A stretch of 64,000 nucleotides of DNA from a virus (IMGVR_UViG_3300042502_001710:12966-76965), one strand, 5' to 3'. Counted from the stretch's first letter, positions 1 to 64,000 are shown. The notes: generated by a model from the sequence alone, not told the origin. Made by a program: numbers and translations.

Positions 1-585
1 TATGCAAACGCCCTGTCGAAATATAACGAAATATCAAACAGCGGAAGGTTTGGATTGATCAGTCCAATATACAAGCGTGCTAATAATTTAGTTGCAGTTG
101 CCCTTAATTCTCAGCCAGTTTCCATGAGCTTGAGTTCAAATCAATACACTGGAGATATATCTTATAATCTTAGCTTCAACAACAGACCAACAAATATAAT
201 ATCAGGGGTTATCGCTGAAAGCATTCAGGTTAATGATACTTATCCCGGAGATATTTTTGCAATTATTCCAGTTCTTGGCAGAGCCACTGGTCCAGTGCTA
301 CAATACATAGGCGGAAGAACAGAGTATAAAAGAGATGTTTCCATAAGCTTGACTATGGACTATACAAAAATAGCATATGGAGACAAAAGAAATACATTGA
401 TATTGAAAAAACCCAGTCTTGTTGAACCGACCGCTAGTCAAATAGCTGGATTAATAAACGAACTTAGTCCAAAGAATGAACCCGGAGTCAGAAAGTATTT
501 CATATCTCCTCCTAGCGAAAGTTGGAATCCTAAAGAAGGCACTTATTCATTCAATATCTCTTGGACATATGAGTTGGATCGTTAA
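1..585 (+). CDS. Putative virion structural protein, 5' end outside the window
   Basis: Frame 1 is open from base 1 to TAA at 583-585; beta-rich; first gene of the + strand module. Confidence 0.5.
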   Translation, partial: YANALSKYNEISNSGRFGLISPIYKRANNLVAVALNSQPVSMSLSSNQYTGDISYNLSFNNRPTNIISGVIAESIQVNDTYPGDIFAIIPVLGRATGPVLQYIGGRTEYKRDVSISLTMDYTKIAYGDKRNTLILKKPSLVEPTASQIAGLINELSPKNEPGVRKYFISPPSESWNPKEGTYSFNISWTYELDR

Positions 586-587
586 TC

Positions 588-1124
588 ATGACACATGCTT
601 ATAAACCTAAATGGTCAGATTTTTTTGACGCAGGGTTAGGGCCAAACCTTCCTTTGTCTTCACAGCAACAAACAACTCCAGTGTCTGGACTGTTGCCTTC
701 TGGAGAATCAAACGGTTTTGACTTTACTCAATCCCACGGAATGAGATCAGAGGCACCGTATTTCAGAGGCTATGGGATAAATGTACCGTTTCCATATCCC
801 AACGAACAAACAGAAGCGAAATATAAAGCCAGCGATATAAACAACTATTACAGTGACGCTTGGTGGGATGCTTCAGGAATATTAAAAACATATCCATCAG
901 AAGATGGTGTTTTATTCGATCAGAATAGGCAAAATGGCATTTTTCATTATAGTCTTGAAAGAAGTAGATTTTCTAATGGCCAAGATGCAAGGTCTAATCA
1001 AATAGAGGATTTTACTATATTCAACGACTACATTCATCATGAACTAGTTCTTCCAGTGGGAGTAATATCAATACCATATATTTCTACCTTTAGAACTTCA
1101 GTCAATTGGAACCCATACGGATAA
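588..1124 (+). CDS. Hypothetical protein in the virion module
   Basis: 178-aa ORF tightly packed between + strand genes. Confidence 0.55.
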   Translation: MTHAYKPKWSDFFDAGLGPNLPLSSQQQTTPVSGLLPSGESNGFDFTQSHGMRSEAPYFRGYGINVPFPYPNEQTEAKYKASDINNYYSDAWWDASGILKTYPSEDGVLFDQNRQNGIFHYSLERSRFSNGQDARSNQIEDFTIFNDYIHHELVLPVGVISIPYISTFRTSVNWNPYG

Positions 1125-1138
1125 TTTGGAGAGGATAA

Positions 1139-4100
1139 ATGTCAAATTTAGATAATGCATATGGAATAATTCCACCTTCAGGTGAATACGGAAAAGATTG
1201 GCCCGTTCATTTTAATCTACCTCAAGGAGCCAGAGGAGGTATATCCACTGGAGGTTGGACCGCAGATAATCTCACTATTGGAAACTTTGGCAATGAAGGG
1301 TTTGTACAACAAACATTTCTTGGAGCTTCTATCATTGACTTTGATTTAAGCGCAGGGTTTGGATCTTCATCATCTACAATGAGCGTCAATTTAATAAATG
1401 ACGAATTCAATAAATCAGACTCAACGACGTTGGGTTACGGAGACGATCCATACCATAACGGAGAATATGATACTTTCAGACCTCCCGTTGTTGGCACGCC
1501 AGTATTTTTTAAGTTTGGAAAAAACCCAGCAACAATAGATCAGGCTTTCCGTCAAACGTACGATGATCTGTATGGCATAGAAACCCTTCCTCCAAAAATA
1601 GCCAATAATGCTTGGGGCGTTCCATTTCCTACGTCGAATTGGAATCCAGATGATTTCTACGAATTGGAACCATACCATTTTGTTGACCGTCAAGCGAGAC
1701 TCATTCAAAACAGAAGTGCTTTATGGGACATAAACACATACTGGCGAGGACGTTCTCACTTTAATTTTGGTGGGATACTGCAAAGCTACACTCAAAATAA
1801 AGGCAACGGTGGCAAGCCAACGTATGCGGTTCAACTCACAGATCCTAGGGAAATTCTATCCAATGTAGCGGTTCTATTAAACGACTACCAAGGAACAACG
1901 TTCAACAATAAAAACCTTATAAATGTCTATGGGTTTTTAGAATATGACCCATCAGTTCAATTGCTGACAAGATTTTCAAGAGAAGGCGAAGCTGGAATTA
2001 TCACTAAGATTGTTGATAATTCTGGAAGAGTAGATTATGTTGGGGTTTTATCTAATTGGAATGATGTTACTGGTTGGGAAAAGATTAACAGTTCTGGTAA
2101 CATATCTCAAGTTACACCTTCACAGAGACAATGGGTTTCATCTGATGGATCGTTGACAACTGAGATAAACTCTAAGCCAGTTCTCTTGAAGGATGAATAC
2201 TTTTTTGAAGTAAACAATTCTATTGTCGACCCAGAAAATCTACCTAGATTTTTCCCAATCACTGGTCAAGGTTTCTCAAGAAGAAGCGACAAAGGAATGC
2301 CATTTTATCGCATTTCTCAAGCGTTGTCGGCACTGTTTCAATACAATGGGTTCATGCCACAAGAATATGTTCAAGCTGGTTTTGGAGGATCAATAAATTT
2401 TAGAGGATTTAATTATGTGGTTGATTTTGGTGGAATACCCACAGAAAAAATCCCACTATTGTATTACATGGATTTTAGTCAAATAGACTTGCTGAGCCTA
2501 GCTCAAGAGTTATGCGATATCATTAGTCATGAGCTATACGTAACATTGCTTCCGGTTATAGATCATCCATCATGTGAATTTTTATATAATTATAACAAGA
2601 ACCAGATATCTCAAGGAAAATCCGCAAATATTATAACAGGAATAATAAGACTAGATGCTATAGACAAAACAAAGCAGCCAAAATATGGCGCTATAAAATC
2701 ATACTTAGATAATTTAGAGTCAAGAGGCATCAACGTCGAAAACCAAGATGTTGGTTATGAATTGTCCAACGTTGTTACCGACAAGTTTGTTGTTGGTGCC
2801 CAAGAGGTCGAAACATATTTCTTTTCCACTGAACGTGACAGAGACACTCTTTGGACTTCAAATCAAGCGAATAATACCGCCAATATAACTTGGCTTCAAC
2901 AATTCCAATGGGATCTCAGAGTCCAAGAACAACAGCAACTTTTGCCGTATTATGGTATGATTGGAAACAAAGCTATATCAATACCAAGAGGCTTTGGTTC
3001 TTACCAACAGATTTTACTGGACGCCACATCTCTAAATGCTCATGGGGTTGGAAGCTATTACGTGGCGACAGAGATGGAGCTACGAGCAGCTTTAATCTCA
3101 TATGAAAAATGGAAAGATTTTTTATTATCATACAACGATACTTATATTGAAGATATTTCAGAGCACCGAGCTTTTTTAAGCACTCTGTCTGCTGGATCAG
3201 AAGCGATTCAAGCTCAATCGTTTGCAAAAATTACTGAAGCTGTCGGAAATTTACAAAATGGTGTATCAAAAGATGAAATCAGCATTGCTATAGATGCTTT
3301 GAAAGGCAGGCAATATGCAGTCACAGTTCCAAGATGCGTTTGGCATTCTGACAAACCTGTCGTTACTGAAGATGGATATCCAGCTAGTCCGTGCTCTCCT
3401 CCTTTTGGTTATCCTCTTTATTACAGAAGAGCCACCAGCATTGGAATACTTGAAGCTGGAATCAGTAGCCTTGTGAATGCAAAAACTAGATTGATAAAAG
3501 ATACAGAACATCTACAAAAAGGACTTGAAAGTGTTGAAGCTCCGATGCTGCAATTGCCGAGAGCTATAGATCATGTAGCTTATTTAAAATCTGCTTTAGA
3601 TAAACTTGGTCCTGCTGATGACAAAGAAAGGAAAGCATTAACAGAAGAAATTTCAAAGGCTGAACAAACCATACAGAACTATAAGCTATTACAATATAGA
3701 TTAAAAGCGGCTGGAGAAACAGTAGCTTATGTTCAAAATATAGGAAATGGCCCTTTGGGAAAATTCTTATTTAATATCGAAAAAACAGCCAAGAAACATG
3801 AAGAAAACGCGAAAAAAGTATATGAATTTGTAAAAGCGATAGCAGATGAATGTCTTGGTAAAAAGTTTTTGGTTAGACTTCCAAAGTCATGCAACCTTGG
3901 CTATTCATCAACGATCTCTACTTTCACTGGAACAACTACGTTCAATGTTAAAAACGGCCCTTTTGGATTTCCTCCGAAACCCATTTCTTCAGACCCCGCT
4001 GCTATCGGAGGAGTTTATTATGATATCAATAGACTTTCTGGCAATATAGGATCTAGACTGATGGAATTGAACGAACTGTTAAACAGCGATCCCTCAAACT

Positions 4101-6238
4101 TGTGGTATCCTTATTTACAGGATTATGTTTCAGATGAAGATCTATCTCAAAGACGTGGAGCTTCTGCTTCTTATAATTTTGGAGCCTTGAAAGGTAATTT
4201 TAATCCATTCAGTGAAGCTTGGGAATGGAATTATAAACCAGAATCACAAGGCGGTTTTTTTGGATTCAATGTATTTGGAGTCAATATATCTGCATTGCAA
4301 GCCCTGAAAAACGGCGTTCCTTGGAGTGCTCTGCCTCCGGCTATTCAGCAAGGTTTGTGTCCAGTTGATACTACGAATCTACTCAGCGAAACTAGTCGTG
4401 TTCAACCCTATGTGAGGTTTAATCACAGTGAATTGTTAGACTTTACTGGGGTTAGCAGTGACAGCATTGTTCAGCAGGTTGTTGCTCAAGGTGGTCAATT
4501 TATTGCAGATGTTGTACAAGAATTGCCAAACCACAATATAGATCAAAAAACAAGGTTTGAAGGTTTAGCGGCCACAGAAGCAGATCGCAATAAAAAAATA
4601 CTACAACCGCCATCAATGGCTTTTGTCAAGTGTAGCCTTGAAGAAAAGCTATACATGCCTCCGAGACTCAAAGATTATTCGTTGACTCAATTCGCAAGAA
4701 ACTATTCGTTTAACTTGTCTATTCCGGAACCAAAATTCGTAGAAAGCGTTGATGCTAACGGATGCAGGGCGTCTAAATATATTTTTGAAGAAATCGTTCC
4801 ATTGTTTTCCCTTCCTAAAGACGGGGGTGTGGATGGTACAGCTTCTCCTTGGGTTGATTTTAGCAGAACCTACAATGCAGATTTAGACAGTTGGATCATC
4901 GACACAGACACAGCACAATTAGACGACGAGCATGTGTATGCCTTGATCACTCTTCCCGGAAGAATAAAAAGCTCAGTAGACACAAGATGGAATGATGGTC
5001 AAAATCAAACCTATCAAGCAGCGCAGCTTAAACATCTGATGACACAAGATACTGTACAAATTCCGGAATTTAATTTCCCAGCAATTCCAGTTCCGGGACC
5101 ACCAAATTTAAGATGTGGCGCTCCACCATTGTCTATACCAACTGGTCTTTCGGACTATTCTGCGAAACAGGCACAAGCAATTGGTAGGGCAAAAGATTAT
5201 AATTTAGTTAATTTCGACACAGTGACTGGTATATTTGGATTAGATGAGGGTGAAATAGCATTTATACCCGGAAAAGTATCAGATTGGCTTAATTTATCGT
5301 TGGGAGAAATTTCATCAGCAAGATCAATTGCTAAAAAAATAGTAAAAGGAAGCATAGCAAACAATCCCAGTACTGCTATTAATTATATTCAACCGTCACC
5401 AGTTTATCCAGACTTGATAGCTTTACCGTTGATGTCTATGGAGAGATGTTATGGTCCGTGGATGTCAGCGAGCCAATTAAACCCAGAAGGGGATTCAAGA
5501 ATTAAATATTCTGATATTGGCGGCAAGGTAGAATTTATCAAGAATGAAAACTTAGCTCCTTGGAACTATGCTGGTTATCAATTGATGAACGAGGCAGGTT
5601 CTTTAGAAGCTCAGTTTTCAAACAGTTTACTTTTGTTTAGTGAACGAGGAGGTTTTGTTTTTCCTGACGCTCCAACAGGTATAGCGTTAGCAAAAGCCTT
5701 ACAAGCAGAAGGGCCGTTGATAACGTCTATAGGAATAAATGTTTCTCAAGGAGGAGTAAAAACGACCGTCAAGTTGGATTTATACACAGCTCAATGGGGA
5801 AAATTAGCGAAACAAAAAGAGATGGCAATAAGTCAAATGGCCAGAGAAAGACAAAAACTCAGAGATGAACAAAACAGCGCCATAAGAAGAGGCTTAGGAA
5901 AACGCGCAACTAGCGCAGATTTGGTGAACACTGTGATGAACGGTGGAGGAAAACAAATAATGGACTTGGTAAACAGTGTGACAAATCAAATTGAATCAAA
6001 TAGGCAGTTTGGTGAAGAAATAAAAGAAGGAGTTGTAGCAGTTGGAAAAGATACAGGTGTTTCTTATTCTTCAGCGGCAGCGATAGCAAAGATACCCGGC
6101 TATGGTACTCAGCAGGTTTTAAATTCAACAGCAGTATCATCTATGGGCGATGTACTTCAAGCCTATGCACAGGGACCAAACGCATCTTTGCCGTCAATGG
6201 AAATTCAACAAAACTTTTCTGACTTAAATTTTCTATAA
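1139..6238 (+). CDS. Large putative tail/baseplate hub-like protein (1699 aa)
   Basis: GGAGAGGA RBS; internal coiled coil; C-terminal 'LITSIGINVSQGGVKTTVKL' resembles the end of tail hub proteins; function inferred. Confidence 0.55.
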   Translation: MSNLDNAYGIIPPSGEYGKDWPVHFNLPQGARGGISTGGWTADNLTIGNFGNEGFVQQTFLGASIIDFDLSAGFGSSSSTMSVNLINDEFNKSDSTTLGYGDDPYHNGEYDTFRPPVVGTPVFFKFGKNPATIDQAFRQTYDDLYGIETLPPKIANNAWGVPFPTSNWNPDDFYELEPYHFVDRQARLIQNRSALWDINTYWRGRSHFNFGGILQSYTQNKGNGGKPTYAVQLTDPREILSNVAVLLNDYQGTTFNNKNLINVYGFLEYDPSVQLLTRFSREGEAGIITKIVDNSGRVDYVGVLSNWNDVTGWEKINSSGNISQVTPSQRQWVSSDGSLTTEINSKPVLLKDEYFFEVNNSIVDPENLPRFFPITGQGFSRRSDKGMPFYRISQALSALFQYNGFMPQEYVQAGFGGSINFRGFNYVVDFGGIPTEKIPLLYYMDFSQIDLLSLAQELCDIISHELYVTLLPVIDHPSCEFLYNYNKNQISQGKSANIITGIIRLDAIDKTKQPKYGAIKSYLDNLESRGINVENQDVGYELSNVVTDKFVVGAQEVETYFFSTERDRDTLWTSNQANNTANITWLQQFQWDLRVQEQQQLLPYYGMIGNKAISIPRGFGSYQQILLDATSLNAHGVGSYYVATEMELRAALISYEKWKDFLLSYNDTYIEDISEHRAFLSTLSAGSEAIQAQSFAKITEAVGNLQNGVSKDEISIAIDALKGRQYAVTVPRCVWHSDKPVVTEDGYPASPCSPPFGYPLYYRRATSIGILEAGISSLVNAKTRLIKDTEHLQKGLESVEAPMLQLPRAIDHVAYLKSALDKLGPADDKERKALTEEISKAEQTIQNYKLLQYRLKAAGETVAYVQNIGNGPLGKFLFNIEKTAKKHEENAKKVYEFVKAIADECLGKKFLVRLPKSCNLGYSSTISTFTGTTTFNVKNGPFGFPPKPISSDPAAIGGVYYDINRLSGNIGSRLMELNELLNSDPSNLWYPYLQDYVSDEDLSQRRGASASYNFGALKGNFNPFSEAWEWNYKPESQGGFFGFNVFGVNISALQALKNGVPWSALPPAIQQGLCPVDTTNLLSETSRVQPYVRFNHSELLDFTGVSSDSIVQQVVAQGGQFIADVVQELPNHNIDQKTRFEGLAATEADRNKKILQPPSMAFVKCSLEEKLYMPPRLKDYSLTQFARNYSFNLSIPEPKFVESVDANGCRASKYIFEEIVPLFSLPKDGGVDGTASPWVDFSRTYNADLDSWIIDTDTAQLDDEHVYALITLPGRIKSSVDTRWNDGQNQTYQAAQLKHLMTQDTVQIPEFNFPAIPVPGPPNLRCGAPPLSIPTGLSDYSAKQAQAIGRAKDYNLVNFDTVTGIFGLDEGEIAFIPGKVSDWLNLSLGEISSARSIAKKIVKGSIANNPSTAINYIQPSPVYPDLIALPLMSMERCYGPWMSASQLNPEGDSRIKYSDIGGKVEFIKNENLAPWNYAGYQLMNEAGSLEAQFSNSLLLFSERGGFVFPDAPTGIALAKALQAEGPLITSIGINVSQGGVKTTVKLDLYTAQWGKLAKQKEMAISQMARERQKLRDEQNSAIRRGLGKRATSADLVNTVMNGGGKQIMDLVNSVTNQIESNRQFGEEIKEGVVAVGKDTGVSYSSAAAIAKIPGYGTQQVLNSTAVSSMGDVLQAYAQGPNASLPSMEIQQNFSDLNFL

Positions 6239-6267
6239 TGTAACGATGGACTCAAAAGGAGGAACAT

Positions 6268-9200
6268 ATGATACAGCAAAATAAAGGTGATATTCATTTA
6301 TTTACTACAAATCACCCTTGGTTTTTAGAAATAGGACTCAGTAGTTTCACAACGGGCACGCTCATCGATTGGTGGAATCAAAAAACCGCTGATGGTAGAT
6401 ATCTCAACAGAAGACATATAAACCAACCAGCAACCTTGTCGGACCCTTTAGATAATCCAGCCAACGGCTTAGATAAACTTTTAGGTATAACTATAGGTAC
6501 TGAATTTTTCTGGGATGGATGGAAACCAAACAGAGAAATACCAAATGCTGGAAGATTTAAAAAACAGAATTTAAGAGGAGCTTCAGGTAACGATGGAGGA
6601 CTACCTGCCGATAAATGGGAATATAAAGGAAAAAATATAAATAATGCATTGAAAATGACTGAATTAAAAGATGAAGATATATTGTATGCGATGGATTTAA
6701 GTGGAAACACTTTAGTGCCGCATGTCAAAGTTTCGGACGGCAGCGATAATGACCCATCTACACTTTTAAAAGTCATAAATCCGTTATATGGTTTGATTCA
6801 ATTAAACAAATGGATGGTTATGTATCAGAATTATTTTCCAAGAAAACTATGGGACAATAGTTTTATAAATCTCATTCCAGACTGGGCACTGCTCACTGAA
6901 ATAAAATGTAGCAAGGCAGGTCCATACCTTCAATGGAGCGGACCTGTAACCTTTTATGTTGACAATGGCGTTTTCGATAAATGCAGCATAACGGAAAATG
7001 TATTTTTCAAGCTTTATCTTGGCAATGAGTCAATGATGAAATCTGGAAACAACGCTATTACCATTAAAAATTTAACTATCGTCGGTCCAAAGGTTAATGC
7101 AATTGGAGTTACTCCAGACGGCAATGGTGACAGGTCCATTCCAAACCCAAACGACACCAGCTCTCAGACCGCTGCTCCCCTAGACGTTCAAATCAATCCA
7201 GTCACAGGAAAATGGCAAAGTGGAAATAAAAACATTTTAGCTAGATTAACAACACGTTTAGATAAAGCTCCCAATGGACCATCTAATGCGCATCTAGCAG
7301 TCAATGACATTGCTGGAGATTTTGCAGATGAAAAAAATACGTATTCATTTACACCTTCCAGTGGTCTTGCGATGCCTATTACCTCTCAAAACTTGGGGGG
7401 ATTACAATTGGCTCCTACTTACGAAATGACAAGAGAAGCTAGATGCTCATCAACGGCAGCTACAGAGGAGAAAAACAAAAAAATAACAGTAACAGTATAC
7501 AATTTCAATCCTGTAAGAGAATATAAGGATGGAGAAACGGTTCTGCTTACAGAAATGGATGGGAGATGGTATGTTAGTTCATTGGGTGAAGCAAACGCCG
7601 CGACAACAGATGTGGCGAAAACTTCTGTTGGAAAATGGGGTGCTTTTACATACATGGCAACATCCAGTGAGTTTTTCTTTAAAGCAAAAAAAGCTGATGC
7701 TACTCCGGTAAGTGTAACGCCAAGAAGTGCAGAATTAAATTTTCATAAATTGTATTATAAAAGCAGGCTCTCCCCTGATTACGGTCTTAACTATAATATA
7801 GACTATGGAGCCTCTGGAGGGTATGATTCTGCACCTTTCAATACCTTAACTCATGAACAGTGGTTCGACGATCCGGGATGGTTTCAAACAACATCTTTTG
7901 ATTATCTAGATAGTCAAATTTTTGGAATCAGAAATAAAAATGGCAGTCTAGGTCCAAACGGAGATAAATGTTCTATTTCAAGCACTTCTGCGACCATAAA
8001 TGCTGCTGGCAACTCTATTTTCAACAGTGATCCTGCAAGTAGAAATTCTGCTCATACTGGTACATTTTTTGGATGCGTATTTCCAGCAGGATATAATGGA
8101 ACCGAAGTTTATGACCAAGCGGAAGGAGTTAGAGCTTGGACAGTTGGTTCTCAAGTCAAAGGATCATTAGATGCAGCTAATTATTTTACAACCAAGAACA
8201 TCAATATAAACCCATTTGATCCTAATCCAGCTAGAAACAATTCTAATGCGAAATGTCAAGCCACAGAAGGAGGAAACTTTAGAAATCCTCCTACAGACGG
8301 CGACGGAGGCGGTAACAAATGGGCAAGAGGAACCTCGACACCTGACGCTAGCTTGTTTTTCTTGGGTGTTAATGAAGGAAGAAAAACAATACCAGCAGAT
8401 GTTATGTTGAATGCATCACCAAATGGGGTATATGGTAGCCCAATAAAGCCAATTGGTCTTTTTAATTTCATGAATAAGAAAGTTGATCATACAACAGTGA
8501 ATATTGTCAACTTGGTTACTGGAGGAGTTTGGTTAAATAAAGCTCCAACCACAGACACACCACCGGCAAATCCAAATGATAGTGCGTTTGATTTTCCTCC
8601 AAAGCAAAATGATAATTTAATGTTTAGACCCTTGAAACTGGAAGCATATCTTCAGTTTGGGTTGCCCCAAACGTTTATTACATATGGAAGTGAAATCGGC
8701 TTTGCCGCAAATCTATATATGGGTAGTGTTCAAAGAGAAGTGGGTGGTTTTTATGCCGAAGCAGCCAGAACTCAAGTAGATAAAACCTTTCCTATATCAT
8801 ATTTTGCCGCAGAGCGTGAAAAAGATAATTGTCTTTCTAATCGTGTGGCCCCAGAAGTTGGCGCAGCTTTAAAATGGGGTGGTTGGGTTCCAAATCCACC
8901 AACTTCGCGTAAAACAAGCTATGGTAGTAGACTTCACAAAGCAGGATATTGGAATACATCGCTTGGTGGTGGAGGAATGAATTGGACAACCAAACTGAGA
9001 GGTGCTTATCAGACAGATCCAGAATCCAATTGGGAGGGTGCTGCAGCATTTGGAGTTATAACAACAAGCACTAAAGTTAAAGCAAACGAATCGATAAAAT
9101 TTACAACCTCAAATTTATACGGAATGTCTGCCGCAGGCGGACCCGGTCCAATCCAGACTTCTTTTGGATTATTACCACAAGATCAAGAAAAGACTTGGGG

Positions 9201-10404
9201 GGTTAGTAATTTCGTGGACAGTTACAAGCAGGCTCATATCATAGATTTGAGTGTGAGGATCTATCAAGGTCACGACTCTTCGTCCACTGTGTATGACCCA
9301 AGATACTTTGCTGTTCACCATTTTAATCCGGGTGTAGAATCTCTTGACAATGAGGACAGAAATCCGTTATCAGTAAATTTTAACAATTTAAAAACAAATT
9401 TTGGAGCAAACGGCGTAGATTTAGATAGTGTAACCTATACTTATGAAGAAGCTAGCGGTGTGGACATTAAAATTCCTTCTAGATATCAAGATGCTCATAC
9501 AGAGGGATCTACAAAAGAACCAGTAACATTGCTTACTGGAACTTTTGTTTTTGAAGATGCAACGTATGATTATGATTCAAAAAAACCACCAATCATGTCA
9601 TCGCAATACTGGAATTTAGAAAAACAAAGAACAGGGAAATTATTACCTTACCGTTATGAATTCTTGACAATGACTATTCCAGCGGACATTGGAGAGACTA
9701 TAGTTATTGATCGCATAGTTGATGAAGTTGTTTCTGTTGATCTAGTTACTAGAAATGTTCGAGATAAATTAATTGTAACAAATCGTGGTGTCGGTTATAA
9801 TGCTGGAGATACTGTTGGTATTCAGGCATTAAACATAGAGTTAAAAGTACTAACTACTGCCCCAAATGGGTCAATATTAACTTTACTAGTATTAAATAAC
9901 GGGGAAAATCTTCCATTATCATTTTGTATGCCTAATTCGATTACAATCGGAAGTTTAAAACCTAAGCATAAAGTAACAACAATCGCACTGATAGCGGGTT
10001 CTACAGGAAAAGATTTTGATGCATATTTTGTATGCGCTGAGGTGAGAAAAAAAACAAAGTGTGATCCCAAGCCATTTCTCATAAAGCAAGGTGGAAACGA
10101 AATTGTTAGAATTGCAGCAAATTTTGCTGGTCCAACTCACAAAGAGACGGGTAGGTCAACAGAAGCTGAGGCAGAATCTTATATAAACCAACCCGGCGAA
10201 GCTACATTTGATTTAAGTGTTGGAAATGTAAAATCAGCAGATTCAACCTATGACATATTTTTCCATTTTCATAACGATATCACCATGACTTGGTTGGCTT
10301 GTGGGGCAGTACAAGGTGAAAATGGACAGCCCCATGGAGACTCTAAGAATCCCGCAGAATCTGAAGAGCAACACGTCACAATAGAAAGTATTAAGTTAAC
10401 ATAA
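6268..10404 (+). CDS. Large putative tail/receptor-binding virion protein (1378 aa)
   Basis: AGGAGG RBS; G/N/T-rich; 'RGVGYNAGDTV...GSILTLLVLNNG' is a motif type seen in phage fibre/baseplate proteins. Confidence 0.55.
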   Translation: MIQQNKGDIHLFTTNHPWFLEIGLSSFTTGTLIDWWNQKTADGRYLNRRHINQPATLSDPLDNPANGLDKLLGITIGTEFFWDGWKPNREIPNAGRFKKQNLRGASGNDGGLPADKWEYKGKNINNALKMTELKDEDILYAMDLSGNTLVPHVKVSDGSDNDPSTLLKVINPLYGLIQLNKWMVMYQNYFPRKLWDNSFINLIPDWALLTEIKCSKAGPYLQWSGPVTFYVDNGVFDKCSITENVFFKLYLGNESMMKSGNNAITIKNLTIVGPKVNAIGVTPDGNGDRSIPNPNDTSSQTAAPLDVQINPVTGKWQSGNKNILARLTTRLDKAPNGPSNAHLAVNDIAGDFADEKNTYSFTPSSGLAMPITSQNLGGLQLAPTYEMTREARCSSTAATEEKNKKITVTVYNFNPVREYKDGETVLLTEMDGRWYVSSLGEANAATTDVAKTSVGKWGAFTYMATSSEFFFKAKKADATPVSVTPRSAELNFHKLYYKSRLSPDYGLNYNIDYGASGGYDSAPFNTLTHEQWFDDPGWFQTTSFDYLDSQIFGIRNKNGSLGPNGDKCSISSTSATINAAGNSIFNSDPASRNSAHTGTFFGCVFPAGYNGTEVYDQAEGVRAWTVGSQVKGSLDAANYFTTKNININPFDPNPARNNSNAKCQATEGGNFRNPPTDGDGGGNKWARGTSTPDASLFFLGVNEGRKTIPADVMLNASPNGVYGSPIKPIGLFNFMNKKVDHTTVNIVNLVTGGVWLNKAPTTDTPPANPNDSAFDFPPKQNDNLMFRPLKLEAYLQFGLPQTFITYGSEIGFAANLYMGSVQREVGGFYAEAARTQVDKTFPISYFAAEREKDNCLSNRVAPEVGAALKWGGWVPNPPTSRKTSYGSRLHKAGYWNTSLGGGGMNWTTKLRGAYQTDPESNWEGAAAFGVITTSTKVKANESIKFTTSNLYGMSAAGGPGPIQTSFGLLPQDQEKTWGVSNFVDSYKQAHIIDLSVRIYQGHDSSSTVYDPRYFAVHHFNPGVESLDNEDRNPLSVNFNNLKTNFGANGVDLDSVTYTYEEASGVDIKIPSRYQDAHTEGSTKEPVTLLTGTFVFEDATYDYDSKKPPIMSSQYWNLEKQRTGKLLPYRYEFLTMTIPADIGETIVIDRIVDEVVSVDLVTRNVRDKLIVTNRGVGYNAGDTVGIQALNIELKVLTTAPNGSILTLLVLNNGENLPLSFCMPNSITIGSLKPKHKVTTIALIAGSTGKDFDAYFVCAEVRKKTKCDPKPFLIKQGGNEIVRIAANFAGPTHKETGRSTEAEAESYINQPGEATFDLSVGNVKSADSTYDIFFHFHNDITMTWLACGAVQGENGQPHGDSKNPAESEEQHVTIESIKLT

Positions 10405-10412
10405 ACGATATT

Positions 10413-10434
10413 TTTGTGTATAATAGTGTATAAA
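10413..10434 (+). promoter_or_regulatory. Candidate phage promoter, GTGTATAA twice
   Basis: TTTGTGTATAATAGTGTATAAA in the intergenic gap; near-identical motif at 53267-53280 (-). Confidence 0.4.
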
Positions 10435-10459
10435 TCCAATCTTTAAAAGGGAGATTATA

Positions 10460-11212
10460 ATGGCAACAATTACATTTCATGCTAACAATGAGAATATTTA
10501 CCATGAAGGCACTGGGAATCAGCCAGACTTGATCGGAAGCACTGGTGGATCTGGTTTGGGCTTTTTTGGTGGTGGTTTTGGTATTTCTGTGCCTGTGGGT
10601 CAGTACCAAGACGCTACATACGTCACGAATGCGAACGGAACGGCTTCTGGCATCAAGTGTTCCAACGTTAAATACAATACGGATACCACAGCTTATATTC
10701 AGGGCGAAGGAGTAACAACTCCCACTTCTGGCATTCCAAACATAGCTGCTCCGCTCAATATCCGTTTTGAACACACGGAAGGGGTTCGAGTACAAAATTG
10801 TAAGCTGAGAATCTTTGACAGACAAGATATCAGCAAACATGCCAGCGGCGTTGTCACTCAGGTTTACGAAATAAGACACCCAAATCCAGTTATTGGTACT
10901 GATGTTGCAAATGGCGTTGCTCCTCTTAAGTTCAGAGGCGTGGCACTGGACAATGAATGGACACAATTTTCTGCTGGTTTTGCTATGGCAGATCTTCCAC
11001 TCACTTCTGGTCCCGGTCCTAGTGGTTTGAACACAAGCTCTGACGACACCATTGCGGCCATAGGGACGAACGGTTATACCAACTGGATCTCTAAGTCTGG
11101 AGAGGCTTGCAGGTCAAAAAGACACGACTGGTATCTTGCTTTGAGCGCTTCTCCGGGAAGCATAGGCAGCAAAACGGATTTTGGTCTTTATTTCACTTTA
11201 GAATATTTGTGA
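10460..11212 (+). CDS. Putative virion protein (250 aa)
   Basis: AAGGGAG RBS; Gly/Thr-rich; own promoter-like motif and terminator. Confidence 0.6.
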   Translation: MATITFHANNENIYHEGTGNQPDLIGSTGGSGLGFFGGGFGISVPVGQYQDATYVTNANGTASGIKCSNVKYNTDTTAYIQGEGVTTPTSGIPNIAAPLNIRFEHTEGVRVQNCKLRIFDRQDISKHASGVVTQVYEIRHPNPVIGTDVANGVAPLKFRGVALDNEWTQFSAGFAMADLPLTSGPGPSGLNTSSDDTIAAIGTNGYTNWISKSGEACRSKRHDWYLALSASPGSIGSKTDFGLYFTLEYL

Positions 11213-11237
11213 TATAAAACGCTACATATCAAAAATT

Positions 11238-11269
11238 AAGGGGTGGCTTTTGGCCACCCCTTTTTATTT
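11238..11269. terminator. Bidirectional rho-independent terminator
   Basis: AAGGGGTGGC-TTTTG-GCCACCCCTT then a T-run, between convergent genes. Confidence 0.85.
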
Positions 11270-11286
11270 AGACGCCAACCAGCGTC

Positions 11287-11619
11287 TTATTCGTTTTGTT
11301 CAGTCTTGGGATTCCACTTTACCCAACCTGCATCGGGAAGCCAGTTTTCCCCTTCCTTGCGCTTTGGAAACAATCCTCCACCCTTCTTGTGAGATCCAAA
11401 GGATAGTCGAGAGGCACACTTGTGGCAACGCTTCTCGTAATAAAGATTGTCGTCAACATTTCTCACCACGTAACGAACATCTGTAGAATGACATTTTCCA
11501 CATCCAGCTTCTTCAAACACTTCTTGGAATCTGGACAATTGCTCGAATAGCTCTCTTTGAGATTCTCCTTCGAGTTCCACGTTTAGTCTACCATCACCAG
11601 TTTGATATCTTACCTTCAT
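11287..11619 (-). CDS. Zinc-ribbon protein
   Basis: CGKC...CHKC. Confidence 0.65.
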   Translation of the reverse strand: MKVRYQTGDGRLNVELEGESQRELFEQLSRFQEVFEEAGCGKCHSTDVRYVVRNVDDNLYYEKRCHKCASRLSFGSHKKGGGLFPKRKEGENWLPDAGWVKWNPKTEQNE

Positions 11620-12383
11620 CAGTTCCTCCAGTCGGATTCATAAGCAGTTATAGAGCTTGGAATTGAATCCTTGTTTTGTTGAAATTCATTAAGCTTGTTG
11701 ATTGCAGTGCTTGCCTGCCCCTTGTTTACACTACGTTTTACGTTGAGATCAAAAACCTCCTTAAAGAATTTAATAACGTTTAAATCCAATTGCTTGCACT
11801 TGACATCAACAAAGTTCGCCTGTGAATCAGTCATTCTTTGTGAGTTGTCGTACTCGCCTTCAGTTGTGACGCTTTTAGTTTGACTAATACTACGAGTGAT
11901 ACCAGCGGTATTCTTCTTTGTCATTTCTTCTGCCGCTACAATCTTTAGCCTGAGGGCTTTTCTCAAAGCTCTGCCTTCCGCTCGTGTAGCTGCTGTAGCC
12001 GTGTTGAAGACGCAGAAGGCATCGTCCGTGTTTCCTTCCCAGCAATCGGCCACATCGCTAAACAAAGAGCCATCAATAAACACGACCTCCCAAACCACAG
12101 TTGCTCTTCCGATTTGATCGCCAGAAGCAGGAGGAAAAACTTGAGTTGGTCTGCTGCTGACGATTCTTCCGAGCAACAGCTCTGCAACCCTTCTCAATCC
12201 AGAGCACAAAGGTCTTCCTTCATACAATTCTGTTGGATCGAAAAGCTTCATAACATAATCACTCCACTGTGGATCTGTCATTTCTGGTCCATCCATCATA
12301 AACCTGTCCTTTACGCTAGTGTCAACATTCTGTGGTGTTTGTAAAAAAACGTCCTCAAATAAATCTTTTTCTTTGTCCAACAT
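11619..12383 (-). CDS. Putative Rad52/Sak-like single-strand annealing protein
   Basis: Helix-beta-beta-beta-helix pattern ending 'ATAATRAEGRALRKAL'; C-terminal 'MTDSQANF...GQASTAINKL' tail typical of phage annealing proteins. Confidence 0.5.
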   Translation of the reverse strand: MLDKEKDLFEDVFLQTPQNVDTSVKDRFMMDGPEMTDPQWSDYVMKLFDPTELYEGRPLCSGLRRVAELLLGRIVSSRPTQVFPPASGDQIGRATVVWEVVFIDGSLFSDVADCWEGNTDDAFCVFNTATAATRAEGRALRKALRLKIVAAEEMTKKNTAGITRSISQTKSVTTEGEYDNSQRMTDSQANFVDVKCKQLDLNVIKFFKEVFDLNVKRSVNKGQASTAINKLNEFQQNKDSIPSSITAYESDWRN

Positions 12384-13147
12384 TATTCAACCTCAATAAA
12401 ACGTTTAGATCTTGGCGGAAACTGATCCTTGATTTTTAAAACCTCTTCGAGAAGAGACTTCAATATTTCTTGTCGTTTGGCCAAAGATTCCTGTCCCAGT
12501 GATTTTACTCGTATCACTACATATCCTTTGCTCAACAGTGCTCCGCTCTTTCGAAGGTCAGCATTCACTTGCTTTTGAAGCTTTTCTTCGCCCCAGATTG
12601 GCAAAAAGTGGCTCGGCCCATCCACCTCTATGATAGTCTTCAATTCCTGAATATACAAATCAATTTCCAAGTTTTCAGCGGGAATAATCATTTGGTGCAA
12701 TTTAATTGAAAAACCCGCCATCATCAATCTTTCAGCAATGAACTTCTCAAGCTTAGAGCCTTCTGTGGCTGCATTTCTGATTGCTGCAATACCTTTGGAT
12801 CGCATATTTTCCTTGGCTTCATCAGACATGTTTTTCCAATTGTCTTTTGCTTGATTGATTCTCTTTTCCCTTTGGTTTTCACTCATTTCTTCCCAATAAT
12901 TAACAAGACTTTTACTGATCGCTATTTTCTCGGCTTCAGTTCTTTTCTTGCCTTCTGTTGGATGAGCACTGCGACCGTTTCCTAAAGCGGTCTTTTGAGC
13001 TTCACTTTTATCCTTTAATTGATATCCGTGACGAATCAGGGTTCTTCTTATTTTATTTGGATATGTGTTAAGCTGTACGGCTATTTCATAAGTACTTTGA
13101 TTTGCATTGTTGTACAAATCTATAATTTTTTGATCAAGATCATTCAT
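12383..13147 (-). CDS. HTH/NUMOD3-like plus Vsr/DUF559-type endonuclease (possible homing endonuclease)
   Basis: N-terminal HTH; 'GKKRTEAEKIAISKS'; C-terminal 'EIDLYI...IEVDGPSH...GYVVIRV'. Confidence 0.65.
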   Translation of the reverse strand: MNDLDQKIIDLYNNANQSTYEIAVQLNTYPNKIRRTLIRHGYQLKDKSEAQKTALGNGRSAHPTEGKKRTEAEKIAISKSLVNYWEEMSENQREKRINQAKDNWKNMSDEAKENMRSKGIAAIRNAATEGSKLEKFIAERLMMAGFSIKLHQMIIPAENLEIDLYIQELKTIIEVDGPSHFLPIWGEEKLQKQVNADLRKSGALLSKGYVVIRVKSLGQESLAKRQEILKSLLEEVLKIKDQFPPRSKRFIEVE

Positions 13148-13586
13148 TGAAAACCTCGCTCAGTGTAGGCACTGACCATTCTTGCATCAAGATTGGTTTT
13201 ACTCCTGTTAGTCTATAAAAAGTGTTTTGATCAACCTCGTTGTCCACCAAAACTTTATAAGATTTTGATATACTAACAAAGTCGAAGATATTGTTTTCAA
13301 CAGGATCGCTTGAGCTAAAAAGATATGCGACCTTGATAGCGTTGACGATAGAAACCGCTTTTCTTAAATTCTCTACAGACGTGCAGATCAAATTACCCTT
13401 GAAGCTCCAGATATCTGCTCCATCAAACATACCAAACTTTGGATTCACTGGATTGAAGCCAACGTCATTGAAGAAAACGCTTGCGTCTCGTAAAGCATGA
13501 TCACCAATAGCTTCATTTAGAAACTTATAGATCTTGGTGTTTTGTGGAGTTCCGCAATTGTTCTGAATAAAAAAGCCTAAGTTCAT
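13140..13586 (-). CDS. Hypothetical protein, possibly a degenerate GT-B half domain
   Basis: Likely start MNLGFF at 13586, coupled to the fcl stop; Rossmann-like start. Confidence 0.5.
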   Translation of the reverse strand: MNLGFFIQNNCGTPQNTKIYKFLNEAIGDHALRDASVFFNDVGFNPVNPKFGMFDGADIWSFKGNLICTSVENLRKAVSIVNAIKVAYLFSSSDPVENNIFDFVSISKSYKVLVDNEVDQNTFYRLTGVKPILMQEWSVPTLSEVFNE

Positions 13587-14512
13587 CTTTGTTCTCCCAA
13601 GAACCATTGAATGGTTTGTTTTAATCCGGTTTGAAAATCAGTTTTAGCTTTAAAGCCCAATAGCTTTTCAGCACGGGTCGTATCTAAGCATCTTCTTGGT
13701 TGACCATCGGGTTTCGTAGAATCAAAAATGATCGAACCATTAAAATTCATTTGAAGGGCAATTTCTTCGGCAAGGTCCAAGATCCTTATTTCTTTTCCAG
13801 TTCCAATATTTATTGGTTCTGGTCCGACATCGCTTTCGATAGCCAGCTTGATAGCTTCAGCACAATCTGGAGCATATAAAAATTCTCTTGACGCTTTGCC
13901 ACTTCCCCATACGGTGACATCATGATTGTTTTTTATTGCCTCGTGAAATTTGAGTATCAGGGCTGGAATGACATGAGCACTTGTTAGATTAAAATGGTCG
14001 TGCGGCCCGTACATGTTCACAGGCACAAGGTTCACAACGTCCATATTGTATTGCTGATGGTAAGTTTCGCCAAGCTTCATGAGTGTCTTTTTGGCGATTC
14101 CGTAGGGAGCATTTGTTTCTTCAGGATATCCATTCCACAGTTCTGATTCTTGAAAAGGAACAGGGGTGTATTTTGGGTATGCACAAACCGTTCCAAGCAT
14201 AACGAACTTTAATGGAGTATGCAACGCTTGGTAAACCCTAGCTTGTTCGAGCATGTTCATGCCCATAGCTAGATTATCATACATGAACTTTCCGGGGTTC
14301 TGCTGATTCGCCAGAATGCCTCCTACGCTTCCGGCAGCGTGAATGATGACATTTGGCGCATAATACTCTATAGCTCTTCTGCAAGCCTCTCCGCAACGCA
14401 GATCGTACATTTTGCTAGACAGTGCCACAACATCGTAATGTTTATCGTTTTGAAAATATCTTTGCAGATTTTTTCCTAAGAATCCAGTACCACCAGTCAA
14501 TAAAACTTTCAT
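13583..14512 (-). CDS. fcl: GDP-L-fucose synthase family (GDP-4-keto-6-deoxymannose epimerase/reductase)
   Basis: TGGTGFLG, AAGSVGGILAN, GTVCAYPK, YGIAK, HVIPALILKF, KPDGQPRRCLD. Confidence 0.9.
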   Translation of the reverse strand: MKVLLTGGTGFLGKNLQRYFQNDKHYDVVALSSKMYDLRCGEACRRAIEYYAPNVIIHAAGSVGGILANQQNPGKFMYDNLAMGMNMLEQARVYQALHTPLKFVMLGTVCAYPKYTPVPFQESELWNGYPEETNAPYGIAKKTLMKLGETYHQQYNMDVVNLVPVNMYGPHDHFNLTSAHVIPALILKFHEAIKNNHDVTVWGSGKASREFLYAPDCAEAIKLAIESDVGPEPINIGTGKEIRILDLAEEIALQMNFNGSIIFDSTKPDGQPRRCLDTTRAEKLLGFKAKTDFQTGLKQTIQWFLGEQR

Positions 14513-15336
14513 TTAGAGTTCTCCATTATATCTAATATCTGCTTTGCTCTATTTTTATACGTATGATTTTTGCTTGCTAGATCATATCCAGCATTTGCTA
14601 TGCTCTTCAGAAGATCTTCATTCTTTATCAAGATTTTAGCCTTTTCAATCATTTCGTGCATATTGTTATAAATGACGCAATTAACACAGTCTTTAAAACC
14701 CAACTGTTCGTAACCTGAATGTTGAGATGTCAACAAAGCTGTTTTACACCCCATAGTTTCAAAGTTTCTATAATTTATGTCGAAACTAATATTTGCATTC
14801 CAGTGAACTTTGTATGAGTTTATAGCACTTACCATAGCATCGCCAATAACAAACTCATCAAAACGAAAATCTTTGAAATTAGCCTTCATGATATCTATTT
14901 TACTTTGTCTGTTCGCTACATTTCCGCAAAAACCTATTTCATGTTTTTTTTCAACACTCAAAGGTTTAATGATTGTATCGTCATAACAATTTGGAAGCCA
15001 TACTCCAAGGTTTGGAGATGCGTGAAGCACCATGTCAAAGTTGTTTCTGTCTGCCAATGCTTCGTATACTTCAGGACTTTTACAGTGAGCATCGATTGCC
15101 CATATGAATTTTTTAGCTTTAACACTGCTTAAATCTGGCATCCAGTCCCAGTTTTCAATAGAGAAGATAAGGTCATAAGACTCCCAATCTGGCTCCGTAT
15201 CATAGTTATCGTGGCCCTTACCCCAAACATCCGAATCGACTCCGTTAGACTTAAAGCCACGCTGTAAACAAAAGCACTCCCGATAGTTACGGTTCTCGTC
15301 ATGATGACCGTTCTCTTGGATTATTAAAACTCTCAT
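14509..15336 (-). CDS. GT-B glycosyltransferase (CgeB/Glyco_trans_1_2-like)
   Basis: IGFCG, 'INYRNFETMGC', 'IANAGY...HTYKNR'; likely start MRVLIIQ. Confidence 0.75.
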   Translation of the reverse strand: MRVLIIQENGHHDENRNYRECFCLQRGFKSNGVDSDVWGKGHDNYDTEPDWESYDLIFSIENWDWMPDLSSVKAKKFIWAIDAHCKSPEVYEALADRNNFDMVLHASPNLGVWLPNCYDDTIIKPLSVEKKHEIGFCGNVANRQSKIDIMKANFKDFRFDEFVIGDAMVSAINSYKVHWNANISFDINYRNFETMGCKTALLTSQHSGYEQLGFKDCVNCVIYNNMHEMIEKAKILIKNEDLLKSIANAGYDLASKNHTYKNRAKQILDIMENSK

Positions 15337-15884
15337 GACCCCTCTTCGTTTTTTAAAACTAGTAGCCCACAATTGTTTGAAAACCGTTCTAGCTCTACCC
15401 ATTGAGGATTCTTATCTACGAATTCATTGATTGCTATATTAATTTCTGGAAACAAGACGACATCGTGGAAGATGATAAATTTATCTACTTTGTTCCCCCA
15501 ATGATTTAATTCCGCCGCTACCATTTCAGATGTATGAATAGTATCTACAAACAACAAGTCGAAACTGTCGCATTCAATTTCGGCAGTTCTAGAATCCCCC
15601 TGAATAAACTTATAATCAATTCCTTGATCGTTCGCCTCTTTTAGGATATTCTCAAAATTTAAATTAGCTTGATTTTCCCACTTGTCCGAGTCTGGTCTCT
15701 CTATATCAATGCTCCATAATCTATCTGGCTTTGCGGCTAGAAAAGCGTATGTTGACACCATCCACCTCGTACCTAACTCTACAATAGAATTAGACATCTC
15801 TCCATACTTATAGAGCGTTGGTAGATGCTCATTGATGTCAGAACTTATTTCTTTAATTTCATTGAAAGTTCTTAAAAAATTCAT
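15333..15884 (-). CDS. Class I SAM-dependent methyltransferase (Methyltransf_24-like)
   Basis: IVELGT, QGDS, DLLFVDTIH, IIFHD. Confidence 0.75.
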   Translation of the reverse strand: MNFLRTFNEIKEISSDINEHLPTLYKYGEMSNSIVELGTRWMVSTYAFLAAKPDRLWSIDIERPDSDKWENQANLNFENILKEANDQGIDYKFIQGDSRTAEIECDSFDLLFVDTIHTSEMVAAELNHWGNKVDKFIIFHDVVLFPEINIAINEFVDKNPQWVELERFSNNCGLLVLKNEEGS

Positions 15885-15886
15885 TA

Positions 15887-16585
15887 TTACTTATTCCCTA
15901 TATCTAAAGACATTTGATGACACTTATAAATAAGTGCGTGGTTTATGGTGTGACAAAAATAATAGTGATAGCAGTTGGGGTCAAATTCTCTCTCAATGTC
16001 TGATTCTGATCTGCAATCCTTGCGGATCGCGTTCTTGTCTAGCTCAATACCTCTGACATTTATCAAGTGCTGTCCAATTGAAACATCGTCCATCAGCACG
16101 TTTCCGTTATACTCTAGCTTACTCTGGTCTTCTACCAGAATCTCAACTACATCTCTGCTCATCAAGATGCACGATCCGCTTGCGTACCATATATTCGCAT
16201 GGTATCCGTTTATCCCTCCGTAATATGCGTGTCGAGGCTTGTCCTCAAGGAACTCACTCAAGAGTTTCAAGTTGATGTAGCTTCCGCAGTTTGGCCGAAA
16301 CAGATAATCAAACTCAAAATTATTGAGTAGACACTCCATTCCCTTGATCGTTTTCTTTAGGAGGTTGTCTCGGGCGTCTGGGGTGTTGACGAAAATAGTC
16401 GAGTCTTCTCGCCTCAAGTGGTAGGAGTCAGGTGCCTCATTTTGTATGTTCATTCTCTTAGAATGTCCATATACACCAAAGACGCTATCATCTGCCCAAG
16501 TATCCCTGCACGCTGTTGCCATATCTGAGTAACTTCTAATACCTTCCTGATTGTCTGACACCAGCATTAAGCCTAAAATTTTCAA
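15887..16585 (-). CDS. GT-A glycosyltransferase (GT31/galactosyltransferase-like)
   Basis: 'LLKKT', 'FDYLFRPN..SYINL', 'YASGSCILMSRD', 'DDVSIG'; TTG start. Confidence 0.65.
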   Translation of the reverse strand: MKILGLMLVSDNQEGIRSYSDMATACRDTWADDSVFGVYGHSKRMNIQNEAPDSYHLRREDSTIFVNTPDARDNLLKKTIKGMECLLNNFEFDYLFRPNCGSYINLKLLSEFLEDKPRHAYYGGINGYHANIWYASGSCILMSRDVVEILVEDQSKLEYNGNVLMDDVSIGQHLINVRGIELDKNAIRKDCRSESDIEREFDPNCYHYYFCHTINHALIYKCHQMSLDIGNK

Positions 16586-16617
16586 AATTAAGGACTCCCA
16601 TGTTAATTGTGATTGGT

Positions 16618-17130
16618 CTACAAGGTTTTTTCTAAAAATGCAGATACCAATTTTGCATCAGCAGCATCTCTAAAAAACGCACTAGTCCAAGGATTAAGGG
16701 TTTTATAATCTAGCCTAGTCCATGATTTGGGCATATCTATATTCTCCCAACCGTATTCGGGCGTTTCCGTGTCGTGAGTTACGACCGCCCTCTTTGCAAG
16801 CTGAAAAGACTGGTTGATACATTGAGGTCTACTCTGTCCGTGTCCGTCCACAAAGATGAGATCGAAGTCTCTACCTAAGCTTTTAAGGCGATCAATAGCG
16901 AAATGTGGCCCAATTAGACATTCAAGTGTAAAGTGCTTGTTCTCTCTCTCTAAACTTTTCACTTTTTCATACCACTCCTCACTCTGCATTTCAATGCTAA
17001 AAACTTCTTTGCACTTTTCTAAGAAGTTTGGTGTACTTCCAAATCCACACCCAAATTCAAAAACACTATTAATATTTAGTGCCCCAATGATAGCATTTAT
17101 CAATGGCTTGTGAGTTTCATATACGTTCAT
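16618..17130 (-). CDS. Class I SAM-dependent methyltransferase
   Basis: VFEFGCGFGST, DLIFVDG, VTHD. Confidence 0.7.
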   Translation of the reverse strand: MNVYETHKPLINAIIGALNINSVFEFGCGFGSTPNFLEKCKEVFSIEMQSEEWYEKVKSLERENKHFTLECLIGPHFAIDRLKSLGRDFDLIFVDGHGQSRPQCINQSFQLAKRAVVTHDTETPEYGWENIDMPKSWTRLDYKTLNPWTSAFFRDAADAKLVSAFLEKTL

Positions 17131-17920
17131 CTGTTTCTCCTAAGTATTTTGTGACTGGCTTGTACCAGCTTTCTATAAATGGTCTAGGTCCATGTATCTC
17201 AAAGTAATCATCTAGATTTATGTCTTCTAAAGATGAATGTTTTGCCCTACAGATCCGCCCGTAAACTGTATAACCTCCATCTGGATGTTGCTTAAACTTA
17301 CCTCCACCAACAAGTCCTCTAGCTATTAGCACTGATGACTGAGGGTTTTTATCTAGGAGCATCTTTACGAGGCTTTCGTCGCAGAAGTAACCAGATTGTC
17401 TAGGTTGAGATCTTGGGTCGGAAAACTCTGTCTCACACCATTCTTCTATAAGTTCCTCGTAAGATAGATCTTTTGGGTTCACGAATCTATTAAAGACTTT
17501 GCCAGACGACGCCGTTCCGTGCATGGGCCACTTTCCGATGTCTGGGGCATTCTGAAATGCTGGGTGATCATAACCAAACTTACATAAATAGGTATCAAGA
17601 ACGTCATCATACACCCTCAATTGCGTATCATTCAGGGGTATCATGTCTATATCTGCTATCATTATGATCTTAGAGTTATTCTCTGGGGCGGCAGCGTCTG
17701 CAATTCTAGAGAGCTGTGCCTGCGATGAGCTTCTTACTCCATCGATAGGCTTTCTATTAATTACTGTAACTCCTCCCCCCGGAAATGAGAACTGTTCATC
17801 GCCTATCACGTTTAGCCTGACGTTCACTCCGAGACTTGTCCAAGCGTTGCAGATCGGCTTAACGAAAGATGTGTAGTCATGTGAATCGTTAACAGATGTT
17901 ATAATTGTATCAATCTTCAT
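17117..17920 (-). CDS. Putative GT-A glycosyltransferase
   Basis: DxD motif 'ADIDMIPL'; late 'CDE' and 'EIHGPRP'. Confidence 0.5.
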   Translation of the reverse strand: MKIDTIITSVNDSHDYTSFVKPICNAWTSLGVNVRLNVIGDEQFSFPGGGVTVINRKPIDGVRSSSQAQLSRIADAAAPENNSKIIMIADIDMIPLNDTQLRVYDDVLDTYLCKFGYDHPAFQNAPDIGKWPMHGTASSGKVFNRFVNPKDLSYEELIEEWCETEFSDPRSQPRQSGYFCDESLVKMLLDKNPQSSVLIARGLVGGGKFKQHPDGGYTVYGRICRAKHSSLEDINLDDYFEIHGPRPFIESWYKPVTKYLGETDERI

Positions 17921-17928
17921 TAGTGCTC

Positions 17929-18564
17929 CTAAAAAACTGGTATGTCACACTCGTCGTACACCTGCCCAACAAAATACGATCCGGTTCGCTTGGTGGCATT
18001 AGCTGGAAATGGCTTTAATTCGAAGAATTCATCATGCACAATCGATTCATCCTTCACAAGAGGATAAACGACTTCACGCAAGAAGTTTTGATCAACCTGA
18101 TATTGATTGTCAAACGACCCCTTGTTGTAATCTTGGATCGCTTCTTCTACACCTCTTAGAATCCCATTTCTGCAACCCCAAGTTCCTCCTAGTATTTCAG
18201 TGTTATGATAAGGATGATCACGCATTATATGAAAATCTTTGTCGCTAGAAAGCCATTCATCCACAGCGACTCGTTCTCTGAGGTTTAGTCTAGAGTCAGT
18301 GTCTCTGCAAATGACGATATCGTAGCTGTCAGCAGCAAAGAATCTCCAAAACATTCCATTCCAACCCGTGTCACCCATCTCCATTATTTCAACATTTAAA
18401 TCATCAAGCTGATTTCTTATCTGTTGAGGAACATCATTTCCAATATAAAATCTACAAATCCATTCTGGATATATAATCTGAGCCAGCAAAGCATTTTTGA
18501 TTGCTCCGACTGTATACTTTGGATTATCGCCCCACAAGCTAAAGGATATGATTTTTTTAGTCAT
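17929..18564 (-). CDS. Putative GT-A glycosyltransferase
   Basis: 'KIISFSLWG..PKY..GA..N', 'MFWRF', 'RDTDSRL', 'MRDHPYH', 'DQNFL'. Confidence 0.65.
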   Translation of the reverse strand: MTKKIISFSLWGDNPKYTVGAIKNALLAQIIYPEWICRFYIGNDVPQQIRNQLDDLNVEIMEMGDTGWNGMFWRFFAADSYDIVICRDTDSRLNLRERVAVDEWLSSDKDFHIMRDHPYHNTEILGGTWGCRNGILRGVEEAIQDYNKGSFDNQYQVDQNFLREVVYPLVKDESIVHDEFFELKPFPANATKRTGSYFVGQVYDECDIPVF

Positions 18565-19267
18565 TTGTTATCCTCTCTTTTGGAAAACCAAGCTCTTTTC
18601 TCGTTCTAAAAACGGAACCGTCTCTTCCTGAATAATGAAGGGTTTTCTGAACCGCAATGTCTACTTGATTGTGGTTCTCTGTACCCTCGATGCTCCAGTG
18701 CTCGTGGCTGACGATGATCTTGTCTATATAAGCCACCTTGTTCAAGCGTACGACCTCCTGAGTAAACTCATCGTCGCAATACAAGCTCTTGTAATCTGGA
18801 TGGTAAATATACCCAAAGTGTTTGTAAAGCTCTTTTCCAAGTATAGAAAAAGTAATCAATTTACCACTGGTATTGCCGTCATTGAAATGAACGCATCCGT
18901 CTAAATTTGGGAAATTATCTTTCATCGCGTTTACGATTTCTTGATCCCAAGATTCTACTTTTGGAACCATGTCATCGCTAGCACAGACAACAATGTCAAA
19001 ATCTTGCTCATCCACATGATCGTTTATAGCACTTATTTTAGTGGTGTCATCGTCATAATTTACTTTACCACTTACGTTTTTTCTCTTGCTCAATATATAC
19101 TTTATTCTTTCGAATACATACGAGTCTGTCATACTTAAATCAGACCCATCGCAGTTTATATTAAAAAACACCTCATTGAATGAACTACAAGTTTCAACAT
19201 ACTTGTCAAGAACTTTTAGAAATTTAGAGGCTCTACCATATGTGGGAAATTGGATTAAAATTTTCAT
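18557..19267 (-). CDS. GT2-like glycosyltransferase
   Basis: 'FPTYGR', 'KISAIN', 'ASDDMVP', 'LYCDDE', 'HEH'. Confidence 0.7.
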   Translation of the reverse strand: MKILIQFPTYGRASKFLKVLDKYVETCSSFNEVFFNINCDGSDLSMTDSYVFERIKYILSKRKNVSGKVNYDDDTTKISAINDHVDEQDFDIVVCASDDMVPKVESWDQEIVNAMKDNFPNLDGCVHFNDGNTSGKLITFSILGKELYKHFGYIYHPDYKSLYCDDEFTQEVVRLNKVAYIDKIIVSHEHWSIEGTENHNQVDIAVQKTLHYSGRDGSVFRTRKELGFPKERITND

Positions 19268-20157
19268 TACACGGCCTTTAATAGATTTGGAATAGTATTC
19301 TTAACATTCATGATTTTATCCATAGCGTTTGTATCACCAAGATATTTCATGAATCTCCACGCTCTGTCAAATGGAGTGTGCTTATTTTTAATTTGATTCT
19401 TTATTTCAAGTTGAACATCTTCTGTTTGTGTTTCAGAAAACATTTCTCTTAACATTTTTTGAAAACCCGCAGGATCTGAGCTTCTGACTTCTAGTTTCTT
19501 ACAGCTTAAGTTCATATCCAAGAACAATTGTGAGCAACACAGATCATTGTCTCCGACGATAGTAAACTTTGGGTACACTTTGTACAATTGAGATAAACTC
19601 TGTACGTTCACCATCATGTCAAAATTACTATCGAGTTTGTCACCATTTATATGTAATAGGTGGAAAACCTCTTTATTGGCAATATGTTTTTCCAAATTTT
19701 CAGTAAATTTATCAGAAACGATTGCTTCAGGTACGCCAATCTCCTTGAAAGGAGAAGGATCGGCAATAAAAATATCTGCCGCTGGATAAAGCTGAATCAA
19801 TTTAAGATTGCTTTTTACCTTTACAGTAAAATCATTTGTAAAAATAAAGGGTGACTTGACCTTGCATTCTTCAAATACTTGTTCGATTGAAGTGATTTGA
19901 CTTTGAGTGGCTCCAGTAACATTCATCACAACTTCAACCTTAGACCTGTTGTTCTTCAAGTAATCCAAGATGTCGTGTGTAAATGTTCGAAAGTGAGTGA
20001 CAAACACATCTGGTTTGTTTAAATCAAACGTGTCGTACGCACTTGTTTTACTAGAATTCCAAAAAACACTTTCTATGCCGCATCTTGTGAAAGTGTTGTG
20101 CATATACATAGGTTCTGTTGACAGGAAATTGCTATAGTTATGATACAAAATTTTCAT
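19267..20157 (-). CDS. Degenerate GT-B-like protein
   Basis: 'MKILY', 'KPDVFV', C-terminal 'KHTPFDR' like CgeB-type GTs; donor-binding motif not evident. Confidence 0.45.
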   Translation of the reverse strand: MKILYHNYSNFLSTEPMYMHNTFTRCGIESVFWNSSKTSAYDTFDLNKPDVFVTHFRTFTHDILDYLKNNRSKVEVVMNVTGATQSQITSIEQVFEECKVKSPFIFTNDFTVKVKSNLKLIQLYPAADIFIADPSPFKEIGVPEAIVSDKFTENLEKHIANKEVFHLLHINGDKLDSNFDMMVNVQSLSQLYKVYPKFTIVGDNDLCCSQLFLDMNLSCKKLEVRSSDPAGFQKMLREMFSETQTEDVQLEIKNQIKNKHTPFDRAWRFMKYLGDTNAMDKIMNVKNTIPNLLKAV

Positions 20158-20899
20158 CTGTTATCCTCTTCAAGGTTTTGATATTGTCGATTTTAAAAAT
20201 TGGATCTGAAGAATTATCAGATACATACAGTTGTCTTCTGCCCTTCCAGATATTGAGGGCTTCAAACAAAAACTTATTCTTTAGTTCTGGTTTTGACACC
20301 ATGTTGTAGAATGACTTGATCAATGCATCGCCTGTCAAGTAAAGCAATTCTGTCCAAACCTTTTCTTTAACAGCCAGAGACATGGTTTCTAATCTTGAGT
20401 CATTCTCTATAACGCCTATTTCAAAGGCACTATCCTTTACCCCCGATTGAGTTAGTATAGACGATTTTCTTAAATTCAATGACCTTAAATACTCTGTGGT
20501 TAAAACTATTCCTCCTCCACACACCAACATTCGGGTGTTCGTGGTGTTGCTCATGCATAATCTCAAACCCTCGCAGCAATTAGAATGGTAGTATACTTGA
20601 TTTTCTACAATTCTTATATTTTTGTCGTTTGGGAATTTAGATTGAATAAAATGATATACTTTGTAGGTTTCAAACCCAGAGCACAAAATGATCTCAAAAT
20701 CAATAAAAACAGAACTAATTGCTTTTACTTGTTTTTCTAATAGTGTCTTATCGTCAACTTGCACCAACGAAATTGGACCGTAAGACTTCATCCTATAGCC
20801 ATAGTTTTCTGCAAGCAATATTATAGTCATCTTCTCTTCTCTGAGATTAGAATGACCATTCGACTTGGCTATTGTTGTGAATCTATTAGATTTTTTCAT
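20138..20899 (-). CDS. Sugar/choline-phosphate nucleotidyltransferase-like protein, divergent
   Basis: 'IILLAENYGYRMKSYGPISL...KTLLEKQ' vs consensus ILAAGxGxRm...PKxL; likely start MKKSN. Confidence 0.55.
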   Translation of the reverse strand: MKKSNRFTTIAKSNGHSNLREEKMTIILLAENYGYRMKSYGPISLVQVDDKTLLEKQVKAISSVFIDFEIILCSGFETYKVYHFIQSKFPNDKNIRIVENQVYYHSNCCEGLRLCMSNTTNTRMLVCGGGIVLTTEYLRSLNLRKSSILTQSGVKDSAFEIGVIENDSRLETMSLAVKEKVWTELLYLTGDALIKSFYNMVSKPELKNKFLFEALNIWKGRRQLYVSDNSSDPIFKIDNIKTLKRITDENFVS

Positions 20900-21392
20900 A
20901 TTTTTCCTGTTTGATAGATAAATTTCTAATACATTCAATCGTTGAATCGTAATCATTAAAATTCAAATAATTGTCCCGCACACTATCGTTAGACGCTAAA
21001 AAGAAATGGTCTGTCTCAAACAGATCTATTTTTCTAGAATCTTCGTTTAACATCGTATCTATTTTAGAAAATAAATCTTTATCTACGGTCATTCCAGCTT
21101 GCACTTTTACAAAGTATGTAGCTTGTGCCAATTTTTGAAAGCATTCTGTGTCTCTCAGGGTGAGATTATCATGCAAATGGAACACAGCTTCTGAAGCCAG
21201 AAATCTCTCTTGAAGGATGTTTACAAAATGAACTATCGTTTGACAATTGCTAGAATGATTTTTTGATATAACAACCTTGACCTTGTTGTTGTCATAGTTT
21301 ATCTGCTTTAATGAATCGATAGTGTTTTTTAAATTTTCAATTTCAACATCTTCATTGCAATAAACAGCTAGTCCAAATAAAGTATTTTTCAT
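20886..21392 (-). CDS. Degenerate GT2-like protein
   Basis: 'AVYCNE...LKNTIDSLKQINY' resembles a GT2 N-terminus; no DxD. Confidence 0.4.
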   Translation of the reverse strand: MKNTLFGLAVYCNEDVEIENLKNTIDSLKQINYDNNKVKVVISKNHSSNCQTIVHFVNILQERFLASEAVFHLHDNLTLRDTECFQKLAQATYFVKVQAGMTVDKDLFSKIDTMLNEDSRKIDLFETDHFFLASNDSVRDNYLNFNDYDSTIECIRNLSIKQEKYEKI

Positions 21393-21393
21393 G

Positions 21394-21813
21394 TTAAGCC
21401 CTCACGGCTTTCACTTCGTAGTGCAAGCCATCCATATGGATTGAAATAACTCTCAAGTTGACGCTTTCCAATTGCTGCCTAACCATGTCTGATGTTGACA
21501 TAGAGTGTATTGACCTGACTATTTCACAAGCTTCTTCTGGAGAAAGAATTCCATTCAGAAGATGCTTTGCGAAAAATCTAACGTCTGTACCTCCTAAAAC
21601 AAGTTGACCATTGAACCTGAGCTTGCTCACCAAAGCTTTGCATAGCTGCGGAAGGATTTCATTGTTGAATGAGTCCACAAGGTCGGCAGCGAGGATATTT
21701 TCACACGAGTTATCAACAAGGTGTGAAATTTCCAATGAGTTTGGAGATTCAACCTTGACAACTTCGTATCCAACAATAGCTTCCTGATCTTTTCTTACGA
21801 TTTGCACTTTCAT
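21394..21813 (-). CDS. Degenerate/minimal SAM-methyltransferase-like protein
   Basis: 'DNSCENILA...KLRFNGQLVL' resembles MTase motifs; no GxG motif I. Confidence 0.4.
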   Translation of the reverse strand: MKVQIVRKDQEAIVGYEVVKVESPNSLEISHLVDNSCENILAADLVDSFNNEILPQLCKALVSKLRFNGQLVLGGTDVRFFAKHLLNGILSPEEACEIVRSIHSMSTSDMVRQQLESVNLRVISIHMDGLHYEVKAVRA

Positions 21814-22790
21814 TTTACCACCCCGTGTACTTTGTCAAAGGTATTGTTCCATTGTTTAATAAAACGCTGTTCTGAAAACTTTTCTTCAATTGTTAGTCTT
21901 GCTTCGGCTCCCATTGTGGCAGCTAAATCTGGATCTGCAAGCAATTGCTCTGTGAATTTTCTCAATTCATTTTCGTCGTTGGACATAAATCCGTTGACAC
22001 CATTCTTAATTATATTTGGTATTTCACACGTTTCAGTCGTCACGATTGCACATCCACAAGCCATAGCCTCAAGCATAGACGTTGGCACTGGGCTCAACAC
22101 ACTAGGGTTTATATAAACCAAAGCACTTTGATAGGATTTGATCAGATCTTCTACAGATTCACTTTGCTTTGAAAGACCCTCTGTTTCACCAACAACGAGG
22201 CGTGGCAAACCCTTTGTGATTCTTTCCCATCCAGAATAATTCAACGCATAATCACGTTTGATAAAATCGTGAGCTACGGTCAAAACGCCAGATCTTTCAA
22301 TCTGACTGTCTGGCTTAAAAGCTTCAGTGTCAATAGAGTGATAAATTACATCTCCTGTCATTCCCCATTGCTTCTTGGAGTACTCTGTGATGAATACGTT
22401 GACATCACCCTTCATGGCCTGAAAGTGTTCAAGCTGCTCATTCGGCCATTGAGGCAAAGGAAGTGTGTGTTCCAAGCATAGGATTGGAATCTGTAAAGTT
22501 CTATTGATTTGCGTAGCCGTTTGGAACTGACCAAATTTACTGTTCACCAGTATAAAATCAAAAGGCACTCCGGGATACAATGAATTCTTAGGAAGCTGAT
22601 AATAATTCTTTGGCATAGGGGCATGACCGCTAAACCAATCTTTGCCTCCATCATGATTAAAAGCGTAGAAATCATGTCCAGTTTTAGCTAGTTGAGTTTG
22701 ATATCTTTCGTGAGTATTGAAAGTCAATACATTGTAAGGTGTTTCTTTTGGCTTGTTGTGTCTGTTAAAAATAGAGTGTAATTTAAGCAT
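21810..22790 (-). CDS. GT4 glycosyltransferase
   Basis: 'SIDTEAFKP', 'PTSMLEAMACGCAIV', 'NGVNGF', 'MGAEAR'. Confidence 0.85.
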   Translation of the reverse strand: MLKLHSIFNRHNKPKETPYNVLTFNTHERYQTQLAKTGHDFYAFNHDGGKDWFSGHAPMPKNYYQLPKNSLYPGVPFDFILVNSKFGQFQTATQINRTLQIPILCLEHTLPLPQWPNEQLEHFQAMKGDVNVFITEYSKKQWGMTGDVIYHSIDTEAFKPDSQIERSGVLTVAHDFIKRDYALNYSGWERITKGLPRLVVGETEGLSKQSESVEDLIKSYQSALVYINPSVLSPVPTSMLEAMACGCAIVTTETCEIPNIIKNGVNGFMSNDENELRKFTEQLLADPDLAATMGAEARLTIEEKFSEQRFIKQWNNTFDKVHGVVK

Positions 22791-23895
22791 CTAATGTCTC
22801 CTTCATTATCTTCCCAATACTTTTGATTGAAAACGCTTCTGATTTATCAAAAGCTTCTTTTTTCTTGTTGACTTTATAAACCGCTGGATTCTCTTTCCAC
22901 TCGTTGTAAAGTCTTCTCATCGTGTCTTTGATTTGTTTCTCACAAGGTTTGATGATGTAATTCTTACCATTGCTGATGTCAGGCCAAAGTTCAGAGCGAA
23001 CCGCATTGGTTTCATATACAGTGCTCACAGAGTATTTGGCTCCAGTGTAATATTCAGCGTCTGTATCTTGTAACACAATGGGGGTATTTCCAAACGCCAT
23101 AGCGTGAAACTCTTCACTAAAAAGAGATCGTTGGCTAAGGCTTGAAATATAACAGTCACAAAAAGCATGAGAATTATCTGAAGACTGAGCAAGATCGCCC
23201 TTGCTGACAATCATATCCTTTTTGTAAAAAGTAGGATTCTTCTGAAGTCCAAGGTTTGATTTTACTTTAGAAATCCTATCATCAAGACCGTTGGCATTTT
23301 CACCATTGATTTGAATCACAAGTACTGCGTCGTCAGCATGGTCAAATTCAGAATGAAAACATCTGATCACTCTTTCTATTTCTGGATTTTCTAAATTGCT
23401 GATGGTATAAAATCTAAATTTACCTTCAGACTCAATGCCTCCCTTTAACGCTGGATGATGCTTCTTGTAGACGTCTGTGTCAAAAGCAAAAGGAACCACA
23501 ACGGTTTTATCTCGAAGAACAGTATTGTCCAACGCCTGTTTTGCGAAAGGTGAAGAAACCCATATTTGATCCATTGTGTTGAGCTTTTCTACCCAGCAAG
23601 AATGATCAATGGTCACAAATTCATTTGCTAGTATTCCAATATTCTTCTTAAAATTGGAAGATGCCAACATATGATTTGGGAACAAATGCTGAATACAAAT
23701 GTCGCAATCATTGGTTTGATTTTTTTCCACGTTGAATATATCACTTGGCGTTCGATTGTCTTGAAATACAATTGATCGACACGCTACATCCACACCTGCG
23801 GACATCAAAGCTTTGATATTATTTACCGCAAACTTTCCCCAATCGCCATATTCTTTGTAGTATCCTAGGTACAGAACCTTGTTGGTCTTTATCAT
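22783..23895 (-). CDS. GT4-like glycosyltransferase, divergent
   Basis: GT-B layout; 'DCYIS...EEFHAMAFGNTPIV' lacks the canonical ExFG..E. Confidence 0.6.
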   Translation of the reverse strand: MIKTNKVLYLGYYKEYGDWGKFAVNNIKALMSAGVDVACRSIVFQDNRTPSDIFNVEKNQTNDCDICIQHLFPNHMLASSNFKKNIGILANEFVTIDHSCWVEKLNTMDQIWVSSPFAKQALDNTVLRDKTVVVPFAFDTDVYKKHHPALKGGIESEGKFRFYTISNLENPEIERVIRCFHSEFDHADDAVLVIQINGENANGLDDRISKVKSNLGLQKNPTFYKKDMIVSKGDLAQSSDNSHAFCDCYISSLSQRSLFSEEFHAMAFGNTPIVLQDTDAEYYTGAKYSVSTVYETNAVRSELWPDISNGKNYIIKPCEKQIKDTMRRLYNEWKENPAVYKVNKKKEAFDKSEAFSIKSIGKIMKETLDA

Positions 23896-23901
23896 ATCGT
23901 A

Positions 23902-24465
23902 TCAACCTTTCTTTATTACAATCATAATATCGTCATATCTATCTTTTATGTGTCTTCTGTCAAACACTTCTACTCTATCGTTTGATTTTAATGAAATAAT
24001 ATTCTTCAATAATAAAGATATTAAATCCATATTTTGAATATCTTCAATAACCATCAATCCACCGCTTTTCAACAGTGGCATATAATAATTTAGAACAAAT
24101 AACTGGTGTAAAGGAAGATGTGAGCCATCATCAATAATAATGTCAAACGGCCCTTTTGACCTAGTTAATTCTAAGGTTTTTTCACAATAGGCATCTACGC
24201 CCATAACAATATCGACATTATCATATTGATTATTCAAATCATGAAGTTCTTTCAAATCGTTTATTTCTAGCCCATGAATATGTGCCGATTTAAAATAATC
24301 AATCCACAGCTTTATAGATCCACCTAAGTTGTTGCCTATTTCAAGTAGATTTATATCGTTGTCTCTGTATGGTGCCAAAACTTCATCATATACCTCAAGA
24401 TATGAATGCGTTGTATCTTTATCGGTACAATACCTAGGAGTTGAAGACATTTCTGATAATTTCAT
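23902..24465 (-). CDS. Sugar O-methyltransferase (class I SAM)
   Basis: 'TDKDTTHSY', LLEIG, 'FDIIIDDGSH', 'GGLMVIED'. Confidence 0.8.
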   Translation of the reverse strand: MKLSEMSSTPRYCTDKDTTHSYLEVYDEVLAPYRDNDINLLEIGNNLGGSIKLWIDYFKSAHIHGLEINDLKELHDLNNQYDNVDIVMGVDAYCEKTLELTRSKGPFDIIIDDGSHLPLHQLFVLNYYMPLLKSGGLMVIEDIQNMDLISLLLKNIISLKSNDRVEVFDRRHIKDRYDDIMIVIKKG

Positions 24466-25232
24466 TAATCGACTTTCAGGTTATAGTTTTTGATAAAGTT
24501 CATGCCTGCGCTGTTAAATTCTCCGTGAAATCCAAAAGACCCATAACTAAATAAAATTCTTCTGTCAAAATTCTTATAAGGTGTAGGATGTTCCACTGAA
24601 AACTTTGCTGCAAGTTCAGGTGGAGCAAAATTTATACCAGCATTCTTCATGGCGTCATAGCTGAAAACACAAGCATTTAAATCTTCATTTTTGTGTTGCC
24701 ATCCTAGTTTCGCTGATTCTTCCACAAACTTGCGAGTTCTCAGTGAAAACCCTCCGTTGCCAACAACGTTCGGGATTTTCTCTATGCGACCAGCCACCAT
24801 ATCGCTTGCTTGTATGATATTCATAGGCCAAGGAGCACCAGTGTAGTCATAGTCAAGATATCTTTGGTCCCATTTGCTGCCGTCGATGATGGTGGAGTCG
24901 TGCTGAACATTCAAACAAAAATCATCAACAATGTATCGATTCACCTGTTGAATAAACGATTCACAAAAACCTATTCGATTCGTGTCATCATCAAACATGT
25001 TTTCGTTCAAGTTGACATTCATGTCATAGACTTCTATACCAAAAGAGTCTATCACTTTTGAGAAGATTGTCAAATCAGTTTTTGAACTATCAGTGATTAA
25101 AACTGAACGTTTAAAATTTACCTGATCCATACCAATCAGCATCGCTCTGAGAGATTTTGTTACATGCTCTGTTCCCCAGCAGAATGTAAAGATTGTAACA
25201 TCTGGTAGCTGTAGTTTATTTCCAGTATTCAT
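24465..25232 (-). CDS. DUF5672-like putative glycosyltransferase
   Basis: 'QHDS', 'YDYTGAPW', 'VGNGGFSLR', 'NED', 'FGFH'. Confidence 0.7.
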   Translation of the reverse strand: MNTGNKLQLPDVTIFTFCWGTEHVTKSLRAMLIGMDQVNFKRSVLITDSSKTDLTIFSKVIDSFGIEVYDMNVNLNENMFDDDTNRIGFCESFIQQVNRYIVDDFCLNVQHDSTIIDGSKWDQRYLDYDYTGAPWPMNIIQASDMVAGRIEKIPNVVGNGGFSLRTRKFVEESAKLGWQHKNEDLNACVFSYDAMKNAGINFAPPELAAKFSVEHPTPYKNFDRRILFSYGSFGFHGEFNSAGMNFIKNYNLKVD

Positions 25233-26232
25233 ACATTCCTTTTTGTATTTCATATTTCATGGTTTTTTGTTCACGAACAGGTTGTGTGATTGCCCACTGA
25301 AACATTTCATCTACAGTTTGTTCTAAATCTGTATTGTCGTAAAAACATAAGTTTCTATCATCTTTGATCATCGAGTGGTCACATTCCGCGTGTTTTGCTT
25401 CGTGTCTTTCTTGCACATATTTTCTTGAAGCTGTGCGTGAATACTTGCGTGCCACTTTCTCCACAATGTCTGACAACTCATTCAATGAATAAGACTTGTC
25501 GGAACCTATATTGAACGTACAACCATCGCACACAGTCATCAATTTTTCTAAGGGTTGCATACAATATTTGATGTCTGAAAAAGCCCTAGTTTGATTTCCG
25601 TCTCCGTAGATCAACATTGGCTCATCGTTTAAAACCTTGCGAATAAAGATTCCCACAACGTTTCTGTATCTGTCCCAGATATTCTGATAAATGCCAATCA
25701 CATTGTGCGGTCTGAGTATTGTGTATCTTAAACCATGTTGCACAGAGGCTATTCTGATATCTTGCTCCACAGCGTATTTGGCGACTCCGTATGGATCGAT
25801 TGGCCTTGGAGTCATATTTTCTGTAAACGGCGTTTGTTGGTCTCCGTAGACAGCCATAGAGGACGTGAAAATCAACTTAACATCGTGGTTTACGCAAGCG
25901 TTCACAACATTGACACTAGACAATATATTGTTGGTATAATTATAGTTACGAATAAACGGGGACAATCCTTCTGCTGCATATGCGGCAAAGTGATAGCAAG
26001 CCACTGGTTTTTCTCGATTGAAAATATCGTTTAGTCTTTGTGGAGCATTTTCTGCCGACAAATTCAAAAGATGAAATTCAATCTGCTCGAACGAGGTGTC
26101 TTTGGGCAAGTAGTCAACGTGCCCACCACTAAGATCATCTATGCCAATTACCCTATAACCACTTTTCAACAAATGTCTAGTAAAATGAGACCCTATCAAT
26201 CCAACACATCCCGTGATTATTACAGATTTCAT
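25216..26232 (-). CDS. NAD-dependent sugar epimerase/dehydratase (extended SDR)
   Basis: TGCVGLIG, TSSMAVYG, YGVAK, GDGNQTRAF; start MKSVIITG. Confidence 0.85.
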   Translation of the reverse strand: MKSVIITGCVGLIGSHFTRHLLKSGYRVIGIDDLSGGHVDYLPKDTSFEQIEFHLLNLSAENAPQRLNDIFNREKPVACYHFAAYAAEGLSPFIRNYNYTNNILSSVNVVNACVNHDVKLIFTSSMAVYGDQQTPFTENMTPRPIDPYGVAKYAVEQDIRIASVQHGLRYTILRPHNVIGIYQNIWDRYRNVVGIFIRKVLNDEPMLIYGDGNQTRAFSDIKYCMQPLEKLMTVCDGCTFNIGSDKSYSLNELSDIVEKVARKYSRTASRKYVQERHEAKHAECDHSMIKDDRNLCFYDNTDLEQTVDEMFQWAITQPVREQKTMKYEIQKGMYEYWK

Positions 26233-27917
26233 TGTATGGCACCTCTTTGCTGCATAACTTCTACTCTGCGTTTTTCCCACTGATTGATTTTATTTCGTCG
26301 CATAACCATTTGGTTGTAAGCTGCGTTAAAATCAAAATTATGTCTATGATTCATGCCGTCAAAAGCCTGAGAAGATTCATTGAAATACATTCCTCCGGTA
26401 GAACCAGTGGTTTGCTTGTATGTCAAGTCTCTTGTCAATCTAGATTCAAAGAATGAATTCAACATGCTTGGATCTTTCAACACGTTTGCGATCAAAAACC
26501 TAGCAAGCTTTGTTGATTCTACTTGAGCGATGGTTTCTTCGCTTGGCTTAGGGTCTGGTTCTAGAATCCTTGGTGGAGAAGCCCAAGTTTGTTCGATTGG
26601 CCTGATGGGCAAAGAGTCAAAAATATTTTCCCACTTAGATCCACTCAAGTTCCATTGAAAGTATTGTTCGAAATTAGAGCGAGTGCGTTTGCCAATTTCT
26701 GCTCGTTCTTCGTCAGTGAACTTTTCAAAGAATTCTAGAAAATATTCTGCTGCTAGATCATTGTCGGGAACTGCTCGCAAGCATCCAGTTTCCAGTTCTT
26801 TGTAGAGTGCTGCTGGTTTGATTGGATAACCTCCCAGCTTTCTTATTTCACTCTCCATCGCAGAGTAATCTGTTCCGCAAACAGGAACACCGCAAGCTGC
26901 CGCTTCAACATAAGGAAGACCAAACCCTTCACAGTTTGCATACTGAGTGTATAGATCAAATAGATTTTGGATATTTGATAGCTCTTCGTATGAAGCTCCA
27001 GTTTTAACATTCGACAATGTTGCGTTCCATCTGCCGGTGTACGGAGATTGAGCCACAGCACCCCTGAACAATGATGGAAATGGCTTTTTGGTTTCTTGAC
27101 AGATGTATGTGAACAAAACGTGTGAAGATAAATCGTTTTGTAAAAGCAATTCTGGAATATCCCATCCCAAGTCAGGATAAGATGTGTGACAATAAAGATA
27201 ATAATTCTTGCTGTTTGCTTTGTCAAGAAATTTTCGAAACGCTTCAAATAAGTCTGGGTATAATTTACGACGCTGATTGCGCATCACAGTGCCTATGATT
27301 TTATAATCAGGATTGAGACCCATAGAAATCTTGTGAATCTTTTTGTCTGCCACTGGCTTGTATGCTGGATGAGCAGAAGGTGGAGAAGAACCCCAGTATT
27401 TCATCTTGCCGCCAGATTGTTTCAGTAAAACTTCACCAGCCCAATCAGAATAGGTCAGAACGCCATTGGCTCCAGAGTATGTGGAAATCCATTGGCGAGC
27501 TTGAGGTCTAGCATCAACGGTTGGCATGATCACCCAATCAAAGAATGGGCGAAAAGGGCTACGTTCTGCAAAGTCTAGCATCCAGAAGTCTCTGATATCG
27601 CAGACAACGTCTGGCATAAAATCTAGACAAACGTGCTCAAATATAAATTCACCGAATTGGTTTGTTCCAACTTCGTGATAAGCATCCATCTCTTGCTTTG
27701 AGGCTTTTGGCTCACACTCTGTGTTTGGCTGAACACCATAATACTTCCAAGGAATATCGGCAGCTCTTGGGTCATTTCTTTGACCATAACTGGACATTTC
27801 AGCCAGCTCATATTTTCCTGTTGAATGTAAGTAATTTAAAATTTCACGAGTGTAAGTAGCGTAACCAGTGTTTAGAAAAGTGGCTTCACTACAAAACAAT
27901 ATCCTCTTTTTTCTCAT
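26229..27917 (-). CDS. Large GT4 glycosyltransferase
   Basis: 'TGYATY', 'RNQRRK', 'CEGFGLPYVEAAACGVP'; start MRKKRILF. Confidence 0.85.
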   Translation of the reverse strand: MRKKRILFCSEATFLNTGYATYTREILNYLHSTGKYELAEMSSYGQRNDPRAADIPWKYYGVQPNTECEPKASKQEMDAYHEVGTNQFGEFIFEHVCLDFMPDVVCDIRDFWMLDFAERSPFRPFFDWVIMPTVDARPQARQWISTYSGANGVLTYSDWAGEVLLKQSGGKMKYWGSSPPSAHPAYKPVADKKIHKISMGLNPDYKIIGTVMRNQRRKLYPDLFEAFRKFLDKANSKNYYLYCHTSYPDLGWDIPELLLQNDLSSHVLFTYICQETKKPFPSLFRGAVAQSPYTGRWNATLSNVKTGASYEELSNIQNLFDLYTQYANCEGFGLPYVEAAACGVPVCGTDYSAMESEIRKLGGYPIKPAALYKELETGCLRAVPDNDLAAEYFLEFFEKFTDEERAEIGKRTRSNFEQYFQWNLSGSKWENIFDSLPIRPIEQTWASPPRILEPDPKPSEETIAQVESTKLARFLIANVLKDPSMLNSFFESRLTRDLTYKQTTGSTGGMYFNESSQAFDGMNHRHNFDFNAAYNQMVMRRNKINQWEKRRVEVMQQRGAIQ

Positions 27918-27987
27918 TTTATTCCTTGCTATCTGAGCGTCCGAATCAGTAAAAAACACAGCTATCCATCTGTTCCGCTTGTGTACT

Positions 27988-28016
27988 ATAATAGTCTATT
28001 GACAATCATAATGCAA
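27988..28016 (-). promoter_or_regulatory. Sigma70-like promoter for the glycosylation cluster
   Basis: TTGCAT-17 bp-TATTAT in the intergenic gap. Confidence 0.5.
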
Positions 28017-29582
28017 TCAAATTTCATGAATTTTCTCTACAATAAATGAATTATCCTTATCAACTTCTCCGCAAAGCATAAGATTGTTTCCTTCATAAAG
28101 AATAAAATGGTATACGTCTCTGACGTCTGGAAATACGATCACACTGTCTAAACTGCATGTGGCGTCTTCTATTGTCAGAAAAGACATGACTCTTCCTTTT
28201 TGTTTGCTGTTTGCTTTATTTATCTTGTGATTGGATACACGCTGAACATTTGCTACAAGACAAATGTTTTTACCCTTTCTTCCATTCACAATGTCCTTGC
28301 ACGTAGCGTTTGCTACAGACGTATCCACAGCGTCTATCTTTGAAAGAGAAATTGGACATCCAAGCATCTTGGTTTCTTGATCGACGATCCACGCTGGATC
28401 ATCTTTCAGATCATACGGTGGATTTTTCAGCATGTTCAGTTCATTCAATATGATCTGATTGCGATTCACATTGCTTGCTCCTCCTCCATTTTTCTTGGTT
28501 GGAGCCAAATCATTGAAACATTCGTCAAGTTTTTGCCATTGTCTTTTTGCTTGATTCTCGAAGACCCATTGCACTTCGTTCTTGGTTAGTTCTTTAAAGA
28601 TCAAATATTCATAAATAGCCTGATTTCTGGTGACACCTGTGGATTTTGTCGAAAAGAAACCAATAGCACACAAAGCTTTAAATGCTGTCGAATTAATCTT
28701 TGGGGATAAATAAACGAGCACATCCAGCCAAGTGAATTCTGATGGTTGCTTTTTGATTTCATCAACTGCTTGAGCGATAGCCTGAATGACTTTGTCGCCA
28801 GTCACACCCGTCAAGCTTTTGATGTCTTTTATTCCAAAACAAATGCCGTCATTTGTAATACAGAATTTAGTGGAAAACCCACTTAGTTTAGGAATCTTTA
28901 CTTCTATATTGAATAGTTTAGCTTCATTGACCAGCTCATAGATTTCTTGATGAGGATCTTGCTTTTCATTAGCATAGAACAAGTAAGACAGGAAAAACTC
29001 TTTTGTATGATGAGCTTTGTACCAAGCTGACCAATAAGAGTCTAAGGCGTATGCTACAGCATGTGATTTATTGAAAGAATATCTGGAAGACTTTTCAATC
29101 CATCCAAAAATTTCTTTCGCCGTTTCTTCGTCTACAAGTCCTACGTTTTTACATCCAGCAATAAAATCATTTCGAATCGAGGCCATCAAATCAGCCTTCT
29201 TTTTGCCAATAGCCTTGCGAAGGTTGTCTGTTTCAGTTTCGCTGAAACCAGCTAGCTTTACTGCAATCCGCATAGCTTGTTCTTGATAAACTAAAACCCC
29301 ATAAGTTGGTTTTAAAATATCTTCAAGCGATGGATGTAGATATGAAACTTCTTCCCTGTTGTGTTTTCTGTCAACAAACCTTTGTGTCATTGACTTTCCG
29401 TCGATGATAGCCTTGGTACACCCCGGTCTCAAAAGTGCTATCAATGCAGCAAGTTCTTCTATGTTTTCCGGAGCCAATTTTTTAGACCAATTGCGACCAT
29501 GATTACTTTCTAATTGGAAAATCCCTTTTGTCAAACCGTTTTTGTATAGGCTCCAAGCCTCAGGATCATTTCTGTCGATCAT
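28017..29582 (-). CDS. dnaE: DNA polymerase III alpha, C-terminal part (fingers, HhH, OB fold)
   Basis: GIFQLES, ALLRPG, TYGVLVYQEQ, LRKAIGKK, YSFNKSHAVAY, MSFLTIED; own GAGG RBS. Confidence 0.9.
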   Translation of the reverse strand: MIDRNDPEAWSLYKNGLTKGIFQLESNHGRNWSKKLAPENIEELAALIALLRPGCTKAIIDGKSMTQRFVDRKHNREEVSYLHPSLEDILKPTYGVLVYQEQAMRIAVKLAGFSETETDNLRKAIGKKKADLMASIRNDFIAGCKNVGLVDEETAKEIFGWIEKSSRYSFNKSHAVAYALDSYWSAWYKAHHTKEFFLSYLFYANEKQDPHQEIYELVNEAKLFNIEVKIPKLSGFSTKFCITNDGICFGIKDIKSLTGVTGDKVIQAIAQAVDEIKKQPSEFTWLDVLVYLSPKINSTAFKALCAIGFFSTKSTGVTRNQAIYEYLIFKELTKNEVQWVFENQAKRQWQKLDECFNDLAPTKKNGGGASNVNRNQIILNELNMLKNPPYDLKDDPAWIVDQETKMLGCPISLSKIDAVDTSVANATCKDIVNGRKGKNICLVANVQRVSNHKINKANSKQKGRVMSFLTIEDATCSLDSVIVFPDVRDVYHFILYEGNNLMLCGEVDKDNSFIVEKIHEI

Positions 29583-29607
29583 TCAAACCTCAACATATAA
29601 TGGTTAT

Positions 29608-30285
29608 TCACACAATGAACAAATCGCCGTCAACAAAAGCGTTATCAAATTTCATGTTTCTGTATACTGCACGTCTTGACTTTTGTAATTTTATAAAAAT
29701 ATTGGCTGTATCTTTAACGTCTTGCAATGCATCGTGAGCGTTTTCAGTAGAAAGACCCATTCTTTTTCTGAGAGCGTCCATGCTGATGGATTTAACCTCT
29801 GGATCACTTTCTGTCCATAGCCAAACATCATCCATTACATCTATCTTATAGATTTGATGAAATAACTTTTGTTGCAGTCGCACTTCATCCCACGGTCCAT
29901 ATTGTTTGCACAGTCTATTCACAATGTGCATATCAAACCCATTGATGTTAAAGCCACAAGGAATAGGAGCAAAAAACGGTGTGCCTTTCCAATTGTACTT
30001 GTTCACAAAGTTTGTAAACTTTTTCCAAACAGCTTTTGGCAATGGTGCTTTGGCCAATACCTCTCGTGTCTGTCTGGTGATTTTTAACGCTTCTTCTTCT
30101 AGCGGACCCACTCCTGCTGCAATAGCAGCTTCATCGTCGATGATTGGTCTCATCAAGCTGTTGAAGGTTCCTTTTAGTTTAAAATTTCTACCATCAAGAG
30201 CTATAGCAGCTATTTGAGTTGGTTGACATGTGTGCGGGTTGCGACCACCCGTTTCAAAATCGAACACCAGAACGTCCCTAACCAT
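29608..30285 (-). CDS. DEDDh 3'-5' exonuclease (DnaQ/epsilon-like)
   Basis: ExoI DFETGG, ExoII FNINGFD, ExoIII HDALQD. Confidence 0.88.
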   Translation of the reverse strand: MVRDVLVFDFETGGRNPHTCQPTQIAAIALDGRNFKLKGTFNSLMRPIIDDEAAIAAGVGPLEEEALKITRQTREVLAKAPLPKAVWKKFTNFVNKYNWKGTPFFAPIPCGFNINGFDMHIVNRLCKQYGPWDEVRLQQKLFHQIYKIDVMDDVWLWTESDPEVKSISMDALRKRMGLSTENAHDALQDVKDTANIFIKLQKSRRAVYRNMKFDNAFVDGDLFIV

Positions 30286-31912
30286 TGATTAGCTCCTTGA
30301 TTTTCATTATTTTATCCAGTAAAGTGATACCGAGAATGTCGAATTTGACGTGTCCTAAAGCTTCTAAATCAGACATTTCTAAACCTGCTATCTTTTCAGA
30401 TCCGTTTTTTTGATTGACCATTGGGCATACTTTATGAAGAGGTTCTGCTGATATAACAACACCAGCAGCATGTTTGCTTTGGGTTTTAAATGTTCCTTCA
30501 ATATCTATTGCTTGCTGAAAATAAACAGCATAATCTCCTTTGAGTTCTCCTTCATCTGAAATGTAGCAATAATCTCTCAATTCTTTGGCGTTGTTTATCA
30601 AAGACCAACGAATAATAGATCGATCTTCTTCATCCATTTCTGCCAATTGATCCGAGATATCGGCTTCATTTGGAATATATCTTGTAATTTCATTCATTTC
30701 GCTAAAGCCACAGGCATTGTTTACTCTTAAAACTTCTTTGATGGCACTTCTGCCTTGAAGTCTTCCAAAGGTTAACATTTGACTAACATTGGTGTTTGTA
30801 TACTTGTCTTTTAAGTAAGCGATGATTTCGTCACGTTTTTCTCCCGGAACGTCCATGTCAATATCTGGCAAAGAGATATGATCCGCAGTGTTTCGTCCAG
30901 CATTATAAAACCTTTCAAACAAAAGGTCAAATTCAATTGGATCAATTTGTGTGATACCAATCAAATAAGATATCAAACAGCCTGCTGCCGACCCTCTGCC
31001 GGGACCGACCATCCAACCTTGACTGCGACAATAGTTTAAAATATCCCAAACTATCAGGAAATATCCAAAGAGATTTGCTTGCTCGATAACTTCATATTCT
31101 CTGCGAAACCTGTCACCATAAACGGTACGTTCATCAACGTTTTTGATTTTGTCGTTCAACAGCTCTTTCCAACCTTGCCTTGCCAATGTTTTTAAAAAGT
31201 CTTTTTCAGACTCTCCGCTTGGAGTAGCAAACGTGGGCAGCATCGGTTGATTGAGAATGTTATAGTTTTCGCATTTATCGAAAATCTCTTGAAAATCATC
31301 GACACGAGCGTCATTCACTAAAATGTGTGATATCTCATTCTTTGCTTTGAGATAGAAATCGTCAGAGGTGAAGAATTGCCAATTCTTGATCGATGGGCAT
31401 TTATTTGATGCCAGCTCTTTCTTTACCTGAGGAAGGGTCATTTTGTTTGCTGAGCAAAGAATAATTCTATGCAATTCAGCTTGATCTTTGTTTGCATAAA
31501 ATGTCTTTGTGAAAGATTCAGACCAAGCGTAGAAATCGTCACCATTGATTGGCGATGAAACTTCTTTCGAAGCTACGCAAATCAAGTTTCCGTTTTTACC
31601 AAGTTGAATCAGTAAAGAAGGATCGTAATTGCCATCTTCATCTATAGAAGATACGATCTGGATCAACTCAAGCCATCCGTTTTTATTCTTAGCGAAAATG
31701 GAAAAGTCATCGAATGAACATCCAATGATAGGCTTGATATCGTTGTCTACACAGGCTTTGTAGAAAGACACGGCTCCGGAAATTGACTTGTAATCAGCTA
31801 TCCCACACGCTGGATAGGAATTCTCTTTACACTTTTTAGCAAGTTCTTTGGGTCTTGAGAAACCATACTGCAAAGAATAGTGTGTGTAATTCAGTAACGG
31901 AAACCATTTCAT
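30278..31912 (-). CDS. dnaE: DNA polymerase III alpha, N-terminal part (degenerate PHP, palm, thumb)
   Basis: YFLIVWD, GPGRGSAAG, LLFERF, SLPDIDMD, HAAGVVI, KFDILG. Confidence 0.9.
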   Translation of the reverse strand: MKWFPLLNYTHYSLQYGFSRPKELAKKCKENSYPACGIADYKSISGAVSFYKACVDNDIKPIIGCSFDDFSIFAKNKNGWLELIQIVSSIDEDGNYDPSLLIQLGKNGNLICVASKEVSSPINGDDFYAWSESFTKTFYANKDQAELHRIILCSANKMTLPQVKKELASNKCPSIKNWQFFTSDDFYLKAKNEISHILVNDARVDDFQEIFDKCENYNILNQPMLPTFATPSGESEKDFLKTLARQGWKELLNDKIKNVDERTVYGDRFRREYEVIEQANLFGYFLIVWDILNYCRSQGWMVGPGRGSAAGCLISYLIGITQIDPIEFDLLFERFYNAGRNTADHISLPDIDMDVPGEKRDEIIAYLKDKYTNTNVSQMLTFGRLQGRSAIKEVLRVNNACGFSEMNEITRYIPNEADISDQLAEMDEEDRSIIRWSLINNAKELRDYCYISDEGELKGDYAVYFQQAIDIEGTFKTQSKHAAGVVISAEPLHKVCPMVNQKNGSEKIAGLEMSDLEALGHVKFDILGITLLDKIMKIKELING

Positions 31913-31956
31913 AAAAACCTTTCAATCTTTTAAACTCAAAGACAGTTCGCTATGCT

Positions 31957-31965
31957 ATTATAGCA
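31957..31965 (-). promoter_or_regulatory. Extended -10 promoter upstream of dnaE-N
   Basis: TGCTATAAT in the intergenic gap. Confidence 0.45.
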
Positions 31966-31985
31966 AGCTATTCGGTTTTTTGCAT

Positions 31986-33401
31986 TCAAATTCTTGTTAT
32001 TTTCATCAATCTGTCAACATGATTTTCTGGTGAAGTATCCCCGAAATTTGTTACTTTTTCAAATTTTAACCCATGCTTACGTAAATGATAATCGTAAAAT
32101 GAATAAGGTCTGCAAACAAATGGGAATTCTAGCCATCTTGCATTATCTTCATTTTTATCTGAAGTATTTATGCTAGCTATACAGACGCCATCATCTTTCA
32201 GGCTGCTAGATATTTTATCTAATACATCGTCTAAAATTTCATCATCTAGGTGAATAAAAACTTGAAAACACAATATAAAATCAAATTTCAAATTTATATC
32301 TGACCATTTATTCGTTAATTTAGGGTTTTTAAAAAGGAGATTATTATCAGAAACTTCCTGTTTAGCCTCAATCAATCTATGTTCTGAAATATCAAACCCA
32401 TAATAATTGTTTACATCTAAGTATTTAATGATAGGAAGACCAACTCTCAAAACTCCGCAGCCAAGGTCTAGTACTTTGTATTCTGGTTTCAATAAATCAA
32501 TAACATATTTTCCAAAATATTTTCTAGCTGAATCAAAATAACCTGCGGTGCATACGAGATTTTGTCTGTACTCAGGAACGTATTTGAATTCGTCTTTTTG
32601 CATCAATGATAAGTAAATGTCTTTGTCTTGTAATATTTTTTTTCTTAACCCTTTATGTACTCTTCGAACACAAGCCATCTCATATGCTTCTTCATTGTCA
32701 GCATCTCCTATCTTAGTAACTCTAGAAGTTTGAGTAGAAGTGATCCTATACATAAGCAATATTTCATCTAAATTTCTTATTTGGTAACCAGCTTTAGCTA
32801 ATATCGAATAGAATATGAAATCAGGAAATTTATTCTTATGTAAATTGAAACTTTTTTGAAAATGACCGATTATATTGCAATCAAATCTTTGTAAGATTTC
32901 TTTCTTCATCATCGTAGTAGGGTTATTGATGCACCAGTTTGTTGTAAAAATAAAATCGTTCACATTAAAGTGATGATAAATCAAAGATTCTTTTGGATTC
33001 ACAGCGTGTTTTATGTCGCTTTTAGCACAAAAAAATTGTATTTGACATCCTAATATATCCACGTCCTCATTTTTAAGAAGAAAATTAAATTGTTTTTCTA
33101 ACCTTTCTGGCAACATTATATCGTCAGAATCCATGAAAGCGATATATTTACAATCAAAATCTAGGGAATCTTTTGCATATATCCTATTAGTTATGTCACC
33201 TAAATTTTTAGGTGAGAACAAAACTCTTATTTTTTCATCTTTAATATTTTTTAGATATTTTATAGTATCAGGATTATTACTTGCGTCATCGACGATTATC
33301 AACGTCCAACTTTTTAAAGATTGACTTTTAATGCTCTCAATTGCTTCTTGCAGGAATGTTACGCAAGTATTATATACTGGCATTATTATATTTACGACCA
33401 T
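31986..33401 (-). CDS. GT2 glycosyltransferase fused to a class I methyltransferase
   Basis: IMPVYN, VDDAS, MDSDD; C-terminal VLDLGCG..R, VFIHL. Confidence 0.8.
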   Translation of the reverse strand: MVVNIIMPVYNTCVTFLQEAIESIKSQSLKSWTLIIVDDASNNPDTIKYLKNIKDEKIRVLFSPKNLGDITNRIYAKDSLDFDCKYIAFMDSDDIMLPERLEKQFNFLLKNEDVDILGCQIQFFCAKSDIKHAVNPKESLIYHHFNVNDFIFTTNWCINNPTTMMKKEILQRFDCNIIGHFQKSFNLHKNKFPDFIFYSILAKAGYQIRNLDEILLMYRITSTQTSRVTKIGDADNEEAYEMACVRRVHKGLRKKILQDKDIYLSLMQKDEFKYVPEYRQNLVCTAGYFDSARKYFGKYVIDLLKPEYKVLDLGCGVLRVGLPIIKYLDVNNYYGFDISEHRLIEAKQEVSDNNLLFKNPKLTNKWSDINLKFDFILCFQVFIHLDDEILDDVLDKISSSLKDDGVCIASINTSDKNEDNARWLEFPFVCRPYSFYDYHLRKHGLKFEKVTNFGDTSPENHVDRLMKITRI

Positions 33402-35374
33402 AGTACATTATCCCAAGATTGTTTGAAATGATCAGAAGAGTAGTTATCCTTTATAAAGGATTTATTTTTAGCTTCCTTTATTGATTGGTCACATATTCTT
33501 ATTTCTTTAACCCACTCAGAATAATGAGCTTCATACGGAATAATTTTATCGGAATACTTTCCAACTCCAGCAGAACTTGATACGCTAGGTATGCCATTCG
33601 CTATACTTTCAGCTATTGATATACCAAACGACTCGTCCAAAGATGTCGATAAGGACAAAGAGCACATGCTAAATAAATCAGACATGTCTTCTAAAAGACC
33701 GTAAAAGAATACGTTACTAATGTCTGGAGATAGCATTCTTGTTTCTACTGAATTTATAATTTCCTGTGTGCATATTGATGGTATCCAGTTTCCAGCGATA
33801 TGAAAAGTATAATCTGGCATAGCTTCAATTATATCTAATAAAATACTGAGACCTTTATTTGTCTCTAACCTATGATGCCATAGAACATTTTTTCTTATAG
33901 GATTTCTTGTTATATCTTTTTCTTTTATTATAGGAGGTATATGTATTCCATTGTGTTTTTTCACTACATGTTCATCTACGCATACAAACTTGTCTGGTTT
34001 GAAAAACTTTAATATGTCATCTATAACACTGACTCTTAAGCTTCCATGAGATATAAATATGATTTTTTTGTTTTTAGGATTTAATAACCAAAAGTCTGGT
34101 ATTGGCATACTGTGAATCCAGTAAATCCAGTAAATGATTATGTCAGATTTCTCGTAAAGCTCATGCATGTGATCTATTGTGAATCCTCTTTTCAATCCAC
34201 ATGTGACATCATTATACTCTGGAACATCTTCGACAGCTACTATTCCAGTTATATCATCTTTATAAAATGAAACAAAGTCATTCAACCAAGTCAATGCTCC
34301 TCCGGGCATCAAATTATTAAAAAATATTCCAATCTTGTTCTTAACGAAGAAATCAGTGTCATAATCTAAATTTTTACTAACAAGATTTACTTTTTTCAAA
34401 TTTTCAAAATGAAATTTAGTGTTGTTGTACTGCTCTTCTTTATTTAGAGTAAAGTCTCCAAGACTAAATTGATTTAATACATATTTTCTGTATTCAGGTT
34501 TATTATTAAGTCCGTTCAAATGAATAAAATAAGAATCATGTGTAAAATACCAAAAATATTTTCCTTCATATTCACAATTAAATTTGTGAGTAAGATTATT
34601 AAATTTTTCCTCTGGAAGCTCCAAAGTTAAAAGATGTTGATCAAAACACCAAAATTTAGTATATGGACTGCTTGGTTGTTTATAATAATCCGCCAAAGCG
34701 TTTGGTACAACAAGAACGCCACCGTTGATCATTGATTCTGTTATGAATTCGCCATTTTTTACATACTCTTCTTTTATCTCTTCTGGAAAGGAGTCTAGTG
34801 TGGTGAGAAATATAGATTCTTGTTGCTTTCTGATCCATCCAGTATCATTTCTTTGTTTAAAAATCTCATATTCATCGTATGCAGATATTTTATCATCTGG
34901 TGTTAGCTCAAATATATTCGGAGCATCATCCTTTACGACAATGTCACAATCTAAATATAATGTTTTGTCATACGCTTTTGCTACCCTGTTTAGTCTATAT
35001 TTATTTGACATAGGCCAATTTGGGTTTTGATCTCCAGACAACTCTATGTAATCAGCACCACATTTTTCTGCGTACTTCTTTACGCCAGACCGTGTGATAT
35101 CAAGCAATTCCATAGCGGAATCATTCGCGGGAATGACACACACAGCGTATTTACTTTTTTTCTCTGGTAGAATATCAAAGAAATTTACTATGTCAGCTTT
35201 TGTTTCGTCAGGGGCTTTTTTTAAAACCCTCACAGTACTATCCATTTTATTAAAATAGTCACGACGCTGATCCTCTGACAGTGATTTGCACCACTGCCAG
35301 TTTGGAGGATCATACGTCATTTCTTTTTTGAATAAATCACACCAACCGGCATTTTCACATTGACATTCAGGCAT
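33392..35374 (-). CDS. Cys-rich leader plus GT8-like plus GT4 fusion protein
   Basis: MPECQC..GWC..WQWC; LYLDCD, INGGV, DQH; C-terminal ESFGISIAESIANGIP. Confidence 0.75.
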   Translation of the reverse strand: MPECQCENAGWCDLFKKEMTYDPPNWQWCKSLSEDQRRDYFNKMDSTVRVLKKAPDETKADIVNFFDILPEKKSKYAVCVIPANDSAMELLDITRSGVKKYAEKCGADYIELSGDQNPNWPMSNKYRLNRVAKAYDKTLYLDCDIVVKDDAPNIFELTPDDKISAYDEYEIFKQRNDTGWIRKQQESIFLTTLDSFPEEIKEEYVKNGEFITESMINGGVLVVPNALADYYKQPSSPYTKFWCFDQHLLTLELPEEKFNNLTHKFNCEYEGKYFWYFTHDSYFIHLNGLNNKPEYRKYVLNQFSLGDFTLNKEEQYNNTKFHFENLKKVNLVSKNLDYDTDFFVKNKIGIFFNNLMPGGALTWLNDFVSFYKDDITGIVAVEDVPEYNDVTCGLKRGFTIDHMHELYEKSDIIIYWIYWIHSMPIPDFWLLNPKNKKIIFISHGSLRVSVIDDILKFFKPDKFVCVDEHVVKKHNGIHIPPIIKEKDITRNPIRKNVLWHHRLETNKGLSILLDIIEAMPDYTFHIAGNWIPSICTQEIINSVETRMLSPDISNVFFYGLLEDMSDLFSMCSLSLSTSLDESFGISIAESIANGIPSVSSSAGVGKYSDKIIPYEAHYSEWVKEIRICDQSIKEAKNKSFIKDNYSSDHFKQSWDNVLWS

Positions 35375-35421
35375 GATCTACTCCTGTTTTATTTGAAATA
35401 ATAACACAACTGTACATATAC

Positions 35422-36423
35422 TCACCAGTTACGGCAGCTCCAATATCGTGCTTTAAATTTTGGACCGGGATTGTCACAATTATGACGCGCCCTGAAGCTT
35501 TTACGACGCTCTGGGTTATTCTTCTTGATTGTCATGTTGGGATCACCGAAATTGACCTTGACAACATTGCCCTTTTCGTTCTTTACGTACACACTGAACT
35601 TCTTTGGACCGTCAGGAGTTCTGAAAGGTTTGCCCAACTGAACCTTGCGACCCTGATATTCAGAGGCGTTTGCCGGGGTCAAAATTCTTCCCTCTTTTCT
35701 ATAAATACCCTGACGCTTGTACGTATAGATTTCACCAGTCTTTGGGTCTTCATATTTAAATTTTGCTTCAGATTCATCTTCAGTGTCATCCTCTTCATCT
35801 TCTATTTTATTTGTTTCAATAAAATCATAGATGTTCTGAATATAAATCTCAGCCTTGGAAATCATATCCTTGGTCCACTCTTCAAAAGTAATACCTTCGA
35901 GATATTCTTCAATTTCCATCAATTGTTCATGCATCTTTTTGAGTTGCTCTCGTTGCATTTGACCTTCATCGTAAGCTGCAAAAGCGATCTTTAGCAATGA
36001 CTGTGCCTTTTTCCAAGACTTTGGGTCTGGGCGATCTGGATCTCCGGGTTTTGCTGGCTTATAATTTTTGCCTTCACGGTCTCTCTTTTTGTTGATATTA
36101 TCCCACAGTCCCGGCTTTGCTACAGAAACATCCCAAATTTCAACTTCTGATTCTTCAAAAGATACTTCATCGGTGGTCACGTATTCGTGTGAATGTGGAA
36201 TATAAAAATTATCTTCATTGATTTCTTCTTCAGAACCATAAGCGTCAAAATACATTTGAAAATCTGCTGATGCGATATAATTCATATCTTCGCAAGCTTT
36301 GCTCATACAAACAGCAACTCTTTGCTCTTTGTCTGGATAATCTTTTCCCATATTTGGGTCACTCATGCAACGACTCATAAAATTATTTGAGTCTTCATTT
36401 TTTTGCTTCTTTGGAATTGGCAT
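35422..36423 (-). CDS. Modular basic/acidic phage protein, possible internal head protein
   Basis: Short modules (FMSRCM..QRVAVC; KPGLWDNI; EYQGRKV...RRKSFRARHNC...ARYWSC) separated by acidic linkers. Confidence 0.6.
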   Translation of the reverse strand: MPIPKKQKNEDSNNFMSRCMSDPNMGKDYPDKEQRVAVCMSKACEDMNYIASADFQMYFDAYGSEEEINEDNFYIPHSHEYVTTDEVSFEESEVEIWDVSVAKPGLWDNINKKRDREGKNYKPAKPGDPDRPDPKSWKKAQSLLKIAFAAYDEGQMQREQLKKMHEQLMEIEEYLEGITFEEWTKDMISKAEIYIQNIYDFIETNKIEDEEDDTEDESEAKFKYEDPKTGEIYTYKRQGIYRKEGRILTPANASEYQGRKVQLGKPFRTPDGPKKFSVYVKNEKGNVVKVNFGDPNMTIKKNNPERRKSFRARHNCDNPGPKFKARYWSCRNW

Positions 36424-36446
36424 TTACATCTCCTTGTGATTTAAAA

Positions 36447-37679
36447 TTAAACGAGTTCTTTGATTGCGTTTCCGCCATTTGCGATACGCATTGGTCGTCC
36501 ATTTTTCGACGTATAATCTTTGCTGGTGTCTATATCAAGAGCAGAACAAACGGTTGCCATAAGGTCTGAAGCTTGATAGATCGATCCTTGAGGTTGAGTT
36601 CCGTCTTCTGAAGTTGATCCAATGACTTGCCCATTCTTGAACAACCCACCTGAAACAAAAGCGCTCCAACTCATAGCCCAGTGATCTCTGCCAGCATCCC
36701 GATTGATTTTGGGCGTTCGACCAAACTCGCCCATCATGATGATAGCGGTATTTTCCCACATGTCAAGTCTTTTCAGATCAACTATCAATGCGGAAATTGC
36801 TTTGTCTAATTCTGGCAATTTATTGTCTTTTAGCGTTTCGTGAGTCATTTGATGCAAATCCCAGCCTCCAAATCCAACTTCCACAAAAGGAACTCCGACT
36901 TGAATCAAACGGCGTGCCATCAATACGCTTCGGCCAAAGCTAGTGTTTCCATAAGCGTCTTTCGTTTGTTGAGGTTCTGTGTCAACCTTGAGAGCATCCA
37001 TCTGTGGAGAAGTATTTAACTTTATGGTTTTTTCATACAGCTTTTTATGGTCTCTTGGCAATTCTCCTCGTCTAGAATTGATAAAATTATCTTCGACAAA
37101 AGATAAAGCGTCCAAACGATTCAGATTGAGTTTGTTGCCTAGATTATTTACATTTCCATTGGAATCTACCACAAAGGGATTGTGCGAAGTTCCTAAAAAT
37201 CCACCGCCTACACTTCCAGTGTTGACAGAAAAAAACGATGGAATATCTAGTTCTTTTCTGTTTTTTCCAAGTTCAAAAGATGCCACAGAGCCAATGGATG
37301 GATGCTGCACTGTTGGAGAGGGTTTGAATCCAGTGTGCATATAATATGCTCCACGCTCATGATCTGCTTCTTGAGTGGACATGCTTCTGATCAAAGAAAA
37401 GCTATCGCCAAGCTGTGCCAACAAAGGCAGATGTTCACAAATCTGAAAATCCCCAGTTGTGCTGATAGGCTTGAATGGACCACCGTTCTTGGTGTTTGGT
37501 TTCAAGTCCCACATATCGATAGTTGGAGGACCGCCGCCCAGCCATATTAAAATTGCAGATTTTTCTTGTTTGCGTAATTTAGACGCATTTTCAATGATAC
37601 TATGACCAAAAGCGTAAGATGTGGAGGCTAAAGCTGCAAGTCCACCAACATGCTCTAAGAAATGTCTTCTGTTTATCAT
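36447..37679 (-). CDS. DUF1501 protein with Tat signal
   Basis: NRRHFL; LGGGPPTIDMWDLKP; WDLH; GEFGRTP; GRDHW. Confidence 0.88.
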   Translation of the reverse strand: MINRRHFLEHVGGLAALASTSYAFGHSIIENASKLRKQEKSAILIWLGGGPPTIDMWDLKPNTKNGGPFKPISTTGDFQICEHLPLLAQLGDSFSLIRSMSTQEADHERGAYYMHTGFKPSPTVQHPSIGSVASFELGKNRKELDIPSFFSVNTGSVGGGFLGTSHNPFVVDSNGNVNNLGNKLNLNRLDALSFVEDNFINSRRGELPRDHKKLYEKTIKLNTSPQMDALKVDTEPQQTKDAYGNTSFGRSVLMARRLIQVGVPFVEVGFGGWDLHQMTHETLKDNKLPELDKAISALIVDLKRLDMWENTAIIMMGEFGRTPKINRDAGRDHWAMSWSAFVSGGLFKNGQVIGSTSEDGTQPQGSIYQASDLMATVCSALDIDTSKDYTSKNGRPMRIANGGNAIKELV

Positions 37680-38953
37680 ATAATAATATCCTTTATAATT
37701 TTTCCAAAATCAACAATCTCTATCGGTCTGCCTCCGGGGGCCATGAGTTCTTTATCAGCATTGATTCCCATTTGATGGTAGATTGTCGTTGCCCAATCAT
37801 GAATTTCAACCGGATTGTTTTGAGGCTCTGATCCAGTTGTGTCTGAAGATCCGTAAACAATACCACCCTTGATTCCGCCTCCAGCAAGAACTGAACTGAA
37901 AACTCTAGGCCAATGGTCTCGTCCTCCTGTAGAATTAATTTTTGGAGTTCTTCCAAATTCAGAAATTACACAAACCAAAGTTGAACTCAAAAGCCCTCTG
38001 TCTGATAGATCTTGAATCAATGAAGCAAAACCTTGATCAAAAGCTGGAAGTTGAGATTTGATACCATTTTCTATACCGTCATGCATATCCCAACTGCCAT
38101 ATGTCAAGGTGACGAACCTTGCTCCAGCTTCCACAAGTCTACGAGCCAAAAGCATTCTGGCTCCAGCGGTATTTCTACCGTATCTGTCTCGTGTTTCTGG
38201 CGATTCTTTTTCTAGCTTAAATGCTTCTTGAGTCTCAGAATTTCCTATCAAGTCATAGGCTTTGTCATAAAAGGAGTTCATAGCCATCAAAGTATCTGCC
38301 GATTTATTTTGATTGATAAAATCTGAGTTTATCAGATCCAAAGCTTTTTTTCTTTTGTCGAATCTTTTGGCGTCGATTTGAAGAGCAAGATCTTTTACCT
38401 TAAAATTATCACTAGCAGGATCAGAGTTAAGATCAAAAGATCCAAAAGAACTGCTCAGATAACCAGTTCCAGCAAATTCATTTGATTGATTTGGAATAGA
38501 GATGTACGCAGGTATACTGTTTTTAGATCCAAACTCATGACTTACAACGGCTCCTATGGATGGGTATTGAATCGCTGGACTTGGTTTATATCCAGTGAAT
38601 ATATTGTGTGTGCCTCGTTCATGAGCAGCTTCACCATGAGTCATGGAGCGAAGTATTGTTAACTTGTCTGCAATCGTCGCTGTTTTCACCAAAGACTCAT
38701 TTAGCTGAATACCATCGACATTGGTGTTGATTGGCTTCATCGACCCTCGGTACTCTACAGGCACATTGATTTTAGGATCAAATGATTCCTGAGCAGCAAT
38801 GCCTCCGGGAAGATATATAAAAATCACACTCTTTGCTGTGCCTTCCACACTGCTGTGACTCTTTATGTCAGCAAGCGTCATATTATGACCGATTGCAGCT
38901 AAAACTCCAGCTTGCAAGAAGCCTCTGCGACCAATGTGAACATGGTGTAACAT
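37676..38953 (-). CDS. DUF1501 protein with Tat signal
   Basis: GRRGFL; AKSVIFIYLPGG..ESFDPK; ARRLVEAGARFV; WDMH; SEFGRTP; GRDHW. Confidence 0.88.
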   Translation of the reverse strand: MLHHVHIGRRGFLQAGVLAAIGHNMTLADIKSHSSVEGTAKSVIFIYLPGGIAAQESFDPKINVPVEYRGSMKPINTNVDGIQLNESLVKTATIADKLTILRSMTHGEAAHERGTHNIFTGYKPSPAIQYPSIGAVVSHEFGSKNSIPAYISIPNQSNEFAGTGYLSSSFGSFDLNSDPASDNFKVKDLALQIDAKRFDKRKKALDLINSDFINQNKSADTLMAMNSFYDKAYDLIGNSETQEAFKLEKESPETRDRYGRNTAGARMLLARRLVEAGARFVTLTYGSWDMHDGIENGIKSQLPAFDQGFASLIQDLSDRGLLSSTLVCVISEFGRTPKINSTGGRDHWPRVFSSVLAGGGIKGGIVYGSSDTTGSEPQNNPVEIHDWATTIYHQMGINADKELMAPGGRPIEIVDFGKIIKDIII

Positions 38954-38970
38954 GATAAATCTTTCTTTTT

Positions 38971-40008
38971 TTAGCCCGGTGCTTCATAGAAACCTATGTT
39001 GAAACCGGGACGGGTGCAATCTTTGATAGTCTCTTTCATGCCGTGTTGTTTTAAATGCTTCTCTATGTATATACACATATTCTCATTGGTGTCCTCCCAA
39101 TTGTTTTTGCAAAAATGACACAGATATTTACATTTCATATTGTTTCTTGTTGGATCTACAGGCTTTGGATTATTGTTTTGTTGAATCTCTAAAAACCTGT
39201 TTTTAAGTTTTTCTAGAAACCTTTGTTCATCTTCTGGTCCAAAGCAAATGCTGAAAGGTTTTGGATCTGGCTTACCGTCAGGATCTTTATAAAAGAAGAT
39301 GCTCATTATTCTATTGGGAAAATCTTTATACAATTTGGAAATAGCGTAAAAATATAAAAGCAACTGAGGGTCATCTTCCAGCTTCTTGTAATCTTTGGCT
39401 TGTCCGGTAGCCCAATCCATACGTCTTCCACTTTTCCAGTCGATAACTTCTATTGTAGAGTCATTCACCAAGGTTGTCAAGTCAATGGTTCCTTTTATTG
39501 CCAGTTGACCCTTGACCATTTTGCCGTCTATTTCATATTCAAATTTAGCCCATTCTTCTTCTATAAGAATATCAAAATGAGCTTCTGGATGATGAATGTT
39601 TCTGTTTCTGGGGTCAAACAGTCCATCTGTATGCGTTAAAAAAGCAAAAACCGTATTTCGAACATCTGCTTTATCACTTTTAAGAAATTTATGTTTTGAA
39701 CCATCTGAATATTTTAATATCGATAGATCAATAATTTTATCCACAAACCCATCGGTATAAAGCTCATCTTTTGAAACCTTTATCTTGCCGCATTTATCGT
39801 CTTGTATTTCAAAAATCTTTTTGCGTGGATTATCTTGTTGATACTTTTTAAAGGAAGCTAAAATTTCCATAACTTTATGTGACATCGTTCCCATATCTGC
39901 CTTTTTGCCACTGTCAGATTGCCATCCCAAGACATAAGTCAAAAAATATTGCATTTGGCAAAAGTCATAATTGTTGTAGCTGGAACTTCTTACATATGTT
40001 ACTAGCAT
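38971..40008 (-). CDS. PD-(D/E)XK nuclease, Cas4/AddB-like, with predicted Fe-S cysteines
   Basis: N-terminal C, GTIDL, IDWKSG, QLLLY, C-terminal CKYLCHFC. Confidence 0.8.
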   Translation of the reverse strand: MLVTYVRSSSYNNYDFCQMQYFLTYVLGWQSDSGKKADMGTMSHKVMEILASFKKYQQDNPRKKIFEIQDDKCGKIKVSKDELYTDGFVDKIIDLSILKYSDGSKHKFLKSDKADVRNTVFAFLTHTDGLFDPRNRNIHHPEAHFDILIEEEWAKFEYEIDGKMVKGQLAIKGTIDLTTLVNDSTIEVIDWKSGRRMDWATGQAKDYKKLEDDPQLLLYFYAISKLYKDFPNRIMSIFFYKDPDGKPDPKPFSICFGPEDEQRFLEKLKNRFLEIQQNNNPKPVDPTRNNMKCKYLCHFCKNNWEDTNENMCIYIEKHLKQHGMKETIKDCTRPGFNIGFYEAPG

Positions 40009-40017
40009 CAGATTCCT

Positions 40018-40857
40018 TTAATTAAGGTAAGTGGGTTTTACTAAATTAAGATAAAAAGATTTTACCTTATTCTTTAGTTCATTTATTGATTCATTGCTGT
40101 TTTCCATAACATGGACAAATGGGTAATCGTCAAGGGCTACTTCACTGGAATGATTATCTTTTGAGAAAACTTTCCTTGTTAGTCGCACCAGCGTTCCGCC
40201 AGCTTGCTCTATCGCTTTAACTTCACTTGGAAAACGAACATCTGCTATTATTGCCAACTGAGATTGTTCGTGTTGTATCTTTTTAAGGCATGCTTTAACC
40301 CAAATTGGCTCATACATCTTGCGCATCACATCTGTGCCCAAGTATTGCATAAACTCGCGAGCGGTCATGAAGCCTGACTTGTGGATGATCAGCCCCATAG
40401 ACAGAAAGTCTTCTTTAGCTGCTGGTGGACTGAGTCGGTTGAAGTCATCGATGTGTTTGTCGAAGAATTCCTCCGCGACTTCCGGAGTGACAACTCCGGG
40501 CATATTTTCCCAAAGTAAATGTTCTTGAATTTGATTTTTTTGATCATTGGTTCCCCAAACGCATTCATTTGGAATATCAAAAAGTTCTGTACACATCCAT
40601 TTTAGACTGTCCGCGAAACTATAAAGCTTAACGAATGGCCACATATTATTATCTGCCCATGCTACAAACGCTTTATCTTTACGTTCAATGCAGAATTCGC
40701 CCCAACCATCTACACCAGATGTCTTGATCAATAATTGACCAGTATCTCCAATTTCCCAATCTTTAATAAATCCCTGTTCCTTGAGAACAATGCCATGCAA
40801 GATGTTTGCAGTAGTGTTTTTGCCAGCTTGCTTGCGTCCAGAAATTCCTAGAATCAT
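40018..40857 (-). CDS. Deoxynucleoside monophosphate kinase
   Basis: GISGRKQAGK, FADSLK, REFMQYLGTD, DVRFPSE, HSSE. Confidence 0.85.
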   Translation of the reverse strand: MILGISGRKQAGKNTTANILHGIVLKEQGFIKDWEIGDTGQLLIKTSGVDGWGEFCIERKDKAFVAWADNNMWPFVKLYSFADSLKWMCTELFDIPNECVWGTNDQKNQIQEHLLWENMPGVVTPEVAEEFFDKHIDDFNRLSPPAAKEDFLSMGLIIHKSGFMTAREFMQYLGTDVMRKMYEPIWVKACLKKIQHEQSQLAIIADVRFPSEVKAIEQAGGTLVRLTRKVFSKDNHSSEVALDDYPFVHVMENSNESINELKNKVKSFYLNLVKPTYLN

Positions 40858-41909
40858 TGATAGTATCCTTTTAAGTCTTTTAAGATATTCGTTTTAACGG
40901 TTTTACTTTGTATAGAACCAATATCTTTAGCATTGATGTTTGGAAAAATTAATTTGAATAATCTGCCTAGGTCTCTGTTTATCTTTATTTTAGATTCTCT
41001 TCCAGCCTGATCATTGTCTGTCAACACGACGAGCGTCGTCACACCTGAATTCAATAACAAGCTTCTTTGTGTTCCGGATATATCTTTTCCAAATAATCCA
41101 ACACAATTGCGAACTCCACATTCCCACAGTCTCCAAACATCACCTTGACCTTCCACCAAAAACATTGAATTTGTATCTTGTGCAGAACTTATAGCATTGT
41201 CAAAATTGTATAAATAATCTGTTTTTCTTAACCCCTCGGAGAAGATGTATTTTGGTTGTATCCATTCTTTGGTTGCTCTAGCAATGAATCCAACGGCATG
41301 GGATTTGAAACGAATAGGAATGATTGCCCTGTGTCTAAAAATCCCTTGGCGATCTTTCGTTTCTTTAACCTCAAAGAATTTGAGCGTTTCTTCTTTAAAC
41401 CCTCTGGATAAGAAATAAGGAGACATGATCCCTGAGTCTCCCAACAAATCCTTGTTGAGCGACTTGGTGCAGCCCTCAGGGTTATTTTTAGATCTAGAGA
41501 TAGAACTAACAATTTTATTAAAGTCATTGTAACAGTCGTCTGCATCATATCCAGAAACAGTGTCGATAGTGATCTTATCGCTTTTTGCGTCGTAAAAATT
41601 ATACAATTTAGACGTGTATTTTAATACCTCTGAGAATGATTCTGTATCCAATAACCCTTTGATCAAACCAAAAATATCTGATTGAAAATGATCATGACAG
41701 CCACGGGTCCAACATTTCCACATCTGCTTGTTCAAAGAAATCGACAGTCCATTTTGATTGTCACTGCCTTCATGAATAGGACACCTCATAAAGATGTTAT
41801 CTCTATCCTGAGTATATTCCAACTTAAAACTGTCCAGAAGAATGAAGATATCGTTAAAAATTATATCTTTTACTTTAGAGAGATCAAGACGAGCATTTGT
41901 TGTCTTCAT
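40854..41909 (-). CDS. dnaG: DNA primase (CHC2 zinc finger plus TOPRIM)
   Basis: CPIH...CWTRGC, VEGQGD, DNDQAG. Confidence 0.85.
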   Translation of the reverse strand: MKTTNARLDLSKVKDIIFNDIFILLDSFKLEYTQDRDNIFMRCPIHEGSDNQNGLSISLNKQMWKCWTRGCHDHFQSDIFGLIKGLLDTESFSEVLKYTSKLYNFYDAKSDKITIDTVSGYDADDCYNDFNKIVSSISRSKNNPEGCTKSLNKDLLGDSGIMSPYFLSRGFKEETLKFFEVKETKDRQGIFRHRAIIPIRFKSHAVGFIARATKEWIQPKYIFSEGLRKTDYLYNFDNAISSAQDTNSMFLVEGQGDVWRLWECGVRNCVGLFGKDISGTQRSLLLNSGVTTLVVLTDNDQAGRESKIKINRDLGRLFKLIFPNINAKDIGSIQSKTVKTNILKDLKGYYQ

Positions 41910-41949
41910 ATAAATCGTGACCTTGTGTTAGCCATCAAGATGTAAATGA

Positions 41950-43014
41950 TCATAATTCCTCTACAGATTTATTGTCGTGTATTCTGTTGACCCTTATAAA
42001 CTTAGCGGTTTTACTAAAATCTTTAAGATTTGTTGCTCCTGTGTAAGAACAAGCACTGCGAATTCCACCTAAAATATCTCTGAGTGTCAAGAATACTGTG
42101 CCTTTATAGTCAACCGTTTTTACCCTGCCTTCACTAGCTTTGTAATCTTGAAGACCTTCTCCATGTTTTTCTTGAGATTTTTTTGAAGACATTCCATAAA
42201 ATGACATGCTTTTTCTTTCGCCGTTTTCATCGTATGTCCACTCACCGTCGCATTCCCATGTGCCAGCAAGCATTCCTCCCAACATAACAAAATCTGCTCC
42301 AGCAGCATAAGCCTTGGCTACATCTGCTGGGTAACGACAACCTCCATCAGCACATATCAAACCAAGTCTACCAACCTCGGAGCTTAATCCGTGAGCTACG
42401 TGTGAGCATTCTGCAATAGCAGATAGCTGAGGATATCCTACTCCAGCTTTTAATCTCGTTGTGCAAGCAGATCCGGGACCAATCCCAACCTTCACAATAT
42501 CAACTCCACCATGAAGAATAAGCTCTGAAACCATTTCTGGAGTGCAAATATTTCCAGCCATAATTATAGAGTCATTGAATTTTCTTCTTATCGAGGCACA
42601 CCGATCAATAAACTTCTCAGTGTATCCATTGGCTACATCTACGCAGATATTAGGAGAGTGCCCAAGAATATCTGTTATTTCACTGATTTTATCAGAATCA
42701 TCTTCCATGCCCACGCTAACCCAAACATTATTTTGGTTATTACGCATACTGTAGTATGACGCAACGGAAGATGCTTCATGATGTTTACTGAGACATGTTA
42801 AGCAATCATAAGCTGATAACGCTGTTCCCATAGCAAAGGTGCCAGTTGTGTCCATATTGGCAGCGACTATTGGTATTCCATTCCAATCTCTGTTTGAGTG
42901 ATAGAATTTGAATGTTCTTTTTAAATCAACATCTTTTCTGCTAGCAGCCTTTGATCTTTGTGGTACGAGTAATACATCATCAAAGTCTAACTTCACGTCA
43001 TTATCAATCTTCAT
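41950..43014 (-). CDS. guaC: GMP reductase
   Basis: KLDFDDVLL, ANMD, DVANGY, KVGIGPGSACTTR, GYPQLSA, SEG; start MKID. Confidence 0.9.
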   Translation of the reverse strand: MKIDNDVKLDFDDVLLVPQRSKAASRKDVDLKRTFKFYHSNRDWNGIPIVAANMDTTGTFAMGTALSAYDCLTCLSKHHEASSVASYYSMRNNQNNVWVSVGMEDDSDKISEITDILGHSPNICVDVANGYTEKFIDRCASIRRKFNDSIIMAGNICTPEMVSELILHGGVDIVKVGIGPGSACTTRLKAGVGYPQLSAIAECSHVAHGLSSEVGRLGLICADGGCRYPADVAKAYAAGADFVMLGGMLAGTWECDGEWTYDENGERKSMSFYGMSSKKSQEKHGEGLQDYKASEGRVKTVDYKGTVFLTLRDILGGIRSACSYTGATNLKDFSKTAKFIRVNRIHDNKSVEEL

Positions 43015-44455
43015 CTTCTTCCTCTGCGTCAAAAGGTAGATTCGAACCCTCAATAATACCTCCGTTTGGAGACATTCTCATTTCATTTCTAGTTCTTAGT
43101 TCTACAAGTTTGGCATGAGATCCTATCATATTCATATTGATATAATTACCGTCGATCAAACCAGCTCCATGACGAGCTTTTAATGTTACCAACTTACGAT
43201 TACCTGCATTCGGTCCATCCTCTGCAAGCTCCTCAACAGACTTGAGTTTAAATATGGAGAAAGATGTGCATAACCAAATGAGCCTATCAGAACCGCTCAC
43301 AGCGTCTGTAGACTCTTTTGTGATACCATCTCTGTTCAACTGAACAAAAGACAAGCATGGAAAATCATATTTGACAGCTAGGTTATGAAGGTCGGTTATC
43401 TGAAAACCAAGAGCTTGATATTCTTGTACATTGTTTTTGATAGATGTTGAAGACATTAACTTTAGGTAGTCACAAACGACCAAACAGTCTTTTGTCTTGC
43501 CTTTATCATCTTGACCCACACTTCTCAATATCCATCTCTTTATAATGTTCAAGAGTGCGTCAAACGGCATTCCGGCAACACTCGCATAAGTGTATGGAAT
43601 GCTTTTGATTTCTTCTTTAGCTTTTTTCACACGGATAAGCTTTTCATCATCTTCTGAGAATTTTCCTGTTGATATTTCTCCTATGTCAACTCCGCTGATA
43701 TTAGACAAAATTCTATTGAGATGATCCTCTTTAGACATTTCTGTGTCTAGCATCAAAACGGGGATGCCTTTGCGAGCGTTGTGTATAGCTACGTTGTCTG
43801 CAAAGACAGACTTACCAACTCCGGGACGAGCGGAGACTAAGTCTACGCATTTTCTACGTAGACCTCCTCCAACCACAGAGTCGAATCTCGGAAAACCGCT
43901 AGTCAATCCGATTTGGTCACATTTATTCTCTATGAGAAAATCAAGATATTCATCAATGTCGTCTCCGAGCATCTCGGGTTTTTTACCAGAGTCATCTCCT
44001 CGAAGAAAATCCATCAACGGCATTTCCACAAGACTAATGATTTCATCTATAGTCTCATCGCCATTGATAGATGAGATATCTTTGTCTATCTTGTTGGCTA
44101 TAAGCCTAGCCTTACGGGCAAATTCAAACTTTTTAACTTGAGCCGCAAAAATCAATACATTGGTTTGCTTGACTGGATAATCCATCAAGTCTCTGATGTA
44201 TTCTAGCTCTTGTTTTGTTTGTATTGCTTCTGATAGATTGAGTTGCTCTGCCGCAGACAGGATCGACGGGATATCAATAGCATTACTTTTTTCAAGTACT
44301 TTTTCGATACACTTGTAAATAACCTGATTGCTGCGATGAGCAAAGCTATTGTGTGTAATGAAATCGTTTATCTCGACGTATGAATCTAAACCGTAAGCAA
44401 AAAGCCCTGCTAACACAGCGCGTTCTGCTCCAATGTCAGAAAGTTGTGAATCCAT
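43004..44455 (-). CDS. dnaB: Replicative DNA helicase
   Basis: AERAVLA, ARPGVGKS, DTEM, DYLKLM, QLNR, KARHG. Confidence 0.92.
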   Translation of the reverse strand: MDSQLSDIGAERAVLAGLFAYGLDSYVEINDFITHNSFAHRSNQVIYKCIEKVLEKSNAIDIPSILSAAEQLNLSEAIQTKQELEYIRDLMDYPVKQTNVLIFAAQVKKFEFARKARLIANKIDKDISSINGDETIDEIISLVEMPLMDFLRGDDSGKKPEMLGDDIDEYLDFLIENKCDQIGLTSGFPRFDSVVGGGLRRKCVDLVSARPGVGKSVFADNVAIHNARKGIPVLMLDTEMSKEDHLNRILSNISGVDIGEISTGKFSEDDEKLIRVKKAKEEIKSIPYTYASVAGMPFDALLNIIKRWILRSVGQDDKGKTKDCLVVCDYLKLMSSTSIKNNVQEYQALGFQITDLHNLAVKYDFPCLSFVQLNRDGITKESTDAVSGSDRLIWLCTSFSIFKLKSVEELAEDGPNAGNRKLVTLKARHGAGLIDGNYINMNMIGSHAKLVELRTRNEMRMSPNGGIIEGSNLPFDAEEEDED

Positions 44456-44456
44456 T

Positions 44457-44870
44457 CTACTTTCCTGTGCATCTATTACATCGAACGAATTCTCCGTAAA
44501 CTAGGTTTGAATTTAATTCAATAGACCTTCCGCAAACGTGGCAATCAACAGATTGCTTCTTTGTTCTTTCACGGTTTCGAATGGCTTTGCCCATACGTTC
44601 AAATTTAGATGCATCAAAACTTGGATCACGATCTTCACCAGTGTCGCTCCACTGATTGTTCTTTGCTTTCACCTGAGTTTTCCTCTTATCTGAATAATTT
44701 TCACCACGAACAACAGTAAAATCCTCGTTCACTTGCACACGAGGTTTCACAGAAGAAACCACTTCTTCTTTATGAATAATAGGTATTGATTTAGACAACT
44801 CGCTTATAAGTTTAGCCTTTTGATCATCTGTCAAAGAGTCTAAAAACGCTTGCATAGATTCACTACTCAT
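44457..44870 (-). CDS. Hypothetical protein with C-terminal zinc ribbon
   Basis: CHVC...CNRC. Confidence 0.6.
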   Translation of the reverse strand: MSSESMQAFLDSLTDDQKAKLISELSKSIPIIHKEEVVSSVKPRVQVNEDFTVVRGENYSDKRKTQVKAKNNQWSDTGEDRDPSFDASKFERMGKAIRNRERTKKQSVDCHVCGRSIELNSNLVYGEFVRCNRCTGK

Positions 44871-45331
44871 CTTTTCTTTCCTTTTTCGATCAAGATATCT
44901 GCCTTGCGACGAATGTTATATTCTCTGTTTTTCACATTTTCAAGACGACCTTCTGCTGTCATTTTCCATTCATGGATTTTAAAAGCGACTTCATTGTCCC
45001 TTAGGATAGTGGCCACTTTTGTCTCATGCTTTGCGTACTGTTCCCATACGCCATTTTTCAAATCTTCTGCTATGATACTTTGCAGATTGTAATCACACCA
45101 TTTTACAACATTTTCACAATTAGCTCGCTCGTGAGATACATGATCAGCATATTGATATAATAAATATGCATAATTAAAACATTCATCTTGAATGAGTTTC
45201 TGCATTTGCTCAAGCGTAAAGGTTTCTGCGATAGCAAACTCTGCGTTGAACGGTGTGGGTGTGATGTTTTTTGCGGTTATATACGCATCTATGCCATCTA
45301 AAAAATGCCTTAATCTATCTGCTGCGTTCAA
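44867..45331 (-). CDS. Helical hypothetical protein (UvsY-like position)
   Basis: All-helical; lies between recA/nuclease and dnaB; function is a guess from context. Confidence 0.45.
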   Translation of the reverse strand: MNAADRLRHFLDGIDAYITAKNITPTPFNAEFAIAETFTLEQMQKLIQDECFNYAYLLYQYADHVSHERANCENVVKWCDYNLQSIIAEDLKNGVWEQYAKHETKVATILRDNEVAFKIHEWKMTAEGRLENVKNREYNIRRKADILIEKGKKR

Positions 45332-45731
45332 TTTTTTCTCTCCAATATTCTATGTTATCGTCCCAGCGTAACTCAATCAATTTGAACGAATTTATTTCAC
45401 ACCACTGTATCTTAGCGACATCTCTCGCCTTAGCTTGTAGATATTGCATTTTAGTTTTATGAAAAAATGGTACAAATTTAAAATGTTGCTCTCCATGAAC
45501 CTCTACTCCAACCTTACCATTGGGAATGAAGAAGTCAAGGTATAAAACGGATTTTTTTGAAGGATCTGTCGATCCCGGTAATTTAACCTCTTCATAAATA
45601 TTGTAGCCAGAAAACATTTCATGAAGCAGGACTCTGGCCATTTTATGGTAAACAGAACATCGATCTCTTGGTTTGGAGCATTTTTTAAGATCCAGAATAT
45701 ATTCTCTTTCGTTTAACCCAAAAACTTTCAT
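45315..45731 (-). CDS. Vsr/DUF559-like endonuclease
   Basis: 'LYLDFFIP...GVEVHGEQH...RDVAK..C..LIELR'. Confidence 0.7.
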   Translation of the reverse strand: MKVFGLNEREYILDLKKCSKPRDRCSVYHKMARVLLHEMFSGYNIYEEVKLPGSTDPSKKSVLYLDFFIPNGKVGVEVHGEQHFKFVPFFHKTKMQYLQAKARDVAKIQWCEINSFKLIELRWDDNIEYWREKIERSR

Positions 45732-46846
45732 AGCAATACTTCTCTGATGCTTTCATTTAGATAGTTTAATAAAGTTTCATTCTCATTCAAGAACGTTACC
45801 ACATTTTCTATCCCTTGAAATTTAAAGGCTTTGGTCACTTCTTCTTCTTTGGTTGAATCAATGCCGTTTGCTGTTAGCCAAGTCTTTATGATTGGATCTT
45901 CTGCCTTTTCTACAAACTTATTGATAGTATACCACGATCCTTTTAGGCTTATTATAGCGAACTCTGTGGCGATCTGAGCTATCTCTTGGCATTCGTCGAT
46001 TCCTACTCCATATCTAATCCAACTTTGAGCTGTGCTCATTGGACGACCACCAGCGGCGGAAGTCTTGATCTGCCAATTCGCCACTTGACCGACATGGTTT
46101 CCGGATTCCTTTGGAACTTCCCACTTTCCTCTGTGAGTAATAACCATATTTGTACCAGCCTGAAACTGAATCATATTTCCACAGTCAGCCATTTTTGCTG
46201 GAGCGTATTTAGATCCTCCAGTATTAGCAATATTATGAGTAACAAATATAGCTATAGCTTTCATTCTTGCCATGTCGCCACTGATTCTTTTGAAGAACAT
46301 TGACAGCAATCTAGGCAAAGCGTTGCGTACACCGCTTCTGATATCTCCGTCAATCTCATCCTGAGGAACCATGTTTGATGTCGAATCCACAATAACAACT
46401 AAGTTTTCTTCTTCTTTGATCAGTTGTTCCAAAATATTGAGGTATGTTTCAGCGGAAATAACAGGCTTGTCATCTGTAGCTTGAACTATCTGAATTTCTT
46501 CAATGTTCAGACCCTTGATGCCGTGAAAGTTTTCCTTTGTTAATCTACCCTCGGTATTTAAATAATAGATCCTTTTGCCTTCGGCTTGAGCCTTCGCCGC
46601 AAAATAAAGAGCGGTGGTTGTCTTTCCTGTCTTTGGATCTCCTGTCATGACCACGCACTGACCTTCACGGATTCCGCCACCCAAAGCTATGTCCAACGCT
46701 GGACCGATACTTATGGTTTTGTACGATTCTAATCTCTGTAGAACCTCGGTGCCAGATTGAATAATCTTTCCATATTTCTTGATTAGTGTTGCTACCATCT
46801 GATCCGAATCACTATCAGTTATCAATGTCTTCGACTTTTTCGCCAT
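45728..46846 (-). CDS. recA: RecA/UvsX-like recombinase
   Basis: LDIALGGG, Walker A GDPKTGKTT, IVDS, KGSWY. Confidence 0.88.
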   Translation of the reverse strand: MAKKSKTLITDSDSDQMVATLIKKYGKIIQSGTEVLQRLESYKTISIGPALDIALGGGIREGQCVVMTGDPKTGKTTTALYFAAKAQAEGKRIYYLNTEGRLTKENFHGIKGLNIEEIQIVQATDDKPVISAETYLNILEQLIKEEENLVVIVDSTSNMVPQDEIDGDIRSGVRNALPRLLSMFFKRISGDMARMKAIAIFVTHNIANTGGSKYAPAKMADCGNMIQFQAGTNMVITHRGKWEVPKESGNHVGQVANWQIKTSAAGGRPMSTAQSWIRYGVGIDECQEIAQIATEFAIISLKGSWYTINKFVEKAEDPIIKTWLTANGIDSTKEEEVTKAFKFQGIENVVTFLNENETLLNYLNESIREVLL

Positions 46847-47285
46847 TCTCGATGTTCCTCAATCTATTTAGAATATTTTTACCACCGTAACTAGATTTTC
46901 TTACCTTAGCGTCATTTTTAACTTCTATTTCTTGCTTCGGTTTAGCTTCCTGTTCATCTAATAGTAGCTGATATTTGTGGATTACCCCATTGACTTTCGG
47001 ATGATTTAAAGAAAATATTCCATAAAACTCAGATGAGTTGATAGCTTTGACAACAGCTTCTTCTGAGAATAACTTGATCAAGTTATTTGCAACGTAAAGC
47101 TGTTTTCTGAAGGTCCAATCCCACGGTTTTTTGTTCCAGAATTTATAAGGCAACGATCCTTCGTTTTTATTTTCTGAATTTTTTCGACACATTATTTCAG
47201 CAACATAAGCTGCACAAGTACAGTGATCACCTGTAGACTCGTGCTTATACTTGCTCTTGTCTGTTCTTTTTCTTTTTTCTATCAT
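46815..47285 (-). CDS. Hypothetical protein
   Basis: GAGGAGG RBS; coupled to recA. Confidence 0.6.
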   Translation of the reverse strand: MIEKRKRTDKSKYKHESTGDHCTCAAYVAEIMCRKNSENKNEGSLPYKFWNKKPWDWTFRKQLYVANNLIKLFSEEAVVKAINSSEFYGIFSLNHPKVNGVIHKYQLLLDEQEAKPKQEIEVKNDAKVRKSSYGGKNILNRLRNIENGEKVEDIDN

Positions 47286-47355
47286 CGTAAATCAATGCCT
47301 CCTCAAAACATTCTGTTTCTATCATCGTAAATCAATGCCTCCTCAAAACATTCTG
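47276..47355. repeat. Perfect 40-bp tandem duplication
   Basis: TTTCTATCATCGTAAATCAATGCCTCCTCAAAACATTCTG at 47276-47315 and 47316-47355. Confidence 0.95.
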
Positions 47356-47731
47356 ATAGATCGTCTTCGTACTCTTTGTCTAGGAGAAGCTCTGGGACTA
47401 CCCACATTTGCTTGTGGACATACCCATCGTCTTTCAGTAGACCCACAGTATAGAAATCTCTTGTTGGTCTTCCTATGGACCCCCACGCTGATCTAACCAA
47501 GTAGACAGCCTCTGGACTTCCAATGTCTATTATGCATTTCGTGGACCTGAATTGCAAGTGTAGATCTTTTATGAAGACTTCTTTTTTTTCACAATATTCT
47601 TTTACTAAAAACCAATGATCGTAATCTGAAAAGAAAAAATGCTCACCATCAGATGTCATGACTTTAATGAAAAGCTTATTGACATTCTTCTTGTCTGAAG
47701 AATAAAACTTTGCCCATTTTTCATCGTCCAT
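47303..47731 (-). CDS. Hypothetical protein; C-terminus altered by the duplication
   Basis: 142-aa ORF in the operon. Confidence 0.55.
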   Translation of the reverse strand: MDDEKWAKFYSSDKKNVNKLFIKVMTSDGEHFFFSDYDHWFLVKEYCEKKEVFIKDLHLQFRSTKCIIDIGSPEAVYLVRSAWGSIGRPTRDFYTVGLLKDDGYVHKQMWVVPELLLDKEYEDDLSECFEEALIYDDRNRMF

Positions 47732-48035
47732 TTTGTTCCCTAATTTTTGCTACGCAAGAAGCTCTTGAAATTTTCTTTGTTGATTGAGATCTTTTTGAGT
47801 CAGATAATTCTGATGCGTTTGGCGTCATCACCGTTGACCCCTTGTTGTTTCTTGCAAACTGCTGATAAAGCAATGTTTCAGCTTTTGTAGTTTCTTTGAT
47901 GACTATACTTTTTATATATCCTTCTATTGTAGACTTTGATCTGTCTAGATCTTTGCACAAAGAATCAATAGACATTTCTAAGTTATTGTCAACATAGAAC
48001 TTTTCTGCTTTGCCCAACGGTCCTTTTTTAGTCAT
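47721..48035 (-). CDS. Hypothetical protein, possible HTH
   Basis: 'SIDSLCKDLDRSKSTIEGYI'. Confidence 0.5.
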   Translation of the reverse strand: MTKKGPLGKAEKFYVDNNLEMSIDSLCKDLDRSKSTIEGYIKSIVIKETTKAETLLYQQFARNNKGSTVMTPNASELSDSKRSQSTKKISRASCVAKIREQNGR

Positions 48036-48369
48036 TTAAAAATCCTCTCTGAGCTTTTGTTAAATAAATAGTATTGTTTGTTTTCAAGTATGTTATGTAT
48101 AAATCAAAGGTGTTTTTAGAAACCCTTCTCATCATTGTGTCAAGCGTTCTTTCTCTTCTGCCGTATGGTCCATATGGATCGAAGAGTGCGCCTTGATGAA
48201 CTCTGATGAGATAACTTTCTCTTAGTTCTTCTCGGTCTAAGGTTCGTAGGATTTTTGCATGATGTGTAACTTTATCTGATTCTTTTTCTTCTATGATATT
48301 TCCAGTCTTGCTGAAAAGAACTGTAGAAGTTTCTTTACTTGGAATTGAATGACTGTCGATGTATTTCAA
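48028..48369 (-). CDS. Hypothetical protein
   Basis: Overlapping start/stop with neighbours. Confidence 0.55.
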   Translation of the reverse strand: MKYIDSHSIPSKETSTVLFSKTGNIIEEKESDKVTHHAKILRTLDREELRESYLIRVHQGALFDPYGPYGRRERTLDTMMRRVSKNTFDLYITYLKTNNTIYLTKAQRGFLND

Positions 48370-48740
48370 TTTTTCCCCTCCATTATGTATTTAGTTGTTT
48401 GGTCTGTTGACATTTTGTTTATTTCTTTGGGCGTAGCAGATCCGTACTTACTGTTTTTATACCAAGGTTGTGGCGCTTGAATTGTAGATTCTTTTTGCTT
48501 ATGCTTTGCTTCACTGATTTTAGTTTTATTTTTCTTGGCGTTTTTATCCGCCAATTGACCTATGGTATTTACGTTTTTCACAGAACCCTGAACGTTGTCA
48601 GCCTTAAAATCTCTGTATACATTCTTTGAATTGCAGACTGAGCATGAAACCTTTTTTGATTTGGCTTTATACTCTGCGACCCTGCATTCAATTTCAGTTG
48701 TTGCAGCACAATCTTCGCAACAAAAACTATATGTTGGCAT
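48366..48740 (-). CDS. FmdB-family zinc-ribbon protein
   Basis: MPTYSFCCEDC...CSVCNS. Confidence 0.75.
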   Translation of the reverse strand: MPTYSFCCEDCAATTEIECRVAEYKAKSKKVSCSVCNSKNVYRDFKADNVQGSVKNVNTIGQLADKNAKKNKTKISEAKHKQKESTIQAPQPWYKNSKYGSATPKEINKMSTDQTTKYIMEGKN

Positions 48741-48743
48741 AAA

Positions 48744-49433
48744 TTAATTCTCCAATGCTCTCAAAAATCTTCCTATGATTCCATTCCTTTGTATGTCTTC
48801 GTATCCAAGTTTACAGATTGCAATGCTATCGATATTTTCAAGCTTGTTGATGCATCTGGCCAAGCCGCTTTTACCCTTTAGGTCGTCTTGATTGATATCT
48901 CCATTGATAAGAACCTTAGAGTTTTTACCCATTCTTGACACGAACATCTTGATTTGATCTTCTGTGCAATTCTGAGCTTCATCCAATATCATGTATGCAT
49001 CATGAAATGTTGCTCCACGCATAACCTCAAGAGGTCTATATTGAATTTGTTTTTCATTGAGGTAATAACCATAGTAGGCTTGCCCTAGGAAAAACTTTAG
49101 ATTCTCTTCCATAGGCAAAAGATATGGTGCTATCTTTTCACTCATTTCTCCGGGCAATGCCCCTATGTCTTTTCCACTGCAAACAAGAGGTCTTGTTATG
49201 ATAACCTGCTTGGCCAATCCTGAGTGCAAATGTTCGGCTGCTATTCCAGCGGCGATAAAAGATTTGCCACAACCAGCAGGTCCAGAGCAAAAGATAATAT
49301 CATTCTCTACGATAGCTCTGATGTAATCTTTTTGATTGTCTGTTTTCGCTTCCAATGGTGTTATCTTGGGAGTTGATTTAGAAGTTACTTTCTTGGTGAC
49401 TACATTATCTTGTCTTCTTCTTCTTGTTGTCAT
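48744..49433 (-). CDS. phoH: PhoH-family ATPase
   Basis: GPAGCGKS, ITRP, GALPG, MRGATF, ILDEAQN, GDINQDD. Confidence 0.92.
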   Translation of the reverse strand: MTTRRRRQDNVVTKKVTSKSTPKITPLEAKTDNQKDYIRAIVENDIIFCSGPAGCGKSFIAAGIAAEHLHSGLAKQVIITRPLVCSGKDIGALPGEMSEKIAPYLLPMEENLKFFLGQAYYGYYLNEKQIQYRPLEVMRGATFHDAYMILDEAQNCTEDQIKMFVSRMGKNSKVLINGDINQDDLKGKSGLARCINKLENIDSIAICKLGYEDIQRNGIIGRFLRALEN

Positions 49434-49456
49434 TTGATAGCCTTTTATGAAAGATT

Positions 49457-49792
49457 TTAAATTACTTGTAATTCCTCTTTTACGAAAATTCCATCTATCA
49501 TCTTTCCTTTTCTATCTTTGATATCGTTCCAAGCAACGTCCAAGCAATGTGCTACAGAGAGATTGTTCCTTTCTGCTATGTTGATCAGTACGACCATCAT
49601 ATCTCCAATGTCGTCCGCAACACTCTTTCCTTTGCAAACGCTGTCAGAAAGCTCTCCAAGCTCTTGCAGTAGCTTCAACGTTTGATCTTTGTCTGTACTT
49701 CCTTTTATAAGGTTTCGGTCATAATGCCATTGTTTAATCTTTGAAATATAACATGGGACAGACCAATCTTTATTGTCTTCATCGATAATCAT
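49457..49792 (-). CDS. MazG-like nucleotide pyrophosphohydrolase
   Basis: KLLQELGEL, DDIGDMMVVL, AWNDIKDRKG. Confidence 0.75.
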   Translation of the reverse strand: MIIDEDNKDWSVPCYISKIKQWHYDRNLIKGSTDKDQTLKLLQELGELSDSVCKGKSVADDIGDMMVVLINIAERNNLSVAHCLDVAWNDIKDRKGKMIDGIFVKEELQVI

Positions 49793-50862
49793 AATCCTAA
49801 ATCTCCAAAATCCATGCTGTCTATATCGTTTTTACTTGCACCAATCTTATAAGATGTTATTTCGTGTTCTTGAGGTGCGACCTGAACACTTTCACTTTGC
49901 ATCCAAGCTTGAGTCCATCCAGCCACTGGGTTTTTACCAACATTGTCGTAAGGTAGACCAATAGCCTTTCTTCTTGACATACATAGCCAATCAATGTATT
50001 GATGCAGAACGGTTTCATTGAGACCTATGATAGATCCATCTTTGAACAAGTAAGACGCCCATTCTTTTTCTTCATTTGCTGCATTTTCAAACATTTTTGT
50101 GGCAGCTTCTCGGCATTCATATGCAGTTTGAATAAAACCCTCTGATTCTTCCGTGTGTAGAATCTTTAGGATTTGCTGTGTGTTCATCAAATGCAGAGCT
50201 TCATCTCTCTTTATGAGTTTGATGATGTCAGCGTTTCCAGCCATCTTTTTGTTTTCAGCAAAAGCAAAACTACAAACAAAACTGACATAGAAACGAATAG
50301 CCTCCAAAATATTTATACTGATGATAGTCATGTATATTTGTTTTTTGATATCAGACTTTTTATCTGTACAACACGCCATACCCATCAGATTATTATAGTC
50401 TGAGATAGCGGTATTCGCACGTTTAATAATCTCTTTATCTTCATAAATTCCTTCAAAAACTTCTGAAGAGTCAGAGTATACATTCTGAATAATGTAGCTA
50501 TAACTTTGAGAGTGAATTTTCTCAAAGAATTGCCAAGTCATCAAACACGCCTCTAGCTCAGTGTTCGTGACAAACTCAAGAAGGGTTGGAACTCCACGGC
50601 AGATCACACTGTCGAGCATTGTTTGATATTTAAGATTGGATGTGAAAATGAATTTTTCATTGTCACTCATCTGCTTAAAATCTCCCCTGTCTCTCTTTAG
50701 TTCAATTTCTTCTGGTCTCCAGAAGTTCATCATTTGCTTGCTGTCAAGCTCTTTGAAGATAGGATATTTGATGATGTCATATCTTTGTACGCCAAGATCT
50801 TGTCCAAGAAACAATGGCTGAGTCATTGGGTCAACGTTTTTGAGATTAAAAATTGTTTTCAT
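49789..50862 (-). CDS. nrdB: Ribonucleotide reductase class Ia beta subunit
   Basis: FWRPEEI, LDSV, EKIHSQSY, LEAIRFYVSF, RDEALH, APQEHEITSY. Confidence 0.93.
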   Translation of the reverse strand: MKTIFNLKNVDPMTQPLFLGQDLGVQRYDIIKYPIFKELDSKQMMNFWRPEEIELKRDRGDFKQMSDNEKFIFTSNLKYQTMLDSVICRGVPTLLEFVTNTELEACLMTWQFFEKIHSQSYSYIIQNVYSDSSEVFEGIYEDKEIIKRANTAISDYNNLMGMACCTDKKSDIKKQIYMTIISINILEAIRFYVSFVCSFAFAENKKMAGNADIIKLIKRDEALHLMNTQQILKILHTEESEGFIQTAYECREAATKMFENAANEEKEWASYLFKDGSIIGLNETVLHQYIDWLCMSRRKAIGLPYDNVGKNPVAGWTQAWMQSESVQVAPQEHEITSYKIGASKNDIDSMDFGDLGL

Positions 50863-51514
50863 TCAAATCCTTTGCGTTACTAGTTGTTCGTATACCTTTT
50901 ATAAGGTTATCTTCCGCCCACAATGGTTGAAGATTGCTGTAATGAAAACACTGTTTTTGCTGCTCTGGATCATACATGTCGAACGAGGCGCAGGGTTTTA
51001 TATGATCGACATGCCACTTTCCGTAGTTTTCTTTTGTCATTCCCTCTTGAAACATAGATTCTAAATGTTCCCACAGTTGGCTGACATCACATCCTAACAG
51101 CCTCATGGTATGGTCCGATTTAGTGGTCCCCTTCAGTGCTCCGTATAACCTAGATCTCAAGTTAGATATCAATCTGTAATTGAGATTATTACTGAATCTA
51201 TCTCGTTCGTAAGCCTTTCTTCTCTCGAAGACATCGGGCTTAGAAGAATACTTTTTATTTCTGGCTCTAGACAAAATTCTAGCCGTTTCAGTTCTACTAT
51301 ACTCAGCTTTTATTGCCTTGCCGTGTTCTGAGTTGTCATAACGCTTCCTTCTTTTTTTAGCCATTTCTTTTTGTTCCGGGGTAGACGTTTCTGCCTTTCG
51401 GCAGTCTTTACAACGCCCTCTAAATCCGTCTTTAGACCTTCTATCTTTCCCAAAACATAAAATGGACTTATTCTCTTGACAACTGGCGCAGAACTTAAAT
51501 GCTACATGCTCCAC
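50846..51514 (-). CDS. HNH (beta-beta-alpha-Me) endonuclease with N-terminal zinc finger, putative homing endonuclease
   Basis: CASC...CKDC; WHVDHIKPC...HYSNLQPLWAEDN; likely GTG start at 51514 inside the nrdA 3' end. Confidence 0.8.
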   Translation of the reverse strand: MEHVAFKFCASCQENKSILCFGKDRRSKDGFRGRCKDCRKAETSTPEQKEMAKKRRKRYDNSEHGKAIKAEYSRTETARILSRARNKKYSSKPDVFERRKAYERDRFSNNLNYRLISNLRSRLYGALKGTTKSDHTMRLLGCDVSQLWEHLESMFQEGMTKENYGKWHVDHIKPCASFDMYDPEQQKQCFHYSNLQPLWAEDNLIKGIRTTSNAKDLNENNF

Positions 51515-52559
51515 CGATACACCCCCCTTCTTCTTCTCCCAACATCTCATTATGTTCTTTGTCTCCATCCGGAGTATTGGCATAATAGAAGTTTTTTAGA
51601 CCATATTTATAACCGTAAATCTGATCTTTGATCAACACGCTGAGAGGAATGTTTCCATCTGCATAATGAGAATAATTGTAATATAAATTAGTGCTCATGC
51701 TCATGTCAACAAACTTTTGAATCACGGCGGCTATATTAAGAATAGACTTATTGTCTTTTATGTCCCAAGCTATTGTGTAGTAATTCTTTCGACTGTGATA
51801 GTTTGGAACAAGCTGCTTGAGAACACCGTTCTTGGCCTTTTTGTGGATCAATAAGCTTCTGACTGGTTCTATTCCGTTGGTGCTGTTTTGAATGACAGAA
51901 CTACTTTCGCAAGGCATAATAGCAGATAAAGTAGAATTGCGAAGACCATGTTTCTTGACTCTTTCACGTAAACCCTCCCAGTCCATATTGTATTTAGGTT
52001 CAACAAGCTCATCGACCGTTTTCTTATACCAATCAATTGGTAGCAAGCCTTGAGAATATTTCGTATCTTTAAACTTTGGACAAGGCCCAAGAGATTCAGC
52101 TAATTCACAACTAGCGTTTATCAAATGCCATTGTATTTGCTCCATCGTTTCATGAACAAGTTTCAATGCAGCTTCATCGTTATAAGATAGCTTATTCTTT
52201 GCTAGAAAACCAGCTAAATTAGTGATTCCAATACCAAGAGAACGTCTGTTCTTTGTGAAAGTTTCGCCAGCCAAGATTGGATACTCTTGATATTCTATCA
52301 CAGAATCCAAAGTCTGTACGGCGATTCTGCAAGCTAATTCAATATCTTTCTCATTGTTCAACTCTAGCAGGTTGAGTGCCGATAAAATGCAGATACCTAT
52401 TTCACCTTTTGGATCACTTATGGATTCGATTGGAACCGTGGGGTGTATAATTTCTTGGCAATTGCTTACCAAAACCCCATTGGCATAAAAGTTGTGATTA
52501 TGCTTAACAGTAACGTCAAATACCTTTTCGACATTATTAAGCTTATTGATTTTTAGCAT
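51495..52559 (-). CDS. nrdA: Split-intein C-part plus ribonucleotide reductase alpha C-terminal part
   Basis: GVLVSN|CQEI, CILSALNL, RSLGIG, MPCESSS, NGIEP, FYY, terminal CIGGAC. Confidence 0.93.
   Translation of the reverse strand: MLKINKLNNVEKVFDVTVKHNHNFYANGVLVSNCQEIIHPTVPIESISDPKGEIGICILSALNLLELNNEKDIELACRIAVQTLDSVIEYQEYPILAGETFTKNRRSLGIGITNLAGFLAKNKLSYNDEAALKLVHETMEQIQWHLINASCELAESLGPCPKFKDTKYSQGLLPIDWYKKTVDELVEPKYNMDWEGLRERVKKHGLRNSTLSAIMPCESSSVIQNSTNGIEPVRSLLIHKKAKNGVLKQLVPNYHSRKNYYTIAWDIKDNKSILNIAAVIQKFVDMSMSTNLYYNYSHYADGNIPLSVLIKDQIYGYKYGLKNFYYANTPDGDKEHNEMLGEEEGGCIGGACSI
52461..52559 (-). mobile_element. Split intein C-fragment (33 aa)
   Basis: Block F VFDVTV..NHNFYANG, terminal SN, followed by Cys+1. 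Confidence 0.9.
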
Positions 52560-53229
52560 TTTTCTCGTTTCTCTGTTTAATAGTGTTACTAATTTTTAAA
52601 TTGACTTCTTCGTTGTATCTTTCATCTTTAGTCAGAGCGAACGAATCTTTATTGTGGTCAATACCGTTTTTTGATAAAAATTTCTTGAATGACTCTAAAA
52701 AGTTTTGATAACCTCCTCCAAAACGATACTTGGTATATGTTAGTGGCAATCCGTTTTCTTTCGAGTATTCAGTCCATCTAGCACGTATCAGACGGTTGTC
52801 ATTGCTCTTAAAAAAACTCATAGCGTACTCAAGAATTTCTTCGTTGGAAATGGCATTGGCATTAGGATTCTTCTTTCCTTTAGACCTTTTTGAAATCTTC
52901 TGCTTCCATTGGTTTAGCTTATGATCTGGAACGCACCATCCACCAACTCCTCCTTGACTTTCATTGTATCCATTTGCGATAGAGTCGTTTTCTTTAATAA
53001 ATTCTTTTTCCAATCGTAGAGCCTCTTCCTGAGACTCGCATTTGGAGAGTGTTTCAAATAGGCAATCAGAAATGCCATACAATCGGATAGCTCTATACAA
53101 GTGACTATCAATCCCAGCTATGGAGTTCAGATAATGTTTATGTATTCGCTCTGTTGGACTCTTGCTGGTCATACCAATGTATGTCTTTAGCGTCGTTTTG
53201 AAGGTAATTTTGTAGACGTAGTGTAGCAT
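52543..53229 (-). CDS. Free-standing GIY-YIG homing endonuclease
   Basis: YVY-x-YIG, R..H, 'LYRAIRLYG', E, 'GYNESQGG'; likely start MLHYVY after GGAGA. Confidence 0.85.
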   Translation of the reverse strand: MLHYVYKITFKTTLKTYIGMTSKSPTERIHKHYLNSIAGIDSHLYRAIRLYGISDCLFETLSKCESQEEALRLEKEFIKENDSIANGYNESQGGVGGWCVPDHKLNQWKQKISKRSKGKKNPNANAISNEEILEYAMSFFKSNDNRLIRARWTEYSKENGLPLTYTKYRFGGGYQNFLESFKKFLSKNGIDHNKDSFALTKDERYNEEVNLKISNTIKQRNEKNAKNQ

Positions 53230-53266
53230 GATCAATCTCCGCATGTAGGAATAGAAATTATCTATC

Positions 53267-53280
53267 CTATAATACACAAA
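53267..53280 (-). promoter_or_regulatory. Candidate phage promoter for the GIY-YIG gene and nrdA-C
   Basis: TTTGTGTATTATAG, 13/14 identical to 10413-10426. Confidence 0.4.
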
Positions 53281-54897
53281 TCATTCCATTATCTGCAATT
53301 CGTCCGTCTCTTCTAAGTCTTTCGCCATTACGTATCCACGGTTTTTGGTATAGATTTTATGATCTGGAGTACATTTTACGACAAAGCCAGACTCTAGATC
53401 TGTAACCTCCAGAATTTCCGCACTTTCATTCATCATTGCGGCGTCAGATATCAATTCAAAGCTATCTAAACCATCTTTTGAAGATAGAATTTTAACTTCC
53501 TTGCCATATTCAACTAGCTGCACTACCTCCTCCATAGAGATTGTACACAATTGCCCTTCCACGTCAACCATCACGGATGTATCTCCGGTTACGCATAAAT
53601 TAGACATATAGCATGGTATATTCCACGATCCATGCTCATTGGCATTGTCAATATTCATTGAATAAATTCGACCAGTTTCAAGTCTTTCGCGAGCAAAAAT
53701 TTCTGCCAATTTTCTGGCTGATATCTTCTTCTTAAACTTTAAAGATCTAGAATTTTCATACTTTAAATAAAGCTCTTCAAACTTCTTGTTGTCACCAAAA
53801 GCTTCGTATAATCCTTTTGCTTCATGAGGACTAAACAGGGTGATATCTTGATTTGCAATCAGACGATCATAAAATAATTTACAAAATTGAATTGAGTAGT
53901 CTAATTTTCGCACACGGTTATCGTCAGTTCCAGCGTTATTTTTAAGAACCAAGACATCTTCAATCTCGTAGTGCCAAAATGGAATATGGGCGGTCGCTGA
54001 CCCTCCCCTTAGGCCATTTTGACTTGTAGATTTTACTGCTGATTCGAAGTTTTTTAGGAATGGAATGACGCCAGTGTGAATAACTTCTCCTCCTCTGATT
54101 GGAGAGTTGATCGGTCTGATTCTTCCTATATTTAGACCGATACCAGCTCTTCTGGCTGTATACTTGCCAACAGCGTGGATGCTAGAAAAAATACCGTCTA
54201 TATCATCATTCACGTCAACAAGAACACAGCTTGCAAACTGACGGGTATTGGTTCTGACTCCAGCCATGATAGGAGTAGGCAGGTTGATCTTGAACGTAGA
54301 GTAGCAATCGTAGGCACGTTTTACACCCTCTAACGAATCAAACAGGCACATAGCGATACACATATAGGCGTACTGAGGTGTTTCATAGATAACACCGGTG
54401 CTTCTGTTTTTGACAAGATATTTATCAATCAGTTGTTGTAATCCAGCGTATGTAAAAAAATCGTCACGAGAGTGATTTATGTACATTCCAAGATTACGTA
54501 CCTTGTGATACGGATCATTTGGCTTAGTATCATCGATCCATTTGTTTAAAAGGTAATCGTGATAGATACCATTGTCTACGTTCCTTTGTAGGAACAGCGT
54601 AAAGTCCGTTGGGATGTCGCCGCAGCCCCATACTTCTTTTCTCAGTTGCATATTTAGCAGTCTAGCCGCAACATACTGATAATTTGGACTTTGCGTTGAG
54701 ATTAAATCATTTGCCGATTTAATTAAAATCTGGTGAATCTCTGAGCTTAACATTCCGTCGTAAAGAGATAGATTAGCATTCATTTCTACCTCAGAAAAAC
54801 TTACACCGTTGATGTCTTTGGTAGCCCACTCAAGAACCTTATGAATTTTTTCTACAGAAAAATTTTCCTTATCTCCATTACGTTTTGTAACTTGCAT
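53281..54897 (-). CDS. nrdA: Ribonucleotide reductase alpha N-terminal part plus split-intein N-part
   Basis: ATP cone (VTKRNG), ETPQ, PTP, ASCVL, QNGLRGGS, MSNL|CVTGDT. Confidence 0.93.
   Translation of the reverse strand: MQVTKRNGDKENFSVEKIHKVLEWATKDINGVSFSEVEMNANLSLYDGMLSSEIHQILIKSANDLISTQSPNYQYVAARLLNMQLRKEVWGCGDIPTDFTLFLQRNVDNGIYHDYLLNKWIDDTKPNDPYHKVRNLGMYINHSRDDFFTYAGLQQLIDKYLVKNRSTGVIYETPQYAYMCIAMCLFDSLEGVKRAYDCYSTFKINLPTPIMAGVRTNTRQFASCVLVDVNDDIDGIFSSIHAVGKYTARRAGIGLNIGRIRPINSPIRGGEVIHTGVIPFLKNFESAVKSTSQNGLRGGSATAHIPFWHYEIEDVLVLKNNAGTDDNRVRKLDYSIQFCKLFYDRLIANQDITLFSPHEAKGLYEAFGDNKKFEELYLKYENSRSLKFKKKISARKLAEIFARERLETGRIYSMNIDNANEHGSWNIPCYMSNLCVTGDTSVMVDVEGQLCTISMEEVVQLVEYGKEVKILSSKDGLDSFELISDAAMMNESAEILEVTDLESGFVVKCTPDHKIYTKNRGYVMAKDLEETDELQIME
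53284..53595 (-). mobile_element. Split intein N-fragment (104 aa)
   Basis: Block A CVTGDT; block B VKCTPDHKIYT; ends AKDLEETDEL then stop. Confidence 0.9.
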
Positions 54898-54946
54898 TTT
54901 CTTCCTTGTTTTAAATAGTTGAATAGTGACCACAATCGGGTAATCT

Positions 54947-54975
54947 ATTATAGTCTGATAGGCGTGATTTGTCTG
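54947..54975 (-). promoter_or_regulatory. Sigma70-like promoter for nrdA
   Basis: CAGACA-17 bp-TATAAT just downstream of a terminator. Confidence 0.45.
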
Positions 54976-54985
54976 TACAATTTCT

Positions 54986-55026
54986 AAAAAAAATCCCCCC
55001 GCAATACATTATTACGGAGGGGTTTT
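54986..55026 (-). terminator. Rho-independent terminator
   Basis: Minus strand CCCCTCCGTAAT-AATGT-ATTGCGGGGGG plus T-run. Confidence 0.75.
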
Positions 55027-55027
55027 A

Positions 55028-55204
55028 TCAGTTTTCTTTTTGAACAACACTAAGCTCAATTCCTTCACCTATATGAACTATCATTACTTTTTTACCGTCT
55101 TTTATTGTGAATTCAACTTTTTCCAAAAGCTCTTTTGCTTTGTCTATGTCTTTTTCTTTTATGCCGACTCTAGAGAGCAACGCCTTGAGAATGTCATCTA
55201 TCAT
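55028..55204 (-). CDS. Small hypothetical protein
   Basis: Likely start MIDD overlapping the upstream stop. Confidence 0.5.
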   Translation of the reverse strand: MIDDILKALLSRVGIKEKDIDKAKELLEKVEFTIKDGKKVMIVHIGEGIELSVVQKEN

Positions 55205-55662
55205 TGTTTGACACCCCAAGATAAAGCATTTAAAGTTTGAACAAGCTTTTCACGTTTAGAGCTATCTAACGATACGCTTTCTTTACCAATTGACTGAACA
55301 ATAACGTTGTCAATATCCTCGCCTAGATTTTCATATTTATCTTTTAACTTTGTGTTAAAGTATAATGCTCCAGCAAACATATTAAACTTTCTGAATTGCT
55401 CGGTCGTCTGAATAAACTCTTTATCTGTGTTTATTATGTCAGCCATCTCTGAGTAAAAATAAAACAATAAATCTGAATCTTCAGAACTGAAGCTCGTTTC
55501 AACCACTGGCTGCACCAGAGTTTTATATTCTATTGAAGGCTCATCTACTTTGACTGTAGTTTTTGCTGGACTTATATTTTTGATTGCATCAAATGCTGAT
55601 TCACCAAAAATACCAATCACGCAGAGTGCTGATGCTAATAATAACTTTATTTTTTTATTCAT
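55201..55662 (-). CDS. Secreted or membrane-anchored helical protein
   Basis: N-terminal MNKKIKLLLASALCVIGIF. Confidence 0.6.
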   Translation of the reverse strand: MNKKIKLLLASALCVIGIFGESAFDAIKNISPAKTTVKVDEPSIEYKTLVQPVVETSFSSEDSDLLFYFYSEMADIINTDKEFIQTTEQFRKFNMFAGALYFNTKLKDKYENLGEDIDNVIVQSIGKESVSLDSSKREKLVQTLNALSWGVKQ

Positions 55663-55996
55663 TTGAATGTCCTCTTACGTCTATGGTTTGTTCAACCTTC
55701 ACAAGCAAAGGAAAAATCTTTTCAAGCTCATTGTAAGCTTGCATCAAGTTATTTTTCTTGCATTGAGACATTAAATTTTCCCACACAATAACCATCTGAG
55801 TTAGCTCTGAGATCGTGGATATGTTGTCTACACTCGACTCTTTCTCAACTTCTTGCTCAACATCTTTCTCAATAGATGGCTCTGGTTTATTTGATGGCTG
55901 CTTCCTTTTGAAAAAATCCTTTGGAATTTCACCCAAAATAACACTGCCTCCTAAAACGACCCCTAAACCAACCACAACCATTTGAAATACTGTCAT
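55655..55996 (-). CDS. Membrane-anchored protein
   Basis: N-terminal hydrophobic segment. Confidence 0.6.
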   Translation of the reverse strand: MTVFQMVVVGLGVVLGGSVILGEIPKDFFKRKQPSNKPEPSIEKDVEQEVEKESSVDNISTISELTQMVIVWENLMSQCKKNNLMQAYNELEKIFPLLVKVEQTIDVRGHSNE

Positions 55997-56349
55997 TGTT
56001 TTTTCTCCGCTTCATTGAATATGCAACTTAATTCCTGTCCCGATAAACCCTTAGAAACTTCTATCATAGATTTGTAGACTGAGTCACGATCTTTTTTAGA
56101 TTTCCATTTCTTTTTAATATTTCTGTGCAATAGTAGTTTATACATCACGGAAGGATTCTTTATTTCATCGAATAAATCTTCCTTGTTCTTGCTTCTATTG
56201 CATTCATATATAAATCTTGAAATGTTTATGATCAAGCCTGCGATAGCAATGATAAAGAATGGATCAATGCTGTAATTTTCATCACCTGAAAATCTATGGG
56301 CCGCAACCTTCCTCGCTATTTCATTTAACTCTTCATTTTCTTGATTCAT
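55993..56349 (-). CDS. Hypothetical protein with one hydrophobic helix
   Basis: DPFFIIAIAGLIINI. Confidence 0.55.
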   Translation of the reverse strand: MNQENEELNEIARKVAAHRFSGDENYSIDPFFIIAIAGLIINISRFIYECNRSKNKEDLFDEIKNPSVMYKLLLHRNIKKKWKSKKDRDSVYKSMIEVSKGLSGQELSCIFNEAEKKQ

Positions 56350-56921
56350 TGAACACCCAATCCTTCAATCATCTCTTTTACGCCCTTAGAATCAATAAAC
56401 CCTATTTTCTTAGAAATGATTTTATCAAAAACGTTTGACTTGATCAACAGTATTGTTGGATATCTCGTAATCTTGTAATAAGAAAGATATTTCTTATTTT
56501 CTGCATCTTCTTCGTTTATAAAGACGAGTTTTATTTTTTTGCTGTCCATCAATTCTCTAAGATCTTTATCTTCCCAAGTAGTCTTTTTCATTAGTCTGCA
56601 TGGTGCGCACCACTCAGCACCAATCTGGTAGATATAATATTCTGGATCTTGTGTTGCTACAATAGTATTATCTATAATTGGGTCATTTTTTTGACAAGCC
56701 TTGCATCCGGGACATTCAGTCTTGTGACCGTCACCATGAATGATAAAACCAGAACCATCGCAAAGCTCTTCTTTGTCGTCGTCTGGGGCTTCAACGTTCA
56801 TTAAAAATGATTGAGCTAATCTTGTGGAAACAAAAGCGCGAGCTGGATTTTTGAACTGTTGATCTTGATCGCACCCGTCAAGAAAAAAGAGTAAACATAA
56901 AGCTAATACTTTCTTATACAT
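56346..56921 (-). CDS. Putative lipoprotein with Zn-ribbon-like segment and thioredoxin domain
   Basis: Start MYKKVLALCLLFFLDGC (lipobox-like); CDGSG...CPGC; AEWCAPC; YPT. Confidence 0.78.
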   Translation of the reverse strand: MYKKVLALCLLFFLDGCDQDQQFKNPARAFVSTRLAQSFLMNVEAPDDDKEELCDGSGFIIHGDGHKTECPGCKACQKNDPIIDNTIVATQDPEYYIYQIGAEWCAPCRLMKKTTWEDKDLRELMDSKKIKLVFINEEDAENKKYLSYYKITRYPTILLIKSNVFDKIISKKIGFIDSKGVKEMIEGLGVQ

Positions 56922-56934
56922 CGCAATCTCCATA

Positions 56935-57861
56935 TCATAAAAATGATGATGTGCCATAATCTGGTAGATCTTTAGCTGGGAACCCATCAACATTGCTAAA
57001 AACCCAAGATCCTTGCTCGGCCAACATTCCTCGGGCGTCTTTTTCTCTGATCCAAAAACTACCTTCTGGCTGATCATGAACCCTTGGTCCTGAGTTCCAT
57101 AGACCCCAAGAGTTTTGAACTAAAAATAACATTTCTTTAAATTTACTTTTTGTGTCATCACATGCGATCCAAGCCATTGCATGATTCCAGCCGCTAGATC
57201 TTTCTGCGATACCGTTACCGTCTCTCTTGGAAGAGAATCCATAACCAGAACAAACACTGATAGCGTAACCGTTGGCCAAAGCGTCTCTGGCTTCTTGTAT
57301 GGTTGTTATCATCGATATAGTTTTTACTTGATGTTTTTTAGCTTCGTTGATCCAAATTGACTGAGGAATAGTTTTATTTGCACCAACCTTAGCATTGTAG
57401 GTAGATAAGTCTATTGCTCCATAATTCTTACGCAATAAAATGCCACCTTGTGTGGATACGTATTTAGCCGCATTGGAGCAGGTCATACCTTGACCACTGT
57501 TGGTTCTGCTTTGATAAATGCCTTCTGTGGCACTTCTGGCTTCGAACGATTCAGATTCACCCTGTACATCTATTTCTACTGCTCGGGTGACGTCAACAGC
57601 GTTCCTAGTGGCATGACTTACGCAGTCCCCCGTTTCTTGTCTTTCTGATGGACCAAACTTAGGGTCAAATTTTAAAAGAGACTTGTATGGGAGCGAGAGT
57701 TTTCCTTCTCCCGACCCATACAGTCTGTAAGCAGCGGCTCCAAATAGAGGTGTTTTCAATTCACCCAGCAAAGTCGCCGTTTCTTCTGGATCGCAGATCG
57801 CTCCATTAAAACCTTTTCGATAAGCATTCAGAAGATCTTTTGGCGAATTAAAATCACTCAT
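56935..57861 (-). CDS. Papain-like (C1) cysteine peptidase
   Basis: Q-ETGDC (oxyanion Gln and catalytic Cys), NHAM (His), QNSWG (Asn). Confidence 0.85.
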   Translation of the reverse strand: MSDFNSPKDLLNAYRKGFNGAICDPEETATLLGELKTPLFGAAAYRLYGSGEGKLSLPYKSLLKFDPKFGPSERQETGDCVSHATRNAVDVTRAVEIDVQGESESFEARSATEGIYQSRTNSGQGMTCSNAAKYVSTQGGILLRKNYGAIDLSTYNAKVGANKTIPQSIWINEAKKHQVKTISMITTIQEARDALANGYAISVCSGYGFSSKRDGNGIAERSSGWNHAMAWIACDDTKSKFKEMLFLVQNSWGLWNSGPRVHDQPEGSFWIREKDARGMLAEQGSWVFSNVDGFPAKDLPDYGTSSFL

Positions 57862-57879
57862 TTTGATATTCCTATATAA

Positions 57880-58098
57880 TTACTTCTTGTTGTTGTTTTT
57901 TGCCCACTTCAAAATTGTGTCCAAGCCCATTGCGAGAACTGTGGTGACAAGAGGTGAATACACACCAAAGTCTATAAGTTTTACATTTTCAGCAACCACA
58001 GTCAAAGCGGCTGCTCCACCAACAAGTGCCGCGTTCTTTGCCAAGTTGATCAAATCTCTAGTGTTTAATTGAAAACCATTAGAACCTTCTGTGCTCAT
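57880..58098 (-). CDS. Holin-like small two-TM protein
   Basis: 72 aa, two hydrophobic segments, basic C-terminus KWAKNNNKK. Confidence 0.55.
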   Translation of the reverse strand: MSTEGSNGFQLNTRDLINLAKNAALVGGAAALTVVAENVKLIDFGVYSPLVTTVLAMGLDTILKWAKNNNKK

Positions 58099-58675
58099 TA
58101 CATTCTCCTATTTGGAAAAAATGAATTAAAAAACCTTCGTGAATTGAATGTGCGATTTTATATGGAAAACCAACAAACCTAATTGAGCATCCGTTTACTG
58201 AAACTGTCTCGATATCAATCTTCCGGCACATACTTAAACATGATTTTATTTCAGTGATAAACTCTTCTCTCTGTTTTTCATCAACCACAGAGAACCAGTC
58301 ATGACCTTCAAGAGGTCCAAGATCTAGCGTTTCTGTTTTAAACGCTTCGTTGTACCAAGTCAACCTGCCGTCTTTATCTGTTTCAAACAAACATTGAGAT
58401 GAATAATGCAACGTTGCTTTGGATCTTTGATCAAGAATTTTTTGTCTAATTTCTATTCTATCAACAGTAGATTTTAAATTGTTGATTATATCTTTCATGG
58501 AGCCACCACCATTTGGAGTGACTTCTTGTTTGATTATTTTCAGATGATCTGATATTCGTACTTGCTCATCAAAGAATGCTTTAAACCATTTTGTTATTTT
58601 GCGTATGGTTAAGAAAATAGTACCTGAGGCACCCATGAGCGTTGCTATAGCGGCAGCTTGATCTTGTGAAAGCAT
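58079..58675 (-). CDS. Membrane protein with a PAS domain
   Basis: N-terminal TM, 'PNGGGSMKD' coiled coil, PAS-like 'LFETDKDGRLTWYNEAF...LEGHDWFSVVDEKQRE'. Confidence 0.7.
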   Translation of the reverse strand: MLSQDQAAAIATLMGASGTIFLTIRKITKWFKAFFDEQVRISDHLKIIKQEVTPNGGGSMKDIINNLKSTVDRIEIRQKILDQRSKATLHYSSQCLFETDKDGRLTWYNEAFKTETLDLGPLEGHDWFSVVDEKQREEFITEIKSCLSMCRKIDIETVSVNGCSIRFVGFPYKIAHSIHEGFLIHFFQIGECNEHRRF

Positions 58676-58701
58676 ATTGCAAAACCCCTATGTTAAGACG
58701 T

Positions 58702-58738
58702 AAAACTAGCCCCCAGAGTTATCCAGAGGCTAGTTTTT
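58702..58738 (-). terminator. Rho-independent terminator
   Basis: ACTAGCCTCTGGA-TAAC-TCTGGGGGCTAGT-TTT. Confidence 0.7.
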
Positions 58739-58754
58739 AAGTTAAAAGGTAATT

Positions 58755-59411
58755 TTAGCTTTCGAAAGAATCTTTCGCTTTGTAATTATCTTGCTTAGGC
58801 AGTATTGAGCCGTACATGTAAACCAGTTCTCCGGGAACTGCTCGCGTTGGAGCACCCGCAGAATCGGCAGAGGTTGTGGCTCCACCTGCGACTGCTGGAT
58901 CGATCAAGTTTTTAAGAACGCCGCCTGCCACGGTTCTTACTCTATAAGGAGCAATACCAGAGCTTGGACGTGTTAAAACATCTATATCCAAAGTTCCGAG
59001 AGTCCTAGTTCGCTGAATCTGATTGATGCCGTCTCTGTCAGGCTTTGGACCAGATCGACCTCCATGCAAGGTGGTGCTTGCTACACCCCCAAGAGTGACG
59101 GTTACATTTCCACCTTTCATTACCCATTCGGTGGAATTAGCTTTGTAACCAAGAACTGTCGTTCCGGCAGTTACTGATCCCGGAACAGCACCAGAAACGC
59201 CAACACGGTCAGTATACTGACTGCCTGTTCCAACTTTGGCGATCACTTTAGACCCAATGGCCTTTCCAACGTTATCAGCAAGACTGTTGATGCTGAGATT
59301 TTTAGTCATTGGACCTGTGGTTGAAATGTTACCACCACCAAGAACTGTTCCGCCGTTATTCTTTTCCACGGAAGGAGCGGCACCATTACCGCTAGCTGCT
59401 ACAATAGGCAT
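58755..59411 (-). CDS. Gly/Thr/Val-rich putative virion protein
   Basis: CAGGAG RBS; own promoter-like motif and terminator. Confidence 0.55.
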   Translation of the reverse strand: MPIVAASGNGAAPSVEKNNGGTVLGGGNISTTGPMTKNLSINSLADNVGKAIGSKVIAKVGTGSQYTDRVGVSGAVPGSVTAGTTVLGYKANSTEWVMKGGNVTVTLGGVASTTLHGGRSGPKPDRDGINQIQRTRTLGTLDIDVLTRPSSGIAPYRVRTVAGGVLKNLIDPAVAGGATTSADSAGAPTRAVPGELVYMYGSILPKQDNYKAKDSFES

Positions 59412-59485
59412 AATAAAACTCCTGTCAAATATAAAAAATAAGATTTATTTTCCTTTTTCCTTTTTGTAGTCCGTGTCCATAATGG

Positions 59486-59494
59486 ATTATACAC
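59486..59494 (-). promoter_or_regulatory. GTGTATAAT candidate phage promoter
   Basis: Same core as 10416-10424; overlaps the sigma gene stop codon. Confidence 0.35.
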
Positions 59495-59954
59495 TTTTAT
59501 TAAGTGCGTATTTGATCTTTTCTAAACTTTTGTTCAATCTTATCCTGATAGTCTCTCCGCAAACACCCCTTGTGCTAGCCAATTCTTTGATGGTCATGTC
59601 TCCGTAAAGCCTGTCGATCACCAAAGATGGATCGTCGCACACGGATTCTATCAGGTCTCTGGTCTCAAAATCAACAAAAGGATCTCGACGATCAGGTATA
59701 TTGACCTGTAATTGAGCGTTGTTGTTTCTGTTGAATTTCCTTTGACTCAAACATTCAAACACAACGCCGCTGTGAAGATATGTGGTAAACTTAGCTTTGC
59801 TTCTTTTGTCGTATTTATTAACGGCCCGTAAAATGGCGTTCAATATACAACTTTTGATCTCGTCCTGAGATAAAATCTTACGAAAAGATGACGCGGCATT
59901 TTGAGCAACGTTCATAGTTTCGACATCATTGACATAATGCTCATAACTTTTCAT
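59487..59954 (-). CDS. Phage sigma70-family sigma factor (regions 2 and 4)
   Basis: 'AILRAVNKYD....KFTTYL'; 'MTIKELASTRGVCGETIRIRLNKSLEKIK'. Confidence 0.8.
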   Translation of the reverse strand: MKSYEHYVNDVETMNVAQNAASSFRKILSQDEIKSCILNAILRAVNKYDKRSKAKFTTYLHSGVVFECLSQRKFNRNNNAQLQVNIPDRRDPFVDFETRDLIESVCDDPSLVIDRLYGDMTIKELASTRGVCGETIRIRLNKSLEKIKYALNKSV

Positions 59955-59963
59955 TAATTTTTC

Positions 59964-60374
59964 CTATTCTAAAAACAAATCTTCAATTACTTTTCTTACA
60001 TTTCCAAAATCAAACATACGTCCAACGCCAATGAAAAATCTGTATCTACTGCATATTTTTAGTAGCTCAATCCCTTCAGTACGATTTAATTTATCTTTGA
60101 TCTCTTTTGTTATGTTAAAATTGGTGTGACCCAACCAGCAGTCAAAGTTTTGTGTCAAGGATATATTTTCTATGAGTTTGCTGTCTATTGGAATCATTAA
60201 GTTTTGATGAGTTGTGGGTTGATCATCTTCATCTTCAACAAAATCTTCATCCTCATCATCTAAATCAACCATTCCCATTTTTTGGTATAGCATGTCCAGC
60301 AGGGGTGAATCCAACTGCTCTTCGATCACATCTTCATACTTTTGCCAACCTATCTTCTTTTTAATATTCATCAT
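59964..60374 (-). CDS. Hypothetical protein
   Basis: GAGGAG RBS; acidic linker. Confidence 0.55.
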   Translation of the reverse strand: MMNIKKKIGWQKYEDVIEEQLDSPLLDMLYQKMGMVDLDDEDEDFVEDEDDQPTTHQNLMIPIDSKLIENISLTQNFDCWLGHTNFNITKEIKDKLNRTEGIELLKICSRYRFFIGVGRMFDFGNVRKVIEDLFLE

Positions 60375-60381
60375 TGACTCC

Positions 60382-60726
60382 TCACATTAAATCGCTGGGT
60401 TTAATCAAAGGGTTATCCTTTTCCTCATTAATAGTAGTATCCTTCGTCTCTAAATAACCTAGTATTTTACTCAATCCTTGTATTTTAACAATCTCAGACA
60501 CCAGAATTTTTAGTTCTTCCGATCTGCCGTCTTTGGAAAAAGCTTCTTGAGCAATCCCCAGTGTTTGTAACTGAAACTTTGATGTTGGGATGGAGGACAA
60601 TAACCTCGCAAACTGACGGAGTGTTTCATCTGAATAATCTTCTATCAAAATATCAATATAGATTTCACCGTCTTCATCAATGCAGTATTCTAATTTAGCT
60701 AAAGTTTTATGCTCTTCATCGCTCAT
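60382..60726 (-). CDS. Hypothetical protein
   Basis: Coupled to the upstream glycosyltransferase. Confidence 0.55.
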   Translation of the reverse strand: MSDEEHKTLAKLEYCIDEDGEIYIDILIEDYSDETLRQFARLLSSIPTSKFQLQTLGIAQEAFSKDGRSEELKILVSEIVKIQGLSKILGYLETKDTTINEEKDNPLIKPSDLM

Positions 60727-61775
60727 TGTTGGCCCAGACTTTTTAAAATTTTTGTAGCAGAATTATCCCAACTAAATCTTTGAGCGGTCTCAATTCCGGA
60801 GATATTCGTTTTATTCAAATCTTTGACTACATCTTTCATAAGGTCTACAAGGGAAGATATTTCTTTTTCTCCTATCTTCGCCCAATTACCTTGATTGAAG
60901 AACCATTTTCCGTCGAATGCAGATTCTGTGCTGTCTATAGGTATAATATTTGAGTTTTCCTTTGTGCAAAATTCTGTGTGTGCAGCGTATCCCGTTGTTA
61001 TCACTGACCTTCCGCAAGCCATCATTTCTAAAAGCTCTAGATTCCAACCTTCTGCACGCGACGGAAACACCCCGCAACTAACTTTACTCATTATATTATA
61101 CACTTCAGATTGTGTCTCAGCCCTTGGAATTAGTTTAACTTTTGGATGATGATACAATTGTTGCCATCGAAGATTTTCTTCCTCAGAGTTGAATGGATTG
61201 CTGCACATCATCCATAATTCTACATTTTCGAACTCTTCAGCCACAATCTTGAAAGCTTTTATGAGAAAATCATGACCCTTGCGAATCTCCCATTTTCCAC
61301 AATTGAAAAAAATAGTTTTACCACCATCAACACATGGCGTAGGCTTAAAAATATTTGTGTCTACTCCAAGTGGAATCACATCTATCGGCTTGTCGAAGCC
61401 AGAGAGGTTGTTTTTCACTGTCTGCTTGGCCCATTCTGAGCAAACAAAAAGTCTATCGCAAGAGTTTAGGTGATGCTGTTCTAGCTCATCAAAGACGTCC
61501 AACTCGAAAATAGGAAAACCAATATGCTCACCGTTGCCTACGAATTGAGACATATCGTTTTGATGCCAAATCTTGACGCATGGAGCTTTAGAGTCAAAGA
61601 AACGAGCTTTCTCTATAGCAAATTTTACATGATTGTGATCTTCCTCCGTTGTTACTTGAGGTTGACCAATAGGAAACAGTGATACTTTACACTGTTTTTG
61701 CAATGCTTTTAGGATATTTAAACCAGCTATACCGTAGCCAAGCTGATTGATCGGTGCCATTAAGTTTATGTTCAC
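60723..61775 (-). CDS. GT4 glycosyltransferase
   Basis: PLGVDT, KWEIRKG, PSRAEGWNLELLEMMACG, FSW. Confidence 0.85.
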   Translation of the reverse strand: MNINLMAPINQLGYGIAGLNILKALQKQCKVSLFPIGQPQVTTEEDHNHVKFAIEKARFFDSKAPCVKIWHQNDMSQFVGNGEHIGFPIFELDVFDELEQHHLNSCDRLFVCSEWAKQTVKNNLSGFDKPIDVIPLGVDTNIFKPTPCVDGGKTIFFNCGKWEIRKGHDFLIKAFKIVAEEFENVELWMMCSNPFNSEEENLRWQQLYHHPKVKLIPRAETQSEVYNIMSKVSCGVFPSRAEGWNLELLEMMACGRSVITTGYAAHTEFCTKENSNIIPIDSTESAFDGKWFFNQGNWAKIGEKEISSLVDLMKDVVKDLNKTNISGIETAQRFSWDNSATKILKSLGQQ

Positions 61776-62230
61776 TTTTTGAAAACTCCTGTAATAAATT
61801 CATCTATTGTTTTTACGTTTGGGCTTTTGTCTAAAAATTCAGTGGTGATCTGAGTTGCTCTAGCTTTATTTTCTCCCAAAGAAATTAAAGTAGACACACA
61901 TTCATCGAAAAGGGCATGTTTGCTTCTGGTCTTTTTTGATCTTTTCAGCTCTAACTCTTCAGCTAATTGTCTTTTTAACTTAAGTTTTTGAACTTTATTT
62001 CTTAATATCCTGATTTCTTCTGGATTAGACCTATCTTGCTTTACGCTGCGACAATCAGAAATATAGCCAATCTCAAAATTATCTGGAATAGCGAGGGGTT
62101 TGATCTCAGTGGAGCCGTTCAAAACACCTATAAAAAAACATATACCAAAAAATGTACCGATAGCAGTTCCTAGGATTTTTGCTGTTATCATGACTGAATC
62201 TGGCTGAAATTCCATCGATACACGTCTCAT
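61772..62230 (-). CDS. Membrane protein with a RuvA C-terminal-like domain
   Basis: TM 'ILGTAIGTFFGICFFIGVL'; coiled coil; 'DECVSTLISLGENKARA...IDEFI'. Confidence 0.55.
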   Translation of the reverse strand: MRRVSMEFQPDSVMITAKILGTAIGTFFGICFFIGVLNGSTEIKPLAIPDNFEIGYISDCRSVKQDRSNPEEIRILRNKVQKLKLKRQLAEELELKRSKKTRSKHALFDECVSTLISLGENKARATQITTEFLDKSPNVKTIDEFITGVFKK

Positions 62231-62275
62231 TCTGAAAATTGATTAATGTGAATGCACTCTTCACGCAATATCTGT

Positions 62276-62304
62276 ATTATAGTTGCTGTTATCCTCTTTG
62301 TCAA
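62276..62304 (-). promoter_or_regulatory. Consensus sigma70 promoter
   Basis: TTGACA-17 bp-TATAAT exact. Confidence 0.85.
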
Positions 62305-62319
62305 GCTCTTTCGGCAAGA

Positions 62320-62337
62320 TTGTCAAAATTCTGTCAT
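62320..62337 (+). promoter_or_regulatory. Pho-box-like (OmpR/PhoB-type) direct repeat
   Basis: TTGTCAAAATTCTGTCAT; TGTCA repeated 11 bp apart. Confidence 0.3.
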
Positions 62338-62359
62338 GAAAAGTCTAGACGCAACATCA

Positions 62360-62410
62360 GGCTACAAAAAAAACCCATAGTATGTACCTATGGGTTTTTC
62401 TTTAGTAGCC
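62360..62410. terminator. Rho-independent terminator
   Basis: AAAAACCCATAG-TATGTAC-CTATGGGTTTTT with outer GGCTAC/GTAGCC pairing. Confidence 0.8.
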
Positions 62411-62439
62411 AAATCAATTAGTATCTAAAGGCCAATAGT

Positions 62440-63288
62440 CTATATGAGAGATATTATTTCTTTTAGTTTGTTTTCCAACCTATTTGTATAACTAATCCAA
62501 TTAATCGCTTTTTTATAATTTTCTTCTATGACATCTTTTTTGCTATCATAAAATTCTTCTGTCAAAGAGTTGCAAGAATTAATAATTTCATCCTCATTTT
62601 TACATAGAACAAATCCATCTATATTAAAATAATTTTGAATGTTTGTACATCCTAAATACACTGGTATAGTTTTAGTTAAAAGACAATCGATTAATTTTTC
62701 TGAGAAGTAATAGTCTTGACTGCTATTTTCAACGCATATATGAAACATGCTATCAAACAAAGAAACTTTTGAATCTCCTAATATTTTATTATTATTTATA
62801 TTTTCAATCCCAATGTCAGAGGCTGGTGGAACTTGAAATTCTGTAACAACAGATCTGTGAGTAGAACCCCAGTTGCTTCTATAAAAGTCAGTTGGAATTT
62901 TTATTTCGTTTTGTCTGTACCACAACATCCTTCTAAGACGATGATTTTGAGTAGTTTGTTTATGGCCACAAACCGTTGAAACAGAAAAATTTTTAGTGGG
63001 AAAGTTATAATATTTATTATCAATCCATGATGTTCCATATTCAAAAAGAATGGCATTCTTACAATTACTTAATATTTTATTATCAAAAGTTAGTATATGG
63101 TCAAAATCATTTTGATTATGAATGATTGCATCCGACAATCTACTCATTACATCTGGCTCCCTTGCAATGAATATTTTTAAATCCGTTGTTTTGCAATTTT
63201 TTATAAATGTATCAATAGAAATTTCAATAGATTTATCTAAATCAAAATTAAAAGACTCTCCATATAGAGAATAAACTATAGGCTTCAT
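62440..63288 (-). CDS. GT10-like (alpha-1,3-fucosyltransferase family) glycosyltransferase
   Basis: 'FHICVENS..DYYFSEKLIDC....IPVYLG'. Confidence 0.78.
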   Translation of the reverse strand: MKPIVYSLYGESFNFDLDKSIEISIDTFIKNCKTTDLKIFIAREPDVMSRLSDAIIHNQNDFDHILTFDNKILSNCKNAILFEYGTSWIDNKYYNFPTKNFSVSTVCGHKQTTQNHRLRRMLWYRQNEIKIPTDFYRSNWGSTHRSVVTEFQVPPASDIGIENINNNKILGDSKVSLFDSMFHICVENSSQDYYFSEKLIDCLLTKTIPVYLGCTNIQNYFNIDGFVLCKNEDEIINSCNSLTEEFYDSKKDVIEENYKKAINWISYTNRLENKLKEIISLI

Positions 63289-63297
63289 TAATTTTCC

Positions 63298-63465
63298 TTA
63301 TTTATATATATAAAAAGTATCGTATGTAAGCCTTTGATGAATAACATATCCTAATTTTGACATTAAAGCGTCAAACTCTTCAAGATTTGTATTTGTTTCA
63401 TAAGTATTAAATTCACAAGTTTCTGCAAACTCATTGGAACTTTTTATTATATGAGATAAGTAAAA
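63298..63465 (-). pseudogene. Open frame of 56 codons (stop included) with no start at its 5' end, resembling a methyltransferase C-terminus
   Basis: ...EFAETCEFNTYETNTNLEEFDALMSKLGYVIHQRLTYDTFYIYK*, preceded by an in-frame TAA. Confidence 0.3.
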
Positions 63466-63487
63466 TTATTAGAGATCAATATTTTTT

Positions 63488-64000
63488 TTATTTTAACCAA
63501 CCTATTTTTTGATTCCTAGTTTTCTCATTACTTTTTAATCCATTAGAAAGAAATTGATAAACTCCGTCAGCACTACCTCTATAAAGGCAAGTCCAAATTC
63601 CGATATTACCACTATTAATTATAATTTTATGACTTTTAGATATAATTTGCATTACAGCTAAAAAAATTTGAGCATTAATTAATCTTTCACCTATAGGCAA
63701 AGTAAACTGGATAGCAGTATCTTTATTGCTTATTTTTTTAGTTTCTTTTATTTCTATAAAATCTTTTATATTTTCTCTGATAAATTCTATAAATTCATAC
63801 TCATCTGATTGAACTAATAATTTATGATCTGGATTTGTTTTTTTTACTTGATTTATTTTGTTTAAAATTTCAACATAAGTAGGTAAAGTAGTTTCTGTTC
63901 TCTTGTCGTTTCCACGAAAACACACTGATATGGTTTTCGATAAATCTATTTCATATTTGTTTAATAAATAATTTTTTATTTCTTTAACTTTTTCGGACGG
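63488..64000 (-). CDS. NodZ/O-fucosyltransferase-like glycosyltransferase, 5' end outside the window
   Basis: Frame open to the window edge; 'ISVCFRGNDK.TE', 'VQSDE', 'SGNIG'. Confidence 0.6.
   Translation of the reverse strand, partial: PSEKVKEIKNYLLNKYEIDLSKTISVCFRGNDKRTETTLPTYVEILNKINQVKKTNPDHKLLVQSDEYEFIEFIRENIKDFIEIKETKKISNKDTAIQFTLPIGERLINAQIFLAVMQIISKSHKIIINSGNIGIWTCLYRGSADGVYQFLSNGLKSNEKTRNQKIGWLK

Follow-up and report, generated by a model that had tools for sequence, protein, structure and literature searches.

A conserved papain-family peptidase with exported and membrane-anchored partners may form a protease-based lysis or egress module in a phage probably infecting planctomycetes

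What does a phage do with an intact papain-like peptidase that is encoded among membrane and exported proteins, directly behind a small holin-like gene? The question is raised by a stretch of 64,000 nt, here called the window, in which a sequence-only reading had pointed out eight tightly coupled genes between terminators. The eight ORFs, g1 to g8, are indeed found at 55028-58675, all on the minus strand. As a co-directional block they lie close together, with a good terminator hairpin on either side, and adjacent genes either overlap or are separated by a gap of 13-20 nt. The features are as follows.

Upstream terminator hairpin, 58702..58738, minus strand: 16-bp stem followed by UUUU, at the 3' end of the upstream 218-aa gene
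g1, 58079-58675, minus strand: 198 aa; N-terminal TM helix, coiled-coil stretch and PAS-like domain
g2, 57880-58098, minus strand: 72 aa; holin-like, two hydrophobic helices followed by a basic tail at the C-terminus
g3, 56935-57861, minus strand: 308 aa; cysteine peptidase of the papain family (C1-like) that lacks a signal peptide, putative effector of the module
g4, 56346-56921 (ORF 56346-57077), minus strand: 191 aa; signal peptide, lipobox-like FLDGC, conserved helix, Zn-ribbon and thioredoxin (WCAPC)
g5, 55993-56349, minus strand: 118 aa; one central TM helix by hydropathy
g6, 55655-55996, minus strand: 113 aa; TM anchor at the N-terminus, then a helical C-terminal part
g7, 55201-55662, minus strand: 153 aa; membrane anchor at the N-terminus, then a helical domain
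g8, 55028-55219, minus strand: 63 aa; small soluble protein, called from its ORF
Downstream intrinsic terminator, 54995..55021, minus strand: 12-bp stem with 6 GC pairs, then a T-run (ATTTTTTTTA); downstream border of the cassette

Hydropathy places one hydrophobic segment in g1, two in g2 and one each in g4 to g7, as had been noted before. The 85-nt stretch 58676-58760, which includes the upstream hairpin, folds at -27.6 kcal/mol (z = -4.45 against shuffles), and this hairpin is the upstream border of the cassette and probably has an attenuator role besides. Elsewhere in the window, TATAAT-type promoters are present before genes such as dnaE and nrdA. The interval from the upstream terminator to g1 has none, and the cassette is therefore probably transcribed by read-through. 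Positions 55063-55236, in the g8 region, are covered by an RNA contig. RNA contigs of two metatranscriptome studies stop at 58686-58688, which is a weak hint.

The third gene, g3, is a genuine, intact papain-family (C1-like) cysteine peptidase. In an alignment of 44 homologues, down to 33% identity, Q75, C80, H227 and W252 are invariant, while N250 and S251 are nearly invariant (at least 90% of the sequences), and an HMM alignment puts the catalytic residues on papain C25, H159 and N175-S-W. The AF2 model (pLDDT 92.7, pTM 0.93) is a confident papain fold with its alpha-helical L domain and beta-barrel R domain. Foldseek returns 252 PDB matches at E <= 0.001, with C1 peptidases among the matches listed and xylellain (3OIS) from Xylella fastidiosa as the best (E 6e-10). 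The g3-family profile matches caricain, cathepsin H and xylellain, all C1 peptidases in the PDB (E 7e-6). As g3 itself has no Pfam match at E <= 0.1 and does not reach the gathering score of PF00112, so that only the family profile reaches C1 structures, it represents a distant, unclassified C1 branch.

Like xylellain and the C1A zymogens, g3 combines the papain fold with the Gln, Cys, His and Asn-Ser-Trp residues and a short N-terminal extension before the core. However, it differs from them in an identity of 16% or less and in the unmatched PF00112, and it lacks the C1A traits of a secretion signal and conserved disulfides. By hydropathy it has no hydrophobic N-terminus, no signal peptide and no TM helix, and C80 is the sole conserved Cys in the 44-sequence alignment. 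The earlier description of an intact papain-like protease that lacks a signal peptide is thus correct.

The synteny across relatives is clear. The eight-gene order is kept in 30 related viral loci (group 1), which is more than chance. The conserved core is smaller and consists of the g3 peptidase, g4 as the exported Zn-ribbon protein and g7 as a helical protein with a membrane anchor. These genes stay adjacent from aquatic phages of 130-170 kb through to planctomycete prophage-like elements, where the identity is 38-39% and the GC content 61-66%. The C1 peptidase, the Zn-ribbon protein and g6 or g7 are kept in the group-2 loci and in the complete genome G004, and the core is also kept in L144, although the peptidase is there only about 37% identical. 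Among the other proteins, g5 has homologues in G001 and G004, and L107 and L108 carry a g5-like protein with a C-terminal TM. The hydrophobic segment of g6 has a hydropathy of 2.32; g6 is kept in both groups and G004, with g6-like proteins in planctomycete loci. Homologues of g8 are found in 23 of the 30 group-1 loci.

The likely start of g4 is the ATG at 56921, 13 nt past the g3 stop, which gives a 191-aa product that opens with a signal peptide. Judged by fold profile and CxxC motif, its C-terminal half belongs to the thioredoxin superfamily, with scores over the Pfam cut-offs for Thioredoxin_7 (29.8 bits), Thioredoxin_2 (29.9) and Thioredoxin (26.3). In an alignment of 13 g4 sequences the Zn-ribbon is invariant, while the thioredoxin domain is present in seven, all of which retain the WCxPC motif. 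The signal peptide is always present on g4 homologues, and the lipobox Cys is found in some relatives only, one of which (L107) has a canonical LLAGC. The description of g4 as a lipobox-like Zn-ribbon/thioredoxin protein therefore stands for the exported Zn-ribbon, but only about half of the relatives have the thioredoxin domain and only some the lipobox Cys, and thioredoxin cannot be counted as a core part.

The strongest link between the core proteins comes from fused relatives. An N-terminal TM helix, a g7-like domain and the C1 peptidase are fused in 14 of 150 cluster representatives. Seven of these fusions have a C-terminal extension of about 90-230 aa, and in five of the extensions (P0169, P0178, P0192, P0220, P0229) there is a Zn-ribbon, a thioredoxin-like CPPC part or both; P0178, P0220, P0229 and P0169 have the Zn-ribbon joined to the C1 C-terminus. 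The order is N-terminal anchor, g7 domain, C1 peptidase, Zn-ribbon and/or thioredoxin. Full-length g7 matches, by BLASTP, the N-termini of P0170, P0192, P0188, P0177, P0169 and P0178 (E 3e-7 to 1e-4), and the AF2 model of P0178 has a helical domain at residues 31-160 (block-mean pLDDT 78-96). The anchors of the fusions are flanked by a short basic stretch on the N-terminal side and by an acidic, Pro-rich stretch or linker on the C-terminal side, which suggests an N-in, C-out topology. As g3, g4 and g7 are a single polypeptide in other phages, they work together, and from the fusions and export signals this joint action probably takes place outside the cytoplasmic membrane. With anchor, helical domain and catalytic domain in a row, the fused relatives have the pre-pro-enzyme layout of procathepsins and propapain. 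However, the window encodes the "pro-like" g7 domain as a membrane protein of its own, and the likeness is one of layout only.

The first two genes are less constant. The PAS_4 match of g1 is marginal (24.3 bits against a cut-off of 23.1, E 3.9e-5, 70 of 110 profile positions), its TM helix lies at residues 6-24, and in L144 a 91-aa protein with a TM helix and a coiled coil stands in its place. Both g1 and g2 are missing from the group-2 loci and from G004, so the PAS protein does not "lead" the module, as had been supposed; g1 is a lineage-specific accessory, possibly a regulator. The second protein, g2, is well conserved among relatives and holin-like in its size, two helices and charged tail. 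The Atlas clusters nearest to it are auto-named "Holin family protein" (0.94-0.95). The sole link to Phage_r1t_holin (PF16945) is an Atlas feature score of 0.88, while this family has no match at E <= 10 in G000 to G004. The C1 gene comes directly after g2 in 44 of the 54 loci carrying g2. The adjacency of protease and holin-like gene is thus common where g2 exists but does not extend to G004 and group 2. The PAS protein, the 72-aa holin-like protein, the thioredoxin domain and the lipobox are all lineage-specific extras.

The host can be approached through a DUF1501 protein of the phage, which shares 55-63% identity along its entire length with Planctomycetota proteins, compared with at most 38%, and only partially, with those of Bacteroidota. 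This host-derived gene points to Planctomycetota, and the uncultured, aquatic phage is probably one of planctomycete bacteria, as had been proposed; the module in planctomycete prophage-like elements supports the same host. However, the idea of lysis aimed at a proteinaceous wall starts from an outdated premise, as planctomycetes possess peptidoglycan (PMC4432640).

We suggest, with about an even chance of being right, that the cassette is a protease-based, envelope-directed lysis or egress module of a phage with a diderm host, probably a planctomycete. The signal-less g3, having no conserved disulfides, would fold in the cytoplasm, and late in infection the holin-like g2 would let it through the inner membrane. 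At the periplasmic face it would dock on g7 and g4 and cut a load-bearing peptide bond of the envelope, either in the peptidoglycan stem or cross-link or in an envelope tether protein. Where present, the thioredoxin domain of g4 could keep or make the catalytic thiol reduced in the oxidising periplasm, while the single-pass g5 and g6 and the TM-PAS protein g1 might tune the timing or the disruption of the outer membrane. In the fused relatives, export would be by the enzyme's own anchor, and latency would be needed until triggering.

The obvious comparison is with the holin-endolysin-spanin cassettes of tailed phages, of the lambda S-R-Rz/Rz1 type (PMC6139136). As there, a small two-TM protein directly precedes a signal-less hydrolase, which is followed by a partner that is exported and in some cases a lipoprotein, and by helical proteins with an N-terminal anchor, in a compact co-directional block between terminators, and no other lysin is recognised in the complete relatives. 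Candidates for spanins would be g6 and g7, which are N-terminally anchored and helical, and g4, which is a lipoprotein in some relatives. However, other phages have the counterparts of g4 and g7 joined to the enzyme, which does not suit spanins. Further, the hydrolase is a C1-type protease and not a muramidase, amidase, M15, M23, CHAP or NlpC endopeptidase, and no other protein of the genome evolves as slowly. Part of the lineage has no holin-like gene, and the block is located in the replication region.

The lysozyme P1 Lyz carries an intramolecular disulfide switch. The parallel is that a catalytic Cys must be managed in an oxidising periplasm and that the fused relatives are tethered by their N-terminus, but here a protease is combined with a separate thioredoxin or Zn-ribbon partner. 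Nor is g3 a signal-anchor-release endolysin, a thiol-controlled class whose field is reviewed in PMC9025707: it has no TM helix, and the fused anchors are strongly hydrophobic (2.0-3.0) and low in Gly/Ala/Ser/Thr (fractions 0.11-0.42).

Several observations count against lysis. The cassette is surrounded by replication and nucleotide-metabolism genes and shows no TATAAT-type promoter of its own, g2 matches no holin HMM, and in the fragment L166 the PAS protein and g2 are kept but nrdA comes directly after them. A homologue of the peptidase, without an export signal, stands alone among metabolic genes on a Bacteroidota chromosome. To our knowledge, the C1 family has no muralytic enzymes. Endolysins normally vary fast, and it is unusual for one that the lineage conserves no protein better than the peptidase (68-69% identity of G004 to G000 or G001, replication genes 25-59%; median identity 77% in relatives, where the neighbouring genes have 34-54%) and that inteins are inserted at its active site.

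These points partly fit envelope remodelling without lysis, which we consider rather unlikely. In that case an exported or anchored peptidase complex would trim periplasmic or surface proteins of the host, to destroy receptors against superinfection, to free progeny from debris or to clear structures for assembly, and the true lysis genes would lie elsewhere, too divergent to recognise. In its favour, the partners of the peptidase are exported or held in the membrane by an anchor, the fused forms have anchors too, the cassette lies in an early/middle replication region and not behind late genes, an enzyme linked to a conserved target in the host would agree with the extreme conservation and the inteins, and G004 has the core without a g2-like holin. 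However, the direct adjacency of g2 and C1 is left without a ready explanation, and the signal-less g3 of the window would have no export route except a membrane lesion. A candidate for the true lysin was also not found: 13 Pfam families of peptidoglycan hydrolases or peptidoglycan-binding proteins have no match in two complete relatives, G001 with 166.8 kb and G004 with 130.8 kb and terminal repeats, PF05257 (CHAP) and PF00877 (NlpC/P60) are unmatched in the lineage, and ten further conserved soluble proteins of G004 include no lysin. The expected lack of a canonical endolysin is thus what we see, but the negative search is weak, as profile libraries also miss most of the lineage's portal, capsid and tail genes and a lysin could escape in the same way.

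Alternatively, the peptidase could act on the cytoplasmic side, processing phage proteins (e.g., giant virion proteins) or host proteins for take-over or assembly, with the membrane proteins merely as tethers. We find this improbable. It would agree with a g3 free of signal peptide and conserved disulfides and as conserved as nrdA, with the stand-alone cellular homologue that has no export signal, and with L107 and L108, where the module has the capsid gene on one side and the head-decoration and tail genes on the other. However, the Zn-ribbon of the exported g4 is fused to the C1 C-terminus with no convincing TM helix in between, the flanks of the fusion anchors suggest N-in, C-out, and canonical head proteases exist. 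In G001 the terminase is directly preceded by a ClpP-family protease (E 8e-25), which G004 has conserved, and L108 has its own protease-capsid fusion. With such a protease next to the terminase, head maturation, a role that the sequence-only reading had raised as an alternative, does not require the C1 enzyme; the replication-region site and the membrane partners likewise do not fit a prohead maturation protease.

That the genes are together by descent only, around a mobile, selfishly conserved peptidase with no function in common with its neighbours, is very improbable and close to refuted: the PAS protein, g2, thioredoxin domain and lipobox do come and go, and inteins and homing endonucleases are common in the lineage, but g7, C1 and Zn-ribbon or thioredoxin are fused in many cluster representatives, and C1 and the Zn-ribbon protein remain adjacent despite 38% identity and a 25-point GC difference.

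For an envelope-directed lysis or egress module, the use of a papain-like enzyme would have parallels. The papain-like superfamily also includes the CHAP and NlpC/P60 endolysins, and phages use these, as well as the pseudomurein endoisopeptidases PeiW and PeiP, on wall peptide (PMC10318531). However, all of these belong to other families than g3, with a different order and setting of the catalytic residues. Viral structural matches to g3 include uncultured-phage proteins of 484 and 385 aa named "Peptidoglycan binding-like" and "N acetylmuramidase", names which hint that some phages pair the papain fold with wall-directed parts. Judged from its sequence and its relatives, the conserved block around the protease is probably the means by which this phage opens its host.

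The source contig, a viral IMG/VR sequence, is 76,965 bp long and estimated to be 46% complete (CheckV), the window being its 3' 64 kb. Within the replication region lies the eight-gene cassette that the sequence-only reading had described, and this cassette is confirmed with three corrections, all of them concerning its fourth gene. The cassette and its upstream flank are laid out as follows.

58675-55028, minus strand: the cassette, eight open reading frames that overlap or lie 13-20 nt apart
55021-54995, minus strand: downstream terminator, a 12-bp GC-rich hairpin followed by a T-run
58738-58702, minus strand: upstream terminator hairpin, a 16-bp stem followed by UUUU
58755-59411: 218-aa gene, Gly/Thr/Ser/Val-rich, without a family match, with its own strong terminator
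59487-59954: 155-aa protein resembling a small sigma factor; a region-4-like helix-turn-helix lies close to the C-terminus, and Pfam gives no match

The genes are, in order, a transmembrane PAS protein (g1), a 72-aa holin-like protein with two transmembrane helices (g2), a 308-aa papain-family peptidase (g3, C1), an exported Zn-ribbon/thioredoxin protein (g4), two single-helix membrane proteins (g5, g6), a membrane-anchored helical protein (g7) and a 63-aa soluble protein (g8). The gene for g4 is present, but its start is most likely at 56921. Its lipobox is not conserved among relatives, and the thioredoxin domain, while present here, is found in only about half of them.

The 85-nt stretch containing the upstream hairpin folds far more strongly than shuffled sequences (z = -4.45). 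RNA contigs from two freshwater metatranscriptome studies span the upstream 218-aa gene and end at 58686-58688, just beyond the hairpin, a weak hint that it works as a terminator. No TATAAT-type promoter was found between this hairpin and g1, although dnaE, nrdA and other genes in the window have them, so the cassette is probably transcribed by read-through from upstream. In two freshwater runs with small shares of the region, RNA covers only the 218-aa gene and positions 55063-55236, and the missing cover over g1-g7 carries no information on their expression. The 218-aa gene is the one stretch of the region with good RNA-contig cover (two freshwater metatranscriptomes), so its product is likely abundant and perhaps a structural protein.

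Two other genes of the window are split. The nrdA gene (51495-54933) is fractured into an N-terminal part (53281-54933) and a C-terminal part (51495-52559), which opens with an Intein_splicing match, with a free-standing GIY-YIG gene (52543-53277) lying between the two. Such a fractured arrangement has been described from ocean metagenomes (PMC2677866). In G001, a complete relative of 166.8 kb, nrdA is one unbroken 742-aa gene. The DnaE-type DNA polymerase (28017-31912) is divided into the frames 30278-31912 and 28017-29582, interrupted by a 225-aa frame (29608-30285). This three-gene layout is also seen in G001 and in G004, a second complete relative (130.8 kb), and the closest deposited relatives are only about 30% identical.

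The peptidase g3 has no match in Pfam or PHROG, and as a single sequence it finds nothing in the PDB with phmmer; only a family profile succeeded. The profile, built from an alignment of 44 homologues with identities down to 33%, matches caricain, cathepsin H and xylellain, with the Cys and His...Asn-Ser-Trp blocks lining up. In this alignment Q75, C80, H227 and W252 are invariant and N250 and S251 are kept in at least 90%; the nucleophile is the only conserved cysteine, and the N-terminus of g3 is not hydrophobic. The AF2 model is confident (pLDDT 92.7), and its listed structural matches in the PDB are C1 peptidases, bacterial xylellain being the best. We place g3 in the papain family, on a distant and unclassified branch. 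Matches of the structure to viral proteins include proteins from uncultured phages that bear the names "Peptidoglycan binding-like" and "N acetylmuramidase", names which hint that some phages pair the papain fold with wall-directed parts.

The strongest link between the genes of the module is gene fusion. In 14 of 150 cluster representatives of the C1 family, a strongly hydrophobic N-terminal helix and a domain that aligns with g7 from end to end (E 3e-7 to 1e-4) precede the peptidase. Seven fusion proteins also carry a C-terminal extension of about 90-230 aa; five of these extensions, in P0169, P0178, P0192, P0220 and P0229, contain a recognisable Zn-ribbon and/or thioredoxin-like CPPC part. 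In the AF2 model of P0178, an N-terminal helix, a well-predicted helical bundle and a disordered linker of about 70 residues lead into the C1 domain, after which come an amphipathic helix and the ribbon. The amphipathic helix, which is not a membrane helix, corresponds to the conserved g4 helix YRxYISTxLA. With residues 1-240 of P0178 as query, a word-based search found the protein itself and nothing else. The predicted complex of C1 with mature g4 (residues 17-190) scored 0.00, which is evidence neither way.

Gene order gives a second view of the module. Group-1 loci contain all eight genes in the same order; nrdA borders one end, and at the other lie the 218-aa gene and, conserved just upstream of it, the small sigma-like gene. 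Group-2 loci and G004 are without the PAS protein and g2 and retain C1, a signal-anchored Zn-ribbon or thioredoxin protein, g5 and g6. A further order, as in locus L144, is g2, g6-like, g7-like, C1 (36-37% identity) and a Zn-ribbon-thioredoxin protein. The set also occurs, at 61-66% GC, at two loci in planctomycete MAGs, L107 from Pirellulales and, on a 922-kb contig of Thermoguttaceae, L108, as g6-like, g7-like, C1 (38-39% identity), a lipoprotein (LLAGC) and a g5-like protein; the lipoprotein keeps the g4-type ribbon CxxC...GWITHGDGH.T.CP.C and has no thioredoxin. There the set is flanked by a protease-capsid fusion gene and by head-decoration and tail genes. On the Thermoguttaceae chromosome, L108:2851-12121 is a compact prophage-like element in which a serine integrase, the protease-capsid fusion, the C1 module and a head-decoration gene are followed by a transposase, and the genome has another C1 copy elsewhere (G005 C4, about 2.14 Mb). 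At L166:3420-5891, in a 17%-complete fragment, nrdA directly follows the PAS and holin-like genes, and no C1 module occurs here or elsewhere in the 32 kb available. A 311-aa family member, L121:10000-10935, lies on a 3.9-Mb contig of a Bacteroidota genome (G477) among cellular metabolic genes, including those for a probable agmatine deiminase and a probable C-N hydrolase, with no phage genes or module partners near it.

The C1 family comprises 1,376-1,381 proteins at E <= 0.001; their contigs reach about 173 kb and often come from ocean surveys, and 144 IMG/VR stretches were confirmed. Three divergent members had no tblastn match in 50,697 deposited phage genomes, and blastn of the cassette against deposited phage genomes found nothing. 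With more than 1,300 homologues and none among those genomes, the family stands for a large share of the aquatic virosphere that is uncultured. Across 30 related loci its median identity of 77% equals that of nrdA, while its neighbours reach 34-54%. Between the window contig or G001 and G004, C1 is the best conserved shared protein (68-69%), compared with 25-59% for the polymerase, helicase, recombinase and IMPDH. The last of these is itself among the best conserved proteins common to G004; few, such as the C1 peptidase, rank higher.

41950-43053: IMPDH/GMP-reductase family gene, 57-59% identical to its G004 homologue

About 35 of the 150 representatives contain inteins, and the five tested all match Hint, Intein_splicing or LAGLIDADG families; homologues with LAGLIDADG endonucleases fall within P0121-P0260, for example P0126, P0123 and P0145. 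The insertion sites are the catalytic Cys (about residue 80) or the position just past the catalytic His (about 228-230); certain proteins are interrupted at both. At the Cys site, the protease nucleophile would serve as the +1 residue in splicing. Inteins are known to persist at the most conserved sites of phage proteins (PMC2677866). The extreme conservation together with active-site inteins makes this an unusual case for how mobile elements choose their targets, and the pattern is untypical of endolysins.

The best clue to the host in the window is a tandem pair of DUF1501 genes.

36447-38953: tandem DUF1501 genes (Pfam, E 7e-89 and 4e-110), Tat-type

The second has full-length matches at 55-63% identity in Planctomycetota, with a match in 111 of 201 sampled genomes, against partial matches of at most 38% in Bacteroidota (12 of 201), and it looks like a host-derived auxiliary gene. 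The C1 family itself occurs in 5/301 Planctomycetota, 2/301 Bacteroidota and 1/301 Chloroflexota genomes (E <= 1e-20, including the genome from which each search started). This makes a planctomycete host likely. Bacteroidota, suggested by GC content, the DnaE relatives and three MAG matches, became less likely after the DUF1501 comparison. A Chloroflexota/SAR202 host, the label of two MAG matches, was rejected because the family is found in 0 of 300 other Chloroflexota genomes and the binning of phage contigs into MAGs is unreliable. Planctomycetes possess peptidoglycan (PMC4432640), so the proteinaceous, cystine-cross-linked wall that had been proposed as the target is not needed; the enzyme could cut either peptidoglycan, at its peptide part, or an envelope protein. 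The associated idea, that the thioredoxin reduces envelope disulfides or the protease cysteine, survives as an accessory function and nothing beyond that.

Is the cassette then a lysis or egress system? We consider the chances about even. In favor is g2, which has the size and topology of a holin, has C1 immediately downstream in 44 of 54 loci, and whose nearest protein-language-model clusters are auto-named holin (a lead only). The check for a canonical endolysin elsewhere, proposed earlier, came out negative: a six-frame search of five relatives, two of them complete, found none of 13 Pfam families of peptidoglycan hydrolases or peptidoglycan-binding domains, spanning lysozymes, transglycosylases, amidases, M15, M23, CHAP, NlpC/P60, GH19, GH25, GH108 and PG_binding_1. 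Of ten additional G004 proteins, conserved and soluble, some have no known family, and the rest are sugar-nucleotide enzymes, a GP88-family protein, an HNH nuclease and a ClpP-type protease. The wall-related names of viral structural matches also count for lysis, as does the precedent of CHAP and NlpC/P60 domains, members of the papain superfamily that are established endolysins (PMC10318531). Against it, g2 matches no holin HMM, including the r1t holin PF16945, G004 lacks g2, L166 has the holin-like gene without the module, the cassette sits in the replication region, and a cellular homologue exists. Further, only the terminase and one head protein are recognised among ten structural proteins of the lineage, which is so divergent that a divergent lysin could be hidden.

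A non-lytic role in envelope remodelling or superinfection exclusion is plausible, at a rather low probability. Still less probable is a protease working on the cytoplasmic face. The fusion anchors are flanked by a short basic stretch on the N side and an acidic, Pro-rich one on the C side, and the g4 signal peptide is always present. In the simplest topology, the g7 domain, C1 and the ribbon or thioredoxin would all lie outside the inner membrane. Head maturation is the remaining role, for which the lineage has another candidate.

L088:1531-2184 (G001) and L097:3081-3764 (G004): ClpP-family protease gene, in G001 immediately ahead of the gene for the terminase large subunit

Searches of the relatives for Peptidase_S78 and S77 gave no match, and this ClpP-family protein is likely the prohead protease of the lineage. 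That C1 matures heads is unlikely, as the ClpP-family protease (E 8e-25) directly before the terminase in G001 is conserved in G004, L108 has its own protease-capsid fusion, and the partners of C1 are membrane or exported proteins.

Returning to lysis, we tentatively suggest that planctomycete phages, and perhaps those of other diderms that are seldom cultured, may lyse their hosts with a redox-gated papain-family protease and without a muralytic endolysin of a known family. At the periplasmic face, the protease would dock on the membrane anchor and the Zn-ribbon protein. Activation of its catalytic thiol would come from a dedicated exported thioredoxin, or from reductants flooding in once the holin opens the membrane, and the activated protease would then cut peptidoglycan peptides or an envelope tether. 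Our literature searches turned up neither a lysis module with a C1-type peptidase nor any account of how planctomycete phages lyse their hosts. Should the peptidase prove to be the lysis enzyme, a new catalytic family, and possibly redox gating, would join the few known ways in which tailed phages open cells; the full proposal, if true, would mean an enzyme class and a redox-gated control logic that are both new to phage lysis. The make-up of the planctomycete envelope has long been disputed, and such a system would provide both a probe and an enzymatic tool for it.
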